Origin: Clostridia bacterium
GTDB lineage: Bacteria > Bacillota > TC1 > JBAXCZ01
Reading direction: 5' to 3'
Assembly: GCA_037141195.1 (NCBI GenBank)
Contig: JBAXCZ010000004.1
Span: 37,043 to 101,042, forward strand
Length of the DNA stretch: 64,000 bases
In this document: positions 1 through 64,000 of the stretch, piece by piece
Numbering within the stretch: position 1 is the stretch's first letter
Layout: each line of letters begins with the position of its first letter
Made by a program: the position numbers and the translations under genes
Notes under the pieces: model-generated
Database searches by the model: none
What the model was told of the DNA's origin: nothing
The model's input: the letters and a program-made list of their open reading frames with translations, nothing else

Positions 1-1
1 G

Positions 2-1063
2 TTGCAGAGCATGGAAGAGCTAATTGGTAATCCATCTAGCTTGCATAGTGAAGGTAGAATAGCTAAGCGAGCACTGCAAAAGGCTAGAGAGCAAGTAGCT
101 AAGCTTTTAGGATGTGAAGCCCATCAGTTATTTTTTTGTAGTGGAGGAACAGAGGCAAATAATTTAGCAGTCTTAGGTGCTTGTAGTTCTTGGCAAGGTA
201 AACATGCTATTCTATCTACAATAGAGCATCCTTCTGTACGTGATTTAGCAACAGAGATTAAACGATTAGGTGGAGAGGTAGATTTTTTATCAGTAAACGA
301 GCAGGGTATAGTTGAATTGGAAAAACTTGCCACACTAATTAAAAAGAATACGGTAATAGTTAGTGTAATGCTAGTTAATAATGAGACAGGATGCATCCAA
401 CCTGTAGAAGCAATAGCTAAAATAGCCAAACAAGCAGGAGTATTATGTCATTCTGATGGAGTACAAGCGGCAGGTAAGCTGAGTATTAATGTGCAAGAAT
501 TAGCTGTAGATTTACTATCAATTTCTAGTCATAAATTTTACGGACCAAAGGGTGTAGGTGTACTCTATGTTGGTCCTAATGTTGTCTTGCAACCACGCCA
601 AATTGGTGGCGGACAAGAGCGTAGAGTGCGGAGTGGTACCGAAAATCTTGTTGGTATTGTGGGATGTGGAGTAGCAGCAGAATTAGCGGAGCAGGAAATG
701 GTGTTAGAAAAAAAACGCATAACCAGTTTACAGCAATTATTACAACAAAATTTACAAGCATTAATAGTTGATGGCAAAATACAGCTTAATAGTACTGATG
801 TACAGGCTTTTCCGTGGATTTGCAGCTTTTCAGTATTAGCAGAAGATAATGGATTGCTTTTAAGAAAATTAGATATGCTAGGATTTGCAGTTTCAAGCGG
901 TTCCGCCTGTTCTGAAGGGGAAGCGAAAAATTCTCATGTATTAGTAGCTATGAGAAAAAAACAAAAGGAAATTGAAGGTGTGATTAGGGTAAGCTTAGGT
1001 AAATATCTGACAGCAGGGCAAATTATCACTTTTTGTCAAACTTTGAGAGGTTTATTACAATAA
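2..1063 (+). CDS. cysteine desulfurase (class V aminotransferase, NifS/IscS-like); 5' end lies outside the window
   Basis: The ORF is open to the window edge. It carries the PLP-lysine context SISSHKFYGPKG and the catalytic Cys loop SSGSACSEG. Confidence 0.85.
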   Translation: MQSMEELIGNPSSLHSEGRIAKRALQKAREQVAKLLGCEAHQLFFCSGGTEANNLAVLGACSSWQGKHAILSTIEHPSVRDLATEIKRLGGEVDFLSVNEQGIVELEKLATLIKKNTVIVSVMLVNNETGCIQPVEAIAKIAKQAGVLCHSDGVQAAGKLSINVQELAVDLLSISSHKFYGPKGVGVLYVGPNVVLQPRQIGGGQERRVRSGTENLVGIVGCGVAAELAEQEMVLEKKRITSLQQLLQQNLQALIVDGKIQLNSTDVQAFPWICSFSVLAEDNGLLLRKLDMLGFAVSSGSACSEGEAKNSHVLVAMRKKQKEIEGVIRVSLGKYLTAGQIITFCQTLRGLLQ

Positions 1064-1067
1064 ATAT

Positions 1068-1095
1068 TTGACAAATTGTAGGCTAATGATAAAAT
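1068..1095 (+). promoter_or_regulatory. sigma-A type promoter upstream of recA
   Basis: TTGACA at 1068-1073, a 16-nt spacer, then TAAAAT at 1090-1095. Confidence 0.55.
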
Positions 1096-1101
1096 AACAC
1101 T

Positions 1102-1115
1102 AGAACATATGTTTG
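1102..1115 (+). promoter_or_regulatory. LexA/DinR SOS box (Cheo box)
   Basis: AGAACATATGTTTG fits the Gram-positive consensus CGAAC-N4-GTTCG with one half-site mismatch. It lies between the -10 element and the recA RBS. Confidence 0.65.
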
Positions 1116-1133
1116 AATAGAGGAGTGAAAAAA

Positions 1134-2225
1134 GTGGCCGAAAAGAAAAATGAAAAAGTAACAGTTGACCGTTTTAATCCTGATAAATCTGCAGCCTTAG
1201 AGGTGGCATTAAAAGGTATAGAAAAGCAATTTGGCAAGGGAGCAATTATGAGATTTGGGGATCCAAATGCACATATGGAAATTGAAGTTATTCCTACAGG
1301 TGCAGTAGGGTTAGATATTGCGCTTGGTGTAGGAGGATTGCCACGGGGAAGAATTATAGAAATTTTTGGACCTGAATCTTCTGGTAAAACAACAGTTGCA
1401 CTGCATGTTGTAGCAGAGGCTCAAAAACTTGGAGGAAATGCAGCTTTTATTGACGCAGAGCATGCGTTAGATCCAATTTATGCCAAACATTTAGGTGTAA
1501 ATATTGATGAACTTTTGATCTCCCAACCAGATACAGGTGAACAGGGTTTAGAAATTGCTGAAGCTTTAGTTCGTTCTAGTGCAATTGATGTAATCGTAGT
1601 TGACTCTGTTGCAGCTTTAGTACCTAGGGCAGAAATAGAAGGGGAAATGGGAGACTCTCATATGGGACTTCATGCTCGCCTAATGTCTCAAGCCCTCAGA
1701 AAGCTTGCTGGTATAGTAAGCAAATCAAACACTTTGATTATATTTATTAATCAGCTAAGAGAAAAAGTTGGCGTAATGTATGGCAACCCAGAAACAACTA
1801 CGGGTGGACGTGCATTAAAATTCTATGCAAGCATTAGGCTTGATGTGCGTAAAATTGAGACAATGAAAAAAGGAACGGAAATGATTGGTAGTCGTACTCG
1901 AGTTAAGGTTGTGAAAAATAAGGTAGCTCCTCCCTTCAAACAAGCTGAATTTGATATTATGTACGGTGAAGGTATATCTATGGAGGGTAGTTTAATAGAT
2001 GTTGGTTTAGATCTTGAAATAATTAGTCGTGGCGGCGCTTGGTATTCCTACAATGGAGATCGCATTGGTCAAGGGCGTGAAAATGCTAAAACCTATTTGA
2101 AAGAAAACAAAGCGGTAGCTGGTGCTATTGATAGTGAAATCCGCAAAAAAATTAAAGAAAATCGGGATCTCTTAAACAAGTTTGATATTATAGGCGATGC
2201 AGATGACGGAAACTTTGAGGATTAG
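1134..2225 (+). CDS. recA: recombinase RecA
   Basis: Contains Walker [10 protein letters not shown] and full-length RecA motifs ([17 protein letters not shown]). I prefer the GTG at 1134, 8 nt after the GAGGAG RBS, over the track start at 1113. Confidence 0.97.
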
Positions 2226-2227
2226 GT

Positions 2228-2725
2228 ATGGAAGGTTATGAACGCTTAAAGCACAATGCCATGTATAAGCTAGGAAGACATGCCTATACTGAACAGGAGA
2301 TGCGCAAAAAGCTAAGAGAAGTAAGCGAGGATGAAGAAGCAATAGCTGCTGTTATTGCCTGGCTCTTAGACCATAGCTTTCTTTGTGATGCAAATTACAC
2401 AGAAAACTATATTCGTCAACACAAAAACTTACAAAAACATTCACCTCGTAGGATAGCTGCAGGTTTAAGAGAAAAAGGTATAGCAACAGATTTGATTAAG
2501 CTAGCTTTAGAAGAAGATTATAGCGAAGAAGAAGCGTTGAAGATAGCTCAAATGTTGCTGAATAAAAAATTTACTCGGCCTTGCGAAGAAAAAGTAGAAG
2601 CACTTAAGCAAAAACAGAAGATGTATCGTTTTCTACAAGGGAGAGGATTTAGCTCAGCAGTCATTATGAGTGTTATGCAAGCAAAATTGGAGGAATTTGC
2701 AGAAGAAATAGCCAACATCTCATAA
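2228..2725 (+). CDS. recX: RecA regulator RecX
   Basis: A 165-aa helical-repeat protein immediately downstream of recA. Size and synteny are typical of RecX. Confidence 0.8.
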   Translation: MEGYERLKHNAMYKLGRHAYTEQEMRKKLREVSEDEEAIAAVIAWLLDHSFLCDANYTENYIRQHKNLQKHSPRRIAAGLREKGIATDLIKLALEEDYSEEEALKIAQMLLNKKFTRPCEEKVEALKQKQKMYRFLQGRGFSSAVIMSVMQAKLEEFAEEIANIS

Positions 2726-2731
2726 TGTTTG

Positions 2732-2760
2732 TTGACACTTCCAATTTATAAAGGTAAAAT
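2732..2760 (+). promoter_or_regulatory. strong sigma-A promoter with no ORF behind it
   Basis: TTGACA at 2732-2737, a 17-nt spacer, then TAAAAT at 2755-2760. Confidence 0.55.
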
Positions 2761-2982
2761 AGATGCTAGGGACTAGAGTTAGTTTTTTAATTGTGATATT
2801 ACGATAATTCGTTGTAGATAAATAAATGACTTTACTGTTGAAAGATGTGTGTTAAGATAGGATATTTCTATAATAATAAAAAAACTGCAGTGAGTTTTTC
2901 ACTGTTAGAAATACACAACAAGAGACGGAAGAGGTATTTTTTAATACATTATTAATATCGATTATCATAAGCTAACATATTT

Positions 2983-3009
2983 AACCGAGTCCTGTACTCG
3001 GTTTTTTTT
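2983..3009 (+). terminator. intrinsic terminator ending the non-coding unit upstream of rny
   Basis: AACCGAGT-cctgt-ACTCGGTT followed by T6. Confidence 0.75.
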
Positions 3010-3062
3010 ATTTCTAAAAAAAATTATAAAATTATGTAGAACAGAAGAAGAGGAGGTGTAGC

Positions 3063-4616
3063 ATGGCAATATTTTTAAACCCAATTGTAGGTATCTTGAT
3101 AGCATTAGTAATTGGTTTTATTTTTTTTGCAATAGGATTTTTTGTAAGACGCTCATTAGCGGAGGCGAAAATAGGTTCTGCGGAAGTTGAATCAAAGCGT
3201 CTATTAGCAGAAGCAAAAACTGTAGCTGAGGCTAAAAAACGAGAAGCAATTGTCGAAGCAAAGGATGAAACTTATCGCCTACGTAATGAACTGGAAAAAG
3301 AAACAAAGGAAAGACGTAGCGAGCTCCAAAAAAATGAAAAACGCTTAATTCAAAAAGAAGAAACGCTAGACAGAAAGTTAGATTCAATTGAGCGTAAAGA
3401 AGAAAATCTACATCGCAAGGAGTCTGAGCTTGAACATCATAAAGAAGAAATTGATGCCTTAAAGGAAAAAGAAATAAGAGAACTGGAAAGAATTTCAGGA
3501 CTTACCTTTGAGGAAGCAAAAGATGTGCTCTTAAATAGCTTGCAAAACGAACTTACTCATGAGTCAGCTGTAATGATCAAGCAGATGGAGTTAGATACAA
3601 AAGAGCAAAGTGATAAAAAAGCTCGTGAAATTGTAGGTCTGGCAATTCAAAGATGTGCAGCAGATCATGTAGCAGAAAGTACAGTATCAGTGGTTGCATT
3701 GCCAAATGATGAAATGAAAGGTCGTATTATTGGCCGTGAAGGTAGAAACATACGCGCTCTAGAAACTTTAACAGGTATTGAATTAATCATCGATGATACT
3801 CCGGAAGCTGTTGTTTTATCCGGATTTGATCCAGTGCGTCGTGAAATTGCGAGAATTGCTCTAGAAAAACTAATTCTAGATGGAAGAATTCACCCTGCAC
3901 GAATCGAAGAAATGGTGGAAAAAGCTCGTAAAGAGGTGGACCAGATAATTCGTGAGGCTGGAGAACAAGCTTGTTTTGAAACAAATATTCATGGATTACA
4001 TCCGGAAATAGTGAAAATCTTAGGCAGATTGAAATATCGTACAAGTTATGGACAAAATGTCTTAAAGCATTCTGTTGAGGTAGCTCACTTAGCAGCTTTG
4101 ATGGCAGCTGAAATTGGTGCAGATGTAGCATTGGCTAAGCGTGCTGGACTTTTACACGATTTAGGCAAAGCTGTTGACCATGAAGTTGAAGGACCACATG
4201 TAACAATAGGTGCAGATTTAGCGAAAAAATACAAAGAATCAGCTATGGTAGTACATGCAATTGCAGCTCATCATAATGATATTGAACCACAAACAATGGA
4301 AGCAGTTTTAGTACAGGCTGCAGATGCAATTTCTGCGGCACGTCCTGGAGCAAGAAGAGAAACGCTACAAACATATATTAAAAGGCTGGAAAAATTGGAA
4401 GCAATTGCAGAGTCTTTTGACGGTGTGGAAAGATGTTTTGCTATTCAAGCAGGACGCGAAGTGCGTATCATGGTAAAACCAGATAAAATTAGCGAAGATA
4501 GTGCAATAATCTTAGCTAGGGATATTGTGAAGAATATCGAATCTGAAATGGAATATCCAGGCCAAATTAAAGTGGTAATAATTCGTGAAACAAGAGCAGT
4601 AGATTACGCTAAATAA
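3063..4616 (+). CDS. rny: ribonuclease Y
   Basis: Has an N-terminal TM helix, a coiled coil, a KH domain ([15 protein letters not shown]) and an HD domain (LLHDLGK). An AGGAGG RBS precedes it. Confidence 0.96.
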
Positions 4617-4628
4617 ATATTTTTGCTA

Positions 4629-4668
4629 AATCCACAGCAATTGCGCAAGCATTGTTGTGGATTTTTTA
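4629..4668 (+). terminator. intrinsic terminator after rny
   Basis: A 13-bp stem AATCCACAGCAAT / ATTGTTGTGGATT with one G-T pair, followed by a T-tract. Confidence 0.8.
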
Positions 4669-4706
4669 TTAAAAAACAATTTGAAAAGAGCTGTTTCTCG
4701 TTTTCC

Positions 4707-4735
4707 TTGCTTTAAGTCTGTAATATGCATATAAT
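4707..4735 (+). promoter_or_regulatory. sigma-A promoter for the 4798 ORF and ymdB
   Basis: TTGCTT at 4707-4712, a 17-nt spacer, then TATAAT at 4730-4735. Confidence 0.5.
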
Positions 4736-4797
4736 AAATATCAGAACAAAAAATTTGTAGAAAAAAAAGGCTGTAAATAGTCTAAGGATCGGTGTAA

Positions 4798-5325
4798 ATG
4801 AAAAGAAGCTTACATAAAAAATTAAAACTTAAAAAAAATGATGAATACTTAGGATTTTTTATTACACTACTGGTAAAGTATCCTGAAGTTGAAGTTGTAG
4901 AATTTGATCCGCGTGAGCGAACATTGAAGCTACAATTTGCCATGTTAAAGGATGCTATATCACAAGAAGAAGAGCAAAAAGCTCAAGAATTGGAAAAGGC
5001 AAGTTTAGCTTACCTCCATCTTGAACATCGAAAAGGTACTGTTTGTAAGAGTGAGATTACACTAGAGGATGGAGTAGCAATCCTCAGCATTGTAAGAGAC
5101 ATTGATTCTATTAGCAATATAGAGCTGCAAATGCTCTTAGCTTTGGTAGAAGAAAATTTTGATATGGAAGTATACTTAGAACAGGGTGAAGAAGAGCTTA
5201 TGGACGAGCCTTGGATGCTAGAAGAAACAGAAACTTATTTATTAGATTTGCTAAAACGGGCGAAGGTGAGTAAAACACTTTTTGCATTACGAGACAAAGG
5301 TAAAGTCATGATTTTAACAAAGTAA
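4798..5325 (+). CDS. hypothetical acidic protein, no family recognised
   Basis: A 175-aa ORF in the same orientation as rny and ymdB, lying 11 nt upstream of ymdB. I recognise no motif. Confidence 0.55.
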   Translation: MKRSLHKKLKLKKNDEYLGFFITLLVKYPEVEVVEFDPRERTLKLQFAMLKDAISQEEEQKAQELEKASLAYLHLEHRKGTVCKSEITLEDGVAILSIVRDIDSISNIELQMLLALVEENFDMEVYLEQGEEELMDEPWMLEETETYLLDLLKRAKVSKTLFALRDKGKVMILTK

Positions 5326-5336
5326 GGGAGATTATC

Positions 5337-6119
5337 TTGAAGGTATTAATATTAGGAGATATTGTAGGCACGCCGGGTATGAAAATTGCAGTTAAATATA
5401 TTCAACAACTACGAGAAGAATTTGCAATAGATTTTGTAGTTGCTAATGGTGAAAATATAGTAAGTAGTGGGCGTGGATTTACTAAGGAAACTGTAGCTGA
5501 ACTCTTAGCAAACGGAGTAGATTGTATTACCTTGGGAAATCATACCTGGGATAGGTTTGAGGCTGGAGATCTATTAGCAAGTAACAATAGATTGTTAAGA
5601 CCTTTGAATTATCCAATTGGTACAAAGGGTAAGGGCTACACTACATTAACAGCGAAAAATGGTGAAAAAATTTGTGTTATTAATGTATTAGGGCGCTATT
5701 TTATGGAACCTTTGCGCTGCCCATTTAAGGCGGCCGAGGAACTCTTGCCAGAAATACACACTGTTACCAGAAATATCTTGATAGACATGCATGCAGAAGC
5801 AACTTCGGAAAAACAAGCCTTTGCTTGGTTTATGGACGGAAAAGTGAGCTGTGTTTACGGAACCCACACCCATGTGCAAACCAATGACGATAGGCTGTTA
5901 CCAAAGGGAACTGCATATATTACAGATGTTGGCATGACAGGACCAAGAGATTCAGTTATTGGTACTAAGGTTGATGTAGCCCTTCGGAAATTCTTAACGC
6001 AAATGCCTATTCGCATGGAGGTTGCAGAAGGACCCTTAGAATTAAATGCCATCGTCATAGAATTGGAAAATGGTAAGGCTATCTCTATTACTAAGTTGCG
6101 AAGAAATTGCGAAGCATAA
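5337..6119 (+). CDS. ymdB: YmdB-family metallophosphoesterase (2',3'-cyclic-nucleotide 2'-phosphodiesterase)
   Basis: Shows MKVLILGDIVG, ANGEN, GNH and GTHTHVQT metallophosphoesterase motifs. The rny-ymdB synteny matches Bacillus. The start codon is TTG. Confidence 0.88.
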   Translation: MKVLILGDIVGTPGMKIAVKYIQQLREEFAIDFVVANGENIVSSGRGFTKETVAELLANGVDCITLGNHTWDRFEAGDLLASNNRLLRPLNYPIGTKGKGYTTLTAKNGEKICVINVLGRYFMEPLRCPFKAAEELLPEIHTVTRNILIDMHAEATSEKQAFAWFMDGKVSCVYGTHTHVQTNDDRLLPKGTAYITDVGMTGPRDSVIGTKVDVALRKFLTQMPIRMEVAEGPLELNAIVIELENGKAISITKLRRNCEA

Positions 6120-6148
6120 AGCAAACAAAAAAAATTAAAAGTCAAGCC

Positions 6149-6176
6149 TTAACATTTAAGAAATAAGTGTTATAAT
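6149..6176 (+). promoter_or_regulatory. extended -10 promoter driving the structured RNA
   Basis: TTAACA at 6149-6154, a 16-nt spacer ending in TGT, then TATAAT at 6171-6176. Confidence 0.55.
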
Positions 6177-6182
6177 TAAGTT

Positions 6183-6352
6183 GCCTGAGAGGTGCGCGTT
6201 TAAGCTTGCAGTATTTAAACCTACATCTATTATTCGGGAGCTCGGGTTCCATTGTGCTGTTGCCTTTATTGGCCGTTTATGTCCAGTGGATAGGGCACCC
6301 ACCTGTTATTACGCAGGGCGTTAAATACTGCGGTTAGCGGCCCCTTGGGTTT
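6183..6352 (+). ncRNA. ssrS: candidate 6S RNA; ends are approximate
   Basis: This is a non-coding stretch of about 170 nt. CCTGAGAGG (6184-6192) pairs with CCCCTTGGG (6341-6349), and GCAGTATTTAAAC (6208-6220) pairs with GTTAAATACTGC (6320-6331). These stems enclose an unpaired central region. The CGGGAGC and ACCCACCT segments resemble B. subtilis 6S-1 as I recall it. Confidence 0.45.
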
Positions 6353-6382
6353 TAATAAAATATAAGAGCTATAATAATAAAA

Positions 6383-6427
6383 AGAATTCCAGAAATGACA
6401 ATAAGTCATTCTTGGAATTCTTTTTTA
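6383..6427 (+). terminator. intrinsic terminator
   Basis: A 17-bp stem AGAATTCCAGAAATGAC / GTCATTCTTGGAATTCT followed by T6. Confidence 0.85.
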
Positions 6428-6477
6428 TTGGTAATTGATACTAAATAAGTATTATAAAAATAAATATTTTCCAGCTA

Positions 6478-6506
6478 TTGCGAAAAATTATAGGCTATGG
6501 TAAGAT
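6478..6506 (+). promoter_or_regulatory. putative promoter of the accessory cluster
   Basis: TTGCGA at 6478-6483, a 17-nt spacer, then TAAGAT at 6501-6506. Confidence 0.35.
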
Positions 6507-6514
6507 GTAAAAAA

Positions 6515-6538
6515 TAAGTAGTACAACTAAGTAGTACA
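6515..6538 (+). promoter_or_regulatory. direct repeat TAAGTAGTACA x2, candidate GntR/HutC operator
   Basis: Identical 11-mers sit at 6515-6525 and 6528-6538. Each contains the GTA-N-TAC core typical of GntR-family sites, and both lie just downstream of the putative -10. Confidence 0.35.
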
Positions 6539-6571
6539 TTTAAGTATAGCTTAAAAATTGGAGGAACAATA

Positions 6572-7531
6572 ATGTTTAGCTTAAGTAAAGATACAGTGAA
6601 AATAGTGCAAGAAAAAATATTACCAAAAGCTGAACAATTAAATTGTGCTGTTCATAATTTAAGCAATGGCGCAACTGTTGTCGATATGGGTATTCAAGCA
6701 GGTGGTAGCTGGGAAGCGGCTCAGCTTTTTACGGAAGTTACTTTAAGTGGCATGGGAATGGTAAGCTTTGGCAGATTCAAGTTAGGAAATATTGATTTGC
6801 CCTCGGTCAATGTACATATTAGCAAACCTCAAATTGCTTGTTTATCTTCGCAATTTTCTTCTTGGAAAATCCAAGCTGACGAAGAATATGAGATTACTGG
6901 CTTGGGTTCTGGGCCTGCGCGGGCACTTGCTCAAAATGATCATATAGCGGCTTTATGGGACTATCAAGATATGAATTTTGAAACTGTTTTTGCAGCTCAG
7001 ATGAGCAGCATTCCAGATGAAGAATTTGCGGAAAACATTGCAAAAGCCTGTAAAATAAAGCCTGAGAATTTATATATTATCGCTGCTAAAACAGGCAGTA
7101 TAGTAGGATCAGTACAAATTTGTGCAAGAATGATTGAAGCATCAATGTGGAGACTAAATTATGACGGATTTGACATAAAAAAAATCATCACTGCCTCGGG
7201 TTTTGCTCCAATTGCACCTTGTGTTAATAATGAACTGCTTGCTATGAATAGGGTGAATACAGCTGTATTATATGGTGCAACAGCAAGCTATATCGTGGAT
7301 TGTGAAGATGCAGAGATTGAAAGAATTCTTAATTCTTTAGCATTTTCATCCTCCAAGTTTTATGGTCGTGAGTTTTCAGACTTGTTTGATGAAGGTAGCA
7401 GGGATATTTTTAAGATGGATATTGATGCGCATAAAGTAGCCTGCATTGAAATTAATAATTATCGTACAGGAAGAAGTTTTAAGGTGGGAAATTTAAATGA
7501 GGAAATGCTTAGTAAGGCCTTCTTTAATTAA
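6572..7531 (+). CDS. methenyltetrahydromethanopterin cyclohydrolase (Mch) family protein, paralogue 1
   Basis: A 319-aa ORF. The NGATVVDMG..AGG, LSSQFS.W, GSGPARALA and GSIVGSVQICARMIE blocks, together with the length, match archaeal Mch as I recall it. A GGAGG RBS precedes the ORF. Confidence 0.7.
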   Translation: MFSLSKDTVKIVQEKILPKAEQLNCAVHNLSNGATVVDMGIQAGGSWEAAQLFTEVTLSGMGMVSFGRFKLGNIDLPSVNVHISKPQIACLSSQFSSWKIQADEEYEITGLGSGPARALAQNDHIAALWDYQDMNFETVFAAQMSSIPDEEFAENIAKACKIKPENLYIIAAKTGSIVGSVQICARMIEASMWRLNYDGFDIKKIITASGFAPIAPCVNNELLAMNRVNTAVLYGATASYIVDCEDAEIERILNSLAFSSSKFYGREFSDLFDEGSRDIFKMDIDAHKVACIEINNYRTGRSFKVGNLNEEMLSKAFFN

Positions 7532-7592
7532 GTTAGCTAAACCAAAATTTATGCATAAAATTATTAATAGTGAATTTTGAGGAGAGAACAAG

Positions 7593-8561
7593 ATGAATAA
7601 AGAAAACCTTATCAAGCTATATAGAGATATGCAGCTAATTCGGCGTTTTGAAGAAGAAGTCGATAAATGTGCAAAAAAGGGAATCATTCCCGGTTTTATT
7701 CACCTCAGTATCGGGCAAGAAGCGGCTCAAGCAGGAATGTGTCATGTCTTAAAAAAAACAGATTTCAAGTACCCTGATCACAGAGGTCATGGCGCAATAG
7801 TTTTGTGTGGTACCGAACCAAAACTTGTAATGGCAGAGATATTCGGTAAAAAAACAGGTATTAATGGTGGTAGAGGTGGCTCTATGCATATTAATGACTT
7901 GAAATGTGGAAATCTAGGATTTAATGGAATTCAAGGATCTACTCAGGTTACCGCACTTGGGACAGCTTTTGCTTCGGTTTATAAAAATAATGATGCAGTT
8001 TCAGTCATATTCATGGGCGATGGTACATTAGGTGAAGGTGCATGTCACGAAAGCATAAACATGGCCGCAACCTGGAAATTACCTATTATCTATTGCTTAA
8101 TAAATAATCAATATGCAATTTCAACACACTATCATGAAGCTCACCCTCAAAAAGAATTAAAAACCTGGGGCGAAGGCTATGAAGTTCCATCTTTTAGAAT
8201 TGATGGTAATGACGTGGAGGCAGTTGTTGCAGCAGCAGAGATTGCAGTACAGAGAGCTCGTGATGGCATGGGACCAACTTTATTAGAATTAATGAGTTAT
8301 CGCTGGCAAGGACATTTTTCTGGAGATCCAGCCGCCTATAGACCAGATGAAGAAGTGGCGTATTGGAAGGCTAAAGATCCACTTAAGATTACCAAGGAAA
8401 GATTATTAAACCTGCATGGTGTTAGCGAAAACGATCTTCTTGTTATAGAACAAGAAGTGGAATTGATTATTAAGGATGCAGTAGAATTTTCTATTTCCAG
8501 TCCAGAACCAGATGAGCAAGATGGACTCCTATATGTCTATGCTGATATGGAGGTGCAATAA
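7593..8561 (+). CDS. TPP-dependent dehydrogenase E1 alpha subunit (AcoA/PdhA-like)
   Basis: Shows the GFIHLSIGQEA, GGRGGSMH and GDGTLGEG...NNQYAIST TPP-binding motifs. Confidence 0.85.
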   Translation: MNKENLIKLYRDMQLIRRFEEEVDKCAKKGIIPGFIHLSIGQEAAQAGMCHVLKKTDFKYPDHRGHGAIVLCGTEPKLVMAEIFGKKTGINGGRGGSMHINDLKCGNLGFNGIQGSTQVTALGTAFASVYKNNDAVSVIFMGDGTLGEGACHESINMAATWKLPIIYCLINNQYAISTHYHEAHPQKELKTWGEGYEVPSFRIDGNDVEAVVAAAEIAVQRARDGMGPTLLELMSYRWQGHFSGDPAAYRPDEEVAYWKAKDPLKITKERLLNLHGVSENDLLVIEQEVELIIKDAVEFSISSPEPDEQDGLLYVYADMEVQ

Positions 8562-8563
8562 GC

Positions 8564-9544
8564 ATGAGTGAAAGAATAATATCTTTCTCAAAAGCAATTA
8601 ACGAAGCATTGATTCAGGAAATGACACGTGATGATAAAGTTTTTATTATCGGAGAAGATGTAGGAAAAATGGGTGGAGATTTCGGTGTTACCAGCGGTAT
8701 TTGGACAAAATGGCCACATCGTGCGAAAGACACAGCACTTTCTGAATCTGCAATTATTGGTCTTTGCTGTGGTAGTGCAATTTGTGGTTTGCGACCTGTA
8801 GCAGAAATGATGTTTGCTGATTTTATTGGGGTTGCATTTGACCAAGTAGTAAATAACGCTGCTAAATTACGCTATATGTTTAATGGAGAGGTAGGAGCAC
8901 AAATTGTTATCCGCGCAGTACAGGGTGGAGGTATTCGTTGTGCTTATCATCATTCTCAATGTATAGAGCCTTGGTTTATGAACACACCAGGCTTGGTTAT
9001 TGTAGCTCCAGCAACGCCTGCAGAGGCAAAAGGTTTACTGATAGCTTCTATAAGGAGTGATAATCCAGTAATCTTTTTAGAACATAAAATGCTCTATAAT
9101 AATAAAGGTATTGTAGATGAAGCCTGTGAAGAAATGCCATTATACAAAGCTCATATTGAGTGTGAAGGTAGTGACATTACGGTAATAGCAGCCATGACTA
9201 TGTTGCCTTTAGCCTTAGAAGCTTCAAAAATATTAAAAAAAGAGGGTATATCTTTAGAGGTAATTAATCCACGCACTATTGTACCATTAGATAAAGCAAC
9301 AATTCTTGCTTCAGTTGCTAAAACTGGGAGATTAGTTATTGTGCAAGAAGGCCCTAAGGTTTTGGGCTATGCGGCAGAAATATCTGCAATGTTGGCTGAA
9401 GATTTATTTGAATATCTTAAAGCGCCAATTAAAAGAGTAACCTCAAAAGATGTGCCTATGCCATTTGCACCAAAAATGGAAGATTACGTTTTGCCGAAAA
9501 GTTCCGATGTTCTTCGCGCCTGCAGAGAAACGATGAATTTTTAG
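8564..9544 (+). CDS. TPP-dependent dehydrogenase E1 beta subunit (AcoB/PdhB-like)
   Basis: Transketolase-like pyrimidine-binding and C-terminal domains. The gene follows the alpha subunit with a 2-nt gap. Confidence 0.85.
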   Translation: MSERIISFSKAINEALIQEMTRDDKVFIIGEDVGKMGGDFGVTSGIWTKWPHRAKDTALSESAIIGLCCGSAICGLRPVAEMMFADFIGVAFDQVVNNAAKLRYMFNGEVGAQIVIRAVQGGGIRCAYHHSQCIEPWFMNTPGLVIVAPATPAEAKGLLIASIRSDNPVIFLEHKMLYNNKGIVDEACEEMPLYKAHIECEGSDITVIAAMTMLPLALEASKILKKEGISLEVINPRTIVPLDKATILASVAKTGRLVIVQEGPKVLGYAAEISAMLAEDLFEYLKAPIKRVTSKDVPMPFAPKMEDYVLPKSSDVLRACRETMNF

Positions 9545-9610
9545 AACAAAAAATGGCAGTTAGAAGTTCTAAAAATGGTGCACTTCTTTAGCAAGGGTGG
9601 TGATGATTAG

Positions 9611-10777
9611 TTGAAAGAGTTTTTGGAATTTGATGTAGTTGTAATTGGAGCTGGTGTTTGCGGCATTGCAACAGCCTTAAGTTTAGCAGAGACAGGTGCT
9701 AAGGTAGCTGTATTAGAGAAAGGAGAAATATGTTCTGGTGCATCTAGCACTAATCCTGGATTTTGTGTGCTTAGTTACAGGGAAGATGCTTACTTAATGC
9801 AACTTGCTTTGGACCAGCAAAAACAATGGGTAGAATTTGCTGCACGGATTGGCTGTGAACTGGAATATAAGCAAAAAGGCGGCTTAATTATCTTGAATAA
9901 TCAAGAAGAATCAGCTGCTTTAGAGCAGTTGATGGAGAAATGTCGAAGTTTTGGCTTGAAAGAGATTGAAATGTTAAATAGCAAAAAAACTAAATTAATT
10001 GAACCTTACATTAATGAAAAAGCTATTGTAGGCAGTGTGTATTGCCAAGCAGAAGGAATGATTAATCCGTTCAAGTTAAATATTGCAATGGCTGATTATG
10101 CAAAAAAATTAGGGGTTGAGTTTTTTCTTTGTACTCAAGTTAATGGATTTGAAAAAAATAAGCAAGAAATAACTCTGATTAAAACAAATAGAGGAAACTT
10201 TAAGTCTAGCTTAGTAGTATTAGCTGCTGGCGCTTGGACTAGTCCAATAATAGAGCTTTTGCAAGAAAAAATTCCAGTTTTTTTCGATAAAGGTGAAGCA
10301 ATGGTTAGTATGCAAGTTGATAAGTTAGTTTATCACTCGATAACTGACGGCGGGTTGTTCATCCCATCAAATGAAAAAATGGTAATTGGAGCTTGCTTGG
10401 GGCAAACGAATTCTGGAAATATTGTGTTAGCACAAGCAACCACCAAGACAAATAAATATGATACAGCATCCACACCAACGGGAATGTCTAAGGTAGCAGA
10501 AAAGGCAGTTAGCTTATTCCCAAAATTAGCAGAAATAGATATTTTGCGGATGTGGAGTGGATTAATAGCATATACACAAGATCGAAAACCGGTTTTTGGA
10601 TTTATGAATGGTATAAATAACCTGCTGATAATTGCTGGTTTCCACAGTGCTATTGGAATTTCTCCGAAAATTGGAGCATTAGTTGCAGAATATTATATGA
10701 CAGGAAAATTACAGCAAGGTGTCTTGGGGTATTCACCAAAGAGGTTTGATGTTTTGAAAAAAAATGACAGCACTTAA
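9611..10777 (+). CDS. FAD-dependent oxidoreductase, DAO family (HcnC/OoxB/SoxB-like)
   Basis: N-terminal dinucleotide fold DVVVIGAGVCG...VLEKG..CSGAS. The ORF is 388 aa and starts with TTG. Confidence 0.8.
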   Translation: MKEFLEFDVVVIGAGVCGIATALSLAETGAKVAVLEKGEICSGASSTNPGFCVLSYREDAYLMQLALDQQKQWVEFAARIGCELEYKQKGGLIILNNQEESAALEQLMEKCRSFGLKEIEMLNSKKTKLIEPYINEKAIVGSVYCQAEGMINPFKLNIAMADYAKKLGVEFFLCTQVNGFEKNKQEITLIKTNRGNFKSSLVVLAAGAWTSPIIELLQEKIPVFFDKGEAMVSMQVDKLVYHSITDGGLFIPSNEKMVIGACLGQTNSGNIVLAQATTKTNKYDTASTPTGMSKVAEKAVSLFPKLAEIDILRMWSGLIAYTQDRKPVFGFMNGINNLLIIAGFHSAIGISPKIGALVAEYYMTGKLQQGVLGYSPKRFDVLKKNDST

Positions 10778-10901
10778 AAATCTTAAGAACTAAAAAGTTA
10801 AAAAACCAAGAGTGTACCTAGAGAAATAAGCAGATAAGCAGATAATAAGTATATGAGAATAGGATGTATTTACAAGAATGAGAAATAGGGGATGTTGAGG
10901 C

Positions 10902-11711
10902 ATGAGTTTAATTGAGTATCATCCAGGAAAATCATTTATGCATAAACTAGATCCAAGAGTTAAAATATTCATGATGTCAATATTAACAATTGTGATATTT
11001 ATGGTACAAAATTTTTATGTGATAGCAGCATTGTTTATTACATTTTTAGCATTATGGAATAATGCTAAATTACCAGCTAAAAATCTCAAAAATTACTTCA
11101 TATTCATGATAGGCTTACTAGGTTTTATTATATTATTGCAAACCTTATTTTATCCAGGAAGCCATTACATCCTCAAACCTCTAATTCCGAATTTTGTACC
11201 ATTGATAGGTGGAATGGGAGCATTGAAATGGGAAGGATTTCTATTCGGTTTATTATTAGGCCTTAGATTAATAACATTAATAGTATTAATGCCATTAGTA
11301 ACCATGACAACACCAATACATTTATTAGCATTAGGGTTAGTTAGACTAGGAATGAGTTACAAAATAGCCTTTATGACAACTACAGCTATTAACCTAATTC
11401 CAACCTTTGAAAGTGAAACACAAGTAATAATGGATGCGCAAAAAATGCGAGGAATGAAAGATTTCGAAGAAGGCGGAATATTAAAAAAAATGAAAGCTTA
11501 CCCAGCATTAGTAGTTCCTTTAGTAATAGGAGCCATGAGAAGAGCTCAAATGATGGGAGTAGCCATGGATGCTAGAGCATTTGGCGCATATCAGACTAGA
11601 ACCTACATTGAAGATATAAAAATGCAAAAAAAAGATTATCTAGTAATTATTTTGATAGCCATTTATGCAGTAGCTGCAGTAGTAATAAACTATATGCTAC
11701 AAGGGAGGTAA
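10902..11711 (+). CDS. ECF transporter transmembrane T component (EcfT/CbiQ family)
   Basis: Polytopic membrane protein with the C-terminal MRRAQMMGVAMDARAFG coupling motif. Confidence 0.85.
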   Translation: MSLIEYHPGKSFMHKLDPRVKIFMMSILTIVIFMVQNFYVIAALFITFLALWNNAKLPAKNLKNYFIFMIGLLGFIILLQTLFYPGSHYILKPLIPNFVPLIGGMGALKWEGFLFGLLLGLRLITLIVLMPLVTMTTPIHLLALGLVRLGMSYKIAFMTTTAINLIPTFESETQVIMDAQKMRGMKDFEEGGILKKMKAYPALVVPLVIGAMRRAQMMGVAMDARAFGAYQTRTYIEDIKMQKKDYLVIILIAIYAVAAVVINYMLQGR

Positions 11712-11714
11712 GAA

Positions 11715-12578
11715 ATGGCAGAAGCAATGATAAAAATAGAAAATTTGAGTTATCGGTACCCAAGAACAAAGAAGTGGGTATTAAAAGATATTAGTATAGA
11801 AATTCATAAAGGTGAGTTTATTGCTATTATGGGAGAAAATGGTGCTGGCAAAACAACTTTTTGCCAATGTCTAAATGGAGTAATCCCACATTCACATGAA
11901 GGAAAACTAAAAGGTGTAGTGATTGTAGATGGAATGGTGACTGCAGAAACACCAATTTCCAAGTTAGCTGATAGCATAGGTATGGTATTAGAAGATCCAG
12001 AAACACAATTATTTACTACAATAATTAGAAACGAAGTAGCGTTTGGTCCAGAAAACCTCAACATTCCCATCGATGAAATCAAACGAAGAGTAAACTGGGC
12101 ATTAGAGGTAGTAGGACTAACGGAATATATTGATGAAGCTCCAACGGCACTATCTGGGGGGCAGAAACAAAGATTAGCTATAGCTGCTGCTTTAGCCATG
12201 TTACCTAAAGTATTAGTATTAGATGAACCAACCTCTCAACTAGACCCAATTGGTACGAGAGAAGTTTATAATGTAATCCGCGAAATCAGAGAAAAGCATG
12301 ATATTACCATCGTGATGGCAACCCATAAAAGTGAAGAAATAGCAGAATTTGCCGATAAGGTATTAGTAATCAAGGATGGCCAAGTAGCTGCATTTGATAA
12401 ACCCTGGAATATCTTTAACGATGAACAACTACTAAAAGACAATTGGATAAGACCGCCACAAGTCTCAGCATTAACCAATTACCTAAATGATCGAGGAGAA
12501 ATGTTGGAAAAATTTCCAGTTTTATTAGAGGATGCAGTAACAGAAATAATGAAGTGGTATAAAGGAGAACGAGTATGA
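11715..12578 (+). CDS. ECF transporter ATPase component A
   Basis: Walker A GENGAGKTT, signature LSGGQKQR and Walker B LVLDEPTS. Confidence 0.9.
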   Translation: MAEAMIKIENLSYRYPRTKKWVLKDISIEIHKGEFIAIMGENGAGKTTFCQCLNGVIPHSHEGKLKGVVIVDGMVTAETPISKLADSIGMVLEDPETQLFTTIIRNEVAFGPENLNIPIDEIKRRVNWALEVVGLTEYIDEAPTALSGGQKQRLAIAAALAMLPKVLVLDEPTSQLDPIGTREVYNVIREIREKHDITIVMATHKSEEIAEFADKVLVIKDGQVAAFDKPWNIFNDEQLLKDNWIRPPQVSALTNYLNDRGEMLEKFPVLLEDAVTEIMKWYKGERV

Positions 12579-13405
12579 AGAGCGTTGTCTTGAAAATCGA
12601 TGATTTAAGCTATAAATATAGCACTGGGAGCACGGCCTTAGAGCATATAAATATAGAAATTTATGAAAACGAATTTGTGGCAATTATTGGTCAGAATGGA
12701 GCAGGCAAATCCACCCTGCTAAAGAATATTACTGGGTTATTAACACCAACAGTAGGAAATACATATGTAAATGGAAGAAATACAAAAGATCTCACCGTAT
12801 CAAAAATAGCTATGGAAATAGGGTTTGTCTTACAGAATCCTGATCGACAATTATTTGCTGAAACAGTAGAAGAAGAAGTAGCTTATGGACTAAAAAATGC
12901 AAAGTTACCAGCAGATTTAATAGAACAGAAGGTGGTAGAATCACTAACTGCAGTTGGCTTACAAGATAAAAGGAAAGAATTTCCACCAGCATTAAGTAAA
13001 GGAGATAGAGCAAAAGTAGTAATTGCCTCTGTAATTGCTATGGGGGCAAAGATCATAATATTAGATGAGCCAACAAGTGGTCAAGATTATCGGGGCTGTT
13101 ATCAAATTATGAACATAGCGAAGGAATTACATAAAATGGGAAGAACAATAGTTTTTGTTACCCATAATATGTCCTTAGTAGCAGAGTATGCCAAGCGAAT
13201 CATCGTAATGTCTAGAAAAAGAGTGATGATGGATAGCGATGCAGAAGATGTTTTTAGCCAGCCAGAAAAATTAGCAACCACCAATATAACACCTCCGCAA
13301 ATAACTTTATTAGCAAGTAAACTGCAGGAATTCATACCCATAAAAAAGACGGTGCTTTTTATAGATGAGCTTGGCGATGAATTACTCGTGCTTCATAGAA
13401 AGTAG
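12575..13405 (+). CDS. ECF transporter ATPase component A'
   Basis: Walker A GQNGAGKST and Walker B IILDEPTSGQD. The start overlaps the upstream stop by 4 nt. Confidence 0.9.
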   Translation: MKSVVLKIDDLSYKYSTGSTALEHINIEIYENEFVAIIGQNGAGKSTLLKNITGLLTPTVGNTYVNGRNTKDLTVSKIAMEIGFVLQNPDRQLFAETVEEEVAYGLKNAKLPADLIEQKVVESLTAVGLQDKRKEFPPALSKGDRAKVVIASVIAMGAKIIILDEPTSGQDYRGCYQIMNIAKELHKMGRTIVFVTHNMSLVAEYAKRIIVMSRKRVMMDSDAEDVFSQPEKLATTNITPPQITLLASKLQEFIPIKKTVLFIDELGDELLVLHRK

Positions 13406-13412
13406 GCGATGT

Positions 13413-14198
13413 ATGCGGATTGATGCTCATACACATATTACTTATCCAGCAAATATTTTATATGAAAAAATGCGGGCATTAAACTTTAATAAAGTAGTTG
13501 TATGCTCTGCTGGAGTTGCAAGAGGAGAAAAAATCACAACTTTCTCAGCTGCTAAAACAATGATGAGAAAAATTGGCTTAGCACAAAACCATGCTCAGTC
13601 CCAAACTATTGCAGAAATAAATAAGGAATTAGCAGAAGTAATTTCAGGGTATCAAGACCTTTTCATTGGTTTTGCAAAGCTGGATTTATTTCAAGAAAAC
13701 ATGAAAATGGATTTAGCGAGAGCAGTAGATTTAGGATTACAAGGCATTGGGGAAATAATTGGCATTCATCAAAACATAGATAAACTTGAGCTTGTTTTAC
13801 AGGTTGCCCATGAAGCTGAACTACCAGTATTTATTCATTGCGATTATCCAGTAGATAGTAACGATTTGACAAGCTTATTTAAGATTATTCCGAAATATAC
13901 TCAAGCTAAGATTATAATTGGTCACTTAGGTGGAGATTATTGGTTAGAGGTAATTGAACAAGCAAAAAAAATTAGCAATGTATACGTTGACACTTCAGAG
14001 GTGGTTAATCAGATTGCTTTACAAGTTGCAGTAAATACATTGCCAGAAAGGGTTTTATACGCTTCTGATTTCCCATGGGATGCTCCAGAAGCAATGCTGA
14101 CCAGAATAAATTGCTTAAAAAATAATGATGGTGTGAAAGCACAAGTTTTGGGTTTGAATTTTTTAAGAATCTTAAAGGGCGAAAAGCTCGTAAGATAA
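13413..14198 (+). CDS. amidohydrolase_2 (PF04909-like) TIM-barrel metal hydrolase/decarboxylase family
   Basis: Has the MRIDAHTHI N-terminus typical of this family. I prefer the ATG at 13413, after the upstream stop, over the overlapping track start at 13365. Confidence 0.6.
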   Translation: MRIDAHTHITYPANILYEKMRALNFNKVVVCSAGVARGEKITTFSAAKTMMRKIGLAQNHAQSQTIAEINKELAEVISGYQDLFIGFAKLDLFQENMKMDLARAVDLGLQGIGEIIGIHQNIDKLELVLQVAHEAELPVFIHCDYPVDSNDLTSLFKIIPKYTQAKIIIGHLGGDYWLEVIEQAKKISNVYVDTSEVVNQIALQVAVNTLPERVLYASDFPWDAPEAMLTRINCLKNNDGVKAQVLGLNFLRILKGEKLVR

Positions 14199-14220
14199 AA
14201 AATTTCAAGGGGGCAAGAAG

Positions 14221-14961
14221 ATGAAAGAGAACAAAGTTGGAGACAAAAGACTGTTAGGAAGCATCCATCCAGCGGTAATAGCAGTGTGGGCAGCTGTAAT
14301 CGCAGCATCATGCATGTTACCATCAATCCCGCTACTAGGAACAGGTGGGACATTTTCCATTGCTACAGCACTAGTTCCATTGGCAGGTGTTTTATTTGGG
14401 CCAATTGGAGGAGCAATATGTGCAGCAATAGGAGGATTTATTGGACAATTGATTGCTCCACATATTGCCTGGATGGGATTAGCAACATTTTCCATTGGCG
14501 TAATCAATGCATTTTGTTCAGGTCTAATTAGCAGAGGTAAATGGCCATATGCAGTAGGCGTTCTAGGAATTGGAACAGTATTATGGTTTAGTACTGCAAC
14601 CGGTAGAGCAGTACCACTCTTTGCCATAGTATTTTATGGCGCTGGCTTACTTGTAACTGTTGTAGGTGGAATGTTCGCGAAAAAATGGTTACTTGGCAAA
14701 AATATTGCTTTAAAAACAGTAGCTGTATGGATATGTTCATTTGCAGGATTAGTAGGCGCAGCATCTATCGCTAATTATTTTGCCTTGACTATGTTCCAAA
14801 CACCAGCAGAGGTTTGGACAGTATTAACAGTAATGTCACCAATTGAGCGGACAATATTTGCAGTAGGCTCAGCAATAGTAGGGGTACCTTTGCTAGTTGG
14901 TTTGCCAAAGATTGGAATTTTCGTAGGACCACAGACAGTAGAAGTGGATGACGAAGAATAG
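14221..14961 (+). CDS. ECF S-component-like integral membrane protein, substrate unknown
   Basis: A 246-aa Gly/Ala-rich protein with about 6 TM helices, adjacent to ecfT/A/A'. An AAGGGGG RBS precedes it. Confidence 0.6.
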   Translation: MKENKVGDKRLLGSIHPAVIAVWAAVIAASCMLPSIPLLGTGGTFSIATALVPLAGVLFGPIGGAICAAIGGFIGQLIAPHIAWMGLATFSIGVINAFCSGLISRGKWPYAVGVLGIGTVLWFSTATGRAVPLFAIVFYGAGLLVTVVGGMFAKKWLLGKNIALKTVAVWICSFAGLVGAASIANYFALTMFQTPAEVWTVLTVMSPIERTIFAVGSAIVGVPLLVGLPKIGIFVGPQTVEVDDEE

Positions 14962-14987
14962 AAATATAGTTAGCAATTAATTAGGAG

Positions 14988-15051
14988 GGAGTTGCATGCT
15001 CTTTAGTTTACAAAAAAAGTAACCTAGAAATTGTGTGCAGCTCCTTTTTTT
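14988..15051 (+). terminator. weak terminator-like hairpin with a large loop
   Basis: GGAGTTGCA pairs with TGCAGCTCC across a 39-nt loop, followed by T7. Confidence 0.3.
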
Positions 15052-15077
15052 AATTCGATCGCAAAGAGGAGTAGATA

Positions 15078-15398
15078 ATGGCTAGAGTAAGTAAACATCC
15101 AATTCTAGAAATAAAGCAAAAAAAAGAATTTTATATAACTTACAATGCACAACAGCTAAAGGCCTTAGAAGGTGAGACAATTGCCGCAACTCTTTTAGCA
15201 AATGGGATAAGAATATTTAGATATACAAGTAAATATCAGGAACCGCGAGGTCTTTTTTGTGGAATAGGTCAGTGTACAGATTGCATCATGGAAGTAAATG
15301 GAAAGCCAAATATCAGAACATGTATCACAATTGTCGAACCAGATATGAAGGTATGCACTCAAGTAGGATCTGGCAAATGGGGTGAAAAAAATGCGTGA
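15078..15398 (+). CDS. (2Fe-2S)-binding small subunit (HcnA / sarcosine-oxidase-alpha N-terminal-like)
   Basis: A 106-aa ORF with the Cys cluster CGIGQCTDCIMEVNG...RTC. Confidence 0.75.
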   Translation: MARVSKHPILEIKQKKEFYITYNAQQLKALEGETIAATLLANGIRIFRYTSKYQEPRGLFCGIGQCTDCIMEVNGKPNIRTCITIVEPDMKVCTQVGSGKWGEKNA

Positions 15399-16476
15399 AT
15401 ATGATGTGATAATCATTGGAGCAGGGCCAGCGGGGCTAGGAGCTGCGATTGAATTAGCTAAGGCCGGAGCGAGGCCATTGCTAATTGATGAAAACTCTAA
15501 GCCAGGAGGGCAACTATTCAAACAAATTCACAAATTTTTTGGCTCGAAGGAACACTATGCAGGTACTAGAGGCTATATAATTGGTGAAAATCTATTAAAA
15601 GAAGCAGCTGAATTAGGAGTAGAAATTCTCTTAAATACAAGAGTTTGGGGAATCTATCCAGATAATAGCATAACAATAGTAACAGCAGCATACAGCGAGC
15701 GATTAAAGGCTAGATTTATCATTATAGCAACAGGAGCATCAGAAAATGCACTTAGTTTTCCTGGTTGTACCATGCCAGGAGTAATAACTGCAGGAGCAGC
15801 ACAGACATTTGTAAATATTTATCATGTTTTACCTGGCAAGAAAGTTGTTGTAGTTGGGTCTGGAAATGTAGGACTTATAGTAGCGTATCAATTAATGCAA
15901 GCAGGAGCAAAAGTTGAGGCTATTATTGAAGCAATGCCAAAAATTTCTGGCTACGCAGTACATGCAGCAAAAGTAAAAAGAGCTGGAGTTCCAGTGATAT
16001 TAAGTCATACAATAGTAAAAGCTGTTGGTGATAGCGAGCTCGAGGGAGTTATTATTGGCAAGCTAGATGATCAAATGCAGCATATCCAAGGTTCAGAAAA
16101 GTTAATTGAAGCAGATACTATATGCATAGCAGTAGGCTTAACCCCAAGAATAGAGCTTGCAGCTTTGGGAAATTGCAAGCTGCAATATTCACCTATCCTA
16201 GGTGGAATGTTGCCATGGCATAACAGTAATTTGGAAACAAGTCAAGAGAGCATCTTTGTGGCAGGTGATGTGGCAGGAATTGAAGAAGCCAGCACAGCCT
16301 TAGATGAAGGTCGCTTAGCAGGAGTTACAGTCGCACTAAAATTAGGGTTAATAGATGTCAAAGTTTTCAAAATACAAGATGAAATAATCAAGAATAGGCT
16401 CAACTCTTTAAGGCAAGGTACTTTTGGTGAAAAGCGCAGAAAAGCGAAACATGAAATCTGGGAAGCTAAAAATTAG
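15391..16476 (+). CDS. NAD(P)/FAD-dependent oxidoreductase (HcnB/OoxA/PDH1-alpha-like)
   Basis: Two dinucleotide folds, DVIIIGAGPAG and VVVVGSGNVG. The ATG at 15391 overlaps the upstream stop (ATGCGTGA), and the RBS is GGGGTGA. Confidence 0.8.
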   Translation: MREYDVIIIGAGPAGLGAAIELAKAGARPLLIDENSKPGGQLFKQIHKFFGSKEHYAGTRGYIIGENLLKEAAELGVEILLNTRVWGIYPDNSITIVTAAYSERLKARFIIIATGASENALSFPGCTMPGVITAGAAQTFVNIYHVLPGKKVVVVGSGNVGLIVAYQLMQAGAKVEAIIEAMPKISGYAVHAAKVKRAGVPVILSHTIVKAVGDSELEGVIIGKLDDQMQHIQGSEKLIEADTICIAVGLTPRIELAALGNCKLQYSPILGGMLPWHNSNLETSQESIFVAGDVAGIEEASTALDEGRLAGVTVALKLGLIDVKVFKIQDEIIKNRLNSLRQGTFGEKRRKAKHEIWEAKN

Positions 16477-16486
16477 GGGTGACTGC

Positions 16487-16771
16487 ATGGATAGAGAAGA
16501 AGTCTGCAGATGCGAGGAAGTTACAAGAGAAGATATATTAAGCAGTATTAAGAATGGTGATAGAAGTTTAGAAGCGGTAAAAAAACGTACAAGAGCAGGC
16601 ATGGGATTCTGTCAAGGAAGAACATGTAAAAGGCTAATAGCAAGAATACTAAGTGAATATTATGATTTACCAATAGATACTTTTTTACCTGGTAGTATTC
16701 GTATACCAGTTGGTCCTTTAAGCTTAAAAATGATTGCAACTACTAAGGGTGGAGCGGACGCTGATAACTAA
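16487..16771 (+). CDS. BFD-like (2Fe-2S)-binding domain protein
   Basis: CRCEEVT...GFCQGRTC motif. I prefer the ATG at 16487, with an AGGGGTGA RBS, over the overlapping track start at 16424. Confidence 0.7.
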   Translation: MDREEVCRCEEVTREDILSSIKNGDRSLEAVKKRTRAGMGFCQGRTCKRLIARILSEYYDLPIDTFLPGSIRIPVGPLSLKMIATTKGGADADN

Positions 16772-16951
16772 TTTCCTCCAAATCTTGCTAGTGTCTGTGA
16801 TGAAGAAACATATTTTGTTATTTTCTATTTATCCAGAAAAAGGTTACTTTTATGGCTGTAGATAATTGCTTGAAGAAATAAAAAAATATTTAGCTTGAGA
16901 GTACTTATGCTTAGATTCCATCAAAGTCTGAGAAAATTGTGGGGTGAGTTG

Positions 16952-18298
16952 ATGATTTTAATTAAGAATGCTAGTTATCTTGTTCAAAATCAGGACGAAA
17001 TATTAGAAAATGTAGATATTCTTGTTAAAGATAATAAGATTTTTAAGATTGGAAAAGATTTAGGACTAAATTATCCTTATGAAAAGGTTATTGATGCAAC
17101 CAATAAGATTGTTGCGCCTGGCTTTATCAATATGCATACGCATTTATATCAAAATATGTTGAAGGGAATGCGCGATGATTTAGGGCTTAAAGACTGGTGT
17201 GAAAATGTGACATTTCCTTTTGCGATGATTATTCGCTCACAAGATAAAGAACATAATAATCAAGATTTAGCTTATTATTATGGATTATTAGGAGCAATTG
17301 AAATGCTCAAAAGTGGGATAACTACTTTTGTAGATATGGATATAATCTATGATAGTCTTTTCCAGTCATGGCAAGATTTAGGAGTACGAGGGATAGGAGC
17401 AATACAAGCGGTAAATCGCTGGGTACCCAAAGAATTAATGGACACAGATGAAAAAAGAATGGAAGGTATTAAAGCAACAGTAGAGAAATGGCATAATCAG
17501 GGCATTCTAAAAGTAGCAATTGCACCATCTACTCCATTTGCCTGTACGCCTGATTTTCTAGAATGGTTAAAAAATTTAAGCATAGAAAAGGATTTAGGTA
17601 TCTATATCCATATTTCTGAAACTCTTTGGGAGGTGGAGCAGTCGCTTGCAGATTGTGGACTTACCCCACTAGCTTATCTAGACAGTATAAACTTTTTATC
17701 AAAACAAATTTGCGCAATTCATGGTGTGCATTTTACAGAAAAAGAAATGCAAATTGCCAAGGAAAAGCAGGTAACCATTTGCTACAATCCCAAAAGTAAT
17801 GCCAAATTAGGTAGTGGCATAGCACCAATGGTCGAGTATAAAAAACTGGGAATAGATATTTGTTTAGCAACAGACGGTGCAGCATCAAATGATTTATTGG
17901 ACATTTTTGAAGAGATGCGTTTTGGTGTTATGCTGCAGAAAGCCAAATATCAGGATCCTGCTTGTTTTATAGCTGAGGATATTTATCAGATGGCAACTAA
18001 AGCAGGAGCAAAATATTTAGATATCGATGCTGGAGAACTGAAGGAAGGGAAACTTGCAGATATCATAATTTTAGCAACGGAAGAAGCACATTTTGCACCA
18101 GTGCATAATATTATTCAGCAAATTGTCTACTGTGGGAAAGAAAAATCGGTAGAAACCGTTTTAATCAATGGCAAAATAGTAATGGAAGATCGAAAGATCA
18201 AAGGGGTTGATGAAAGTTCAGCCGTAAAAAAAGCAGTAGAATTAGCGAAACAACGATATGGTGAGACTAGTAGAAAAAAATTAAGTGCAGAATTTTAG
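16952..18298 (+). CDS. amidohydrolase, COG0402-type (aminohydrolase/deaminase/chlorohydrolase family)
   Basis: PGFINMHTHLYQ metal-binding motif and a 448-aa fold typical of this family. The ATG at 16952 follows a GGGGTGAG RBS. Confidence 0.8.
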   Translation: MILIKNASYLVQNQDEILENVDILVKDNKIFKIGKDLGLNYPYEKVIDATNKIVAPGFINMHTHLYQNMLKGMRDDLGLKDWCENVTFPFAMIIRSQDKEHNNQDLAYYYGLLGAIEMLKSGITTFVDMDIIYDSLFQSWQDLGVRGIGAIQAVNRWVPKELMDTDEKRMEGIKATVEKWHNQGILKVAIAPSTPFACTPDFLEWLKNLSIEKDLGIYIHISETLWEVEQSLADCGLTPLAYLDSINFLSKQICAIHGVHFTEKEMQIAKEKQVTICYNPKSNAKLGSGIAPMVEYKKLGIDICLATDGAASNDLLDIFEEMRFGVMLQKAKYQDPACFIAEDIYQMATKAGAKYLDIDAGELKEGKLADIIILATEEAHFAPVHNIIQQIVYCGKEKSVETVLINGKIVMEDRKIKGVDESSAVKKAVELAKQRYGETSRKKLSAEF

Positions 18299-18310
18299 GA
18301 GCTGATCAAT

Positions 18311-18730
18311 ATGAAAAAGGTATTTATTGATTGTCCAGAATTAATTCCTTGTAACCCATGTGAATCAGCTTGTTCTTTTGGCGCAATCATTATTGGAAAA
18401 AATATCATAGACCTTCCACAAGTAGACCTACTTAAATGTACAGGGTGTGGAAAATGTGTAGCTGCCTGTCCCGGGCAAGCTTGCTTTGTTGTTGATGAAG
18501 ATTATCAAGATGATTTAGCTACGATTGATTTCCCATATGAATATCTTCCAGAGCCTGTTGTAGGGCTGCAAGTCTATGCAAGAGATAATGAAGGTAGAGA
18601 TATTTGTAAGGGGGAAGTAATTAAAGTAATTAAAAATAAAAATAATCAACAAACAACAATAATTAGGTTAGCAGTTCCCAAAAAAAATGTTTATCAAGTA
18701 AGAGGTATAGGGATTATTGAGGAGGGTTAA
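18311..18730 (+). CDS. 4Fe-4S ferredoxin-domain protein
   Basis: CTGCGKCVAACP motif plus an N-terminal CNPCESAC. The ORF is 139 aa. Confidence 0.7.
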   Translation: MKKVFIDCPELIPCNPCESACSFGAIIIGKNIIDLPQVDLLKCTGCGKCVAACPGQACFVVDEDYQDDLATIDFPYEYLPEPVVGLQVYARDNEGRDICKGEVIKVIKNKNNQQTTIIRLAVPKKNVYQVRGIGIIEEG

Positions 18731-18731
18731 A

Positions 18732-19535
18732 ATGTATGTAATCAGCGGGGTTCTGAACACTAGTCTGGCAGGCGTAAGCGAAATAATCAATGAAAGAAAA
18801 AAGAACTTGTTATTAGAAGTGGTCAGAGAGCAAATTGCTGGTGGAGCACATTGTATTGCCTTAAATTGTGGAACACATATCACTACAGAAGTGGAGGATA
18901 TGGAATGGTTAGTAAAAACCATTCATGGGGAGCTGGAAATTCCAATTTGTATAGATTCTCCTAATGCTTTAGTACAAGAAGTAGGATTGAAAAACAACAA
19001 GTGTGGGAGAGCACTTGTAGATTCAATTACATTAGAACAATCAAGAATCAATGCTATTACACCACTAGTAAAAAAGTATAATGCCAAGGTAATTGTGTTA
19101 CTCCATGATGAAAGTGGAATGCCAAAAAATTCAGAGGAGAGACTTGCCTTACTCCCAAAACTTGAAACTGTTGTGCAAGAATTTGACTTACAAAAAGCTG
19201 ATATTTTTATTGATAGTTTGGTTTTTCCACTTGCAGTTAATACTGAAAACTCCAATATATATTTAGCTTCAGTTCAAGAAGCAAGAAAAAGATATCCCGG
19301 CTATCAATATTGCTGTGGATTAGATAATATTTCATTTGGACTCCCTCAACAAGAATTACTTAATATTGCTATGTTAGGAATGTTGGTAGGTATCAAGCAG
19401 GAAGCAGTAATAATTAAATTAACGCCTGCCGTGGTGGCTTTTATGCATACAATGCAAGGGCTAAGTGGATTGGATGTTGATATGAAAAAATATTTGCAAG
19501 CTTTTAGGAGTAAAAAATTAGAAGTTTTAAGATAA
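18732..19535 (+). CDS. pterin-binding domain protein (AcsE/MeTr, methyl-THF methyltransferase-like)
   Basis: Collinear with Moorella MeTr as I recall it: MEWLV, IDS, GMPK..EERL, IDSLVFP and GLDNISFG. The ATG lies 1 nt after the upstream stop and is preceded by a GGAGGG RBS. Confidence 0.7.
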   Translation: MYVISGVLNTSLAGVSEIINERKKNLLLEVVREQIAGGAHCIALNCGTHITTEVEDMEWLVKTIHGELEIPICIDSPNALVQEVGLKNNKCGRALVDSITLEQSRINAITPLVKKYNAKVIVLLHDESGMPKNSEERLALLPKLETVVQEFDLQKADIFIDSLVFPLAVNTENSNIYLASVQEARKRYPGYQYCCGLDNISFGLPQQELLNIAMLGMLVGIKQEAVIIKLTPAVVAFMHTMQGLSGLDVDMKKYLQAFRSKKLEVLR

Positions 19536-19545
19536 GGTGTTAATT

Positions 19546-20100
19546 ATGAAAAAAATGTTTTTAACCTTTGATGGAGCACCAAATTCACAAGGTACCCCGA
19601 AAATTCTAGAAATATTAAATAAATATCAAATACAAGGAACTTTTTTTCTAGAAGGTAAGCGCCTAGAGTCTAATCAGCAGCTTGCTCAAGAAATAATTAA
19701 AGCGGGGCATAGCATTGGAAATCATTCCTATAGTCATACGGAATTTGATAAATTAGAGCTTGCCGAATGTCTTGCAGAAGTAGAAAACACAGATAATTTG
19801 ATAAGAAATATTCTAGGCATCAAAACAAGGCTAATAAGACCACCTGCAGGGAAAATCACAGAAATAGAGCAAAAGTACTTAGAAAAGCTTGGTTATATCA
19901 TTAGCTTATGGAATATCAGTATTAAAGATTGGCTAGGACCAGATGCAGCTAGCATTGCTGCTAGGTTGGTGAAAGAGTTAGGAAAAGATGAAATAATTTC
20001 AGTGATGCATGATCATGTGGAGTGGATACCAGAGGTTTTAGACATTTCAATTCCCTACATCAAAGCAAATGGTTATGAATTTTTACCAATGAAAATGTAA
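19546..20100 (+). CDS. CE4 / NodB-homology (polysaccharide deacetylase family) protein, short and cytoplasmic
   Basis: FLTFDGAP and GNHSYSH motifs. There is no signal peptide and the protein is about 184 aa. Confidence 0.75.
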   Translation: MKKMFLTFDGAPNSQGTPKILEILNKYQIQGTFFLEGKRLESNQQLAQEIIKAGHSIGNHSYSHTEFDKLELAECLAEVENTDNLIRNILGIKTRLIRPPAGKITEIEQKYLEKLGYIISLWNISIKDWLGPDAASIAARLVKELGKDEIISVMHDHVEWIPEVLDISIPYIKANGYEFLPMKM

Positions 20101-20156
20101 ATGAGGAATAAATAGCTAACTTAATATAAATTTGATAAATTGGAAGGAGCTTGACT

Positions 20157-21119
20157 ATGTTTAGTATCAACCAAGAGGCAGTAAGAATAGTTAAAGAGAA
20201 AATAATTCCTAATGTGGAAATGCTCAATTGCAAGTTACATTTATTGAAAAATGGGGCAACAGTTATAGATATGGGAGTAGAAATGCCTGGCGGATTTCTT
20301 GCCGGAAAATTATTTGTTGAAGCAACAATTGGTGGTATGGGTCATGTGGATTTTGGTAGATTTCAGTGTGGTGCTATTGATTTACCATCGATAGATGTAT
20401 ATATTGATCAACCACAGACAGCAACATTATCATCGCAATTCTCTGGTTGGAAAATGCCGGGAAAAAATTTAGATGGCTGGATTAATCCAATTGGTTCTGG
20501 ACCAGCAAGGGCAATTGCGAAGAATGATATTTTTGCTCAAAGTTGGAGCTATCAAGATCAGCATCATGAAACTGTTTTTGCCGCACAAACAGTAGAGCTA
20601 CCCGACGAAGAAATGGCAGAAATTATTGCCAAAGCATGTAAAATATCAGCATGTAATGTATATATTTTAGCAGCACGCACAGGGAGCCTAACAGGTTCAA
20701 TTCAAGTTTGTTCTCGTACGGTAGAGGCTTCAACATGGAGAATTTGTCGTAAAGGATTTGATATAGCTAAGATTATTAGTGGCATGGGTACTTGCCCAAT
20801 AGCTCCACCAATAAAAGATGAATTAAGGGCAATGGATAGAGTAAACACAGCATTATTATATGGAGTAACCGTGCGTTATTTAGTAGACTGTGCTGATTTA
20901 GAAATAACAAGTATAATTGAACAATTACCATTCAATGCCTCAAAAAGATATGGAGAAGAATTTATCGACTTATTCGAAGAAGGAAAACGCGATTTTTATA
21001 TAGTCGATAAGGATATCCACACAGTAGCTCGATATGAGATTACCAACATCGCCACAGGTAATACATTTAAGGCTGGAGTGCTCAGGGAAGATCTACTAGA
21101 AAAATCTTTGTTTCACTAG
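20157..21119 (+). CDS. methenyltetrahydromethanopterin cyclohydrolase (Mch) family protein, paralogue 2
   Basis: Collinear with the 6572 ORF at roughly half identical residues by eye: NGATVIDMG, LSSQFSGW, GSGPARAIA and GSIQVCSRTVE. The ATG at 20157 follows a GGAAGGAG RBS. Confidence 0.7.
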   Translation: MFSINQEAVRIVKEKIIPNVEMLNCKLHLLKNGATVIDMGVEMPGGFLAGKLFVEATIGGMGHVDFGRFQCGAIDLPSIDVYIDQPQTATLSSQFSGWKMPGKNLDGWINPIGSGPARAIAKNDIFAQSWSYQDQHHETVFAAQTVELPDEEMAEIIAKACKISACNVYILAARTGSLTGSIQVCSRTVEASTWRICRKGFDIAKIISGMGTCPIAPPIKDELRAMDRVNTALLYGVTVRYLVDCADLEITSIIEQLPFNASKRYGEEFIDLFEEGKRDFYIVDKDIHTVARYEITNIATGNTFKAGVLREDLLEKSLFH

Positions 21120-21150
21120 ATTCAAAGGATAAGCTAAGGATGGTAGAAGC

Positions 21151-22290
21151 ATGGAAAAAACTAGAGTTCTAATTATAGGTGGAGGCATATTAGGAGCAAC
21201 TACAAGCTATTATTTAGCAAAGCAAGGTTATGCAGTTACAGTGCTAGAAAAAAATGAGCTAGCTTCAGGAGCCTCAGGTGCTAATCTAGGGCAAATTTCT
21301 ATTATAGATAGAGATGAACCCTGGCACCTTAAATTAGCATTAGAATCTCTAACTATATATGAAAACTTAAATCGAGAAACGCCCATAGCATATAAACAGT
21401 CTGGCGGGACAGTTGTCTTAATTAATGAAGAACAGGTAGAAGCAGCCAAACTTATGGCAGCGTATTTAGCTGCATATGGCATAGAGATTAGTTTTTATCA
21501 AGGTAAAGATATGCTGCGAATTGAACCATTTCTTGATTATACGAAAGTGCAAAGCCTAGCTTACTGTGCCCTAGAAGGAAAAATTGACCCTCTTGCAGCA
21601 ACCCTTACATTTTTTTCTAAGGCTAAAGAGCTTGGGGTAGAGATATTCACTAATACTTGTGTGGATAGTTTTGAGGTGGAAAATGGTAAAATTACGAAAG
21701 CTATTGCTAAGGAAAAAGAATATTTTGCAGATATTTTTATTAATGCAACTGGTGCCTGGGCAGGAGGCATAGGAGAACTTCTATGTCTAAAAATACCAAT
21801 TTGTTATCATCGTGGAACAGCTTTTGTTTCTCAACCTATAGCAAGTGTAATAAATGGGCCTGTTGTAGGTGGTGGTTTCATTTTGAAAAGTAGACTTGCT
21901 AGCGAAAAATTGAGAATTGGCTTGGCAGCAGTGCAAAATACCAATGGTAGTATCATCATAGCGCAAGCTACTGAAGAAAGCGAAGTTGATAGTAAAGAAA
22001 TAACAGCACAGGGGCTAACCTTAACGGCAGAAAAATTTATCACATATTTTCCAGCTCTAGCAGAATTGGAAATTGTCCGCGCATGGTCAGCAGTAACTCC
22101 ATACACAAAAGATGGGTTGCCTATATTTGGCTTTACTAAAAGCATCCAAAATTTCTTTGTAGTTGCTGGATTTAAGGGTGCCTTCTCAACTGCTCCAGCT
22201 GTTGGAAAAGCAGTGGCAAGAGCAATCAAGACAGGAATTGCCTATGAAAACAATAGTTTTTCTCCTGACAGAGAAATGCTGGAAAGCTAA
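21151..22290 (+). CDS. FAD-dependent oxidoreductase, DAO family, second copy
   Basis: RVLIIGGGILG...VLEKN..ASGASG dinucleotide fold. The ORF is 379 aa. Confidence 0.8.
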   Translation: MEKTRVLIIGGGILGATTSYYLAKQGYAVTVLEKNELASGASGANLGQISIIDRDEPWHLKLALESLTIYENLNRETPIAYKQSGGTVVLINEEQVEAAKLMAAYLAAYGIEISFYQGKDMLRIEPFLDYTKVQSLAYCALEGKIDPLAATLTFFSKAKELGVEIFTNTCVDSFEVENGKITKAIAKEKEYFADIFINATGAWAGGIGELLCLKIPICYHRGTAFVSQPIASVINGPVVGGGFILKSRLASEKLRIGLAAVQNTNGSIIIAQATEESEVDSKEITAQGLTLTAEKFITYFPALAELEIVRAWSAVTPYTKDGLPIFGFTKSIQNFFVVAGFKGAFSTAPAVGKAVARAIKTGIAYENNSFSPDREMLES

Positions 22291-22387
22291 AGCTCTTGCC
22301 TTGACAGCTAATATAAAAAAACATCTAGCAAAGACAATAAAATATTGAACTTAAACCGTTGCTTAAAGTGAGAGGTGAGTACACCAA

Positions 22388-24526
22388 TTGAATATCATAC
22401 CTGAAGATTATATAGAAAAAGTTTATGCTGGCTGGCTAGGAAAACTGATTGGAATACGGCATGGAGCTCCTATAGAAGGGTGGACCTATGAAAAAATAAA
22501 GAGAGTACACGGTACAATAACAGATTATCTAGTAGACTACAATGATTTTGCTGCTGATGATGACAGTAATGGACCTGTATTTTTTCTGAGAGCATTAGAA
22601 GATTATGATTATACACTCAAACTCACACCTGAGCAAATTGGTTTGACTTGGCTAAACTATGCACCATATGAACATGGTTTTTATTGGTGGGGAGGCTACG
22701 GAAAATCCACCGAACACACAGCATATTTGAATATGCGTAATGGTATCATGGCTCCAAAATCAGGTTCTATCCAGCAAAATGGGGTAACAGTAGCCGAGCA
22801 GATAGGTGGTCAAATTTTTATCGATACTTGGGGACTAGTAGCACCAGCTAATCCAAAACTTGCGGCAGCATATGCCAGAAAAGCAGCAAGTGTATCACAT
22901 GATGGAAATGGTATATTTGGTGGGATGTTTATTGCAGCATGTATAAGTGCGGCCTTTATTCAAGAAAATATCAAAGACATATTAGAAAGTGGCTTTTCTG
23001 TAATTCCGGCAGATTGCGATTATACATTAGTTATGCGTAGTGTTATGAGTTTTCACGAAAAATATCCAGAAGACTGGGAAAAATGTTTTAATTTTATTGA
23101 TGCTAATTATGGCTATGATAAATATCCAGGCAACTGTCATATAATTCCCAACGGAGCAGTTATGATTCTCGCGCTGCTATATGGTGAAAAAGATTTTACT
23201 AACTCCATTAACATCTGCAACATGTGTGGTTGGGATACGGATTGTAATGTAGCCAACATAGGCACGATATTAGGCGTGGCAAATGGCATCATCGGTCTTG
23301 ATTATAATAAGTGGCGAAAGCCCATTAATGATTTTTTTATATGCTCAAGCGTTATTGGCTCGCTAAATATCCAAGATGCGCCACAATTTACTACCTACAT
23401 CGCAAAATGGGGATATAAAATTGCGGGGCAAGAGCCGGAGAATAAATGGAAAAAAATATTATTTGGGGGCGCAGCAAGATTCCACTTCCAGCTTCCTGGT
23501 TCGACACATGGGTTTAGAGTAGCATCAGATTCGCTAACAAAACTGGAATATGCTCTGGTAAATACAAATATAGCAAACATGAATCTAAATGGATCACTTA
23601 AGGTCTCAGTGAACGGAATTGCTGCAGGGGAAGACTTTCGTATCTTCACAAAAACATATTATCGGCCTGAAGATTTTCATGATAGTAGGTATGATCCGTC
23701 TTTTTCGCCTGTTCTTTATCCAGGACAAAGCATCTCAGCTATGGTTATGCTACCTGAATGGTTAGAAAAATCTGAAATACTTGTTAGCATGTATGTGAAA
23801 GATGGGAATTACAACAAATATTTCGATTCAGAAAAAACCTTGCTGACAAGGGGAAAATGGAATCTATTAAATTTTAAGCTACCAAATATGGAGGGTGCTT
23901 GCTTAGAAGAGGCAGGCATAAGAGTAACTGTAAAATCAAATCAGAGGTTTTTGGATAATTCTCTAGTTATATATATTGCTAACTTGGATTTTTCAGGTAA
24001 GCCTAACTATACAATTGATTTTTCCAAAGAGCGGATGGAGTTTTGGAACGGATTACATCAGGAGGTAAGCCAGTTTACTTATCTCAAAGGAAACTGGGAA
24101 CTTGTAGATGATGAATTAGTTGGCAGCGCCTGTGATTTTGGAGAAGCATATACAGGGTCTTATGATTGGGAAGATTATACATTTGAGGCAACCTTAATAC
24201 CAGTAACTGGAGAATCTCATTATATGAATTTCCGAGTGCAAGGAGCAATTCGTTCATATGCATTTGGATTGGAATCAGATGGTAAGGCAATGCTTCGCAA
24301 GAACAACAACGGGTATTCAAAGCTAAGTGGAATAGACTTTGCATGGGAATACAATCATGAATACAGGTTTAGAGCTGAGGTAAAGTATAATTCAATCAGA
24401 ATATGGCATGAAAATATTCTGCTTGTTGAGTATTTTGATAATGATAACCCTTATCTCCAAGGCCAAATTGGTTTTTCTGTGTATAATGGAAGTCGTTGTA
24501 AGTTTAAGGAGTTGAGCATTTATTGA
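22388..24526 (+). CDS. ADP-ribosylglycohydrolase-family domain fused to a C-terminal DUF1080/LamG-like jelly-roll domain
   Basis: N-terminal GWLGKLIGIRHGAPIEG and GWDTDCNVANIGTILG motifs of the ARH family. The C-terminal region of about 200 aa resembles 3-keto-disaccharide hydrolase/DUF1080. The TTG start lies 8 nt after a GAGAGGTGAG RBS. Confidence 0.7.
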   Translation: MNIIPEDYIEKVYAGWLGKLIGIRHGAPIEGWTYEKIKRVHGTITDYLVDYNDFAADDDSNGPVFFLRALEDYDYTLKLTPEQIGLTWLNYAPYEHGFYWWGGYGKSTEHTAYLNMRNGIMAPKSGSIQQNGVTVAEQIGGQIFIDTWGLVAPANPKLAAAYARKAASVSHDGNGIFGGMFIAACISAAFIQENIKDILESGFSVIPADCDYTLVMRSVMSFHEKYPEDWEKCFNFIDANYGYDKYPGNCHIIPNGAVMILALLYGEKDFTNSINICNMCGWDTDCNVANIGTILGVANGIIGLDYNKWRKPINDFFICSSVIGSLNIQDAPQFTTYIAKWGYKIAGQEPENKWKKILFGGAARFHFQLPGSTHGFRVASDSLTKLEYALVNTNIANMNLNGSLKVSVNGIAAGEDFRIFTKTYYRPEDFHDSRYDPSFSPVLYPGQSISAMVMLPEWLEKSEILVSMYVKDGNYNKYFDSEKTLLTRGKWNLLNFKLPNMEGACLEEAGIRVTVKSNQRFLDNSLVIYIANLDFSGKPNYTIDFSKERMEFWNGLHQEVSQFTYLKGNWELVDDELVGSACDFGEAYTGSYDWEDYTFEATLIPVTGESHYMNFRVQGAIRSYAFGLESDGKAMLRKNNNGYSKLSGIDFAWEYNHEYRFRAEVKYNSIRIWHENILLVEYFDNDNPYLQGQIGFSVYNGSRCKFKELSIY

Positions 24527-24615
24527 TGGTTTATCAGTCTTGTAAGCAAAAACACTCTGAACAATCGTAGCAGATAGTAAAGTAAGCATAACAACTAAGG
24601 AAAAAAGGAGAAGCT

Positions 24616-24639
24616 ATGAAAATTGCCATTAACCCATAG
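24616..24639 (+). CDS. 7-codon upstream mini-ORF (MKIAINP)
   Basis: A strong AAGGAG RBS lies 6 nt upstream. The stop is 12 nt before the main ATG, which has no RBS of its own. Confidence 0.25.
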   Translation: MKIAINP

Positions 24640-24651
24640 CTGAGTGTATAT

Positions 24652-25623
24652 ATGCGAGTAGCTATATTATTTAACCCTAACGCAGGTGGTAATAGTCACT
24701 ATACTAATATTGGAAAGATTTTGGGAGAACGATTAAAAGGCTGTAAAATAAAAACATACCCAGGACTTTATGGTCAAACATATATAGAAAATGCTGAAAT
24801 TGTCTCAAGGGTGAATGCTACTGGAGATTACCTTAAAGATCTTTATTCTATAATAATGGAGGTTATCAAAACAAATCCTGAGCTTTTAGTTTGTGTGGGC
24901 GGTGATGGGTTTTTAGCATATATAGCAGATGCAATGATTAGAAACAACATCAAGATTCCACTGCTAGGGATAGCGGGAGGAACTGCAAATGTAGGACCGC
25001 TGATCAATTTTACAGCTGCCAGCTTAATGAGGCTTGATTTAGCTAAAATCAAATTGTCACCAGTCGGTGCTTTGGAAGTAGCCCTTAATAAGAGTATCAA
25101 AGGATACGCTTTTAATGATGTGATAATTGGAAATACTTTTCTTGGGATGCTAAATGAACAAATGTCCAATATTGGTGTAGAAACCTTTATACAAACTGGA
25201 ATTAAAAAAAAGCTAGCACCGTCAACAGATATTGTGCTAGACTATTTTCAGATTGCAAAAAACGAGTTAACATTGCAGTTTAACATGAAAAAGCCTGCTC
25301 AAATTGTAATATCTCCAATTGAAGGAAAAAATTATCTAGGAAAAGCGATAACTGGTTTATTATGTCATGCAACTTTGACAAAAAGTAAAGCGGCATTAGC
25401 ATTACTTGACCGAGTAATAGTAAGCATGGAATCTGAGAACAAAGACAATGAGCTGATGTCGATTGAACAGCTGATTTTTACGGAAGAAGATAAGCTAAGT
25501 ATTTCAGGACTTTCTCGGAATGGTCATGTGATAATTGACGGAAATCCATTTATCAGACAAGCTAAAGAAGCGGTGAATATCAGGTGCATTGCAAATGCCG
25601 TTATTGGTGTTAATATGCTTTAG
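24652..25623 (+). CDS. NAD kinase / diacylglycerol kinase catalytic-fold protein (AcoX-like)
   Basis: VCVGGDGF and GIAGGTAN motifs of the ATP-NAD kinase fold. The ORF is 323 aa. Confidence 0.6.
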   Translation: MRVAILFNPNAGGNSHYTNIGKILGERLKGCKIKTYPGLYGQTYIENAEIVSRVNATGDYLKDLYSIIMEVIKTNPELLVCVGGDGFLAYIADAMIRNNIKIPLLGIAGGTANVGPLINFTAASLMRLDLAKIKLSPVGALEVALNKSIKGYAFNDVIIGNTFLGMLNEQMSNIGVETFIQTGIKKKLAPSTDIVLDYFQIAKNELTLQFNMKKPAQIVISPIEGKNYLGKAITGLLCHATLTKSKAALALLDRVIVSMESENKDNELMSIEQLIFTEEDKLSISGLSRNGHVIIDGNPFIRQAKEAVNIRCIANAVIGVNML

Positions 25624-25792
25624 ACTAGCTCAATAAATCATAATAAATTGTTACTATTAAAAGTAGATATATTAAGTATAAATTGAAGATATTAAGTGGA
25701 CAAATGCTAGTTGTGTAAAGATTTTAGTAGAGTTATAAACTAAAAAGATATGATTTTAATACTTTAACTTGCACTTCAGGGGGAAATATTGC

Positions 25793-26710
25793 ATGCCAAG
25801 GATAACCGTAATAGGCAGCTTAAATATGGATATGGTGATAACTACGCCTAAGATACCAGTAATTGGAGAAACTGTTTTGGGAAGCGGATTTGCGATGTTT
25901 CCTGGTGGTAAAGGTGCAAACCAAGCAGTTGCGGCAGCAAGACTCGGTGGTGATGTGACCATGATTGGGTGTGTGTGTGAAGATTTTTTCGGAAAAGAAT
26001 TAATTAGTAATCTTGCTAATAATGGAGTAAATATTTCACATATTCAGAAAACAGATAATTGTGCTACAGGTGTTGCGATGATAGTCGTTAAAGACGGCGA
26101 CAACCTAATTATTGTTGATCCAGGAGCTAATAGTAAACTTGAGGAGCAACAAATTCAAAATATGGAATTGATCATTGCAGAAAGTAAAATGCTTATTATA
26201 CAATTAGAAATACCTCAAAAAACTGTATTGAAAGCAATGCAATTAGCAAGAAAACATAATGTGCAAGTACTCTTAAATCCTGCACCTGCTAGTAAACTTA
26301 GCGATGAATTGTTAGCCTTAGTGGATATTTGCACTCCAAATGAAACTGAATGTGAAATCCTTACTGGGATAACTATCAAGCAAATAAAGGATGCAGAAAA
26401 AGCCGTGCGCTACTTAAATAAAAAAGACATACCAATAGTAATTGTGACAATGGGAGCAAAAGGCGTAGTATACAATCAAGGAGATAAAATTGTTCATAAG
26501 AAGGCAACTAGGGTTAGGGCAGTGGATACAACTGGGGCAGGTGATGCTTTTTCCGGCGCAATTGCTGTAGCATTAACTCAAGGGGTAGCTTTAGCTGATG
26601 CAATAGATTTTGCGAGTATGGTAGGAGCCATAACAGTTACTAAGAGGGGCGCGCAAGCTTCCTTTCCGAGTATTGAGGAAGTAAGAGCTTTTAAGGCAGA
26701 AATAATATAA
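25793..26710 (+). CDS. rbsK: ribokinase
   Basis: GGKGANQAVAAARLG and DTTGAGDAFSGA PfkB/ribokinase signatures. The ATG at 25793 follows an AGGGGGAAA RBS. Confidence 0.85.
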   Translation: MPRITVIGSLNMDMVITTPKIPVIGETVLGSGFAMFPGGKGANQAVAAARLGGDVTMIGCVCEDFFGKELISNLANNGVNISHIQKTDNCATGVAMIVVKDGDNLIIVDPGANSKLEEQQIQNMELIIAESKMLIIQLEIPQKTVLKAMQLARKHNVQVLLNPAPASKLSDELLALVDICTPNETECEILTGITIKQIKDAEKAVRYLNKKDIPIVIVTMGAKGVVYNQGDKIVHKKATRVRAVDTTGAGDAFSGAIAVALTQGVALADAIDFASMVGAITVTKRGAQASFPSIEEVRAFKAEII

Positions 26711-26844
26711 TGTGTGAATTGAAATCTTTCATTTATAGATTAATTCTTTGAATTTAATTACTTATTATTTATGAAGATACAACTTAAAATTGCCAATAGT
26801 TGTTTATTTAGGATCTGTGATAAGCTAGAGCATGACAAGAGAGG

Positions 26845-27579
26845 GTGAAGAGTTTGAAAAAAGAAAGCTTATTCTTACAAAAGAAAAAAGAACTATATCA
26901 ATATATTAAGACACAGAAGTTTGCAGGAGGGAAATTGCCTACAGAAGAAATTTTTGCTGAGCAATTTGGGATTTCTCGAAACATGCTTAGAGAACTTATG
27001 CGGGATTTAGAACGAGAAGGGTATCTGAGCAAGCAACAAGGATTGGGAAATTTTGTACATACAAGTGCCTTAAATAAGAAGATGAGAATTGATTTAATTA
27101 ATGATTTTTCTATGATGTTAACTGAAGCAGGCATGAATGTCAGCTATAATAGGTTGGAGGCAAGTGAAAGAGATATTGAAAACATGTATATGCTGCAAAA
27201 AGATTTTCCGAATTACAAAATTGAAGATTTTTTTCTTGAAGGGCGCATGTATTTAATTGATCAGATACCAGGAATATATAGCATGATTTATATTCCTAAG
27301 GATATCATGTTGTTAGAGACAGGTGCAGAAAAGCGAGCAGAAGCTAAAGGATTTTTCGAATATTTAGACCTTTACTGTAATCAAAAGATTGAACAGATGA
27401 TTATTGACTTTGATGTATTATCTGCAGATGAATGGTTAGCTGATAAAATGCAACTAAAACTTCATGCGCCAGTTATGCAATGGTATGAAATTTATTATAA
27501 TTTTTTTGATGAAGCAGTTTGTGCATCTATAAGTTACTTTAATCCACAAATAATAAAATTTAGCATGTTAAGAAAATAG
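26845..27579 (+). CDS. GntR-family transcriptional regulator, HutC/UTRA-like
   Basis: N-terminal winged helix LPTEEIFAEQFGISRNMLRELMRDLEREGYL. The start is uncertain: GTG at 26845 or TTG at 26854. Confidence 0.75.
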   Translation: MKSLKKESLFLQKKKELYQYIKTQKFAGGKLPTEEIFAEQFGISRNMLRELMRDLEREGYLSKQQGLGNFVHTSALNKKMRIDLINDFSMMLTEAGMNVSYNRLEASERDIENMYMLQKDFPNYKIEDFFLEGRMYLIDQIPGIYSMIYIPKDIMLLETGAEKRAEAKGFFEYLDLYCNQKIEQMIIDFDVLSADEWLADKMQLKLHAPVMQWYEIYYNFFDEAVCASISYFNPQIIKFSMLRK

Positions 27580-27644
27580 TATTCGTTCCAATGTTTTTTT
27601 ATAGAAAGCTATCACTAAGACTTAATTTAAAAGGTTTCTTTTGA

Positions 27645-27669
27645 AGAATACCACTTTTTGTGGTATTCT
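27645..27669 (+). repeat. perfect 10-bp inverted repeat with a 5-nt loop, upstream of alaS
   Basis: AGAATACCAC-ttttt-GTGGTATTCT with no clear T-tract. It could terminate the gntR transcript or act as an operator. Confidence 0.5.
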
Positions 27670-27720
27670 ATCTGTATATATGAGCAAAAATATTTACTAG
27701 ATTATACTTGGAGGTTAGCG

Positions 27721-30363
27721 ATGCAAGGGAAAGAAATCCGCAGTAAATTTTTAGATTATTTTATAAGTAAAGGACATACTAAGCAACCTAGTTCTTCTCT
27801 TGTACCACATAATGATCCAACACTTTTGTTTACAAATGCTGGTATGGTACAATTTAAGGATGTTTTTTTAGGGTTAGATAAAAAAGAATATAAACGTGCA
27901 ACTACATCACAAAAATGCGTGCGAGCCGGAGGCAAACACAATGACTTGGATACAGTAGGGCGAACAGCACGTCATCATACTTTTTTTGAAATGTTAGGAA
28001 ATTTTTCTTTTGGAGATTACTTCAAAACCGATGCTATTAAATATGCTTGGGAGTTTTTAACAGTAGAGCTTGGTTTACCAAAAGAAAAGCTTTATGTTAC
28101 TGTTTTTGAAACTGATGATGAAGCAGAAAGTATTTGGCAAAGGGAAACGGATGTATTGCCTACTCAAATCGTAAGGTTAGGAGAAAAAGATAATTTTTGG
28201 TCAATGGGTGAAACTGGACCTTGTGGCCCTTGCAGTGAAATTATTATTGACCGTGGCGTAGAATACTCCTGTAAAGAAGAAATATGTGCATTAGGAGCCT
28301 GTGATTGCGATCGCTGGCTAGAAATTTGGAATCTAGTTTTTATGCAATATGAAAGAGATATTAACGGTACCATGACAGCATTACCGCGTCCTAGCATCGA
28401 TACAGGTATGGGACTTGAGCGTATAACAGCAGTAATGCAAAATGTGAGCAGTAATTATGAAACAGATTTGATTGCACCTTTAATTCAAAAAGTAGAAGAA
28501 ATAAGCGCTAAAAAATATGACAAGGGTGAGGCGGGTTTTCCTTTCCGTGTGATAGCTGACCACGCAAGAAGTTGCACCTTTCTAATTGCGGATGGTATTT
28601 TGCCTGGAAACGAAGGTCGTAGCTATGTGCTCAGACGTATTTTGCGAAGAGCAGTACGCTTCGGTAAATTTTTAGGTATCGAAAAGATTTTCCTCTACCG
28701 CTTTGTGGAGGTTGTTGAGGCATTAATGAGTGATGTTTATCCGGAAATTAGTGAGAAAAGGGATTATATTGAAAGTGTCATCCGTATGGAAGAAGAGCGT
28801 TTTCAAGAAACTCTACAGGATGGACTAAGTGTAATTCAGGATATGATAAAACGTGCTCAAGCAATGAAAATCAATACGATTACTGGCAAGGAAGCCTTTC
28901 TTTTATATGATACATATGGTTTTCCCATGGATTTAACTGAGGATATTGCAGAAGAACATAAAATGCTTGTTGATAAAGCTGGTTTTACAGCTGCCATGGC
29001 AGAGCAAAAGAATCGCTCAAAAGAAGCTCATGCCCAATCAAAAAATTTGGATAACATGACAGCGCTAAATAATATTTTAGCTGAATTTCCTGCAACTAGC
29101 TTTGTGGGATACACGGATTTTTCGACTAAATGTCGACTTTTAGCTTTAGTGCAAAACAATCAACTAGTGCAAGAACTTTCAGAGGGAGAGGCAATTGCTA
29201 TTTTTGATAAAACCCCTTGCTATGCTGAAAGCGGAGGACAGGTTGGCGACGGAGGAGTGGTTATTGGCGCATTTGGTAAAGCAGAAATAACTGATACTCA
29301 AAAATTACCGGATGGTAAATTCATCCATATGCTAAATCTTATAACAGGAACAATAACTGCAGCTACAGATGTTATTGTGGAAATTGCTGATGAAGAACGG
29401 ATGGCTTCTGCAAGAAACCATTCTGCAACACATCTTCTCCAAAGAGCATTGAAAGAGGTAGTAGGGGACTTTGTGAATCAAGCAGGTTCCTACGTGTCAC
29501 AGGAACGCTTTCGCTTCGATTTTAATAATTTTGAACCATTAACTGGAGATCAAATTACACAGATAGAAGTTAAAGTTAACGAGGCTATTTATCGGAATAT
29601 GTCTGTGCAAACCCAGGTAATGCCAATTGCTGATGCAAAAAAGCTTGGTGCAATGGCATTGTTTGGTGAAAAGTACGGGGACCAAGTGCGAGTTGTAAGC
29701 ATGGGAGATTATTCAAGGGAACTCTGCGGTGGTACACATGTGCAAAATACGGGGTCAATTGGACTATGCAAAATAATCAGTGAAACTGGTATTGGGTCTG
29801 GCTTGCGTAGAATTGAAGCTGTTACTGGTAAAGGAGCTATTGCCTATTACCGTAAAGAAGAACAAGAATTAAAAAATATAGCGAACCTCCTAAAAGCTGC
29901 AAGTCTGAATCAATTGCCAGAAAAAGTAGATGCAGTACTAAAAGAAAGCAAAGAAAAAGATCGAGAAATTGATCGCTTAAATGTGGAATTAGCCAAATAT
30001 CAAAGTGATGATTTACTTAGTCAAGTACAAATAGTTAAAGGCATTCAAGTTTTAGCCGTTGCAGTATTGTCTAAAGATCTAGATACATTAAGGAATGTTG
30101 CAGATATGTTTAGAGACAAATTAGGAAGCGGAGTAATTGTCTTAGGCGCTGTGGCAGATGATAAAGTGAATTTTGTTGTTATGCTTACTAAGGATGTACA
30201 AGAAAAAGGACTGCATGCAGGCAAAATAATTAAAGAGGTTGCCACCATTGCCGGTGGTAGCGGAGGTGGGCGTCCTGATATGGCGCAAGCTGGAGGAAAA
30301 CAGCCTGAAAAGTTAGCTGAAGCTTTAGCTGCAGTTGCGGGTATAGTAGATAAGAGTATCTAA
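27721..30363 (+). CDS. alaS: alanine--tRNA ligase
   Basis: Full-length AlaRS with FTNAGM, the HHTFFEMLGNFS motif and a C-terminal DHHA1 domain. The ATG at 27721 follows a GGAGG RBS. Confidence 0.97.
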   Translation: MQGKEIRSKFLDYFISKGHTKQPSSSLVPHNDPTLLFTNAGMVQFKDVFLGLDKKEYKRATTSQKCVRAGGKHNDLDTVGRTARHHTFFEMLGNFSFGDYFKTDAIKYAWEFLTVELGLPKEKLYVTVFETDDEAESIWQRETDVLPTQIVRLGEKDNFWSMGETGPCGPCSEIIIDRGVEYSCKEEICALGACDCDRWLEIWNLVFMQYERDINGTMTALPRPSIDTGMGLERITAVMQNVSSNYETDLIAPLIQKVEEISAKKYDKGEAGFPFRVIADHARSCTFLIADGILPGNEGRSYVLRRILRRAVRFGKFLGIEKIFLYRFVEVVEALMSDVYPEISEKRDYIESVIRMEEERFQETLQDGLSVIQDMIKRAQAMKINTITGKEAFLLYDTYGFPMDLTEDIAEEHKMLVDKAGFTAAMAEQKNRSKEAHAQSKNLDNMTALNNILAEFPATSFVGYTDFSTKCRLLALVQNNQLVQELSEGEAIAIFDKTPCYAESGGQVGDGGVVIGAFGKAEITDTQKLPDGKFIHMLNLITGTITAATDVIVEIADEERMASARNHSATHLLQRALKEVVGDFVNQAGSYVSQERFRFDFNNFEPLTGDQITQIEVKVNEAIYRNMSVQTQVMPIADAKKLGAMALFGEKYGDQVRVVSMGDYSRELCGGTHVQNTGSIGLCKIISETGIGSGLRRIEAVTGKGAIAYYRKEEQELKNIANLLKAASLNQLPEKVDAVLKESKEKDREIDRLNVELAKYQSDDLLSQVQIVKGIQVLAVAVLSKDLDTLRNVADMFRDKLGSGVIVLGAVADDKVNFVVMLTKDVQEKGLHAGKIIKEVATIAGGSGGGRPDMAQAGGKQPEKLAEALAAVAGIVDKSI

Positions 30364-30394
30364 TTATAGCTACTTAAGTAGAAAGGAAGGGGAG

Positions 30395-30673
30395 TTGAAA
30401 ATGGGTGCGGATTTTGAAAAAAACCTTGAAAGCACGGTAATGTTTAGAAGCAATGATGAGGATAGAAATAAAAGTAGACAGGTGATGCTTGATGTATATG
30501 AAGCATTAGAAGAAAAGGGTTATAATGCAGTTAATCAATTGGCGGGATATATGTTAGCTGGAGATCCAGCTTATATTACTAGCTATAAAGATTCAAGAGC
30601 CCTAATCAGCAAACTTGAACGCGATGAAATCATGAAAGACATGTTATTATTCTACCTAGGCAAACAGGAATAA
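30395..30673 (+). CDS. IreB/UPF0297 family protein (YrzL-like)
   Basis: The EKGYNAVNQLAGYMLAGDPAYITS block matches the YrzL family. The alaS-yrzL-ruvX synteny is also typical. Confidence 0.8.
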   Translation: MKMGADFEKNLESTVMFRSNDEDRNKSRQVMLDVYEALEEKGYNAVNQLAGYMLAGDPAYITSYKDSRALISKLERDEIMKDMLLFYLGKQE

Positions 30674-31089
30674 TGCGGATTGTCAGCTTAGATGTGGGCA
30701 CAAAAAGAATAGGTGTAGCGGTTAGCGATCCAATGGGAATGATTGCTCAGCCATATACCGTAATCTATGTTCTGCATCAAAAGGAAAAAACATGGCAAAA
30801 GCTGGCGGAACTCTTACAACTATTAGAAGCAGAACTAATTGTAATAGGATTGCCACGCAACATGAACGGAAGCTATGGCCCTAAAACCGAAGAAATAAAA
30901 GCATTCGCTACCGAGTTGCAATTGTATACCAAGTTAGAAATTGTCTTTATCGATGAACGATTAACTACGGTAATAGCTAATAAAGCTTTGCTAGAAGGCA
31001 ATGTAAGCCGTAAAAATCGTAAAGAAGCAGTAGATGCGATGGCTGCTGCTTTAATCTTACAGACTTATTTAGATCAAAGGAAAAATTAG
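30673..31089 (+). CDS. ruvX: Holliday junction resolvase-like RNase RuvX/YqgF
   Basis: MRIVSLDVGTKRIGVAVSD N-terminus. The ORF is 138 aa. Confidence 0.9.
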   Translation: MRIVSLDVGTKRIGVAVSDPMGMIAQPYTVIYVLHQKEKTWQKLAELLQLLEAELIVIGLPRNMNGSYGPKTEEIKAFATELQLYTKLEIVFIDERLTTVIANKALLEGNVSRKNRKEAVDAMAAALILQTYLDQRKN

Positions 31090-31168
31090 CGGATTTACTT
31101 TACTTTTTTAGCTGTATCAGTTATCCTTAGATACAGACTAGAAAATGTCTAAGAAAAGAGGTAGAAGA

Positions 31169-31528
31169 ATGAAAGAGATAAATGAGGATTTTGTAGAAGA
31201 GTACGATGAATTAGATTTTGCTGACGATGTGATTATTTTAACAGATGATGAAGGCAAAGATCATGAGTTTGGCATTATAGATGTTGTAGAAGTTGAAGAC
31301 TCTCGATATGTTATTCTGATGCCTATTGATGATGAAGAAGGCGAAGCCATCGTTATGAAGGTTGAAGTTAACGAAGACGAGGAAGAAGTCATCGTAGAAA
31401 TCGAAGACGATGTAGAATGGGAAAAAGTTCAGGCTGCATTAGAGCAAATGTTTTGTGAAGAAGAGGAAGAAGAAGAAAAAGCAGAAAAAGTAAAAAAAGA
31501 GAAAAAAGCGAAAAAAGAAAAAAAATAA
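31169..31528 (+). CDS. DUF1292 family protein (YrzB-like) with an acidic/Lys-rich tail
   Basis: The LTDDEGKDHEF...YVILMPIDDEE pattern fits this family. The ATG at 31169 follows an AGAGG RBS. Confidence 0.7.
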   Translation: MKEINEDFVEEYDELDFADDVIILTDDEGKDHEFGIIDVVEVEDSRYVILMPIDDEEGEAIVMKVEVNEDEEEVIVEIEDDVEWEKVQAALEQMFCEEEEEEEKAEKVKKEKKAKKEKK

Positions 31529-31605
31529 ATTAGAAAAAATTTGAGAAGCCGTCTAAGAAAGCTTAGGCGGCTTCTGTGCGAAAAATAAAGTTCGGGGAGA
31601 ATATT

Positions 31606-32394
31606 ATGCCAGCTATTGCAGCTCATTATTATTTTGGACAGGAGGTGTATGATCAGTTACCTAACAAAATAAAAAATACCATAGATAAGAGCAAGGATGC
31701 CTTTGACTTAGGGTTACAGGGACCAGACATATTTTTCTATTATCAACCTTATAAGAAAAATATTGTTGAGAAATTCGGACAAAATCTCCATAAAGAGCAA
31801 GTGTTTAATTTCATTGAAAAAGCTGTAACTTTATTAAAAAATAAATCTAACAAATATATCTTTTCATACCTACTTGGTTTTAGTTGCCATTTTATCCTGG
31901 ATAGTAGCTGTCATTCGCTTATTAATAAGCTTGCCCCAAGTACAATTGAGCATTTTCAATTAGAGACTGAACTGGATAGAATGATAATAGAAAAAAACGG
32001 CTTTGCTGCAGCTGAAAGTTTTAAGAGGTGGAAGCTAATTCCAGCATGTGAGAAAATACCCCAGGCGTTAGCACTCATTTACCAACCAAGAACAAAAGCA
32101 GAAATCGATACTGCTATTAAAAGCATGGTATTTTATAGCAGGCTGCTCTATAGTCCTAGAGGTATAAAAAAGGGCTTGCTACTTGCCATAGAAAAGTGCT
32201 TGGGAAAAACTGGCTTATTCACTAGTCTTATTATAGCGAAGAAACCTTATGAGCGATATACAGAGCCAGCAAGAGAAATCATGCCACTTTATGATTTGGC
32301 TCTAGATGTAGCAGTCTTGCAATTAGAAAATATTTATGTAGCAGTGAAAGAAGATATAGTTTTAAGTGAGAGATTAAAAAGAACATTTGAATAA
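31606..32394 (+). CDS. zinc-dependent phospholipase C-like family protein
   Basis: MPAIAAHYYFG...GPDIFFY...HFILDSSCH His-rich pattern. The ATG at 31606 follows a GGGGAG RBS. Confidence 0.5.
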   Translation: MPAIAAHYYFGQEVYDQLPNKIKNTIDKSKDAFDLGLQGPDIFFYYQPYKKNIVEKFGQNLHKEQVFNFIEKAVTLLKNKSNKYIFSYLLGFSCHFILDSSCHSLINKLAPSTIEHFQLETELDRMIIEKNGFAAAESFKRWKLIPACEKIPQALALIYQPRTKAEIDTAIKSMVFYSRLLYSPRGIKKGLLLAIEKCLGKTGLFTSLIIAKKPYERYTEPAREIMPLYDLALDVAVLQLENIYVAVKEDIVLSERLKRTFE

Positions 32395-32395
32395 C

Positions 32396-32435
32396 AAAAG
32401 CACCTACGAAAAATTATTTTTCGTAGGTGCTTTTT
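32396..32435. terminator. bidirectional intrinsic terminator between convergent genes
   Basis: AAAAGCACCTACGAAAAA-tta-TTTTTCGTAGGTGCTTTTT. Confidence 0.85.
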
Positions 32436-32444
32436 GAGTTTCAG

Positions 32445-32759
32445 CTAGCCCTTAAAAATTTTACCACAAATCTGAGAGTCAAAATCAATCATGTTCTTGC
32501 TACCCTTACCGCGGTAAAGCTCTCCTTTAATCACACCAAAAACCTCGAGAGTGCCTCCGTTATTAAAAACGTTCCCCCATACCTCACCGTGGATAATAGT
32601 TGTAGCGCCTGCTTCAATATTAAGGTTTTTTTCTAAGATGCCTGATAGAATAAATTTTGCCGGTGGCAAAACGGTTATAGTAGATTTAGCAGTAGCCAGA
32701 AGTTCCGTATCTTCAGTAATGATAAGTCTGTTGTAGATATCACTTTTTAATAATTGCAT
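32445..32759 (-). CDS. small hypothetical protein, possibly a beta-helical/bactofilin-like fold
   Basis: A 104-aa ORF with an AAGGAG RBS 7 nt upstream. It shows repetitive G-x-[IV] beta-strand-like periodicity, but the family assignment is weak. Confidence 0.45.
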   Translation of the reverse strand: MQLLKSDIYNRLIITEDTELLATAKSTITVLPPAKFILSGILEKNLNIEAGATTIIHGEVWGNVFNNGGTLEVFGVIKGELYRGKGSKNMIDFDSQICGKIFKG

Positions 32760-32951
32760 AGCTAGCTCCTTTATTTTTAATAAATACTAAATTATTAACT
32801 TAATAATAACTAAAAGTGCTAATACTGTCAATGATTTCTGAACTTCTAAGCTGAAATATACTGAGTATGAACAAAGTTGAACCTAAAAGTTGAAGCTGTG
32901 GTTAGTAAGGTTTGTGTAATCTAATCAAAAAAACTTTTAGACATGAAAAAA

Positions 32952-33731
32952 TCAAACAAGATGCAGCTCGATACCTAAGGCTAAAATAATATCACACCAT
33001 TCTTGTGAGAGACTATCATCAGTAACAATCACATCAATATCAGAAAGATTACAAAAAAAAGCACACTTTACACTGCCAAATTTGCTAGAGTCTGCAACTA
33101 AAATATGTTCCATGGATGAACCTAGCACAGCCTGTTTGCCTGGAACCTCATATTGGTTAGCACAGGTTATGCCTAAGCTGCTATGAATGCCAGCAGCAGA
33201 GAGAAAGAGCTTCTGAGCTCTGATACCTCGAATGAATTCAATACCTTCAGGAGATTCAAATAATTGAGTGTTAGCATGATAAATTCCGCCGGCTAGAATA
33301 ATCTGAATATCAGTTCGGCGGTGGAGCTTGGTTAGGATATTCATATTATAGCAGAGTATAGTTAAGTTGGAATTTTTTGGAATGAAGGGAACTATTTTTT
33401 CAGTAGTTGAACCAGTATCCAAAATTATTATTTCTCCTTGTTTAATTAAAGAAGCAGCAAACTGCGCAATAGCATTTTTTTGCACAAAATGTTTATCATG
33501 CTCAGAGCTGAGATTATACTCACTTTGGGTAGGCGATGTCTCTTGGAAGGAGTTGTAAACAGAAATCCCAGCAATGTTCTCAGCAATCTGTTTGGATTTT
33601 AAAATTTCCAAATCGCGTCTTATGGTCATTTCTGAAACTTCTAAGTGAGAGGCTAGTTCTTTAACTGAAACATAGTGCCGAACTTTTAAGATTTCAATTA
33701 ACTGATTAAGGCGTTGGATTTTTTTATTCAT
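32952..33731 (-). CDS. DeoR-family transcriptional regulator
   Basis: The HTH VSVKELASHLEVSEMTIRRDLEIL plus a DeoR C-terminal sensor domain. The ATG at 33731 follows a GGGGGGAA RBS. Confidence 0.85.
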   Translation of the reverse strand: MNKKIQRLNQLIEILKVRHYVSVKELASHLEVSEMTIRRDLEILKSKQIAENIAGISVYNSFQETSPTQSEYNLSSEHDKHFVQKNAIAQFAASLIKQGEIIILDTGSTTEKIVPFIPKNSNLTILCYNMNILTKLHRRTDIQIILAGGIYHANTQLFESPEGIEFIRGIRAQKLFLSAAGIHSSLGITCANQYEVPGKQAVLGSSMEHILVADSSKFGSVKCAFFCNLSDIDVIVTDDSLSQEWCDIILALGIELHLV

Positions 33732-33819
33732 GATAATTCCCCCCCATTTACCCATAAATCTCAAGCTTTCTGAGAAAATAATAACATGCTAGTATAAAAG
33801 TGTAAAGAGTTTTGATAGG

Positions 33820-33853
33820 AAAATGGTAAAATAGCAACATAAAATGGTAAAAT
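33820..33853 (+). promoter_or_regulatory. direct repeat AAAATGGTAAAAT x2 with 21-nt phasing, candidate DeoR operator
   Basis: Identical 13-mers at 33820-33832 and 33841-33853, immediately upstream of the deoC -35 element. Confidence 0.4.
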
Positions 33854-33867
33854 GCTTACATGTATTG

Positions 33868-33896
33868 TTGACATTCTATCATTAACTTGTTAGTAT
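33868..33896 (+). promoter_or_regulatory. deoC operon promoter
   Basis: TTGACA at 33868-33873, a 17-nt spacer, then TAGTAT at 33891-33896. Confidence 0.5.
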
Positions 33897-33936
33897 TAAT
33901 CTAGTAAGAAAAAGAGCATAAATGGAAGGAGTTAGT

Positions 33937-34599
33937 ATGGAGCAAGCAGATATTTTTAAGCACATTGACCATACCTTATTAAAGGCAGTTGCTGATTGGG
34001 AAATGATTAATAAACTGTGCAAAGAAGCCCTTGTGTATAACATGGCAAGTGTATGTATTCCACCAACTTATGTTGCGCGTGTTTATCAAGCTTATCCAGA
34101 GTTGAATATTTGCACGGTAATTGGTTTTCCATTGGGCTACAACAACACAAAAGTTAAGTTATTAGAGACCGAGACAGCTTTGCATGACGGAGCAAATGAA
34201 ATAGACATGGTGGTCAATTTAGGCGATGTAAAGAACGGAGAGTTTGAGAAAATCACGGCAGAAATTGCAACTCTTAAACATGCAACTGGTCAGAAAATTC
34301 TTAAAGTAATCATTGAAACGTGCTATTTGACAGAAAAAGAAAAGATAGAACTCTGTAGTTGTGTAACTAAAGGTGGAGCAAATTTTATCAAAACTTCAAC
34401 TGGTTTTGGCACCGGTGGAGCTATAATGGAGGATGTGTTGCTTTTCAAAAAACATCTTGGACCAGGCATTAAAATTAAGGCAGCAGGCGGAGTAAAGACA
34501 AGGGATGATTTAGAAGCCTTTCTTGTAGCTGGCTGTGAAAGGATTGGTACTAGCTCAGCAATTTCAATCTTAAATGCGAATATGGCTGGAACTTATTAA
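33937..34599 (+). CDS. deoC: deoxyribose-phosphate aldolase
   Basis: IDHTLLK, the FIKTSTGF Schiff-base lysine context and IKAAGGV. A GGAAGGAG RBS precedes the ORF. Confidence 0.92.
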   Translation: MEQADIFKHIDHTLLKAVADWEMINKLCKEALVYNMASVCIPPTYVARVYQAYPELNICTVIGFPLGYNNTKVKLLETETALHDGANEIDMVVNLGDVKNGEFEKITAEIATLKHATGQKILKVIIETCYLTEKEKIELCSCVTKGGANFIKTSTGFGTGGAIMEDVLLFKKHLGPGIKIKAAGGVKTRDDLEAFLVAGCERIGTSSAISILNANMAGTY

Positions 34600-34664
34600 A
34601 GGATTATCATAGGCATTTCTAGGGGTGCCTATATAAAAAATATAAAATTATAGGAGGAACAAAA

Positions 34665-35786
34665 ATGAAAAAGATGTTAGCGATTATTTTATTAGTAGCA
34701 ATGGTATTCTCAATGGTAGCATGTAGTGGCGGAAGCACTACGCCGGCAACTACAGATACTACTACTACACCAGCAGCAACTGATAATACAGCAGAATTAG
34801 CAATGATTACAGATATCGGAACAATTGACGATAAATCTTTCAATCAAGGCACTTGGGAAGGCTTGAAAAAATATGCTGAGGAAAACAAAATTACTCATAA
34901 ATATTATAAGCCTACTGAGAAAACCACAGATGCTTATCTTTCAGCAATTGACCTTGCGGTAAAAGGCGGAGCAAAGGTTATTGTTACACCTGGTTTCCTT
35001 TTTGAGGAGCCTATCTTTATTGCACAAGACACCTATCCAGATGTAAAATTCATCCTTATTGATGGTAATCCACATAATGCCGACTACAGTGTATATAAAA
35101 CTGGTAATAATGCAGTAGGAATACTTTTTGCTGAAGAGCAAGCAGGCTTCCTTGCTGGATATGCTGCAGTAAAAGATGGCAATACTAAGTTAGGTTTCTT
35201 AGGTGGCATGGCAGTTCCTGCAGTTGTTCGTTTTGGTTATGGTTTTGTACAAGGTGCAGAATTAGCAGCTAAAGAAATGAACATAGCACAAATAGATTTG
35301 AAATACCATTACACTGGTGGCTTCGATGCAACTCCAGAAGCGCAAGCATTAGCAGCTTCTTGGTATCAAGGCGGGACAGAAGTAATCTTTGGTTGTGGCG
35401 GAGCTGTAGGAAATTCAGTAATGGCTGCTGCTGAACAAGCAAAAGCAAAAGTTATTGGTGTTGACGTTGATCAATCAGCCGAAAGCCCAACAGTAATTAC
35501 TTCAGCAATGAAGGGTTTAGGAGAAGCTGTATACACATTACTTGGAGATTTTTATGCAGATAAATTCCCAGGTGGACAGAATCTTGTTTTTGATGCTTCA
35601 AATAAGGGCGTTGGACTTCCAATGGCAACTTCTAAGTTTACAAAATTCACACAAGCAGATTATGATAAAATCTTTATTCAGTTAGTTAATGACACCAATA
35701 AAATTTCTTCAGGTATGATGAAGGATGTCGAAAAATTAGTAACAGATATTCCAGTAAAAATCGTAAAAGTAACAGAAGTTAAATAA
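34665..35786 (+). CDS. BMP-family (PnrA/Med-like) nucleoside-binding lipoprotein of an ABC importer
   Basis: Lipobox SMVAC followed by a Thr/Pro-rich linker. DKSFNQG and the BMP fold are present. Confidence 0.85.
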   Translation: MKKMLAIILLVAMVFSMVACSGGSTTPATTDTTTTPAATDNTAELAMITDIGTIDDKSFNQGTWEGLKKYAEENKITHKYYKPTEKTTDAYLSAIDLAVKGGAKVIVTPGFLFEEPIFIAQDTYPDVKFILIDGNPHNADYSVYKTGNNAVGILFAEEQAGFLAGYAAVKDGNTKLGFLGGMAVPAVVRFGYGFVQGAELAAKEMNIAQIDLKYHYTGGFDATPEAQALAASWYQGGTEVIFGCGGAVGNSVMAAAEQAKAKVIGVDVDQSAESPTVITSAMKGLGEAVYTLLGDFYADKFPGGQNLVFDASNKGVGLPMATSKFTKFTQADYDKIFIQLVNDTNKISSGMMKDVEKLVTDIPVKIVKVTEVK

Positions 35787-35801
35787 TTCGGCATAAATTG
35801 G

Positions 35802-35846
35802 GGGCTGTTGCAAAGTGTAAACAATCCTTTGCAGCAGTCCTTTTTA
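35802..35846 (+). terminator. intra-operon hairpin/partial terminator after the binding-protein gene
   Basis: A 14-bp stem GGGCTGTTGCAAAG / CTTTGCAGCAGTCC with two G-T pairs, followed by T5. Confidence 0.6.
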
Positions 35847-35911
35847 TGTATCAATAAACAGTACATTTTATTGTCGTTTGCTGTGAAGTATCAAATGGAA
35901 GGAGCTAAAAT

Positions 35912-37447
35912 ATGGAAAGTGTGGAATATATTATAGAAATGCTAGGAATCACCAAGGAATTTCCTGGTATTATAGCAAATGATAATATTACAGTTCAATT
36001 AAAAAAAGGTGAAATTCATGCTTTGCTTGGAGAAAACGGTGCAGGTAAATCCACACTAATGAGCGTACTCTTTGGGATGTATCAGCCAGAGCAAGGTGAA
36101 ATTCACAAAAATGGTAAACTAGTTAAAATTAATAATCCTGCTGATGCCAATCGTCTTGGAATCGGTATGGTACACCAACATTTTAAGCTAGTGCATAATT
36201 TTACGGTATTAGAAAATATTATTTTAGGTGTGGAAACAACAAAAGGTGGATTTCTTCAACTTGATGGAGCGCGAGAAAGAGTTGTAAAGCTTTCAGAGCA
36301 ATATGGACTCAAAGTGGAGCCAGATGCACTAATCTCTGATATCACAGTTGGGATGCAGCAAAGAGTTGAAATTTTAAAAATGCTTTACCGGGACAACGAA
36401 ATCTTAATTTTTGATGAACCAACCGCAGTTTTAACTCCTCAAGAAATCAAAGAATTGATGAAAATTATGAAAAATCTTGCTGCAGAAGGCAAATCATTAT
36501 TATTCATAACCCATAAACTAGAAGAAATAAAAGAGGTAGCCGATCGCTGTACAGTCTTAAGGAAAGGTAAATACATTGGCACAATAGATGTGGATGCAAC
36601 TTCTAAGGAAGAAATGTCAGAAATGATGGTTGGACGCAAAGTAAACCTAGCAGTGGACAAAAAAGAGAAGGAGCCGGGGGAAATTATCCTGCAAGTTGAG
36701 CATTTGTCAGTGAAAAACAGGGTGAATTCCAAAAATGCCGTACACGAAGTATCTTTTAAGGTGCGCTCAGGTGAAATTGTTTGTATTGCAGGTATTGATG
36801 GCAATGGACAGTCAGAGCTAGTCTATGGTCTGACGGGACTCATCCCCATCGCAGAGGGAACGGTAAGTCTGAAGGGCAAGGACATTAGTACATTATCAGT
36901 TAGGGAACATAGTATGGCAGGGTTAGGACATATTCCGGAGGACAGACACAAATTTGGTTTAGTACTTGACTATAATTTAGCCTATAACTTAGTGCTGCAA
37001 AGCTATTTTAAGCCACAGTTTTGCCAGGGTGGTTTTCTGAAATATGAGGCAATTTACCAGTATGCAGATAAACTCATAGCAGCTTTTGATATTCGTAGTG
37101 GACAAGGAGCTAAAACGTTAGCGCGCAGCATGTCTGGAGGAAATCAACAAAAAGCCATCGTTGCAAGAGAAATTGATCGCAACCCTGAGCTTTTAATTGC
37201 CGTACAGCCAACAAGAGGGCTAGATGTGGGCGCAATAGAATATATTCACAAAAAACTTGTAGAAGAAAGAGATGCTGGTAAGGGCATTCTTTTGGTTTCT
37301 TTGGAGTTAGATGAAGTGATGAATCTTAGCGATAGGATTTTGGTAATCTACGAAGGTGAAATAGTCGCCGACTTAAATCCAAAAACAGCAACTATTCAGG
37401 AGTTAGGGCTATACATGGCTGGTGCAAAAAGGGAGGAAGGAAGATGA
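35912..37447 (+). CDS. ABC transporter ATP-binding protein with duplicated ATPase domains (nucleoside/sugar type)
   Basis: Walker A GENGAGKST and a degenerate second NBD with SGGNQQK. The ORF is 511 aa. Confidence 0.9.
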   Translation: MESVEYIIEMLGITKEFPGIIANDNITVQLKKGEIHALLGENGAGKSTLMSVLFGMYQPEQGEIHKNGKLVKINNPADANRLGIGMVHQHFKLVHNFTVLENIILGVETTKGGFLQLDGARERVVKLSEQYGLKVEPDALISDITVGMQQRVEILKMLYRDNEILIFDEPTAVLTPQEIKELMKIMKNLAAEGKSLLFITHKLEEIKEVADRCTVLRKGKYIGTIDVDATSKEEMSEMMVGRKVNLAVDKKEKEPGEIILQVEHLSVKNRVNSKNAVHEVSFKVRSGEIVCIAGIDGNGQSELVYGLTGLIPIAEGTVSLKGKDISTLSVREHSMAGLGHIPEDRHKFGLVLDYNLAYNLVLQSYFKPQFCQGGFLKYEAIYQYADKLIAAFDIRSGQGAKTLARSMSGGNQQKAIVAREIDRNPELLIAVQPTRGLDVGAIEYIHKKLVEERDAGKGILLVSLELDEVMNLSDRILVIYEGEIVADLNPKTATIQELGLYMAGAKREEGR

Positions 37448-38598
37448 AGACAAGGCTGAAAGATTTAATGCCAAGAGCTGGCATTTCTAGCTTGCTCTCT
37501 TCGCTTATGGCCATAGCCGTGGGACTTCTAGTAGGATTTATCATCCTTTTAGTAAGTAACCCAGCACAAGCAGTGGATGGATTTAAGGCTATTCTTGTGG
37601 GAGGGTTTGTAGATAAAAAGAACTTGGGACAGGTGCTTTATTTTGCTACGCCGATAATTCTCACTGGCTTATCAGTAGGGTTTGCCAATAAAACCGGACT
37701 TTTTAATATCGGTGCCTCTGGACAGTTTATCGCTGGTGCCTATGCAGCTGTATTTGTAGGGGTTAAATTCGTCTTTTTACCACCTAGCATTCATTGGGTA
37801 GTAGCACTCTTAGCAGCACTCTTAGCAGGTGCTATTTGGGGGTTACTTCCAGGTTTATTAAAAGCATATTATAATGTAAATGAAGTTATTTCCTGTATCA
37901 TGATGAATTATATTGGTATGTATATGGTTAATTTTCTTGTGGTACGCACAATTTTTGACTCCTTAAAAAATCAAAGTAAAAGGATAGCAGTGAGTGCAAT
38001 TATTCCCAAACTGGGAATGGAAAAATTCTTTAAGACTGGAGCAAGTTCATCTAGTGCAAATGCAGGAATTTTAATTGCTATAATTGCAGGCATTATAATC
38101 TATATAATACTTGAGAAAACAAAATTTGGCTTTGAGTTAAAAGCATGTGGATATAACCGCGATGCTAGCCGTTATGCAGGTATAAATGAAAGAAAGAGTA
38201 TTATTTCATCTATGATGATTGCTGGAGCTCTAGCTGGACTAGGTGGAGCACTCTTATACCTAGCAGGATCGGGGAAAGGCATTGAGGTTGTTGATGTATT
38301 AGCGATAGAAGGTTTTAATGGGATTGCAGTTGCCCTACTCGGACTAAACAATCCATTAGGTATTATCCTAGCGGGCTTATTCGTTGCACATCTAAATGTT
38401 GGTGGTTTTAATATGCAACTATATAATTTTGTACCTCAGGTAATTGAAATAATTATAGCAGTAATTATTTATTTCAGTGCGTTCGCCTTACTTTTAAAGG
38501 GCTTAATTAGTATACTATGGAAAAAGTCCGATGAGGAAAATGCCAATGCAGAATTAGTTAAAGAGGATAAAGCAGACAAAGGAGGATTGCAATCATGA
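37444..38598 (+). CDS. ABC transporter permease (BMP-type system)
   Basis: Polytopic membrane protein whose start overlaps the upstream stop by 4 nt. Confidence 0.85.
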   Translation: MKTRLKDLMPRAGISSLLSSLMAIAVGLLVGFIILLVSNPAQAVDGFKAILVGGFVDKKNLGQVLYFATPIILTGLSVGFANKTGLFNIGASGQFIAGAYAAVFVGVKFVFLPPSIHWVVALLAALLAGAIWGLLPGLLKAYYNVNEVISCIMMNYIGMYMVNFLVVRTIFDSLKNQSKRIAVSAIIPKLGMEKFFKTGASSSSANAGILIAIIAGIIIYIILEKTKFGFELKACGYNRDASRYAGINERKSIISSMMIAGALAGLGGALLYLAGSGKGIEVVDVLAIEGFNGIAVALLGLNNPLGIILAGLFVAHLNVGGFNMQLYNFVPQVIEIIIAVIIYFSAFALLLKGLISILWKKSDEENANAELVKEDKADKGGLQS

Positions 38599-39548
38599 GT
38601 ACCTTTTATTTTTTAGTGCAACAAACCATGTATTTTTCGATTCCTTTGTTGATTGTAGCTTTAGGAGCAATGTTTTCTGAGCGAAGTGGAGTTGTGAATA
38701 TTGCCTTAGAAGGGATTATGGTTATTGGTGCTTTTAGCAGTATCTTAGTTATAAGTTATTTCCAAGCAATCTTACCAGGTCAGTCTATCCTTTTAATTGG
38801 AATTATTATAGCAGCAGTTTCTGGTTTGGTATTATCACTTGCTCATGCTTATGCGTCAATTAATATGAAAGCCGACCAGATTATAAGCGGTACAGCTATA
38901 AACATGTTTGCACCAGCATTTGCTATCTATGTAGCTCGAATGATCCGCACAGTTCAGCAAATACCCTTTGTCAATCAATTTAGGATTGAAAAGGTTCCAG
39001 TGCTAGGAGACATACCAGTTCTAGGACCAATGTTTTTTAGAAACACATATATCACGACATATTTAGGATTTATTGTACTCATAGTTGCTTGGATAGTGCT
39101 TTACAAAACAAGATTTGGTTTGCGATTACGCTCTTGCGGGGAACATCCTCAGGCAGCAGATTCTGTGGGTATTAATGTAAAAAAGATGCGTTACATAGGT
39201 GTAATGATTTCTGGGGCATTAGCAGGTGTAGGAGGATTGGTGTTTGTTGTTCCAACCTCAACAAATTTTAATGCAACCGTAGCAGGATATGGTTTCTTAG
39301 CCTTAGCTGTTTTAATTTTTGGTCAGTGGAAGCCGTCAAGAATACTTTTCGCCGCATTTTTCTTTGGTCTCATGAAAACTATTGCTTCAGCTTATTCGGG
39401 TATTCCATTACTTGTGGACTTGAAAATACCTAGTGAAATTTTTAAGATGACACCTTACCTAGCAACAATAGTTGTGTTAGCCTTCTCCTCAAGAAATTCG
39501 CAAGCGCCTAAAGCAGTTGGAATTCCTTATGATAAAGGAGGAAGATAA
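38595..39548 (+). CDS. ABC transporter permease (BMP-type system)
   Basis: Polytopic membrane protein whose start overlaps the upstream stop by 4 nt. Confidence 0.85.
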   Translation: MSTFYFLVQQTMYFSIPLLIVALGAMFSERSGVVNIALEGIMVIGAFSSILVISYFQAILPGQSILLIGIIIAAVSGLVLSLAHAYASINMKADQIISGTAINMFAPAFAIYVARMIRTVQQIPFVNQFRIEKVPVLGDIPVLGPMFFRNTYITTYLGFIVLIVAWIVLYKTRFGLRLRSCGEHPQAADSVGINVKKMRYIGVMISGALAGVGGLVFVVPTSTNFNATVAGYGFLALAVLIFGQWKPSRILFAAFFFGLMKTIASAYSGIPLLVDLKIPSEIFKMTPYLATIVVLAFSSRNSQAPKAVGIPYDKGGR

Positions 39549-39962
39549 ATGATGGACTACAAAGCTTTGATTCAGGCTGCCTTTTCTGCCAGATTAAATG
39601 CTTACGCACCTTATTCCAGTTTTCAGGTAGGTGCTGCACTTTTAGGTAAAAATGGCAAAGTATATCTTGGTTGCAATGTGGAAAATGCAGCCTTTGCACC
39701 AACTAATTGTGCTGAACGCACAGCTGTTTTTTCTGCGGTTTGTGACGGTGAACAGGAATTTATTGCAATAGCTATTGTGGGAGGCAAAGAGCAGACTAAA
39801 AATTTTGCTGATTGTTTTCCATGTGGTGTCTGTCGACAAGTATTACAGGAATTTTGTCACCCTGATTTTTCTATAATAGTGGCAAAAAGTGATGATGACT
39901 ATCAGATTTATAGTTTAGCTGAGCTTTTACCTCACGGCTTTGGCAAGACTGATTTACATTAA
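39549..39962 (+). CDS. cdd: cytidine deaminase
   Basis: CAERTA and PCGVCRQ zinc-binding motifs. The ORF is 137 aa. Confidence 0.92.
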   Translation: MMDYKALIQAAFSARLNAYAPYSSFQVGAALLGKNGKVYLGCNVENAAFAPTNCAERTAVFSAVCDGEQEFIAIAIVGGKEQTKNFADCFPCGVCRQVLQEFCHPDFSIIVAKSDDDYQIYSLAELLPHGFGKTDLH

Positions 39963-39979
39963 GGAAGGAGAACCTGGCA

Positions 39980-41302
39980 ATGCGTATGTATGATGTGATT
40001 ATGAAAAAGCGCAACGGCGAAATCCTCACAGATGAGGAGATTGCTTACTTTATTCAAGGCTATACCAAAAATGAAATTCCAGATTATCAAATATCGGCTC
40101 TGATGATGGCTATCTATTTTCAAGGTATGAATGAGCATGAAACTGCAGTACTTACTCAAGAAATGGCTAGTTCTGGAGATATGGTGGATCTTTCGCCTAT
40201 TCCAGGTATCAAGGTGGATAAGCATAGTACTGGCGGTGTTGGAGATAAGACTAGCCTAGTCATTGGACCTATTGTAGCGGCTTGTGGCGTACCAGTTGCC
40301 AAGATGAGCGGTAGGGGACTAGGGCATACAGGAGGAACTTTAGATAAACTAGAATCAATCCCAGGACTATCGGTAACAGTAGAGCGGGAACGTTTTTTTG
40401 AAATTGTACGAGATGTTGGACTAGCTATCATTGGTCAAAATGGCAATATAGCCCCAGCGGATAAAAAACTCTATGCCCTTAGAGATGTGACAGCAACAGT
40501 AGATAATATTTCTTTAATTGCCGGTTCAGTCATGAGCAAAAAGCTAGCCGCAGGATCAAATGCAATTGTGCTCGATGTGAAAACAGGTAGTGGAGCTTTT
40601 ATGAAAACCCTTGAAGAATCTATTGCCTTGGCTCAAGCTATGGTAAAAATTGGCGAACACAATGGTAGACATATGGTGGCATTAATCACAGACATGGACT
40701 TGCCTTTAGGGTATGCCATTGGCAATTCACTTGAAGTAATTGAGGCAGTACATACATTGCAAGGCACAGGTCCAGAGGATTTAACTAGAGTATGTATAGA
40801 GCTATCTGCCAATATGTTGTTCTTAGCAAAAAAAGGCGAGCTTGCTTTTTGCCGCAAAATGGCAGAAGAGGCAGTTGCCAGTGGTAGAGCCTTTGCTAAG
40901 TTCAAGGAAATGGTAACTGCACAAGGCGGTGACACTTCAGTGCTAGATGATACCAATAATTTTCCCAAGGCTCCCATAATTGTTGATGTAATAGCAGAAA
41001 AGAGTGGCTGGATAACTCATATGCAAACTGAAGAATGTGGATTAGCCTCTGTCATACTGGGAGCTGGTCGTGCAAATAAGGATGATCAGGTGGATGCAAG
41101 TGCAGGGATACTACTACTTAAAAAAACAGGTGACCAAGTAAAAAGCGGAGAAATTCTAGCTAAGCTCTTCACATCCAACCAAGCAAAAGTAGCAGAAGCT
41201 AGCGAAAAATTAATTCGTGCTATGGAAATTGGTGAAAAAGCACCTGCAGCAGAAAAATTGATATATGCACGAGTAACTATGGAAAAGGTTGAAAGATATT
41301 AG
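39980..41302 (+). CDS. pdp: pyrimidine-nucleoside (thymidine) phosphorylase
   Basis: VDKHSTGGVGDKTS and SGRGLGHTGGTLDKLE signature motifs. Confidence 0.93.
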   Translation: MRMYDVIMKKRNGEILTDEEIAYFIQGYTKNEIPDYQISALMMAIYFQGMNEHETAVLTQEMASSGDMVDLSPIPGIKVDKHSTGGVGDKTSLVIGPIVAACGVPVAKMSGRGLGHTGGTLDKLESIPGLSVTVERERFFEIVRDVGLAIIGQNGNIAPADKKLYALRDVTATVDNISLIAGSVMSKKLAAGSNAIVLDVKTGSGAFMKTLEESIALAQAMVKIGEHNGRHMVALITDMDLPLGYAIGNSLEVIEAVHTLQGTGPEDLTRVCIELSANMLFLAKKGELAFCRKMAEEAVASGRAFAKFKEMVTAQGGDTSVLDDTNNFPKAPIIVDVIAEKSGWITHMQTEECGLASVILGAGRANKDDQVDASAGILLLKKTGDQVKSGEILAKLFTSNQAKVAEASEKLIRAMEIGEKAPAAEKLIYARVTMEKVERY

Positions 41303-41314
41303 TAGTAATGCAGA

Positions 41315-41366
41315 TAAAAAAACCAGCTGCACAAATCAATGATTGATTTGTGCAGCTGGTTTTTTT
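41315..41366. terminator. bidirectional terminator shared by pdp and tRNA-Pro
   Basis: A6, then the 20-bp perfect palindrome AACCAGCTGCACAAATCAAT / ATTGATTTGTGCAGCTGGTT, then T6. Confidence 0.85.
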
Positions 41367-41442
41367 GGTCGGGACGACTAGATTCGAACTAGCGGCCTCT
41401 ACCACCCCAAGGTAGCGCTCTACCAAGCTGAGCCACGCCCCG
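41366..41442 (-). tRNA. tRNA-Pro (anticodon GGG)
   Basis: The reverse complement folds as a cloverleaf. The acceptor stem is CGGGGCG/CGTCCCG, the anticodon loop is TTGGGGT, the T-loop is GTTCGAATC, and CCA is encoded. Confidence 0.9.
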
Positions 41443-41558
41443 ACAGTTACAAGAAAAATTATAGGGAATATTAGCTGGAAATGCAAGCTAAATTTTACCA
41501 TGGATTCTAGCTGAGAACTAGGATGACTGCAAATAAACAAAAAAATATAAAATGCTTC

Positions 41559-41587
41559 TTGCTTTTAGAGTCAGCAGGTTGTATAAT
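41559..41587 (+). promoter_or_regulatory. promoter of the tRNA-His/tRNA-Lys unit
   Basis: TTGCTT, a 17-nt spacer, then TATAAT. Confidence 0.55.
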
Positions 41588-41619
41588 TAACAATGTTGTT
41601 GTAGGAGATAATTGTATAT

Positions 41620-41696
41620 GGTGGATGTAGCTCAATCGGTAGAGCATCAGATTGTGGTTCTGAGGGTCGTGGGTTCAATCCCCATCATTCACCCCA
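41620..41696 (+). tRNA. tRNA-His (anticodon GTG)
   Basis: The extra G at position -1, the anticodon loop TTGTGGT and the T-loop GGTTCAATCC are present, and CCA is encoded. Confidence 0.9.
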
Positions 41697-41733
41697 CTTT
41701 TTATCTTGCAAGTAACTAAATATGTTGGAGCAA

Positions 41734-41809
41734 GAGCCATTAGCTCAGTTGGTAGAGCACCTGACTTTTAATCAGGGAGTCCCGCGTTCGAGTCGCGGAT
41801 GGCTCACCA
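41734..41809 (+). tRNA. tRNA-Lys (anticodon TTT)
   Basis: GAGCCATTAGCTCAGTTGGTAGAGC, the anticodon loop CTTTTAA and the T-loop GTTCGAGTC are present, and CCA is encoded. Confidence 0.92.
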
Positions 41810-41811
41810 GT

Positions 41812-41839
41812 AACCTACAGTTAACTGTAGGTTTTTTTT
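41812..41839 (+). terminator. intrinsic terminator after tRNA-Lys
   Basis: AACCTACAG-ttaa-CTGTAGGTT followed by T7. Confidence 0.85.
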
Positions 41840-41885
41840 GTAGCACGGAATATTTTCTTTATTTTTGTGTAAAGGAGCATGGATA

Positions 41886-43277
41886 ATGAGTCTTTTTAAC
41901 AAAAAACGCATATCTATTGAGACTTTCAAGATGACATCAGATATTGTAGATAAGCTACGCAAAGGGTGGTATTCAGATGAATACTTCAATCAAACGGTAC
42001 AAGTGCTTAATCTCATGGCAAAAGATGGGTACCAGTTTGGTAGTAATCCTAATGATTTAGATGGGATAGTTGATGTTAGTCAAGTGGAAATCGGCAATCT
42101 AGAAGTGGAGATGCAGTTTTTTACGAGAAGAAAACCTTTTTCTGTAGTTGCAGGAATTGATGAAGCCATTGCAATTTTACAAGAGTGCACCGGATATTAT
42201 GAGATGGATAATAGTTTTGTCAATACATATGATAAATTGGAAGTATTGGCAGTAGAAGATGGCGAAATGGTGCATTATCACGGAAATGCGAAAAGTGTAC
42301 AACCAGTACTCAAGGTGAGAGGTCGTTATCGCGACTTTGGTCATTTGGAAACAGCCCTATTAGGGGTGATGGCGGTACAAACTCGTATTGCAACAAATGT
42401 CTATAATGTGTTAGTAGCGGCGAAGAGCAAGCAGGTGCTTTATTTCCCAGCCCGTTTTGACCATTATAAAATGCAGGGCATTAGTGGTTATGCATACTGG
42501 ATTGCCGTAAATCGTTATGACTACGATTATGATACAGCTTCTAAGACTTCCATTTCTACCTGGGAGCAAGGAGACTGGTGGGGCGGCAAGGCCGGAGGTA
42601 CTATTTCTCATTCATCTATTGCTTGCTTTTTGGGCAACACAGCAGAAACAATGCTGCAATATGCCAAATATATAGATGTAGAAAAACCAAGGATCGCTTT
42701 AGTGGATTTTCACAATGACTGTGTGAAAGATATTAAAGCAGTAATCGAAGCTATGTGGGAAAAATATTGGCTTTATAGTTGTGCCGGCGATTACAAAACA
42801 GCATCACGCTACAAGCTCTTTGCTGTGAGACCAGATACTAGTAAAAACATGATAGATGCTAGTATAGAACCTATCTATAGCGTGAAAAATGACAGCGGTG
42901 TAACACCGCGCCTAGTGTATAATATTAGAGAGTGCCTAGATACACATTGGCTTGTTTTGGTAGAAAAATATGGCACTGGATTAAATGAAGGATCATTGCA
43001 AGCGTTAGAAAACGCAGCAAGAGCTTATTGTCAGGAAATTAAGATTGTTGTAACAGGTGGGTTTAATGCAGATCGCATTCGTGCCTTTGAAGAAGTAGGC
43101 GTGCCGGTGGATATTTATGGCGTAGGCTCAAGCTTACTGGAAAATTCCTCGGCGAATAACACCAATAATGATTTTACTGCTGACATTGTCAAAGTCAAAA
43201 TCGGAGCTAGCTACTATGAATTAGCTAAGGTTGGCAGAAAGAGCTGTGAAAACGACCATTTGCAGAAGGTTCAATAA
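41886..43277 (+). CDS. nicotinate/quinolinate phosphoribosyltransferase-family protein (NAPRTase-like)
   Basis: Size of about 463 aa, with the N-terminal YSDEYF..T and central GGTISHS patterns reminiscent of NAPRTase. The ATG at 41886 lies 8 nt after an AAAGGAG RBS. Confidence 0.5.
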   Translation: MSLFNKKRISIETFKMTSDIVDKLRKGWYSDEYFNQTVQVLNLMAKDGYQFGSNPNDLDGIVDVSQVEIGNLEVEMQFFTRRKPFSVVAGIDEAIAILQECTGYYEMDNSFVNTYDKLEVLAVEDGEMVHYHGNAKSVQPVLKVRGRYRDFGHLETALLGVMAVQTRIATNVYNVLVAAKSKQVLYFPARFDHYKMQGISGYAYWIAVNRYDYDYDTASKTSISTWEQGDWWGGKAGGTISHSSIACFLGNTAETMLQYAKYIDVEKPRIALVDFHNDCVKDIKAVIEAMWEKYWLYSCAGDYKTASRYKLFAVRPDTSKNMIDASIEPIYSVKNDSGVTPRLVYNIRECLDTHWLVLVEKYGTGLNEGSLQALENAARAYCQEIKIVVTGGFNADRIRAFEEVGVPVDIYGVGSSLLENSSANNTNNDFTADIVKVKIGASYYELAKVGRKSCENDHLQKVQ

Positions 43278-43295
43278 GAGAGAATAGAGGATTTT

Positions 43296-44951
43296 ATGGA
43301 AAATTTATTATTTAAGGATTTACAGGTTTCAAAAGAAGTATTAAAGGGTATTGAACAGATGGGATTTGAGGAATTAACACCAATCCAAAGCCAAGCTATA
43401 CCACCAATGTTAGAGGGCTTAGATTTGATAGCTCAAGCACCAACGGGCACAGGTAAAACATGTGCGTTTGGTATCCCACTAATTGAAAAAATTGATGTGC
43501 ATAATGAGATGATTCAAATTCTCATACTCTGCCCAACAAGAGAATTAGTAATTCAAACAGCAGAAGAATTAAAAAATGTAGCTGCTTTCAAAAAAGGCAT
43601 CCGCAGCGTACCAATTTATGGTGGACAACAAATAGATCGTCAAATTATGGGACTGAAAAAGCGTCCGCAAATAATAATCGCCACGCCAGGTCGTTTAATG
43701 GATCATATGCGTCGCAAAACAATTAAGTTAGAGCATTTAACCATGGTGGTCCTAGATGAAGCTGATGAAATGCTCAACATGGGCTTCCGTGAAGATATAG
43801 ACTTGATTTTAGCAACTGCACCCAAAGATCGTCAGACGGTATTATTTTCAGCTACAATTTCCAAAGAAATCATGGAAATTGCCCGCATGTATCAAAAAGA
43901 CGCACAAGTAGTAAGAGTTACACATAAGGAACTGACAGTTCCAACAATTGAACAGTTTTACTTAGAGGTTCGTAGCAAGAATAAGTTGGACGTGCTTACC
44001 CGTTTAGTTGATATGAACAGATTTAAATTATCTTTAGTTTTTTGCAACACTAAGCGCATGGTTGATGAGCTTACAGCAAATCTTGGTGCCCGTGGATATT
44101 CCGCAGAAGGCTTGCATGGAGATATGAAACAAAGTCAGCGGGATAGAGTAATGGAGCGTTTTCGTAAAGGGATCGTAGAGATATTAATAGCTACAGATGT
44201 TGCTGCTCGTGGTCTAGATGTAGATGATGTAGATGCAGTATTCAACTATGATATTCCAAATGATGAAGAGTATTATGTACATCGTATCGGTCGTACTGGC
44301 CGCGCAAAAAGAAAAGGTATTTCCTATACATTTGCTTCAGGCAAAGAAATGATGAAACTGAAAGATATTATGCGTTACACAAAAGCAAAAATCAATTTTA
44401 TGCCAGTTCCAGCAGTTTCAGATGTAGAAGAAGTGAAGATTTCATCTATTGCACAGGAAATCATTAAAGTTGCCAAAACTACTAAGATTACACAATATGT
44501 CAATCATATTGAGAGTATGATTAACAATGATGATAGCAACGATTTAACCACCTTAGAAATTGCCGCTGCACTGCTCTTTATGCAAATCGGACCAATTGAC
44601 AAGATAGAAGAAATTCCTAGAGGTCAAGCAGCAGATGAGCCAACCCGTCGTCGTGAAGAAAGAGGAACTGGTAAAAGTACAGGAGCTCGAAAAATCAATA
44701 GAGATAAAAACATGACACGTATGTTTCTGAACATAGGTACCTTTGATAAGATTAAGTCAAATCAAATAATCGAAATGATTGCTAATAATACCAGTGTAAA
44801 ACCAAATCAAATTGGCTTTGTTGAGGTTTATGATAAGTTTTCATTTTTAGAATTACCAAAGGACAAATGTGATGAGGTAATGCAAGATATTTCAGGTTTA
44901 GAATTCCGTGGTAGAACAGTTAGCATGGAAAAAGCTAATAAAAAGAAATAA
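43296..44951 (+). CDS. DEAD-box ATP-dependent RNA helicase with a DbpA-like C-terminal RNA-binding domain
   Basis: AQAPTGTGKT, DEAD, SAT and HRIGRTGRA motifs. Confidence 0.93.
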   Translation: MENLLFKDLQVSKEVLKGIEQMGFEELTPIQSQAIPPMLEGLDLIAQAPTGTGKTCAFGIPLIEKIDVHNEMIQILILCPTRELVIQTAEELKNVAAFKKGIRSVPIYGGQQIDRQIMGLKKRPQIIIATPGRLMDHMRRKTIKLEHLTMVVLDEADEMLNMGFREDIDLILATAPKDRQTVLFSATISKEIMEIARMYQKDAQVVRVTHKELTVPTIEQFYLEVRSKNKLDVLTRLVDMNRFKLSLVFCNTKRMVDELTANLGARGYSAEGLHGDMKQSQRDRVMERFRKGIVEILIATDVAARGLDVDDVDAVFNYDIPNDEEYYVHRIGRTGRAKRKGISYTFASGKEMMKLKDIMRYTKAKINFMPVPAVSDVEEVKISSIAQEIIKVAKTTKITQYVNHIESMINNDDSNDLTTLEIAAALLFMQIGPIDKIEEIPRGQAADEPTRRREERGTGKSTGARKINRDKNMTRMFLNIGTFDKIKSNQIIEMIANNTSVKPNQIGFVEVYDKFSFLELPKDKCDEVMQDISGLEFRGRTVSMEKANKKK

Positions 44952-44960
44952 TAAAATGCT

Positions 44961-44987
44961 AATGCGCCCAAATAGGGCGCATTTTTT
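44961..44987. terminator. intrinsic terminator between convergent helicase and tyrA genes
   Basis: AATGCGCCC-aaata-GGGCGCATT followed by T6. Confidence 0.8.
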
Positions 44988-44996
44988 ATGTTTAAT

Positions 44997-45833
44997 TTAC
45001 TTATTTAAGCTAGCAATCTTTTTTGCGCTACCATCTGCTAATAATTGGATTAGAGCTGCTTCGTCATCATTGGTCAAAGCAGTATGATACTCCGATAGGT
45101 GGTTTTGCAGCTCTTCTAATTCCCTCAGCAGAGCTACTCTATTGAGGAGAAATAACTGGCTCCACATGGTGGGATTTAGCTGCGCAACCCTGGTCATATC
45201 ATGAAAACTACCAGCACTAAAACCATGTTCATTGGCTAAGGTAGGGCTTTTTACATAGGCACTAGAGACTAAGTGAGCCAGCTGTGAGGTGTAAGCAACC
45301 CTTTGATCATGTTCCTCTGGTGACGCTAGAATAACCTCTCCAAAGCCAAGACTTAAAGCAAAGGAACTTACAAAATCGACAATCCGCTGAGGAGTATGAG
45401 CAGTTGGCGTAATAATAAAACTCGCACCTTGAAAAAGTTCGGCGAGTGCAGCAGCAAAGCCACTTTGCTCACGACCAGCCATAGGATGAGTGCCTACAAA
45501 AAAGACACGATGTTCTGCTAAAAGTTCAGTAAGCATGGATACATGTGGTGCTTTCACGCCGCAAATATCTAGAACTATACTACCTGGGCGAAAACTTGTT
45601 TTGTGTTGTAAAACAAAATTGATAGTTTCGGATGGGCTAAGACAAACAAGGGTCAAATCCAATCTTTCCAGTTCATCAAGGCTTAGCTGCTCCTGAATAC
45701 AACCGTCTTCTAAGGCGGCAGATAAGACTTCCTTTTGTATATCATAACCTGCACAAGAGTGGTCAGTATAGCCAGTAATAGCCTTAGCTAAAGAGCCACC
45801 CATCAGACCAAGACCGATAATCCCGATTTTCAC
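44997..45833 (-). CDS. tyrA: prephenate dehydrogenase
   Basis: KIGIIGLGLMGGS NAD fold and the HPMAG motif. The GTG at 45833 lies 1 nt after the aroF stop and is preceded by a GAGGGGAGAG RBS. Confidence 0.88.
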   Translation of the reverse strand: MKIGIIGLGLMGGSLAKAITGYTDHSCAGYDIQKEVLSAALEDGCIQEQLSLDELERLDLTLVCLSPSETINFVLQHKTSFRPGSIVLDICGVKAPHVSMLTELLAEHRVFFVGTHPMAGREQSGFAAALAELFQGASFIITPTAHTPQRIVDFVSSFALSLGFGEVILASPEEHDQRVAYTSQLAHLVSSAYVKSPTLANEHGFSAGSFHDMTRVAQLNPTMWSQLFLLNRVALLRELEELQNHLSEYHTALTNDDEAALIQLLADGSAKKIASLNK

Positions 45834-45834
45834 C

Positions 45835-46842
45835 TTAAACTCTCCCCTCAAGTTTGATATATGGTTTGCACGTTTGCATGACATGGTCAAATTCTGCAGG
45901 AGTTAAGGATTGAGCTCCATCACACAATGCTTCAGCTGGATTATTATGAACCTCAATCATTAGTCCATCAGCTCCGGCTGCAATGCTAGCCTTAGCTAAG
46001 GGTTCAATTAACCAGGTAATACCAGTTGCATGGCTAGGATCAACAATAATTGGCAAATGAGATAAGCGTTTAATTATTGGAACTGCTGCTAAATCCAAAG
46101 TATTGCGAGTCATAGTTTCAAAGGTGCGAATACCACGCTCGCAAAGAATTACATTACTATTACCACCAGCCATAATATATTCAGCACTCATTAGCCATTC
46201 TTCAATAGTATTAGCAAGACCTCTTTTTAAGAGAATTGGTTTATTGCATTCGCCAAGTGCCTTTAAGAGTTCAAAGTTTTGCATATTACGAGCACCAACC
46301 TGAATTAGATCCACATCATCAAAAAGATCTAAGTGATTAATATTCATAATTTCAGTAACGATAGGAAGACCTGTTTCTTTTTTGGCTATACTTAAAAGGC
46401 GCATACCCTCACCGTGTAAACCTTGAAAAGCATATGGTGAACTTCGCGGCTTAAAAGCACCACCACGCAGAAAAGTAGCTCCACTTTTTTTAATTTCTTT
46501 AGCAATCGTAGTCAGCTGATCTTCACTTTCAATAGAACAAGGTCCAGCCATAAAATGGAAGTTACCTGCACCAACAAGTTGATTACCCACAGGGATTAAA
46601 GAGTCTGCTGGATGAAATTTGCGATTGGTTGATTTGTATGGTTCGGAAATGCGTTTTACATCCTCAATAAATGGCAAAGCGCGGAGGTTGTTTACATCTA
46701 AGGCAGTAGTATCCCCAATCAAACCCATAATCGTAGTTTGGACACCTTGACTTAGATGGATAGAAATGCCTTTTTCCTCCATAAATAGCCGTAATTTTTC
46801 AATACTAGCTTGGTCTGTATTTTGTTTCAAAATAATAATCAT
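45835..46842 (-). CDS. aroF: 3-deoxy-7-phosphoheptulonate (DAHP) synthase, type I-beta, with an N-terminal ferredoxin-like regulatory domain
   Basis: The KPRSSPYAFQG and DPSH motifs match KDO8P/DAHP type I-beta enzymes. I prefer the ATG at 46842 (MIIILKQ), after a GGAAAGGTGAG RBS, over the track start at 46896. Confidence 0.88.
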   Translation of the reverse strand: MIIILKQNTDQASIEKLRLFMEEKGISIHLSQGVQTTIMGLIGDTTALDVNNLRALPFIEDVKRISEPYKSTNRKFHPADSLIPVGNQLVGAGNFHFMAGPCSIESEDQLTTIAKEIKKSGATFLRGGAFKPRSSPYAFQGLHGEGMRLLSIAKKETGLPIVTEIMNINHLDLFDDVDLIQVGARNMQNFELLKALGECNKPILLKRGLANTIEEWLMSAEYIMAGGNSNVILCERGIRTFETMTRNTLDLAAVPIIKRLSHLPIIVDPSHATGITWLIEPLAKASIAAGADGLMIEVHNNPAEALCDGAQSLTPAEFDHVMQTCKPYIKLEGRV

Positions 46843-46882
46843 ATAACTCACCTTTCCTTCATATAGAGTACAATAAGATAAG

Positions 46883-46920
46883 AAAAAAGCCACCATTTAG
46901 GATTGCACCTAAATAGTGGC
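46883..46920 (-). terminator. intrinsic terminator (attenuator) in the aroF-tyrA leader
   Basis: On the minus strand, GCCACTATTTAGG-tgcaat-CCTAAATGGTGGC followed by T6. It lies 40 nt upstream of the aroF start. Confidence 0.8.
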
Positions 46921-46994
46921 AAATATATCAAGCATTTGCTCTTACTAGGTGCAACACAATTAGCGTTCACACCTATAAGCATAGGAAGAGAACG

Positions 46995-47036
46995 CTACCT
47001 GTAATAATAAGAGTTTTTAAAAATAATCGCGGACAT
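46995..47036 (-). CDS. 13-codon leader peptide MSAIIFKNSYYYR
   Basis: The minus strand reads ATG TCC GCG ATT ATT TTT AAA AAC TCT TAT TAT TAC AGG TAG. A GAAAGGGG RBS lies 8 nt upstream. Three consecutive Tyr codons end 1 codon before the stop. Confidence 0.6.
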   Translation of the reverse strand: MSAIIFKNSYYYR

Positions 47037-47064
47037 AATAATGACCCCTTTCAATTGCAAACTC

Positions 47065-47093
47065 ATCATAGCACATTTGTTTTTTCTTGACAA
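47065..47093 (-). promoter_or_regulatory. promoter of the aroF-tyrA leader
   Basis: On the minus strand, TTGTCA, a 17-nt spacer, then TATGAT. Confidence 0.5.
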
Positions 47094-47196
47094 GTAGAAA
47101 GAAGTGTCTTTCTTTTTCATTGCTGAAGAAAGCAAAGTAGATTATAATCAAAATATATTTAAGTAAAATATTAAGAGCATATTAGGAGGCTTAGCC

Positions 47197-48552
47197 ATGG
47201 CAATAATCATCAAGAATGGAAGCGTAGTAACAGAAAAAGAAGTTGCAACAGTGGACTTAAAGATAGAGGGTGAAAAAATAACTTTTATTGCAAAAGATAT
47301 CTTAGCCTCACCTGAGGATACAATAATTGATGCCACGGGAAAAATCGTCATGCCAGGTGGTATTGATGCTCATGTGCATTATTATATGTTGTCAGGGGAT
47401 GAACGCACTATTGATTCTTTTGAAAGTGCTTCTAAAGCAGCAATTATGGGAGGGGTTACCAGCGTAGTAGATTACGCTGAACCAGAGCATGAAGCAAATC
47501 TCTTGGAAGTTTTTAAAACACGTCTTAATGAAGCAAACAAACATATTTTTACAGATTTCAATCTACATATGGTAGTGAATGATAGTTTTGCTTATAGCCT
47601 AGATGAACTTACTAAAGTAAGAGCAGCAGGTATGAACTCACTGAAAATTTTCACAACATATGGTAGCTCTAGAACATACGAGGCAAACATTACCAAGCTT
47701 TTAGTAGCAGCAAAGGCAGCCGGAATGTTTGTGACAATCCATGCTGAAGATGATGATACGGTTGAACAAGCAAAGAAAGCTCTAATCGCAGCAGGCAAAG
47801 CAACACCTGCTTATCATGGCGAATGCAGACCACTAGCAGCAGAGCTGATTGCTGTAAAAAATTTAATTGAAATGGCTAAAGCAGCAGATGCAACCATCTA
47901 TATAGTTCACACATCTTCCGGTTCTGCAGCAAGTTTGATGAGAAATGCTCAACTTGCAGGAGTTGAGATTTACGGTGAAACCTGCCCGCATTATTTAGTC
48001 TTAGATCTGAACCTTTTTAAAGGTGAGCATGGTCAATGGATGATTATGTCTCCTCCTCTGCGCCAAAAAGAAGAACAGCGTGAGCTTTGGGAAGCACTAG
48101 CTGATGGTACAATAGAAAGCATCACTACAGATCATTGTTCCTTTTCAGTAGCGCAAAAAGAAAGTGCAAAAACATGTTATGAAACTAAAGGTGGTATTCC
48201 AGGTACAGAAACCATGTTGCCGATTATCTTTAGTGAAGGAGTGCAAAAAGGTAGAATCAGTTTAGAAAAATTTGTGCAAATATGCTCAACTAATCCAGCA
48301 AAACGCTTTGGTTTATATCCAACAAAAGGTGTTCTAGCAGTTGGAAGTGATGCAGATGTGACAATTATTGATCCGGAAAAAAAGGTAGTATTACAAGGTA
48401 AAGAGTTACATTCTTTAGCGGGCTACACACCTTTCGAAGGCTTACAGGTGCAGGGATATCCTGTATTTACAATGCTGAGAGGAAAAATTATGATGGAGAA
48501 CGGTAGTTTTTTAGCAGAAATGCCAACAGGAAAGTTTATACCAGTTAAATAA
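47197..48552 (+). CDS. cyclic amidohydrolase (D-hydantoinase/dihydropyrimidinase, HyuA-like)
   Basis: GGIDAHVHYYM metal-binding motif and a 451-aa hydantoinase fold. A TAGGAGG RBS precedes the ORF. Confidence 0.85.
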   Translation: MAIIIKNGSVVTEKEVATVDLKIEGEKITFIAKDILASPEDTIIDATGKIVMPGGIDAHVHYYMLSGDERTIDSFESASKAAIMGGVTSVVDYAEPEHEANLLEVFKTRLNEANKHIFTDFNLHMVVNDSFAYSLDELTKVRAAGMNSLKIFTTYGSSRTYEANITKLLVAAKAAGMFVTIHAEDDDTVEQAKKALIAAGKATPAYHGECRPLAAELIAVKNLIEMAKAADATIYIVHTSSGSAASLMRNAQLAGVEIYGETCPHYLVLDLNLFKGEHGQWMIMSPPLRQKEEQRELWEALADGTIESITTDHCSFSVAQKESAKTCYETKGGIPGTETMLPIIFSEGVQKGRISLEKFVQICSTNPAKRFGLYPTKGVLAVGSDADVTIIDPEKKVVLQGKELHSLAGYTPFEGLQVQGYPVFTMLRGKIMMENGSFLAEMPTGKFIPVK

Positions 48553-48702
48553 TACCTATAATAATTAAATAGAATTTAAAAAAATAGCTTTTATTTTTAG
48601 AAACTATAAGCTATAATAGGGCAGTAGTATGATTGAAACTTAGCAATATGCAGCATATTAGCTGAAAAATGAAGAGATAATATACATTTAGGAGGAAAAT
48701 TA

Positions 48703-49644
48703 ATGTCTAAAGGAACAGTAGTAGTAGCATTAGGCGGAAACGCAATTTTAAAACCAAAGCAAGCAGGTACAATCGAGGAACAAATGGCTAATGTCAATGA
48801 AGCTTGTCACAATATCGCAAATTTGATTGAGCAGGGTTATGATGTAGTTATTGCCCATGGTAATGGACCACAAGTTGGCAATATTCTTTTACAGAACGCA
48901 GCAGCACGCAAGGATGTACCAGCAATGCCGTTAGAAGTATGTGGTGCAGAGAGCCAAGGCTTAATTGGTTATATGATTCAACAAAACATGCGCAAAGAAT
49001 TACGCAAAAAAGGTATCGATAAGCCAGTAGCAACAGTACTTACACAAGTAATTGTAGATGCTAATGATGCTGCCTTCAAAAATCCAACAAAACCAATTGG
49101 TGCTTTTTATAGCGAAGCAGAAGCTAAAGAGAACATGGAGAAAAAAGGCGAAACTTGGAAAGAGGATTCTGGTAGAGGATGGAGAAAAGTTGTAGCTTCT
49201 CCTATGCCAATAGATGTAGTTGAGCTTGCAACCGTTAAAACCCTAATCGCAGCAGGAACTGTTGTTATTACTATTGGTGGAGGTGGCATTCCAGTTATCT
49301 TGAAAGACGGAGATTTAGTGGGAGTAGAAGCTGTGATTGATAAAGATTTAGCTAGTGCATTATTAGCTAAAGAATTAGATGCTGATATTCTCTGCATCGC
49401 AACTGATGTTGCTAATGTAGCTATTAATTTTGGCAAACCTGATCAAAAGAACCTAGAAACAATTACAGTAGCTGAAGCTAAAGCCTATGATGCTGATGGT
49501 CAATTTGGTAAAGGTAGCATGGGTCCTAAAGTACAAGCAGTTGTCAGCTTCGTTGAACATGGTGGTACAGGACTAATTACTGCCTTAGCTAACCTTAAAG
49601 ATGCAGTAACAGCAAACGCTGGCACAAAAATTATCAAAGGGTAA
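48703..49644 (+). CDS. arcC: carbamate kinase
   Basis: VVALGGNAI, HGNGPQVG and GGGGIPV motifs. Confidence 0.92.
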   Translation: MSKGTVVVALGGNAILKPKQAGTIEEQMANVNEACHNIANLIEQGYDVVIAHGNGPQVGNILLQNAAARKDVPAMPLEVCGAESQGLIGYMIQQNMRKELRKKGIDKPVATVLTQVIVDANDAAFKNPTKPIGAFYSEAEAKENMEKKGETWKEDSGRGWRKVVASPMPIDVVELATVKTLIAAGTVVITIGGGGIPVILKDGDLVGVEAVIDKDLASALLAKELDADILCIATDVANVAINFGKPDQKNLETITVAEAKAYDADGQFGKGSMGPKVQAVVSFVEHGGTGLITALANLKDAVTANAGTKIIKG

Positions 49645-49770
49645 GCAGCGATTTAGTCAAGAAAGATTAGATGTCTATATAGATGTCTATAGCTTTTTAC
49701 AACCGCTGAAATAAAATGTCTAATTGAGTTAAATAATACTAAAATTTCTGGAAATATTTTAAAATAATAC

Positions 49771-49799
49771 TTCCAATAGCATGAATTATCAGTTATAAT
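49771..49799 (+). promoter_or_regulatory. putative promoter of the ygeW-like operon leader
   Basis: TTCCAA, a 17-nt spacer, then TATAAT. Confidence 0.35.
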
Positions 49800-49882
49800 A
49801 GCTTGGAAGAGAAGAATAAAACTAAATATGTCGCAAATGGGATTCGGAACCGGGAACCGTATACCAGACAAAGTAGCCCTTT

Positions 49883-49919
49883 AAGAGCATTGCCGGTTTT
49901 AATCGGTGATGCTCTTTTT
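49883..49919 (+). terminator. leader terminator upstream of the ygeW-like gene
   Basis: AAGAGCAT-TG-CCG-gttttaat-CGG-TG-ATGCTCTT followed by TTT. It lies 88 nt before the start codon. Confidence 0.7.
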
Positions 49920-50006
49920 CGACGAAATAGCCCGAAAAACATGATTTAAATTCCCATTAGGGATTTAAAATAAATTTAGGAAAATAGTCAGGAGGAATTG
50001 AGACCA

Positions 50007-51020
50007 ATGAACACACTTTTAAAAGGCAAACATTTTTTATGTGAGCAAGATTGGACAAACGAGGATTACGACACATTATTTAAGGTGATTGAAAGATTGA
50101 AAATGGAATATGCTATGGGCATTGACCATGAATTCTGCAAGAACAAATCTTTATTTATGTTGTTCTTTGAAGAATCAACCAGAACAAGAAATGCATTTGA
50201 GTGCGGTATTACCCAATTAGGCGGACACGGTAACTATTTAACTCCAAGCATGACACAAATCAGCCATGGTGAAACACCAAAAGATACTATGGAAGTATTA
50301 AGCCGTATGGGTCACGGTCTTGGCGTAAGAACAACAGTTAAGGGTGGCCAAGTATACATGAGAAAATTAGCTGAGCACAGCAAAATTCCTGTATACAATA
50401 TGCAATGCGATATTTGGCATCCAACACAATCATTAGCTGACATCGTAACTATCCGTGAAAAATTCGGTGCTGACTTAAGAGGCAGAAAATTCGTTATTTC
50501 TTGGACTTCTGCTCCAAACTACATTCGCCCATTATCAATGGCAAACAGCTTAGTATCCTTAATGCCACGTTTTGGTATGGATGTTGTACTTGCTCATCCA
50601 AAAGGTTTTGAATTAGATGAGATTGCTTTACAATATGCTAAAGAGAATGCTGTTCGTTACGGCGGAACATTCAAAATCGTTAACGATATGGACGAAGCTG
50701 TAAAAGATGCTGATGTTGTATACGCTAAAGGTTGGGGCCCAGTTAATACAACTGGCGATGGCGAAAGCCCTGAAAGCTTAGCAGCTGGTCTTGCAATGAT
50801 CAATGCTAACCCAGGTTGGGTAGTAACAGCTCAGAAAATGGCTCTTGCTAAACCAACAGCTATCTACATGCACTGCATGCCAGCTGACCGTGATATCGAG
50901 GTTACTTCTGAAGTTATGGATGGACCACAATCAGTACTTTATGATCAAGCTGAAAACAGAATGCACACAGTTAAAGCATTAATGGCTTTAACTATGGGTA
51001 ATGTACAAAGCAGAAGATAA
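50007..51020 (+). CDS. carbamoyltransferase, YgeW-like (oxamate/ornithine carbamoyltransferase superfamily)
   Basis: The ESTRTR carbamoyl-phosphate motif, an SHGET block resembling YgeW, and HCMP. I prefer the ATG at 50007 over the TTG at 49998. Confidence 0.8.
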   Translation: MNTLLKGKHFLCEQDWTNEDYDTLFKVIERLKMEYAMGIDHEFCKNKSLFMLFFEESTRTRNAFECGITQLGGHGNYLTPSMTQISHGETPKDTMEVLSRMGHGLGVRTTVKGGQVYMRKLAEHSKIPVYNMQCDIWHPTQSLADIVTIREKFGADLRGRKFVISWTSAPNYIRPLSMANSLVSLMPRFGMDVVLAHPKGFELDEIALQYAKENAVRYGGTFKIVNDMDEAVKDADVVYAKGWGPVNTTGDGESPESLAAGLAMINANPGWVVTAQKMALAKPTAIYMHCMPADRDIEVTSEVMDGPQSVLYDQAENRMHTVKALMALTMGNVQSRR

Positions 51021-51227
51021 TTATTAACTAAATATTTTATTGTATTTATGGAACGGGAAGGGCAATGCGCTTCCCGTTTCTAATATAACTAATAACTAGG
51101 TCATACAAACTACTAAATAATTCTATTACAAAGAAAATTAAAGCTGAATATTTTTTAACAAAACTAACTTTGAAAATTAGCTACATCTGTAGCTTTTTAT
51201 ATTACTCTGTTCTTGAGAGGAGATTTA

Positions 51228-52541
51228 ATGATGGCAACTATATTAAAAGGCGCTTGGGTTATGACTCGCGAAGGTTTGAAAAAAGATTGGGGAGTTAAAG
51301 TAGAGGGCAACAAAATTGTAGAAGTTGGACCTAATGCATCACTAACCATGCAAGAAGGAGATAAAATTGCCGACCATACAGAGCAAATTATTATGCCTGG
51401 GTTTATCAATGGTCATCAGCACATGTACGGAGTTTTATCCCACGGAATTACAACTGAAGCTTTGGTTACAGAATTCTCTAGCTTTTTAGATGATTTTTGG
51501 TGGCCCTATGTGGAAGATCGTCTTGATCATCAAATAGTAGAAACAACTAGTCGTTGGGCATGTGTAGAAATGATTAGAAGTGGAATAACTTCCTTCATGG
51601 ATGTATTAGAAGGACCTAATTCTATTCCAGGTGCCTTAAATGTGGAAAAAAAGGTTATTGAAGAGGCTGGACTCAGAGGTATTCTTACCTTCGAAGCTTG
51701 TCAACGCATGAGTGAAGCTAACGCACAACTTGGCTTAAAAGAAAATTATGATTTTTGCAAAGCAAATAATTCCGAAGACGGATTAATCAAAGGGATGATG
51801 TGTATACATACGCTCTTTACAGGCTCTAAAGAATATGTAATGCAAGCAAAAAAAATGGCAGATGAACTTGGTGCTGATATCCATATGCATATGTCTGAAA
51901 GTGTTTATGAGCCTAATTGGTGCTTGGATAAATACGGGAAAAGAACCGTTGATGTATATAATGAAATAGGCTTCCTCGATAATAAAGTATTCGCTTCACA
52001 AGCAGTACAAGTGGAGCCAGCAGAATTGGATATCTTAGCAGAAAAAGGTACCCGTTTAGTTTCTATGCCCCTCTCTAATTGCGAGGTTGGCGGAGGTTTT
52101 GCTCCCGTACCTGGGATGCTAGAGCGCGGAATCAAGGTAGGTCTTGGAACTGATGGATATGTGAATAATTTCTTTGAAGTAATGCGGGGTGCATTTTTAA
52201 TGCACAAAGCAGTACACCAAAACCCCATGGTGATGCCAGCACAAGTTACCTATGAAATGGCTACTTGGAGAGGTGCAGAGGCAATGGGCTTTAATGATGT
52301 TGGCGCTTTAGAGGTTGGCAAAAAAGCGGATTTATTCACAATGAATATCGATACACCAACCCCAATTAATGAACATAACTGCTATGACCAAATCATACTA
52401 TTTAGAAATCCAAGTGATATTACAGATGTAATGGTTGATGGTAAATGGATAGAACAAGCTGGAGAATTACTAACAATAGATGAAAAAGCAGCGAAAGTGG
52501 CAACCAGAGCATGTGCAACAAAATTCTGGACATTAAGCTAA
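51228..52541 (+). CDS. SsnA-like aminohydrolase (COG0402 amidohydrolase)
   Basis: PGFINGHQHMYG metal-binding motif. The ATG at 51228 follows a GAGAGGAG RBS. Confidence 0.8.
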   Translation: MMATILKGAWVMTREGLKKDWGVKVEGNKIVEVGPNASLTMQEGDKIADHTEQIIMPGFINGHQHMYGVLSHGITTEALVTEFSSFLDDFWWPYVEDRLDHQIVETTSRWACVEMIRSGITSFMDVLEGPNSIPGALNVEKKVIEEAGLRGILTFEACQRMSEANAQLGLKENYDFCKANNSEDGLIKGMMCIHTLFTGSKEYVMQAKKMADELGADIHMHMSESVYEPNWCLDKYGKRTVDVYNEIGFLDNKVFASQAVQVEPAELDILAEKGTRLVSMPLSNCEVGGGFAPVPGMLERGIKVGLGTDGYVNNFFEVMRGAFLMHKAVHQNPMVMPAQVTYEMATWRGAEAMGFNDVGALEVGKKADLFTMNIDTPTPINEHNCYDQIILFRNPSDITDVMVDGKWIEQAGELLTIDEKAAKVATRACATKFWTLS

Positions 52542-52559
52542 AATTTAGGAGGTGGAATT

Positions 52560-54902
52560 ATGCCACTCATGGGAAAGAAAAAGTTTAATGTAATTAATCA
52601 AGCAAAAAAGCGAGTAGATGCAGCCGATAAAGTTACAGGTCGGGCAAAATATGCTGGAGATGTAGTTTTTCAAGATATGCTCATTGCAGGTTGTTTACAC
52701 GGTCATAGAGCACATGCTAAAGTTGCAAAAATAGATACAAGCAAAGCAAAAGCTCTTGACGGAGTACACGCAGTTTTAACTGCCGCAGATATTTTAAAAC
52801 CACAAAGCTGGGCAGATTACTATTATATTACAGACCATGTGAAATATATTGGAGATGTTGTGGCGATTGTTGCAGCAGAAACAAAAGAAATCTTAGAAGA
52901 TGCCCTAAAGGCTATCGAAGTAGAATATGAGGATATGCCAGGAGTCTTTACAGTGGATGAAGCTTTACAAGCAGATGCACCGCAAATTCGCGAAAAAGGT
53001 GTAGGCTTAGTAGACGGCATTCCAACTAAAGGCACTAAAGGAAATATCTTTTTTGAAAGCTATTATGCTTTAAGGAAAGGCAATATAGCAGAAGGCTTTG
53101 CACAGTGCGATGTAGTGATAGAAAAAGAATACCGCACACAGTTTGTAGAACATGCTTATATTGAGCCAGAAGCAGTAATAGCCATCTCAGATCCCTTTGA
53201 TGGATTAATGACAGTGCATGCTTCCTCGCAAAATCCTTACTTTACCAGACGCTATGTGGCTGATGCCCTAGGTATTACCATGAATAAAGCGAGAATTGTT
53301 CAGCGTACACTTGGTGGATCATTTGGCGGCAAAGAAGAATTAGTAGGCTTGATTGCAGGCAGAGCAGCTATTCTTGCTAAAGCAACTGGCAGACCTGTTC
53401 GCTTAGTTGTTAGCAGAGAAGAATCAATGATAGAAAGCCCTAAGCGTCACCCATTTAAGTTCAATTACAAAATTGGGGCAACCAAAGCTGGGCAGATTTT
53501 AGCATTAGAGGGAATACTTGTTGATAATAGTGGAGCATATAATAACCAAACACAATTCTTGAATTGTAGAGCAATGATTCACTCAGCTGGCCCATATAAT
53601 ATTCCCAATATAAAAACAGATACTTATGGAGTATTTACCAATAATGTACATTCTGGTGCTTTCAGAGGCTATAGCTCACCCCAGGTAATTTTTGCTGGAG
53701 AGCAATTGATTGAAGAGTTAGCAGAAGCATTAAATATGGATATCGTAGAATTAAAACGCAAAAATATCTTAAGATATGGTGATTTAACAGCTACTAGTCA
53801 GCGGCTATCTCAGGAAACAATCTTTGCTGATATGATGGAAGATGTCATAGCTAAAACGGATTATCAAGCAAAGTTTGCAGCAAATGCAGTGCAAACTGGG
53901 GAAATAAGAAAAGGCGTTGGACTTGTTACTTGTTACCGCGGAGCAGGCTTAGGAGCAGAAACAGCAGATGCTGGCGGTTCCTTAGTAACGGCCTTAGAAG
54001 ATGGTAGCTTTATCATAAATTCCGGTATCACAGAAAATGGTCAAGGATTAAAAACTGCATATACACAAATTGCAGCAGAGGCAATGGGCATCAAGTTTGA
54101 AGATATCAATTTAATGGGTATAGATACCCACTCCGTTGCCGATAGTGGAATGACAGTTGCGTCAAGAGGCACGGTAATGGCAGCTCAATCCATGAAAAAA
54201 GCTGGAGCATCAATGAAAAAGCTCTTACTGGAAACTGCTAGAATGCTGCTTTCAGCTACCTCCTTAGAAGAAGTGGATATGATAGATAGTGTGGCTTTTG
54301 TTATTGGACAGCCAGAGCGTAGTATCTCTGTAGCCGCTATCAATAATTGTCGTCTTTGGACAGGCAAACAATTATCCGTTTATGAATGGAATGAGCCAAA
54401 AGAACTCTTAATGAACCACCATACCGGTCAAGGAAATGCCTTCCCAACCTATGCTTATGGAGTATGCGTAGCTGAAGTTGAGGTAGATACAGCAACTGGT
54501 TATGTTGATGTTAAAAAAGTAACATCAGCTCATGATTTAGGTACAGTTATAAATCCAGATACAGTAAAAGGTCAAATCTATGGCGGTATAGCTATGGGTA
54601 TGGGTTTTGCAACCACAGAAGAAATTGAAGTAAGTCAAGGTAAAGTTGGCAATCACAACTTTGATTCATATATTTTCCCTACATCAATGGATATGCCAGA
54701 AATGGACGCCATACTTTACGAGTGTGAGGATCCTGAAGGAACATACGGTGCAAAAAGTGTGGGAGAACCTGCAACTGAAGCTGTAGGTGCAGCAATAGCA
54801 CTTGCCATTGCTAACGCCACAGGTAAACGCATTAAAAGATTACCTGCAGATTTAGAAAGAGTATTGCTTGGAAAGAGTTTGAGAGCAGGAGGTGACGCTT
54901 AA
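52560..54902 (+). CDS. molybdopterin-binding subunit of a xanthine dehydrogenase-family enzyme (XdhD-like)
   Basis: VDAADKVTGRAKYAGD a/b-hammerhead N-terminus, GGSFGGK and the C-terminal GEP motif. The ORF is 780 aa. Confidence 0.9.
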   Translation: MPLMGKKKFNVINQAKKRVDAADKVTGRAKYAGDVVFQDMLIAGCLHGHRAHAKVAKIDTSKAKALDGVHAVLTAADILKPQSWADYYYITDHVKYIGDVVAIVAAETKEILEDALKAIEVEYEDMPGVFTVDEALQADAPQIREKGVGLVDGIPTKGTKGNIFFESYYALRKGNIAEGFAQCDVVIEKEYRTQFVEHAYIEPEAVIAISDPFDGLMTVHASSQNPYFTRRYVADALGITMNKARIVQRTLGGSFGGKEELVGLIAGRAAILAKATGRPVRLVVSREESMIESPKRHPFKFNYKIGATKAGQILALEGILVDNSGAYNNQTQFLNCRAMIHSAGPYNIPNIKTDTYGVFTNNVHSGAFRGYSSPQVIFAGEQLIEELAEALNMDIVELKRKNILRYGDLTATSQRLSQETIFADMMEDVIAKTDYQAKFAANAVQTGEIRKGVGLVTCYRGAGLGAETADAGGSLVTALEDGSFIINSGITENGQGLKTAYTQIAAEAMGIKFEDINLMGIDTHSVADSGMTVASRGTVMAAQSMKKAGASMKKLLLETARMLLSATSLEEVDMIDSVAFVIGQPERSISVAAINNCRLWTGKQLSVYEWNEPKELLMNHHTGQGNAFPTYAYGVCVAEVEVDTATGYVDVKKVTSAHDLGTVINPDTVKGQIYGGIAMGMGFATTEEIEVSQGKVGNHNFDSYIFPTSMDMPEMDAILYECEDPEGTYGAKSVGEPATEAVGAAIALAIANATGKRIKRLPADLERVLLGKSLRAGGDA

Positions 54903-55765
54903 TGTTTAGATTTACTTATGAGCGCCCGACTACAATAGCAGATGCCTGTGCAATACTAGCTGCTAGCAGCGGTAAAGCAAAGGTCATCGCGGGTGGAACT
55001 GACTTAATTATTGGACTCAGAGATGAAGATAAAAAAGTTGCCCATGTAGAAAAGGTGGTAGATATTACCCATATCGCAGCCTTAAAGTATATAAAAACAG
55101 ATGGTGAAGTGATTCGTGTGGGAGCATTAGTAACCCATGATGAGATTTTTAATTCACCTATCCTTAAATCTAGCGTTCCATTTTTTACAGAAGCAACAAA
55201 TACTGTTGGGTCACCACAAATTAGGCATAGAGGAACAATTGGCGGAAGTATATGTAATGCTTCACCAGCGGCAGATCCAGTGCCACCACTTATTGCCTTA
55301 GATGCAGAAGTGACACTTATCAGCGCTAAAGGCAAAAGAATTATGAAACTAGCAGACATTTATGACCGTCCCTATAAGCCAACAATAGGCACAGATGAAC
55401 TCTTAACAGAAGTGAGCTTTAAGGTTCCAGCAGGGGCTAAAACGGCTTTCGTCAAGCTGGGCAGAAGAAAAGCCTTAGCTATTGCGAGAATGAATGTAGC
55501 AGTACTGGCGGTAAAAAAAGCAGGGATTGTAGAGGATATTCGAATTGTGCCTGGTTCAGTTTTACCAAAAACAATGCGAGTAGAGGCTGCAGAAGCTTTA
55601 CTAATAGGAAAGCAAGCAACTCAAGAGACAATTGCCCAAGCTGCAAGAAAAGTAGCTGAGGTAATGCTAGAAATGTCTGGAGTTCGTTGGTCTACACCAT
55701 ATAAAGAGCCTGTAATTGAAGCCTTAACAAGAAGAGCATTAGCTCAAGCTTTGGAGGTGGAATAG
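54902..55765 (+). CDS. FAD-binding subunit of a xanthine dehydrogenase-family enzyme (YgfM/CoxM-like)
   Basis: The AGGTDL and GTIGGS motifs are present. The start overlaps the upstream stop. Confidence 0.88.
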   Translation: MFRFTYERPTTIADACAILAASSGKAKVIAGGTDLIIGLRDEDKKVAHVEKVVDITHIAALKYIKTDGEVIRVGALVTHDEIFNSPILKSSVPFFTEATNTVGSPQIRHRGTIGGSICNASPAADPVPPLIALDAEVTLISAKGKRIMKLADIYDRPYKPTIGTDELLTEVSFKVPAGAKTAFVKLGRRKALAIARMNVAVLAVKKAGIVEDIRIVPGSVLPKTMRVEAAEALLIGKQATQETIAQAARKVAEVMLEMSGVRWSTPYKEPVIEALTRRALAQALEVE

Positions 55766-56230
55766 ATGGAAAAAATCGGATTAAAAATGATCGTTAATGG
55801 CACACCTGTTAGTGTTGAGGTCAGCCCATTTGCCAGATTATTAGATGTATTAAGAGAAGATTTGCACCTAACTGGAACCAAAGAAGGTTGCGGAGTTGGT
55901 GAATGTGGTGCCTGCACCGTGATTGTTGACGGGGAAACAGTGAATACCTGTCTAACCTTAGCGGCTTCAATGGAGGGTAAATGCATTACAACAATTGAGG
56001 GAGTAGCAGCAAATGAAGAGCTTCACCCAATTCAACAAGCATTTATTGATTATGCAGCATTGCAATGTGGGTTTTGCACACCGGGCTTAGTGTTGAGTGC
56101 CAAAGCTTTATTAGATAAAACTCCACACCCAAGCAAAGAAGAAATCAAAGTAGCAATATCTGGTAATTTGTGCCGTTGCACCGGCTATCAGCAAGTTGTA
56201 GAGGCAATAGAAGCAGTGGCAAATAGGTAA
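55766..56230 (+). CDS. (2Fe-2S)-binding subunit of a xanthine dehydrogenase-family enzyme
   Basis: GCGVGECGACTV and QCGFCTPG...CRCTGY motifs. Confidence 0.92.
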   Translation: MEKIGLKMIVNGTPVSVEVSPFARLLDVLREDLHLTGTKEGCGVGECGACTVIVDGETVNTCLTLAASMEGKCITTIEGVAANEELHPIQQAFIDYAALQCGFCTPGLVLSAKALLDKTPHPSKEEIKVAISGNLCRCTGYQQVVEAIEAVANR

Positions 56231-56310
56231 AACAGTTTAACCTTTGATGTTAAACTTTTGCAAATACTACAAACAAAAAAAATTCATAGAAAAATTTGGA
56301 GGTGCATTTG

Positions 56311-58926
56311 ATGGACTTAAAACAAATCAAATGGAAAAAAGACTTACCTAAAGATTTTGCAGGAGCAGATATCTCTGCAGAATTTTGTGGCGTAAAATTA
56401 CAAAGCCCAATCATTCTTTCTTCAGGCCCACTTTCCTTTGCTGCCGAGGGCTTAATTCGTGCCCACGAAGCAGGAGCAGGCGCAGTAGTTACAAAAACCA
56501 TCAGGTTGGATAGAGCAATCAATCCGTATCCACACATTGCAGCCATGAACAGTGATTCCTTAATCAACTGTGAAAAATGGGCTGACAGTGACCGACTTGT
56601 TTGGTATGAAAGAGAAATTCCTATGACCAAAGCCGCAGGTGCAGTAGTTATAGCCAGCGTAGGTCATACCTTAGAAGAATCTGCTAACATAGTAGCAGAT
56701 TGCCAAAAGGCTGGAGCAGATTTTATCGAATTAGTATCCTATACAGATGATACCATGATTCCAATGTTAGCTGATGCTTTGAAAAAAGTAACAATTCCAA
56801 TTATTTGCAAGCTTTCCAGCAACTATCCTGCATGGGCAGATCCTGTGGGTACTGCTAAGCGTTGCTTAGATATGGGAGCAGCTGGTATTGCAGCAATCGA
56901 CTCTATTGGACCAACCCTGAAAATTGATATTTTCAATAAAAAACCTGCAATGGGTTCTGAGGATGGTTTTGGCTGGATGTCTGGCGGTGCCATGCGACCT
57001 ATCTCCATGAGGATTAACTCACTTATTGCTCGTCTCGGCTTTGAAAACCTTAACCTTTATGGTATTGGTGGCGTGACCTGCGCAGAAGATATGGTAGAAT
57101 ACTTAATGACAGGCTGTAAAGCTGTGGGCGTTTGCTCAATTGGTATTATTAAAGGTATCGAATACTTCACAACCTTGAATAAAGATTTAGCAGTACTCTT
57201 AAAACAATTAGGCTATAACTCCTTACAAGAAGCAATTGGTGTAGCACTGCCTAATTTCCCTACAAAAGGTGCTTATCCAGTAAAAGGGGAGTATGAAAAA
57301 AATGTAGAAGCAGACTTAAAAATTCAGTTCAAGTATGAGCCTGACTTTGCACCTTGTCAAGAAACCTGCCCAGCAGGCGTAGATGTACCTCTCTATGTTG
57401 ATCAAGTGCGTCGCGGAAGTTATCTCGATGCCTACAACACAGTAAGTGTAAATAATCCATTCCCAGCTATTTGCGGTAGAGTATGCGATCATCCATGTGA
57501 GGCTAATTGCCGTCGTGGTAAAGTTGATGAGCCTATCTCCATCCGTTTAATCAAGCGTGCAGCTTCTGATGAAGTTTACGCTGCTTGTGGCAATGCACTT
57601 CCACTGCCAGCAATGCTTACAAAAAATGGCAAAAAAATTGCCATCATTGGGGCAGGACCAGCAGGACTTTCTGCAGCTTACTATCTGGCGCGCAAAGGCT
57701 ATCAAGTTAAGGTTTTCGAGAGTCTGCCAGTTGCAGGTGGGATGCTTGCAGTAGGTATTCCAGATTATCGCTTACCAAGAGATATTATGAATAAAGAAAT
57801 AGCTCGTTTAGAAGCTATGGGCGTAGAAATTCGTTTAGGCGTAACCGTAGGCAAGGACATTTCTCTTGCTGAGCTTACACAAATGGGTTATGAAAGAATA
57901 TTAATTGCTACAGGCGCACATGGTGACCCTGCAATGGGTGTTGCTGGTGAAGAATTAGCAGGTGTACTTTCAGGCATTAAATTCTTAAAGGATGTAAATT
58001 TAGGACAAATTCGTTTAGATGAGCAAAAAGTAATTGTAGTTGGTGGTGGTAACGTTGCTGTTGACGCTGCTCGTGCAGCATTACGAGTGGGCGCTGCAGA
58101 AGTTACTATTGTTTACCGTCGTGATAAGGCAGCTATGCCTGCCTATGCTGAAGAAATTGAGCATGCAGAGCAAGAAGGAATTAAGTTTGCTTTCTTAGCA
58201 GCACCTGCGGCAATTAAGAACAATGCTTTCTCAGGACTTGATTTTGAATATACACCGATGGTTTTAGGAGAAAAAGATGCTTCAGGCAGACGTTCTCCAA
58301 AAGCTTCTGGAGCAGCAAATGTAACAATGAAGGTTGATGCAGTAATTGCAGCAACAGGACAAAAAGTGATTACAGACTTTATGCCTAAAGTAGTATCACT
58401 AGAATCTGGAGCTACAGCATCTGCAAATATTTATGTAGCTGGTGACTGTGCAACAGGCCCAGCATCTGTGATTAAATCCATTGCCATGGGTCGTAAAGCA
58501 GCAGAAGCTATGGACGCTTCCTTAGGCGGAGACGGCGTAGTAATGGAAGCTATTACAGCAGAGCACCTGCATTTTGTAGATATTGCTGATGATAATAAAC
58601 CTCGCATGCAAGCAAGCTTAATTCCAGTTGCAGACCGTGTACCAGGATTCACTGAAGTGGAAAATGGTTTAGGTTCAAGTAATGCCGCTAAAGAAGCTGA
58701 GCGTTGTATGCATTGCGGTTGCACAAACTGCGGACGTTGTGTAGAAGCTTGCTCATATGATGCTAGAGTAATGGATTTCCCAGGTATGACTATGGACAGA
58801 GATCTTTGCCGTAACTGCGGCTTCTGCCTAACAGTTTGTCCTACAGGCGCATTATCCGGAACAATCGTTACGAAATTCTCTGCAGATGCAGATCAAAAAT
58901 TAAATCAAATAGGTATCTTTAGCTAG
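56311..58926 (+). CDS. YgfK-like multidomain Fe-S flavoprotein: DHODH/DPD-type FMN barrel, GltD-like FAD/NAD(P) module and 2x[4Fe-4S]
   Basis: An N-terminal DHODH-like barrel of about 330 aa, then CPAG...CGRVCDHPCE, then IAIIGAGPAGLSAA, then the C-terminal CMHCGC..CGRC and CRNCGFCLTVCP. The ATG at 56311 follows a GGAGGTG RBS. Confidence 0.8.
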   Translation: MDLKQIKWKKDLPKDFAGADISAEFCGVKLQSPIILSSGPLSFAAEGLIRAHEAGAGAVVTKTIRLDRAINPYPHIAAMNSDSLINCEKWADSDRLVWYEREIPMTKAAGAVVIASVGHTLEESANIVADCQKAGADFIELVSYTDDTMIPMLADALKKVTIPIICKLSSNYPAWADPVGTAKRCLDMGAAGIAAIDSIGPTLKIDIFNKKPAMGSEDGFGWMSGGAMRPISMRINSLIARLGFENLNLYGIGGVTCAEDMVEYLMTGCKAVGVCSIGIIKGIEYFTTLNKDLAVLLKQLGYNSLQEAIGVALPNFPTKGAYPVKGEYEKNVEADLKIQFKYEPDFAPCQETCPAGVDVPLYVDQVRRGSYLDAYNTVSVNNPFPAICGRVCDHPCEANCRRGKVDEPISIRLIKRAASDEVYAACGNALPLPAMLTKNGKKIAIIGAGPAGLSAAYYLARKGYQVKVFESLPVAGGMLAVGIPDYRLPRDIMNKEIARLEAMGVEIRLGVTVGKDISLAELTQMGYERILIATGAHGDPAMGVAGEELAGVLSGIKFLKDVNLGQIRLDEQKVIVVGGGNVAVDAARAALRVGAAEVTIVYRRDKAAMPAYAEEIEHAEQEGIKFAFLAAPAAIKNNAFSGLDFEYTPMVLGEKDASGRRSPKASGAANVTMKVDAVIAATGQKVITDFMPKVVSLESGATASANIYVAGDCATGPASVIKSIAMGRKAAEAMDASLGGDGVVMEAITAEHLHFVDIADDNKPRMQASLIPVADRVPGFTEVENGLGSSNAAKEAERCMHCGCTNCGRCVEACSYDARVMDFPGMTMDRDLCRNCGFCLTVCPTGALSGTIVTKFSADADQKLNQIGIFS

Positions 58927-58942
58927 TCTTAGTTAAGGGTGC

Positions 58943-58977
58943 AAAAGCCGCTAGCAAATTTGCTAGCGGCTTTTTTT
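58943..58977 (+). terminator. intrinsic terminator
   Basis: The perfect palindrome GCCGCTAGCAAA/TTTGCTAGCGGC followed by T7. Confidence 0.9.
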
Positions 58978-59000
58978 AGAAAGATAAGGGAGTGAGAACT

Positions 59001-59837
59001 TTGTTAAATATTGGTTGTCATCTATCAGTTTCCAAAGGTTTTCAGGCAATGGGCAAGGAGGCTTTAAGTATTGGAGCCAATTGTTTTCAATTTTTCACGA
59101 GAAATCCTAGAGGTGGAAAAGCAAAAGAATTAGATCCCAAGGATGTAGAGGCGCTGTTATCATTATTAAAAGCACATAATTTTGCAGAAATTTTAGCACA
59201 TGCGCCATATACCTTAAACGCCTGCTCCATAGAGGAAAGAACTCAAGCCTTTGCTTGGCTCATAATGGAGGATGATCTTAGGAGAATGGAGCAGTTGCCT
59301 GGAAATTTTTATAATTTCCATCCAGGAAGTCATGTGGGACTTGGAGTAGAGCAGGGAATTAAGCAGATAGCTAAGCTCTTAAATCATCTGCTGACAACTA
59401 CACAGACAACCACCATACTCTTAGAAACCATGGCTGGTAAAGGTAGCGAAGTGGGCAGCAGCTTTACAGAGCTGCGGGAGATCATCAAGCAGGTGGAACT
59501 TGCTGACAAGCTAGGAATCTGTTTAGATACCTGCCATGTTTACGATGCAGGCTATGATATAGTCCAAGATTTAGACGGAGTCTTAGCAGAATTCGATCAG
59601 ATAATTGGTCTAAATAAATTGCGGGCTATCCATCTTAATGATAGTAAAAATTCTTTTGCTAGCCATAAGGATCGACATGAAAAAATAGGAGAAGGTAGGA
59701 TTGGTTTAGCAGCAATCAGCCGCATTATCAATCATCCACAGCTTAGACATCTACCGTTTTATTTAGAAACACCAAACGAAATCTCCGGCTATGCAGCAGA
59801 AATAAAGCTCTTAAGAGCAAATTACCAAGAAAAATAG
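59001..59837 (+). CDS. nfo: deoxyribonuclease IV (endonuclease IV)
   Basis: HAPY, ETMAGKG, LDTCH and HLNDSK motifs. I prefer the TTG at 59001, 8 nt after an AAGGGAG RBS, over the GTG at 58992. Confidence 0.9.
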
Positions 59838-59855
59838 AACAAGAATTCTAGGGGT

Positions 59856-60740
59856 TTAATGGGAGCGTTCAGTAATAAAAACTCCCAAAATAATGCATAT
59901 TGCACCAAGCGCCATGTAGATTGTCAGTTGCTCTCCCAATAAAAGGAAAGCGAAAAATAGACTGATTAAAGGCACAAAGTAGATAAAATTATTTGCTCTC
60001 ACAGGGCCTAAATGGTGCATAACAATGTTCCAGACAAAATAGCCTAGGGCAGATGCAAAAACACTGAGATAGAGCAGATAAATCAGCACAGAAGGATTAG
60101 TAAAAGCAGCAAAGCTCCAATCGAAATTAGGTGTTAGACTAAGGGGTAGACTGGTTAAAAAGGCATACAGAAAAACCTTTTTAGTAATATAGACACTTGG
60201 AAAACGGGTAGCTATTTTTTTAATAGCAAGAGCATACAAAGCCCAAGAAAAGGCAGCAAGCAGCGCCAATAAATCGCCTAAAGGGCGTATTTGAAAGCTA
60301 AAATTACCATTGAGCACAATACAGGCTACACCAAATAAGGCAAGAGTAGAGCCTAAAATTATGCCACGAGTAATCTTTTCATTAGGTGAAGCATAGCGAA
60401 TGACGATAGCCGTAAAAAGTGGGGCTGTAGCAGTTAAAAGTCCTACATTAGAAGCGGTAGAAAAGCTCAGGGCAAAATTCTCCCCTAAATAATATAGCGT
60501 GCCACCAGTTAAACCAGCAGCTAGAAATAAAAGTTCTTCTCGCCAAGTACTCTTAATCCTTTTAGGAGCAAAGCAGAGCAGCACAAGATAAGAAAAGAAA
60601 AAGCGGTAAATCAGCAGCGTAATTGGTGGAATAAAAGAGAGCAAAATTTTAGTGGCAGCAAAAGTACTGCCCCAAACAATGATTGTAAACAAGGCCAAAG
60701 CAAAATAGAGCCAATTTAATTTTTTTGGCATGAGCTTCAC
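59856..60740 (-). CDS. EamA/DMT-family transporter
   Basis: A protein with 10 TM helices and two EamA-like repeats. The ORF is 294 aa. Confidence 0.8.
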   Translation of the reverse strand: MKLMPKKLNWLYFALALFTIIVWGSTFAATKILLSFIPPITLLIYRFFFSYLVLLCFAPKRIKSTWREELLFLAAGLTGGTLYYLGENFALSFSTASNVGLLTATAPLFTAIVIRYASPNEKITRGIILGSTLALFGVACIVLNGNFSFQIRPLGDLLALLAAFSWALYALAIKKIATRFPSVYITKKVFLYAFLTSLPLSLTPNFDWSFAAFTNPSVLIYLLYLSVFASALGYFVWNIVMHHLGPVRANNFIYFVPLISLFFAFLLLGEQLTIYMALGAICIILGVFITERSH

Positions 60741-60799
60741 ATCTTTTCCTCAGTAGCATCATCAATAATAATAGTATCTTATCATAGATGCAAGCTGAA

Positions 60800-60870
60800 G
60801 AAAAGGTTGCGTGCTTTTTAGATAGAAAAGGTTGCGTGCTTTTTAGATAATGTATGTGCTTTTTCAGATA
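60800..60870 (+). repeat. perfect 25-nt tandem duplication plus a degenerate third copy
   Basis: GAAAAGGTTGCGTGCTTTTTAGATA occurs at 60800-60824 and again at 60825-60849. ATGTATGTGCTTTTTCAGATA follows at 60850-60870. Confidence 0.9.
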
Positions 60871-60918
60871 ATCTATGTTATGCTAAATTCCAAGATTAAA
60901 CTTTAGAGGAGACGCCAT

Positions 60919-62085
60919 ATGCGCTATAATTTTGATGAATTCATCACAAGAAAAGATACGGATTGTGAAAAATGGGATAGTTTAGAAGAATTATTTGGAG
61001 ATGGAGCAGCCTTACCTTTGTGGGTAGCAGATATGGATTTTCCTTGTGCAGAACCAATCATTTCTGCGCTCAAGGCACGCATAGCGCATCCGGTTTTCGG
61101 TTATCCAAGAGTTCCTAAAGCTCTCTATGACGCCGTAATTGGATTTTATCAGCGACATCATAATTGGGAAATTCAACCGGAATGGTTGGCAACTAGCGGA
61201 GGTATTGTCCATGGAATTAATATGGCAATCCAAGCTTTTACCCAGCCAGGGGATAAAATAATCGTACAAACACCAGCTTATCATCCGTTTTTTACAGCAG
61301 TTAATAATAATGATCGCGAGCTAATAACTAATCCACTGCTAGAAGAGCAGGGACATTATTATATGGATTTTGATGATTTAGAAGCTAAACTGCAAGACGG
61401 AGCTAAGACTATCCTCTTTTGTAGCCCGCAAAACCCTACAGGTCGAGTTTGGCTACCTAAAGAATTAAAAAGGCTAGCAGATTTAGCTCTCGATTATGAT
61501 GCTTTGATAATTTCTGATGAAATTCACGGAGATATAGTCCATGCAGGACATCAGCATCAGACCTTAGCTAGCATAGCGCCAGAACTAGCAAAAAATATTG
61601 TAACCTTTGTAGCCCCAAGTAAAACCTTTAATATTGCAGGACTTGCTACATCCTTTGCAGTCATCCCAGATTTAACTAGACACAGTGATTTTCGCAGAGT
61701 ACTAAAACAAACTGGCTATAGTGGACCGACAGTCTTTGGGATAACCGCGGCAACGGCAGCGTATAGCTCCTGTGATGATTGGTTAGCGCAAATGAAAGTA
61801 TATTTGCAAAACAATTTGGAATATTTACGCTTTTATGTTCATGGCATGTTGCCAGGAGTGCGCTTAATCGAGCCAGAGGGTACCTTTCTTGCTTGGCTAG
61901 ATTTTCGCGAATTAGGGCTTGAACATACAGAATTAAAACATAAATTAATCAAGCAAGGCAAAGTTGCCCTGTCTGATGGCTGTTTTTTTGGTCAGGAAGG
62001 AGATAGATTTATGCGTCTTAATTTTGCTTGCCCCAGAAGTATGCTCCAAAGTGGCTTAGCAAGTATTAGGAGGGCGATTACTTAA
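60919..62085 (+). CDS. PatB/MalY-type PLP-dependent C-S lyase (cystathionine beta-lyase-like aminotransferase)
   Basis: KWD...LPLWVADMDF, NPTG and the SKTFN PLP-lysine motif. Confidence 0.85.
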   Translation: MRYNFDEFITRKDTDCEKWDSLEELFGDGAALPLWVADMDFPCAEPIISALKARIAHPVFGYPRVPKALYDAVIGFYQRHHNWEIQPEWLATSGGIVHGINMAIQAFTQPGDKIIVQTPAYHPFFTAVNNNDRELITNPLLEEQGHYYMDFDDLEAKLQDGAKTILFCSPQNPTGRVWLPKELKRLADLALDYDALIISDEIHGDIVHAGHQHQTLASIAPELAKNIVTFVAPSKTFNIAGLATSFAVIPDLTRHSDFRRVLKQTGYSGPTVFGITAATAAYSSCDDWLAQMKVYLQNNLEYLRFYVHGMLPGVRLIEPEGTFLAWLDFRELGLEHTELKHKLIKQGKVALSDGCFFGQEGDRFMRLNFACPRSMLQSGLASIRRAIT

Positions 62086-63206
62086 TGCGATTTTTACATA
62101 CATCTGATTGGCATTTAGGGAAAAACTTGCATGGCTATGCTTTGCTTGCAGAGCAGCGGGAGCTGCTTTGGCAAATTCTCACAATTGCTCGTGAGGAAAA
62201 AGTAGCAGCTATTTTATTATGCGGAGATCTTTATGATAATAGTCTCGCTAGTGAAGAAGCAATAGTGCTTTTCAATGAATGGTTAAATGCTTTTTGTGAG
62301 TTGAAAATCCCACTCCTCATGATCAGCGGAAATCATGATAGTAGTGTGCGAGTAGCATATGCAAACGAACAACTAGAGCAGAGTAAAATCTATGTCAGAG
62401 GAAGCTGGCAAACAAATCTAGAACCTATTAACTTAGAAGATGAATTTGGCACAGTCGCTTTTTACTTATTACCCTTTGCAGATAAAGCAAGACTTCGTCA
62501 ATATCTACAGGATGAAGAAATTCGCAGTCAAGCAGATGCTTATATCAAGATAAATGCCCAAATTGCCCAGCATAGTGCAGAGCGGAAAGTAGCACTTGTG
62601 CATTGCTTTGTTGCTGGAGGCACAGCAAGTCAGTCAGAAAGAGATATCACAGTTGGTGGGTTAGAAACAATCCCAGTAAGAGCCTTTAGTAGCTTTAACT
62701 ACACAGCACTTGGTCATTTACACAAAAGACAAGTATTGCAAGAGGGAAAAGTAGTCTATTGCGGTTCGCTCTTTCCGTATTCTTTTAACGAGGCGAACAA
62801 TGAGCCAGGAGTAGAAGTAGTAGACATAGGAGCAGATGGCAGCATCCAAACCAAGCGGTGTAAATTTACGCTGCCAAAGAAATTAAGAGTATTTACAGGA
62901 GAATTTGCCGAGCTGATGCAAGAACCGGTAAATCTTAATTATGTGCAAGTAAAACTGCAAGATACCAAGATGCTCCTGAATGTCCGGGAACGCTTAGCTA
63001 CAATTTTTCCATTTCTCTGTAGCATCGAACGCACAATCTTTAATCCAGAAATGAGTTCCCTGGGACGAGAAAAAGTTCAGGCTTCCATTTATGATTTATT
63101 TCCCCAGTTTTACGAAGAAATTAGTGGCGAAATTTGGCAAGCAAGCTGGCGAGAATATTTAGAGCGAGCAGTAGAGGAGGGTAATAAATGCGACCACTCC
63201 AATTAG
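62085..63206 (+). CDS. sbcD: exonuclease SbcCD, nuclease subunit D
   Basis: MRFLHTSDWHLG, GDLYD, GNHD and GHLH Mre11-type phosphoesterase motifs. Confidence 0.92.
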   Translation: MRFLHTSDWHLGKNLHGYALLAEQRELLWQILTIAREEKVAAILLCGDLYDNSLASEEAIVLFNEWLNAFCELKIPLLMISGNHDSSVRVAYANEQLEQSKIYVRGSWQTNLEPINLEDEFGTVAFYLLPFADKARLRQYLQDEEIRSQADAYIKINAQIAQHSAERKVALVHCFVAGGTASQSERDITVGGLETIPVRAFSSFNYTALGHLHKRQVLQEGKVVYCGSLFPYSFNEANNEPGVEVVDIGADGSIQTKRCKFTLPKKLRVFTGEFAELMQEPVNLNYVQVKLQDTKMLLNVRERLATIFPFLCSIERTIFNPEMSSLGREKVQASIYDLFPQFYEEISGEIWQASWREYLERAVEEGNKCDHSN

Positions 63207-64000
63207 AAATGCAAGAATTTGTTAGCTATCAAAAGGAAATAATTGATTTTGAACAACACACAGCCGAGGGGATTTTCTTGATTTGCGGAGTGACAGGCGC
63301 AGGGAAGACAGGACTCTTAGATGCAATCTGTTTTGCACTTTACGGTAGTTCTAGCGGAGGAGAGCGAGATGCAAAAATGCTTCGTCGTTTGCAAGCAGCG
63401 CCAGAGCTAGAAACAAAGGTTTCTTTAAGCTTTTCCTTGCATAATCTGCGCTACTTTGTAGAACGTAGACCAGAACAAGAACGCCCAGCAAAGGGCAATA
63501 GGGATCGTCTAGTTAAAGCAAAACCAGAAGCAGAGCTCTATCAGGAAATAAATGGTAGCAAAGAACTATTAGTAGAAGGCTATGAAAATGTAACAAAAAA
63601 AGTTGAAGAACTGATCGGACTGAACAGCGAGCAATTTCGCCAAATCATCATTTTACCCCAAGGTTCATTTAGACAGCTGCTTTTAGCAGATAGTAAAGAC
63701 CGAGAAAAAATCCTCGAAAAAATCTTTATGACAACTCAGATGAAAAAAATAGAAGATGCCCTAAAGGAAGCCGGACAACGCTTGAAGCTTGCTTGTGATC
63801 AACAGATTAGCTTTGTGCAGGTCTTATGGAAAGAAAGCGGAATGATAGCTGAGCTGAATATTTTTCAGTGGGAAGAACAGTATAACCAGGAAAAAGCACA
63901 AGTTTATCAGTTGCTAAACGAGGGCAAACTTGAGTTGACTAGCTTTCAGACCACAGTAGCAAGCTTGCGTCAAAAGGTTGCTCTACTAAGAGAAATCCAA
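63189..64000 (+). CDS. sbcC: exonuclease SbcCD, ATPase subunit C; 3' end lies outside the window
   Basis: I translated this manually, as it is not in the ORF track. It begins ATG at 63189 (MRPLQLEMQEFVSYQ) and carries Walker A GVTGAGKTG. It stays open to the window end and overlaps sbcD by 18 nt. Confidence 0.88.

Follow-up and report, generated by a model that had tools for sequence, protein, structure and literature searches.

A candidate tyrosine-sensing leader-peptide attenuator with four alternative helices upstream of aroF-tyrA in a Clostridia bacterium

Introduction

Leader-peptide attenuation is textbook knowledge for Proteobacteria and is regarded as rare in Bacillota. In this phylum, control by T-boxes, TRAP and riboswitches prevails, and ribosomes are held to lag behind RNA polymerase. 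The proteobacterial leaders trpL, pheL, hisL, thrL, leuL and ilvL share a Shine-Dalgarno (SD) sequence and a short ORF in which tandem codons for the end product of the pathway are soon followed by a stop codon. No established leader peptide for Tyr was found in the literature searched. A Tyr-tRNA-sensing attenuator was proposed for E. coli aroF-tyrA in 1980, as a hypothesis only, and was never substantiated.

Three described systems come close in gene context or in architecture. Neshat et al. (2014) reported on the aroR leader of a DAHP synthase operon in Corynebacterium glutamicum, which carries Phe-Tyr-Phe codons and acts by ribosome stalling; it is reported to respond to Phe limitation and to be unresponsive to Tyr (as summarized in PMC11802643). 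The uORFC-13-1 motif has 24 representatives in Acholeplasma and in environmental sequences of unassigned origin, and is described as sensing Phe via a U-run (Brewer et al. 2021; PMC8632094). It consists of a predicted promoter, RBS and uORF adjoining an intrinsic terminator and is located, in a lineage related to Bacillota, exclusively before aroF (PMC8632094). The vmlR leader of Bacillus subtilis was shown experimentally to be a ribosome-mediated transcription attenuator that uses TTNTTT, a NusG-dependent pause motif (Takada et al. 2022; PMC9226507). In Bacillota, descriptions exist of leader-peptide attenuation in response to His and Leu, next to the Phe uORF at Acholeplasma aroF.

Here, the leader of an aroF-tyrA operon is analyzed that lies in a 64-kb window, i.e., the whole stretch of DNA under study, of an uncultured Clostridia bacterium. 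Taken as a whole, it is best explained as a ribosome-mediated transcription attenuator that would sense charged tRNA-Tyr and control aroF-tyrA, a reading that we consider reasonably probable on the basis of folding models and sequence comparison.

The aroF-tyrA operon and its leader

The following elements, all on the minus strand, make up the leader and the operon:

47065..47093, minus: sigma-70-type promoter TTGTCA-17-TATGAT with a TG extension (-35 at 47093-47088, -10 at 47070-47065; 10/12 match)
47052-47045, minus: SD of the leader ORF, GAAAGGGG, 8 nt 5' of the ATG at 47036
47036-46995, minus: leader mini-ORF MSAIIFKNSYYYR-stop, 13 codons plus TAG, read from the sequence
47021..47026, minus: TTATTT within the mini-ORF, matching the TTNTTT pause motif (motif definition from PMC9226507)
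47001..47009, minus: three tandem Tyr codons TAT TAT TAC, the putative sensor of charged tRNA-Tyr, in agreement with the end product of aroF-tyrA
46883..46920, minus: intrinsic terminator with a 13-bp stem (46920-46889, 6 GC; -19.9 kcal/mol) and a T6 tract (46888-46883)
46860-46847, minus: aroF RBS GAAGGAAAGGTGAG
45835..46842, minus: aroF, 335 aa, DAHP synthase carrying a ferredoxin-like (FXD) regulatory domain at its N terminus
44997..45833, minus: tyrA, prephenate dehydrogenase, 278 aa (Pfam PDH_N and PDH_C)

The initial annotation had predicted a promoter, an SD, an ORF, a hairpin 1:2, a segment 3 and a terminator with T6 tract on this strand, ahead of genes for DAHP synthase and prephenate dehydrogenase. 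All of these elements were found at the minus-strand positions given here and below, and Pfam supports both gene assignments, with AroF matching DAHP_synth_1 (1.7e-76) and DAHP_snth_FXD (4.2e-20). The GTG start codon of tyrA lies one base past the aroF stop codon, so that translation of the two genes is coupled. The public gene call for aroF is 353 aa long and starts at 46896, within the terminator; it is probably too long.

The promoter is the best promoter-like site of the 1-kb region, and its position would place the transcription start near 47058. The resulting leader measures approximately 170 nt, about 65 nt of which are ORF. The codons of the mini-ORF are ATG TCC GCG ATT ATT TTT AAA AAC TCT TAT TAT TAC AGG TAG; its stop codon is separated by 77 nt from the terminator, the sole terminator-like site in the region, located between the leader ORF and aroF. 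As in ribosome-mediated attenuators, the mini-ORF has an SD and a start codon and lies inside the 5' leader of a biosynthetic operon. TTATTT is the only TTNTTT sequence of the leader outside the T-tract of the terminator. Pausing of the polymerase is suggested by this motif only, which, speculatively, might be a device that keeps ribosome and RNA polymerase in step.

AT-rich DNA abounds in short ORFs, and the present one counts 13 codons, three of them for Tyr. It could therefore have arisen by chance, beside a remnant terminator or a 5' UTR that is simply rich in hairpins, and play no part in regulation. Upon dinucleotide shuffling of the leader, however, an ORF of at most 45 aa with SD, start codon and YYY arose in only 14 of 5000 cases (57 of 5000 for start codon and YYY when no SD was required). 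The structured leader is also about 90-100 % identical in a sister species as against 44 % at neutral sites, and parallel Tyr/Phe leaders occur across Clostridia aroF loci (see below). We regard a chance origin as very unlikely.

Searches for known families and for relatives

Control of Tyr-related genes in Bacillota is usually exerted by T-boxes (PMC1262725), and UGGU is present in the 3' arm of the terminator, so a degenerate or atypical Tyr T-box riboswitch was considered. UGGU is, however, on the wrong arm, and the leader of ~170 nt, with ~65 nt taken up by the ORF, has no room for a T-box Stem I. Rfam returned no match at gathering score across the 64-kb window or in 20 related loci, and at E<=10 the region 46600-47400 gave neither a T-box nor another Rfam 15 family, only snoRNA matches at noise level. 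The T-box core motif was absent upstream of all 80 related aroF genes. The T-box explanation is effectively refuted and retains next to no probability; a leader free of T-box and Rfam matches is also what the attenuator model of the initial annotation requires.

Scans for AroF in genome and metagenome contigs yielded only relatives at 59-69 % identity, and an exact-protein search with the 335-aa AroF and a 297-aa TyrA gave no match. The 353-aa AroF call led to four contigs of the same species, whose leaders are 100 % identical and hence uninformative. Two further loci (P0004 and P0005; L169 and L170) have odd, partly duplicated aroF calls without the studied leader, and a third (L171) has no leader. 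The sole informative close relative is the sister species P0003, with an AroF that is 94 % identical. When blastn and nhmmer were run with the leader against all 170 loci, no homolog apart from this sister species was found. Among RNase Y relatives, the sister species (97 %) is followed at 70-75 % by Clostridia, Negativicutes, Thermincola and Oxobacter; the AroF relatives belong to the Oscillospirales and Lachnospirales.

Alternative folding of the leader

The helices that compete with one another and with the terminator are the following:

46955..47003, minus: hairpin 1:2 (protector), 19 bp, -19.9 kcal/mol, as extended by RNAfold from 46997-46961
46954-46946, minus: segment 3, TTGCACCTA, perfect complement of TAGGTGCAA at 46911-46903
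46941..46979, minus: hairpin 2:3 (anti-antiterminator), 16 bp (G-U pairs counted), -17.0 kcal/mol
46902..46955, minus: 3:4 antiterminator, an 11-bp outer helix and a 7-bp inner hairpin (46939-46919), -19.6 kcal/mol

The 5' arm of hairpin 1:2 begins at the third Tyr codon and holds the stop codon, while its 3' arm is segment 2. The pairing of TAGGTG with CACCTA proposed in the initial annotation turned out to be the core of the longer 16-bp hairpin 2:3 (46979-46941) that, according to the model, can form only if a ribosome covers segment 1. The 3:4 antiterminator ties up part of the 5' arm of the terminator plus the terminator loop. The four helices are mutually exclusive and near-equal in energy (-19.9, -17.0, -19.6 and -19.9 kcal/mol for 1:2, 2:3, 3:4 and the terminator). 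The leader as a whole folds with an MFE z of -4.3, and none of 200 shuffles folded as well.

The effects of ribosome position were modeled by MFE folding with the ribosome footprint masked, both in the studied species and in its sister. When the leader is free of ribosomes or carries one at the first Tyr codon, 1:2 and 3:4 are predicted in both species, and 3:4 is the MFE structure of the nascent transcript just before the 3' arm of the terminator emerges. Read-through is the predicted outcome when the leader is not translated. With the A site on the stop codon, the MFE structure in both species is 2:3 with the terminator free, part of the 5' arm of the terminator still being paired in the sister species (0.54). 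Constrained folding thus reproduced in both species the switch that had been proposed from the letters of the sequence, in which a stall leads via 3:4 to read-through and a ribosome at the stop codon leads to 2:3 and the terminator; the folding barriers agree with it. As for the accompanying claim that a stalled ribosome leaves 1:2 intact, clear preservation of 1:2 is predicted for stalling at the first Tyr codon only, while in the studied leader a stall at the second gave a mixed prediction and an A site on the third a tie (-31.3 versus -31.2 kcal/mol).

Barriers between structures were estimated by a crude direct-path heuristic. By this estimate, the step from antiterminator to terminator has to overcome 18.3 kcal/mol when segment 2 is locked in an intact 1:2, 8.6 kcal/mol when segment 2 is free and 2.8 kcal/mol when the starting point is 2:3 plus the inner hairpin. 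As the full-length leader at equilibrium always holds the terminator, read-through depends on these heuristically estimated kinetics.

Pairing of segment 2 with the 3' arm of the terminator was considered and rejected: it would comprise just 4 bp, and that arm is the last to be transcribed. A first metric for the architecture, the fraction of the terminator 5' arm paired to anything, was dropped as too crude; it gave 0.54 for the studied leader in every state because of spurious pairings with the 5' end.

The ambiguous predictions for stalls at the second and third Tyr codons, together with the partly paired terminator arm (0.54) in the stop state of the sister species, leave space for an attenuator with a different logic. 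Such an element might sense overall translation capacity, or the arrival or release of the ribosome at the stop codon, or it might work through pairings that MFE folding misses. The overlap of the Tyr codons with the foot of 1:2 fits this explanation, and vmlR offers a precedent in that it senses general stalling (PMC9226507). Under it, however, the presence of YYY directly before a Tyr-pathway operon, conserved at 9/9 nt, would be a coincidence, and a stall that favored 2:3 would turn the operon off during Tyr starvation, which is physiologically senseless.

Conservation in the sister species

The studied leader is known from two species only. Identity between them amounts to 44 % at 4-fold degenerate sites (n=124 in aroF, n=93 in tyrA), which is near saturation. 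Against this background, the sister promoter, TTGACA-17-TATGAT, is conserved at 5/6 positions of the -35, 15/17 of the spacer and 6/6 of the -10, and the SD GAAAGGGG is identical at 8/8. The sister mini-ORF, (M)FIFSLQSSYYYR-stop, has the same position and length (13 codons), with a TTG start in place of ATG. Codons 2-8 are identical at 13/27 nt, the neutral level, without an indel or a stop. SYYYR-stop, on the other hand, is identical at 18/18 nt and the Tyr codons at 9/9, a conservation that could be partly structural as these codons overlap the foot of an extended 1:2 (UACAG:UUGUG). Retention of the mini-ORF in relatives that keep the leader had been set in advance as a test of the attenuator model, and it is this result, with all 13 codons and SYYYR-stop in place, that the sister species provides. 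TTATTT is also retained, despite diverged neighboring codons.

Further downstream, 14/16 positions of segment 2, 8/10 of segment 3 and 12/12 of the inner stem are conserved, as are 7/7 of the terminator 5' arm, 12/13 of its 3' arm and 6/6 of T6. The inner loop (7/11) and the spacer following the terminator (14/23) are drifting. Each of the four helices has conserved positions that it alone explains. In 1:2, the sister retains standard pairing at 18/19 pairs, and 23/24 positions explained by 1:2 only are conserved. Hairpin 2:3 keeps 15/16 pairs and 9/9 unique positions, the latter being the 1:2 loop and the GUAAG linker. For 3:4, the numbers are 16/18 pairs and 17/19 unique positions, and for the terminator 13/13 pairs, with one U.G replaced by U-A, and 18/19 unique positions. 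Positions pairing in any of the four helices are conserved in 90 cases and changed in 6, versus 7 and 6 elsewhere (Fisher p = 5e-4, or 1e-6 once the neutral flanks are included); since the structures were derived from the studied sequence itself, these tests are biased towards them. Judged against 44 % neutral identity, the leader elements are under purifying selection. No double compensatory substitutions were found among the changes between the two species, all changes being one-sided (U-A to U.G or U.G to U-A), so the structure is supported by conservation rather than by covariation.

Nucleotide conservation is near complete from 47012 to 46883, linkers included, a pattern reminiscent of riboswitches or protein-binding leaders. 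This pattern and the lack of compensatory double changes would be expected if the leader RNA were the site of a factor acting in trans (a protein, a tRNA or a small molecule), with the mini-ORF incidental or only modulatory. T-box, TRAP-like and PyrR-like control are usual in Bacillota, and coupling of transcription and translation is thought to be weak there. Nevertheless, every conserved linker position is accounted for by one of the four helices, and no Rfam family matches even at E<=10. The ORF has retained its SD, start, frame and length even as codons in its 5' part drift, YYY matches the product of the operon, and the Clostridia aroF homologs treated below carry SD-preceded Tyr/Phe leader ORFs. 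A trans-acting factor is thus an unlikely explanation of the leader.

Tyr/Phe leaders at aroF loci of Clostridia

Tyr/Phe-rich leader ORFs, defined by at least 5 of 7 residues being Tyr or Phe, were detected on the sense strand of 82 of 154 Clostridia aroF loci, against 7 of 154 on the antisense strand. A terminator is present in 76 of 79 Tyr/Phe leader loci, and tyrA is located downstream of aroF in 59 loci with a strong leader. A T-rich, pause-like sequence as the cause of these ORFs was considered and rejected: the ORF frame outscores the other frames in 78/79 leaders, an SD is present in 71/79, and TAC makes up 46 % of the Tyr codons. No clear relation was seen between the Tyr:Phe ratio and a downstream tyrA (mean Y 4.5 and F 4.7 with tyrA; mean Y 4.2 and F 5.9 without, n=14). 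The expectation that such a leader would be unusual for Firmicutes is thus borne out by the literature and contradicted by the data, in which Tyr/Phe leaders occur at about half of the 154 Clostridia loci.

In 49 of 76 Clostridia leaders, folding predicts that the antiterminator forms upon a stall and the terminator once the ribosome is at the stop codon. Another 11 score as antiterminator in all states and 11 show other patterns, deviations from which it follows that the in-silico assay is noisy. These same two groups of 11 would suit an attenuator with a logic other than the relay. The enrichment in Clostridia is, however, specifically for Tyr/Phe before aroF(-tyrA), and taken together with the considerations given above, we hold such other logic to be rather unlikely.

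The leaders in the Oscillospirales and Lachnospirales resemble the studied one in several respects: they precede an AroF with the FXD domain (60-71 % identical), often in an aroF-tyrA operon, and they combine an SD and a short Tyr(/Phe)-rich ORF with a terminator and the same predicted outcome. Tyr/Phe leader ORFs at aroF(-tyrA) of these orders were found neither in Rfam nor in the literature searched. They have no detectable sequence similarity to the studied leader, and most of them contain 4-9 Tyr/Phe codons in longer ORFs, as opposed to only YYY. Their stop codon is mostly located 16-35 nt before the terminator, so that a terminating ribosome can occlude the antiterminator directly. The studied leader, with its stop codon 77 nt before the terminator, differs in needing the relay from 1:2 to 2:3. 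Tentatively, and with somewhat less than even confidence, the studied element may be the most compact member of a large undescribed class of Tyr/Phe attenuators on aroF(-tyrA) in Clostridia and related Bacillota, with a logic in which the untranslated state is the ON state.

Proposed mechanism

Direct observation covers the features of the sequence, how well they are conserved and the coherence of the switch in its thermodynamics and kinetics. That the ORF is translated, that ribosomes stall at its Tyr codons, how this is timed with respect to RNA polymerase and how the operon in fact responds to tyrosine are inferred. Transcription would start near 47058, and a ribosome would load onto the 13-codon leader ORF. 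When Tyr-tRNA is scarce, it would stall at the first Tyr codon with its leading edge at the foot of 1:2, so that segment 2 would stay locked. Segment 3 would then pair with segment 4 once the latter is made, and with the 3:4 antiterminator as a kinetic trap (about 18 kcal/mol), RNA polymerase would read into aroF-tyrA. When Tyr-tRNA is plentiful, the ribosome would reach the UAG inside segment 1 and unzip 1:2. Segment 2, thus freed, would capture segment 3 or exchange onto it, leaving segment 4 available for folding of the terminator, and transcription would end at the T6 tract.

That the leader is a Tyr-sensing leader-peptide attenuator in general is, in our view, quite likely; the specific logic of the four-helix relay appears moderately probable from the folding models. 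Bacillota have been classed as organisms with "runaway transcription" (PMC13323073), which makes the timing of ribosome and polymerase a problem unless the polymerase pauses.

The Clostridia loci suggest that gut Clostridia commonly meter the synthesis of aromatic amino acids via ribosome stalling. If the class proposed above is real, amino-acid-sensing coupling of ribosome and polymerase would be widespread in a "runaway" phylum, perhaps via pause motifs in the T-rich Tyr/Phe runs. This matters for the question whether transcription and translation are coupled locally in such phyla, and for modeling how aromatic amino acids are metabolized in the gut. In the annotation of metagenome-assembled genomes, these leaders go unannotated and lack an Rfam model; in the present case, the leader was swallowed by an over-long aroF call. 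The compact 170-nt switch could also serve as a Tyr-responsive part.

Comparison with known attenuators

Like trpL-type attenuators, the studied leader has hairpins that exclude one another and, ahead of the first gene of the biosynthetic operon, an intrinsic terminator. Unlike these attenuators, it would sense Tyr, it is located in a member of the Bacillota and it has no Rfam leader family. Its ORF is placed ~12-15 nt further upstream relative to the first hairpin, and the number of alternative helices is higher by one, as a consequence of which a stalled ribosome would preserve 1:2 instead of breaking it. For the untranslated leader, read-through is predicted, whereas trpL-type leaders undergo super-attenuation; the four-helix relay would thus invert the usual rule that no translation means termination. 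Should the element work as predicted, trpL, pheL and hisL would gain a first clear counterpart for Tyr.

Compared by description, aroR of C. glutamicum differs in being from Actinobacteria and in its mixed Phe/Tyr codons, whereas the studied leader has a pure YYY and tyrA in the operon. The layout of uORFC-13-1 (promoter, RBS, uORF, terminator and aroF), likewise compared by description, is shared by the studied leader, the ORF of which also contains TTATTTTT, with one Phe codon; this recalls the U-run of uORFC-13-1 and is suggestive only. The studied organism is not Acholeplasma-like, its RNase Y and AroF relatives being Clostridia-like, although uORFC-13-1 also includes environmental sequences of unassigned origin.

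In both vmlR and the studied leader, a uORF controls tiers of anti-antiterminator, antiterminator and terminator, which in the latter are 2:3, 3:4 and 4:5 as derived in silico. In vmlR, the antibiotic-stalled ribosome directly prevents formation of the anti-antiterminator (PMC9226507). The stalled ribosome on the studied leader would instead preserve an extra upstream hairpin that locks a strand of the anti-antiterminator, and the terminating ribosome would release that strand. vmlR responds to inhibitors of translation and regulates an ABCF resistance gene, while the studied leader precedes genes of an amino-acid pathway, aroF-tyrA. In conclusion, the class of mechanism is already known; new are its predicted specificity for Tyr, the proposed four-helix relay and its place outside any curated family.

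Leader and operon

The aroF-tyrA operon is preceded on the minus strand by a leader containing a promoter, a Shine-Dalgarno (SD) sequence, a mini-ORF, alternative hairpins and a terminator. All positions that the initial annotation had given for these elements agree with minus-strand 46700-47300, and the Pfam domains match its assignment of the operon to DAHP synthase and prephenate dehydrogenase. Helices are named 1:2 (protector), 2:3 (anti-antiterminator), 3:4 (antiterminator) and 4:5 (terminator).

Features of the leader and operon (window coordinates)
47093-47088 and 47070-47065, minus: promoter TTGTCA-17-TATGAT with TG extension (10/12; top sigma-70-like site within the surrounding kb)
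47052-47045, minus: SD GAAAGGGG; ATG 47036 begins 8 nt downstream
47036-46995, minus: leader mini-ORF MSAIIFKNSYYYR-stop, read directly from the sequence
46997-46961 (47003-46955 with RNAfold extension), minus: hairpin 1:2, 19 bp, -19.9 kcal/mol
46954-46946, minus: segment 3, TTGCACCTA, perfect complement of TAGGTGCAA (46911-46903), as first proposed
46920-46889, minus: terminator stem, 13 bp, with T6 at 46888-46883; sole terminator-like site of the region
46842-45835, minus: aroF, DAHP synthase with N-terminal ferredoxin-like domain (DAHP_synth_1 1.7e-76, DAHP_snth_FXD 4.2e-20)
45833-44997, minus: tyrA, prephenate dehydrogenase (PDH_N, PDH_C)

The mini-ORF reads ATG TCC GCG ATT ATT TTT AAA AAC TCT TAT TAT TAC AGG TAG, and the 46997-46961 hairpin begins with its stop codon, which thus lies inside 1:2, as had been claimed. 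These features are beyond chance expectation: the leader of 216 nt has a folding z of -4.3, and an ORF of at most 45 aa with SD, start and YYY occurred in 14 of 5000 dinucleotide-preserving shuffles. A search with Rfam 15 for a T-box or other catalogued RNA across the leader gave no match at the gathering score and only noise-level snoRNA matches at E<=10; the T-box and all curated leader and riboswitch families, which lack a match even at that threshold, are excluded.

The public aroF call (353 aa) starts at ATG 46896 inside the 3' arm of the terminator and includes the T-tract and RBS; the true start is almost certainly ATG 46842 (335 aa), like the sister-species call. The GTG start of tyrA lies one base past the aroF stop, and a DEAD-box helicase gene is convergent with the 3' end of the operon.

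Conservation in the sister species

The leader was compared with that of the sister species (loci L165-L168), the only close relative carrying it. The two are nearly saturated at neutral sites, with an identity at 4-fold degenerate sites of 0.44 in both aroF (n=124) and tyrA (n=93); the TyrA proteins have diverged at 67 of their 278 residues. Synteny breaks directly upstream of the -35 box (window 47094-47200 versus L165 2340-2740), beyond which a divergent dihydropyrimidinase gene is found in the window, and an opposite-strand tRNA gene (L165 2598-2671) and a FAD-dependent protein in the sister. Promoter, leader and operon are conserved as a single unit.

Identity of leader elements, window versus sister species
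-35: 5/6
-10: 6/6
SD: 8/8
SYYYR-stop: 18/18
Segment 2: 14/16
ATTGTG linker: 6/6
Segment 3: 8/10
Inner antiterminator stem: 12/12
Terminator 5' arm: 7/7
Segment 4: 8/9
Terminator 3' arm: 12/13
T6: 6/6
Mini-ORF codons 2-8: 13/27
Inner hairpin loop: 7/11
Post-terminator spacer: 14/23

The last three elements drift near the neutral rate. In the sister mini-ORF, (M)FIFSLQSSYYYR-stop, the start has changed in place from ATG to TTG, and all 13 codons are kept with no internal stop, so that the ORF persists, with an unchanged SYYYR-stop, in the relative that has the leader. A free 5' half combined with fixed regulatory codons and a fixed distance to the RNA structure is the expected look of a translated leader peptide. 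The mini-ORF also contains TTATTT (47021-47026, minus; about 2809-2814 in L165), a match to the NusG-dependent pause motif TTNTTT (PMC9226507), which is kept in the sister species amid the diverged codons 2-8. It might be speculated that a pause here lets the ribosome catch up with the polymerase.

Substitutions avoid positions with a partner in at least one of the four helices: from the stop codon to the terminator end, 90 such paired positions are conserved and 6 changed, versus 7 and 6 never-paired ones (Fisher p = 5e-4; p = 1e-6 with neutral flanks added). Positions unique to 1:2, 2:3, 3:4 and 4:5 are conserved at 23/24, 9/9, 17/19 and 18/19, respectively. Those of 2:3 include the 1:2 loop and the GUAAG linker, for which there is no other reason for conservation. 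Substitutions inside the helices alter only one partner of a pair (U-A to U.G, U.G to U-A), and no double compensatory change was seen between the two species. A predicted hairpin at the 5' end of the sister leader (L165 2779-2820; GCUGGAAAUUGAAAGGGG...CAGC) sequesters the mini-ORF SD; its window equivalent is much weaker, and it may be a folding artefact.

Predicted switching

According to the initial annotation, a ribosome stalled at the Tyr codons would leave 1:2 intact, allowing 3:4 and read-through, while its arrival at the stop codon would lead to 2:3 and termination. Local helix energies are predicted to be balanced, at -19.9 (1:2), -17.0 (2:3), -19.6 (3:4 with inner hairpin) and -19.9 kcal/mol (terminator helix). 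When nascent transcripts were folded with the ribosome footprint masked (A-site -15 to +12), 1:2 persisted with no ribosome or with the A site on Tyr1, and the MFE structure immediately before emergence of the terminator 3' arm contained an 11-bp 3:4 with a 7-bp inner hairpin. Placing the A site on the stop codon covered segment 1; the MFE structure was then a 16-bp 2:3, and the outer helix of 3:4 was gone. The sister leader gave the same outcomes. The result was mixed with the A site on Tyr2 and a tie in the window on Tyr3 (-31.3 versus -31.2 kcal/mol), and the model therefore rests on a stall at the first hungry codon.

As the terminator is always present in the full-length leader at equilibrium, read-through must be kinetic. 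The combinations of 1:2 with antiterminator (-35.7), 1:2 with terminator (-37.2) and anti-antiterminator with terminator (-38.1) are near-isoenergetic. Direct-path estimates of the barrier from antiterminator to terminator with segment 2 locked in 1:2 amount to 18.3 kcal/mol, and 12.9 to the MFE. Once segment 2 is free, the combination of 2:3 and inner hairpin (-21.5) is more stable than the antiterminator (-19.6) and the terminator barrier is 2.8 kcal/mol, or 8.6 from the antiterminator; freeing segment 2 cuts the termination barrier by about 10 kcal/mol. The proposed logic holds in the masked folding of both species and in the barrier estimates; translation, stalling and timing are inferred.

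Tyr/Phe leaders in Clostridia

The survey of short ORFs covered 154 loci from Clostridia genomes and metagenomes, all with AroF 59-71% identical and enough upstream sequence. At least five Tyr/Phe in seven residues were found in sense at 82 loci and in antisense at 7, and at least six at 50 and 0, respectively; examples are MSSSRFGYYYYYVLCSLCRA, MNISDKFFYFYFYFSKK, MKISMINNYYYGYAYYYINSANILLR and MLTVTSTAKYFYYYFSS... Of the strong leaders, 79 are distinct; a hairpin and U-tract follow 76 of these, and an SD-like motif is present in 71. The reading frame of the ORF outscores both others in 78/79, and TAC makes up 46% of the Tyr codons, so that the signal is one of coding rather than mere T-richness. 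In all, an SD-preceded Tyr/Phe ORF plus terminator lies 100-250 nt upstream of aroF(-tyrA) at about half of the 154 loci (L001-L160, L172-L175), with carriers including Oscillospirales, Lachnospirales and Blautia hominis; tyrA is 3' of aroF at 59 strong-leader loci.

Masked-ribosome folding predicted antiterminator upon stalling and terminator at the stop in 49/76 leaders, 37 of which were also antiterminated when untranslated. Family ORFs mostly end 16-35 nt before the terminator, which allows direct occlusion of the antiterminator by a terminating ribosome, whereas the window ORF stops 77 nt before it and needs the relay from 1:2 to 2:3. Neither sequence resemblance to the window leader nor Rfam coverage was found for the family leaders. 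One related locus, L033, has a Clostridiales-1 RNA (RF01699, 153 bits; 1689-1856) some 1 kb ahead of its aroF leader.

The initial annotation considered a Tyr attenuator unusual for Firmicutes. Given how common related leaders are upstream of Clostridia aroF, the window leader is less exceptional; the open-access literature searched contained no account of Tyr/Phe leaders from Clostridia, which leaves their absence from print unproven. Their breadth is a more interesting, apparently undescribed finding than the window leader alone.

Lineage and genomic surroundings

The window species is also represented by MAG GCA_964510155.1 and three metagenome contigs, all with identical leaders. RNase Y has a single close relative (97%), as does AroF (94%), the next being assorted Clostridia, Negativicutes and other Bacillota at about 70-75%; this drop places the window in a deep, poorly sampled Bacillota lineage, with a GC content of 37-40%. 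Acholeplasma as source is ruled out by the same relatives. At two further loci, L169 (50-1507) and L170 (3001-4284), the aroF calls (P0004, 485 aa; P0005, 427 aa) both align to AroF in two overlapping tblastn segments, e.g., residues 1-198 and 55-334, which suggests that part of the gene is duplicated internally or that the assembly is at fault. Downstream lie DUF3783 and ApbE genes instead of tyrA. No clear Tyr/Phe leader precedes aroF in L170, and L169 has only 49 nt upstream.

A nucleobase-catabolism cluster (47197-58926, plus strand) adjoins the operon:
47197-48552, plus: dihydropyrimidinase
48703-49644, plus: carbamate kinase
51213-52541, plus: SsnA-like aminohydrolase
52560-54902, plus: xanthine dehydrogenase XdhA-like subunit
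56296-58926, plus: PreA/GltD-like fusion

Elsewhere in the window are a 6S RNA (6179-6355, plus; 59.9 bits) and a small tRNA cluster (41366-41809) in which tRNA-Pro(GGG) is encoded on the minus strand and tRNA-His(GTG) and tRNA-Lys(TTT) are on the plus strand. Purines strongly predominate on the plus strand (GC skew 0.10-0.23, AT skew about 0.1; 1-64000), which carries nearly all ORFs of at least 150 aa, aroF-tyrA being among very few minus-strand operons. A link between purine bias of this kind and 'runaway transcription' has been drawn (PMC13323073), and a ribosome-dependent attenuator is thereby more noteworthy here.

Comparison with known attenuators

Leader-peptide attenuation is a well-known kind of regulation, and the window element is assigned to the leader-peptide transcription attenuators, since every defining feature that can be tested in silico was found. 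Purifying selection, the translated-ORF signature, coherent modelled energetics and kinetics and the family-wide parallel support this reading. It is probably a Tyr-sensing attenuator, as initially proposed, a view favoured by the Rfam search, the conserved mini-ORF and independent evidence, computational throughout; its specific relay logic is somewhat less secure, albeit still the likelier course.

Cases of leader-peptide attenuation predicted or shown in Bacillota concern His (PMC2965389, PMC9413887) and, in S. aureus, Leu (PMC5794164). The motif uORFC-13-1, a Phe uORF plus terminator, was predicted before aroF in Acholeplasma and in unassigned environmental sequences (Brewer et al. 2021, PMC8632094); the Phe-coding U-run reported for it might be a feature of the same sort as TTATTT. 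The aroR leader (Phe-Tyr-Phe) before C. glutamicum aroF is reported to respond to Phe, not Tyr (PMC11802643), and citing papers present a Tyr-tRNA-sensing attenuator of E. coli aroF-tyrA only as a hypothesis (Camakaris 1980). The experimentally established ribosome-mediated attenuator of B. subtilis vmlR has anti-antiterminator, antiterminator and terminator tiers (PMC9226507); unlike in the window, the stalled ribosome itself blocks the anti-antiterminator. New in the window leader are its proposed Tyr specificity and four-helix relay and its predicted read-through when untranslated, outside any curated or published family. Compared with the trp paradigm, it has one more helix and an ORF shifted about 12-15 nt upstream. 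The expected outcome without translation is therefore read-through, in contrast to the super-attenuation of that paradigm.
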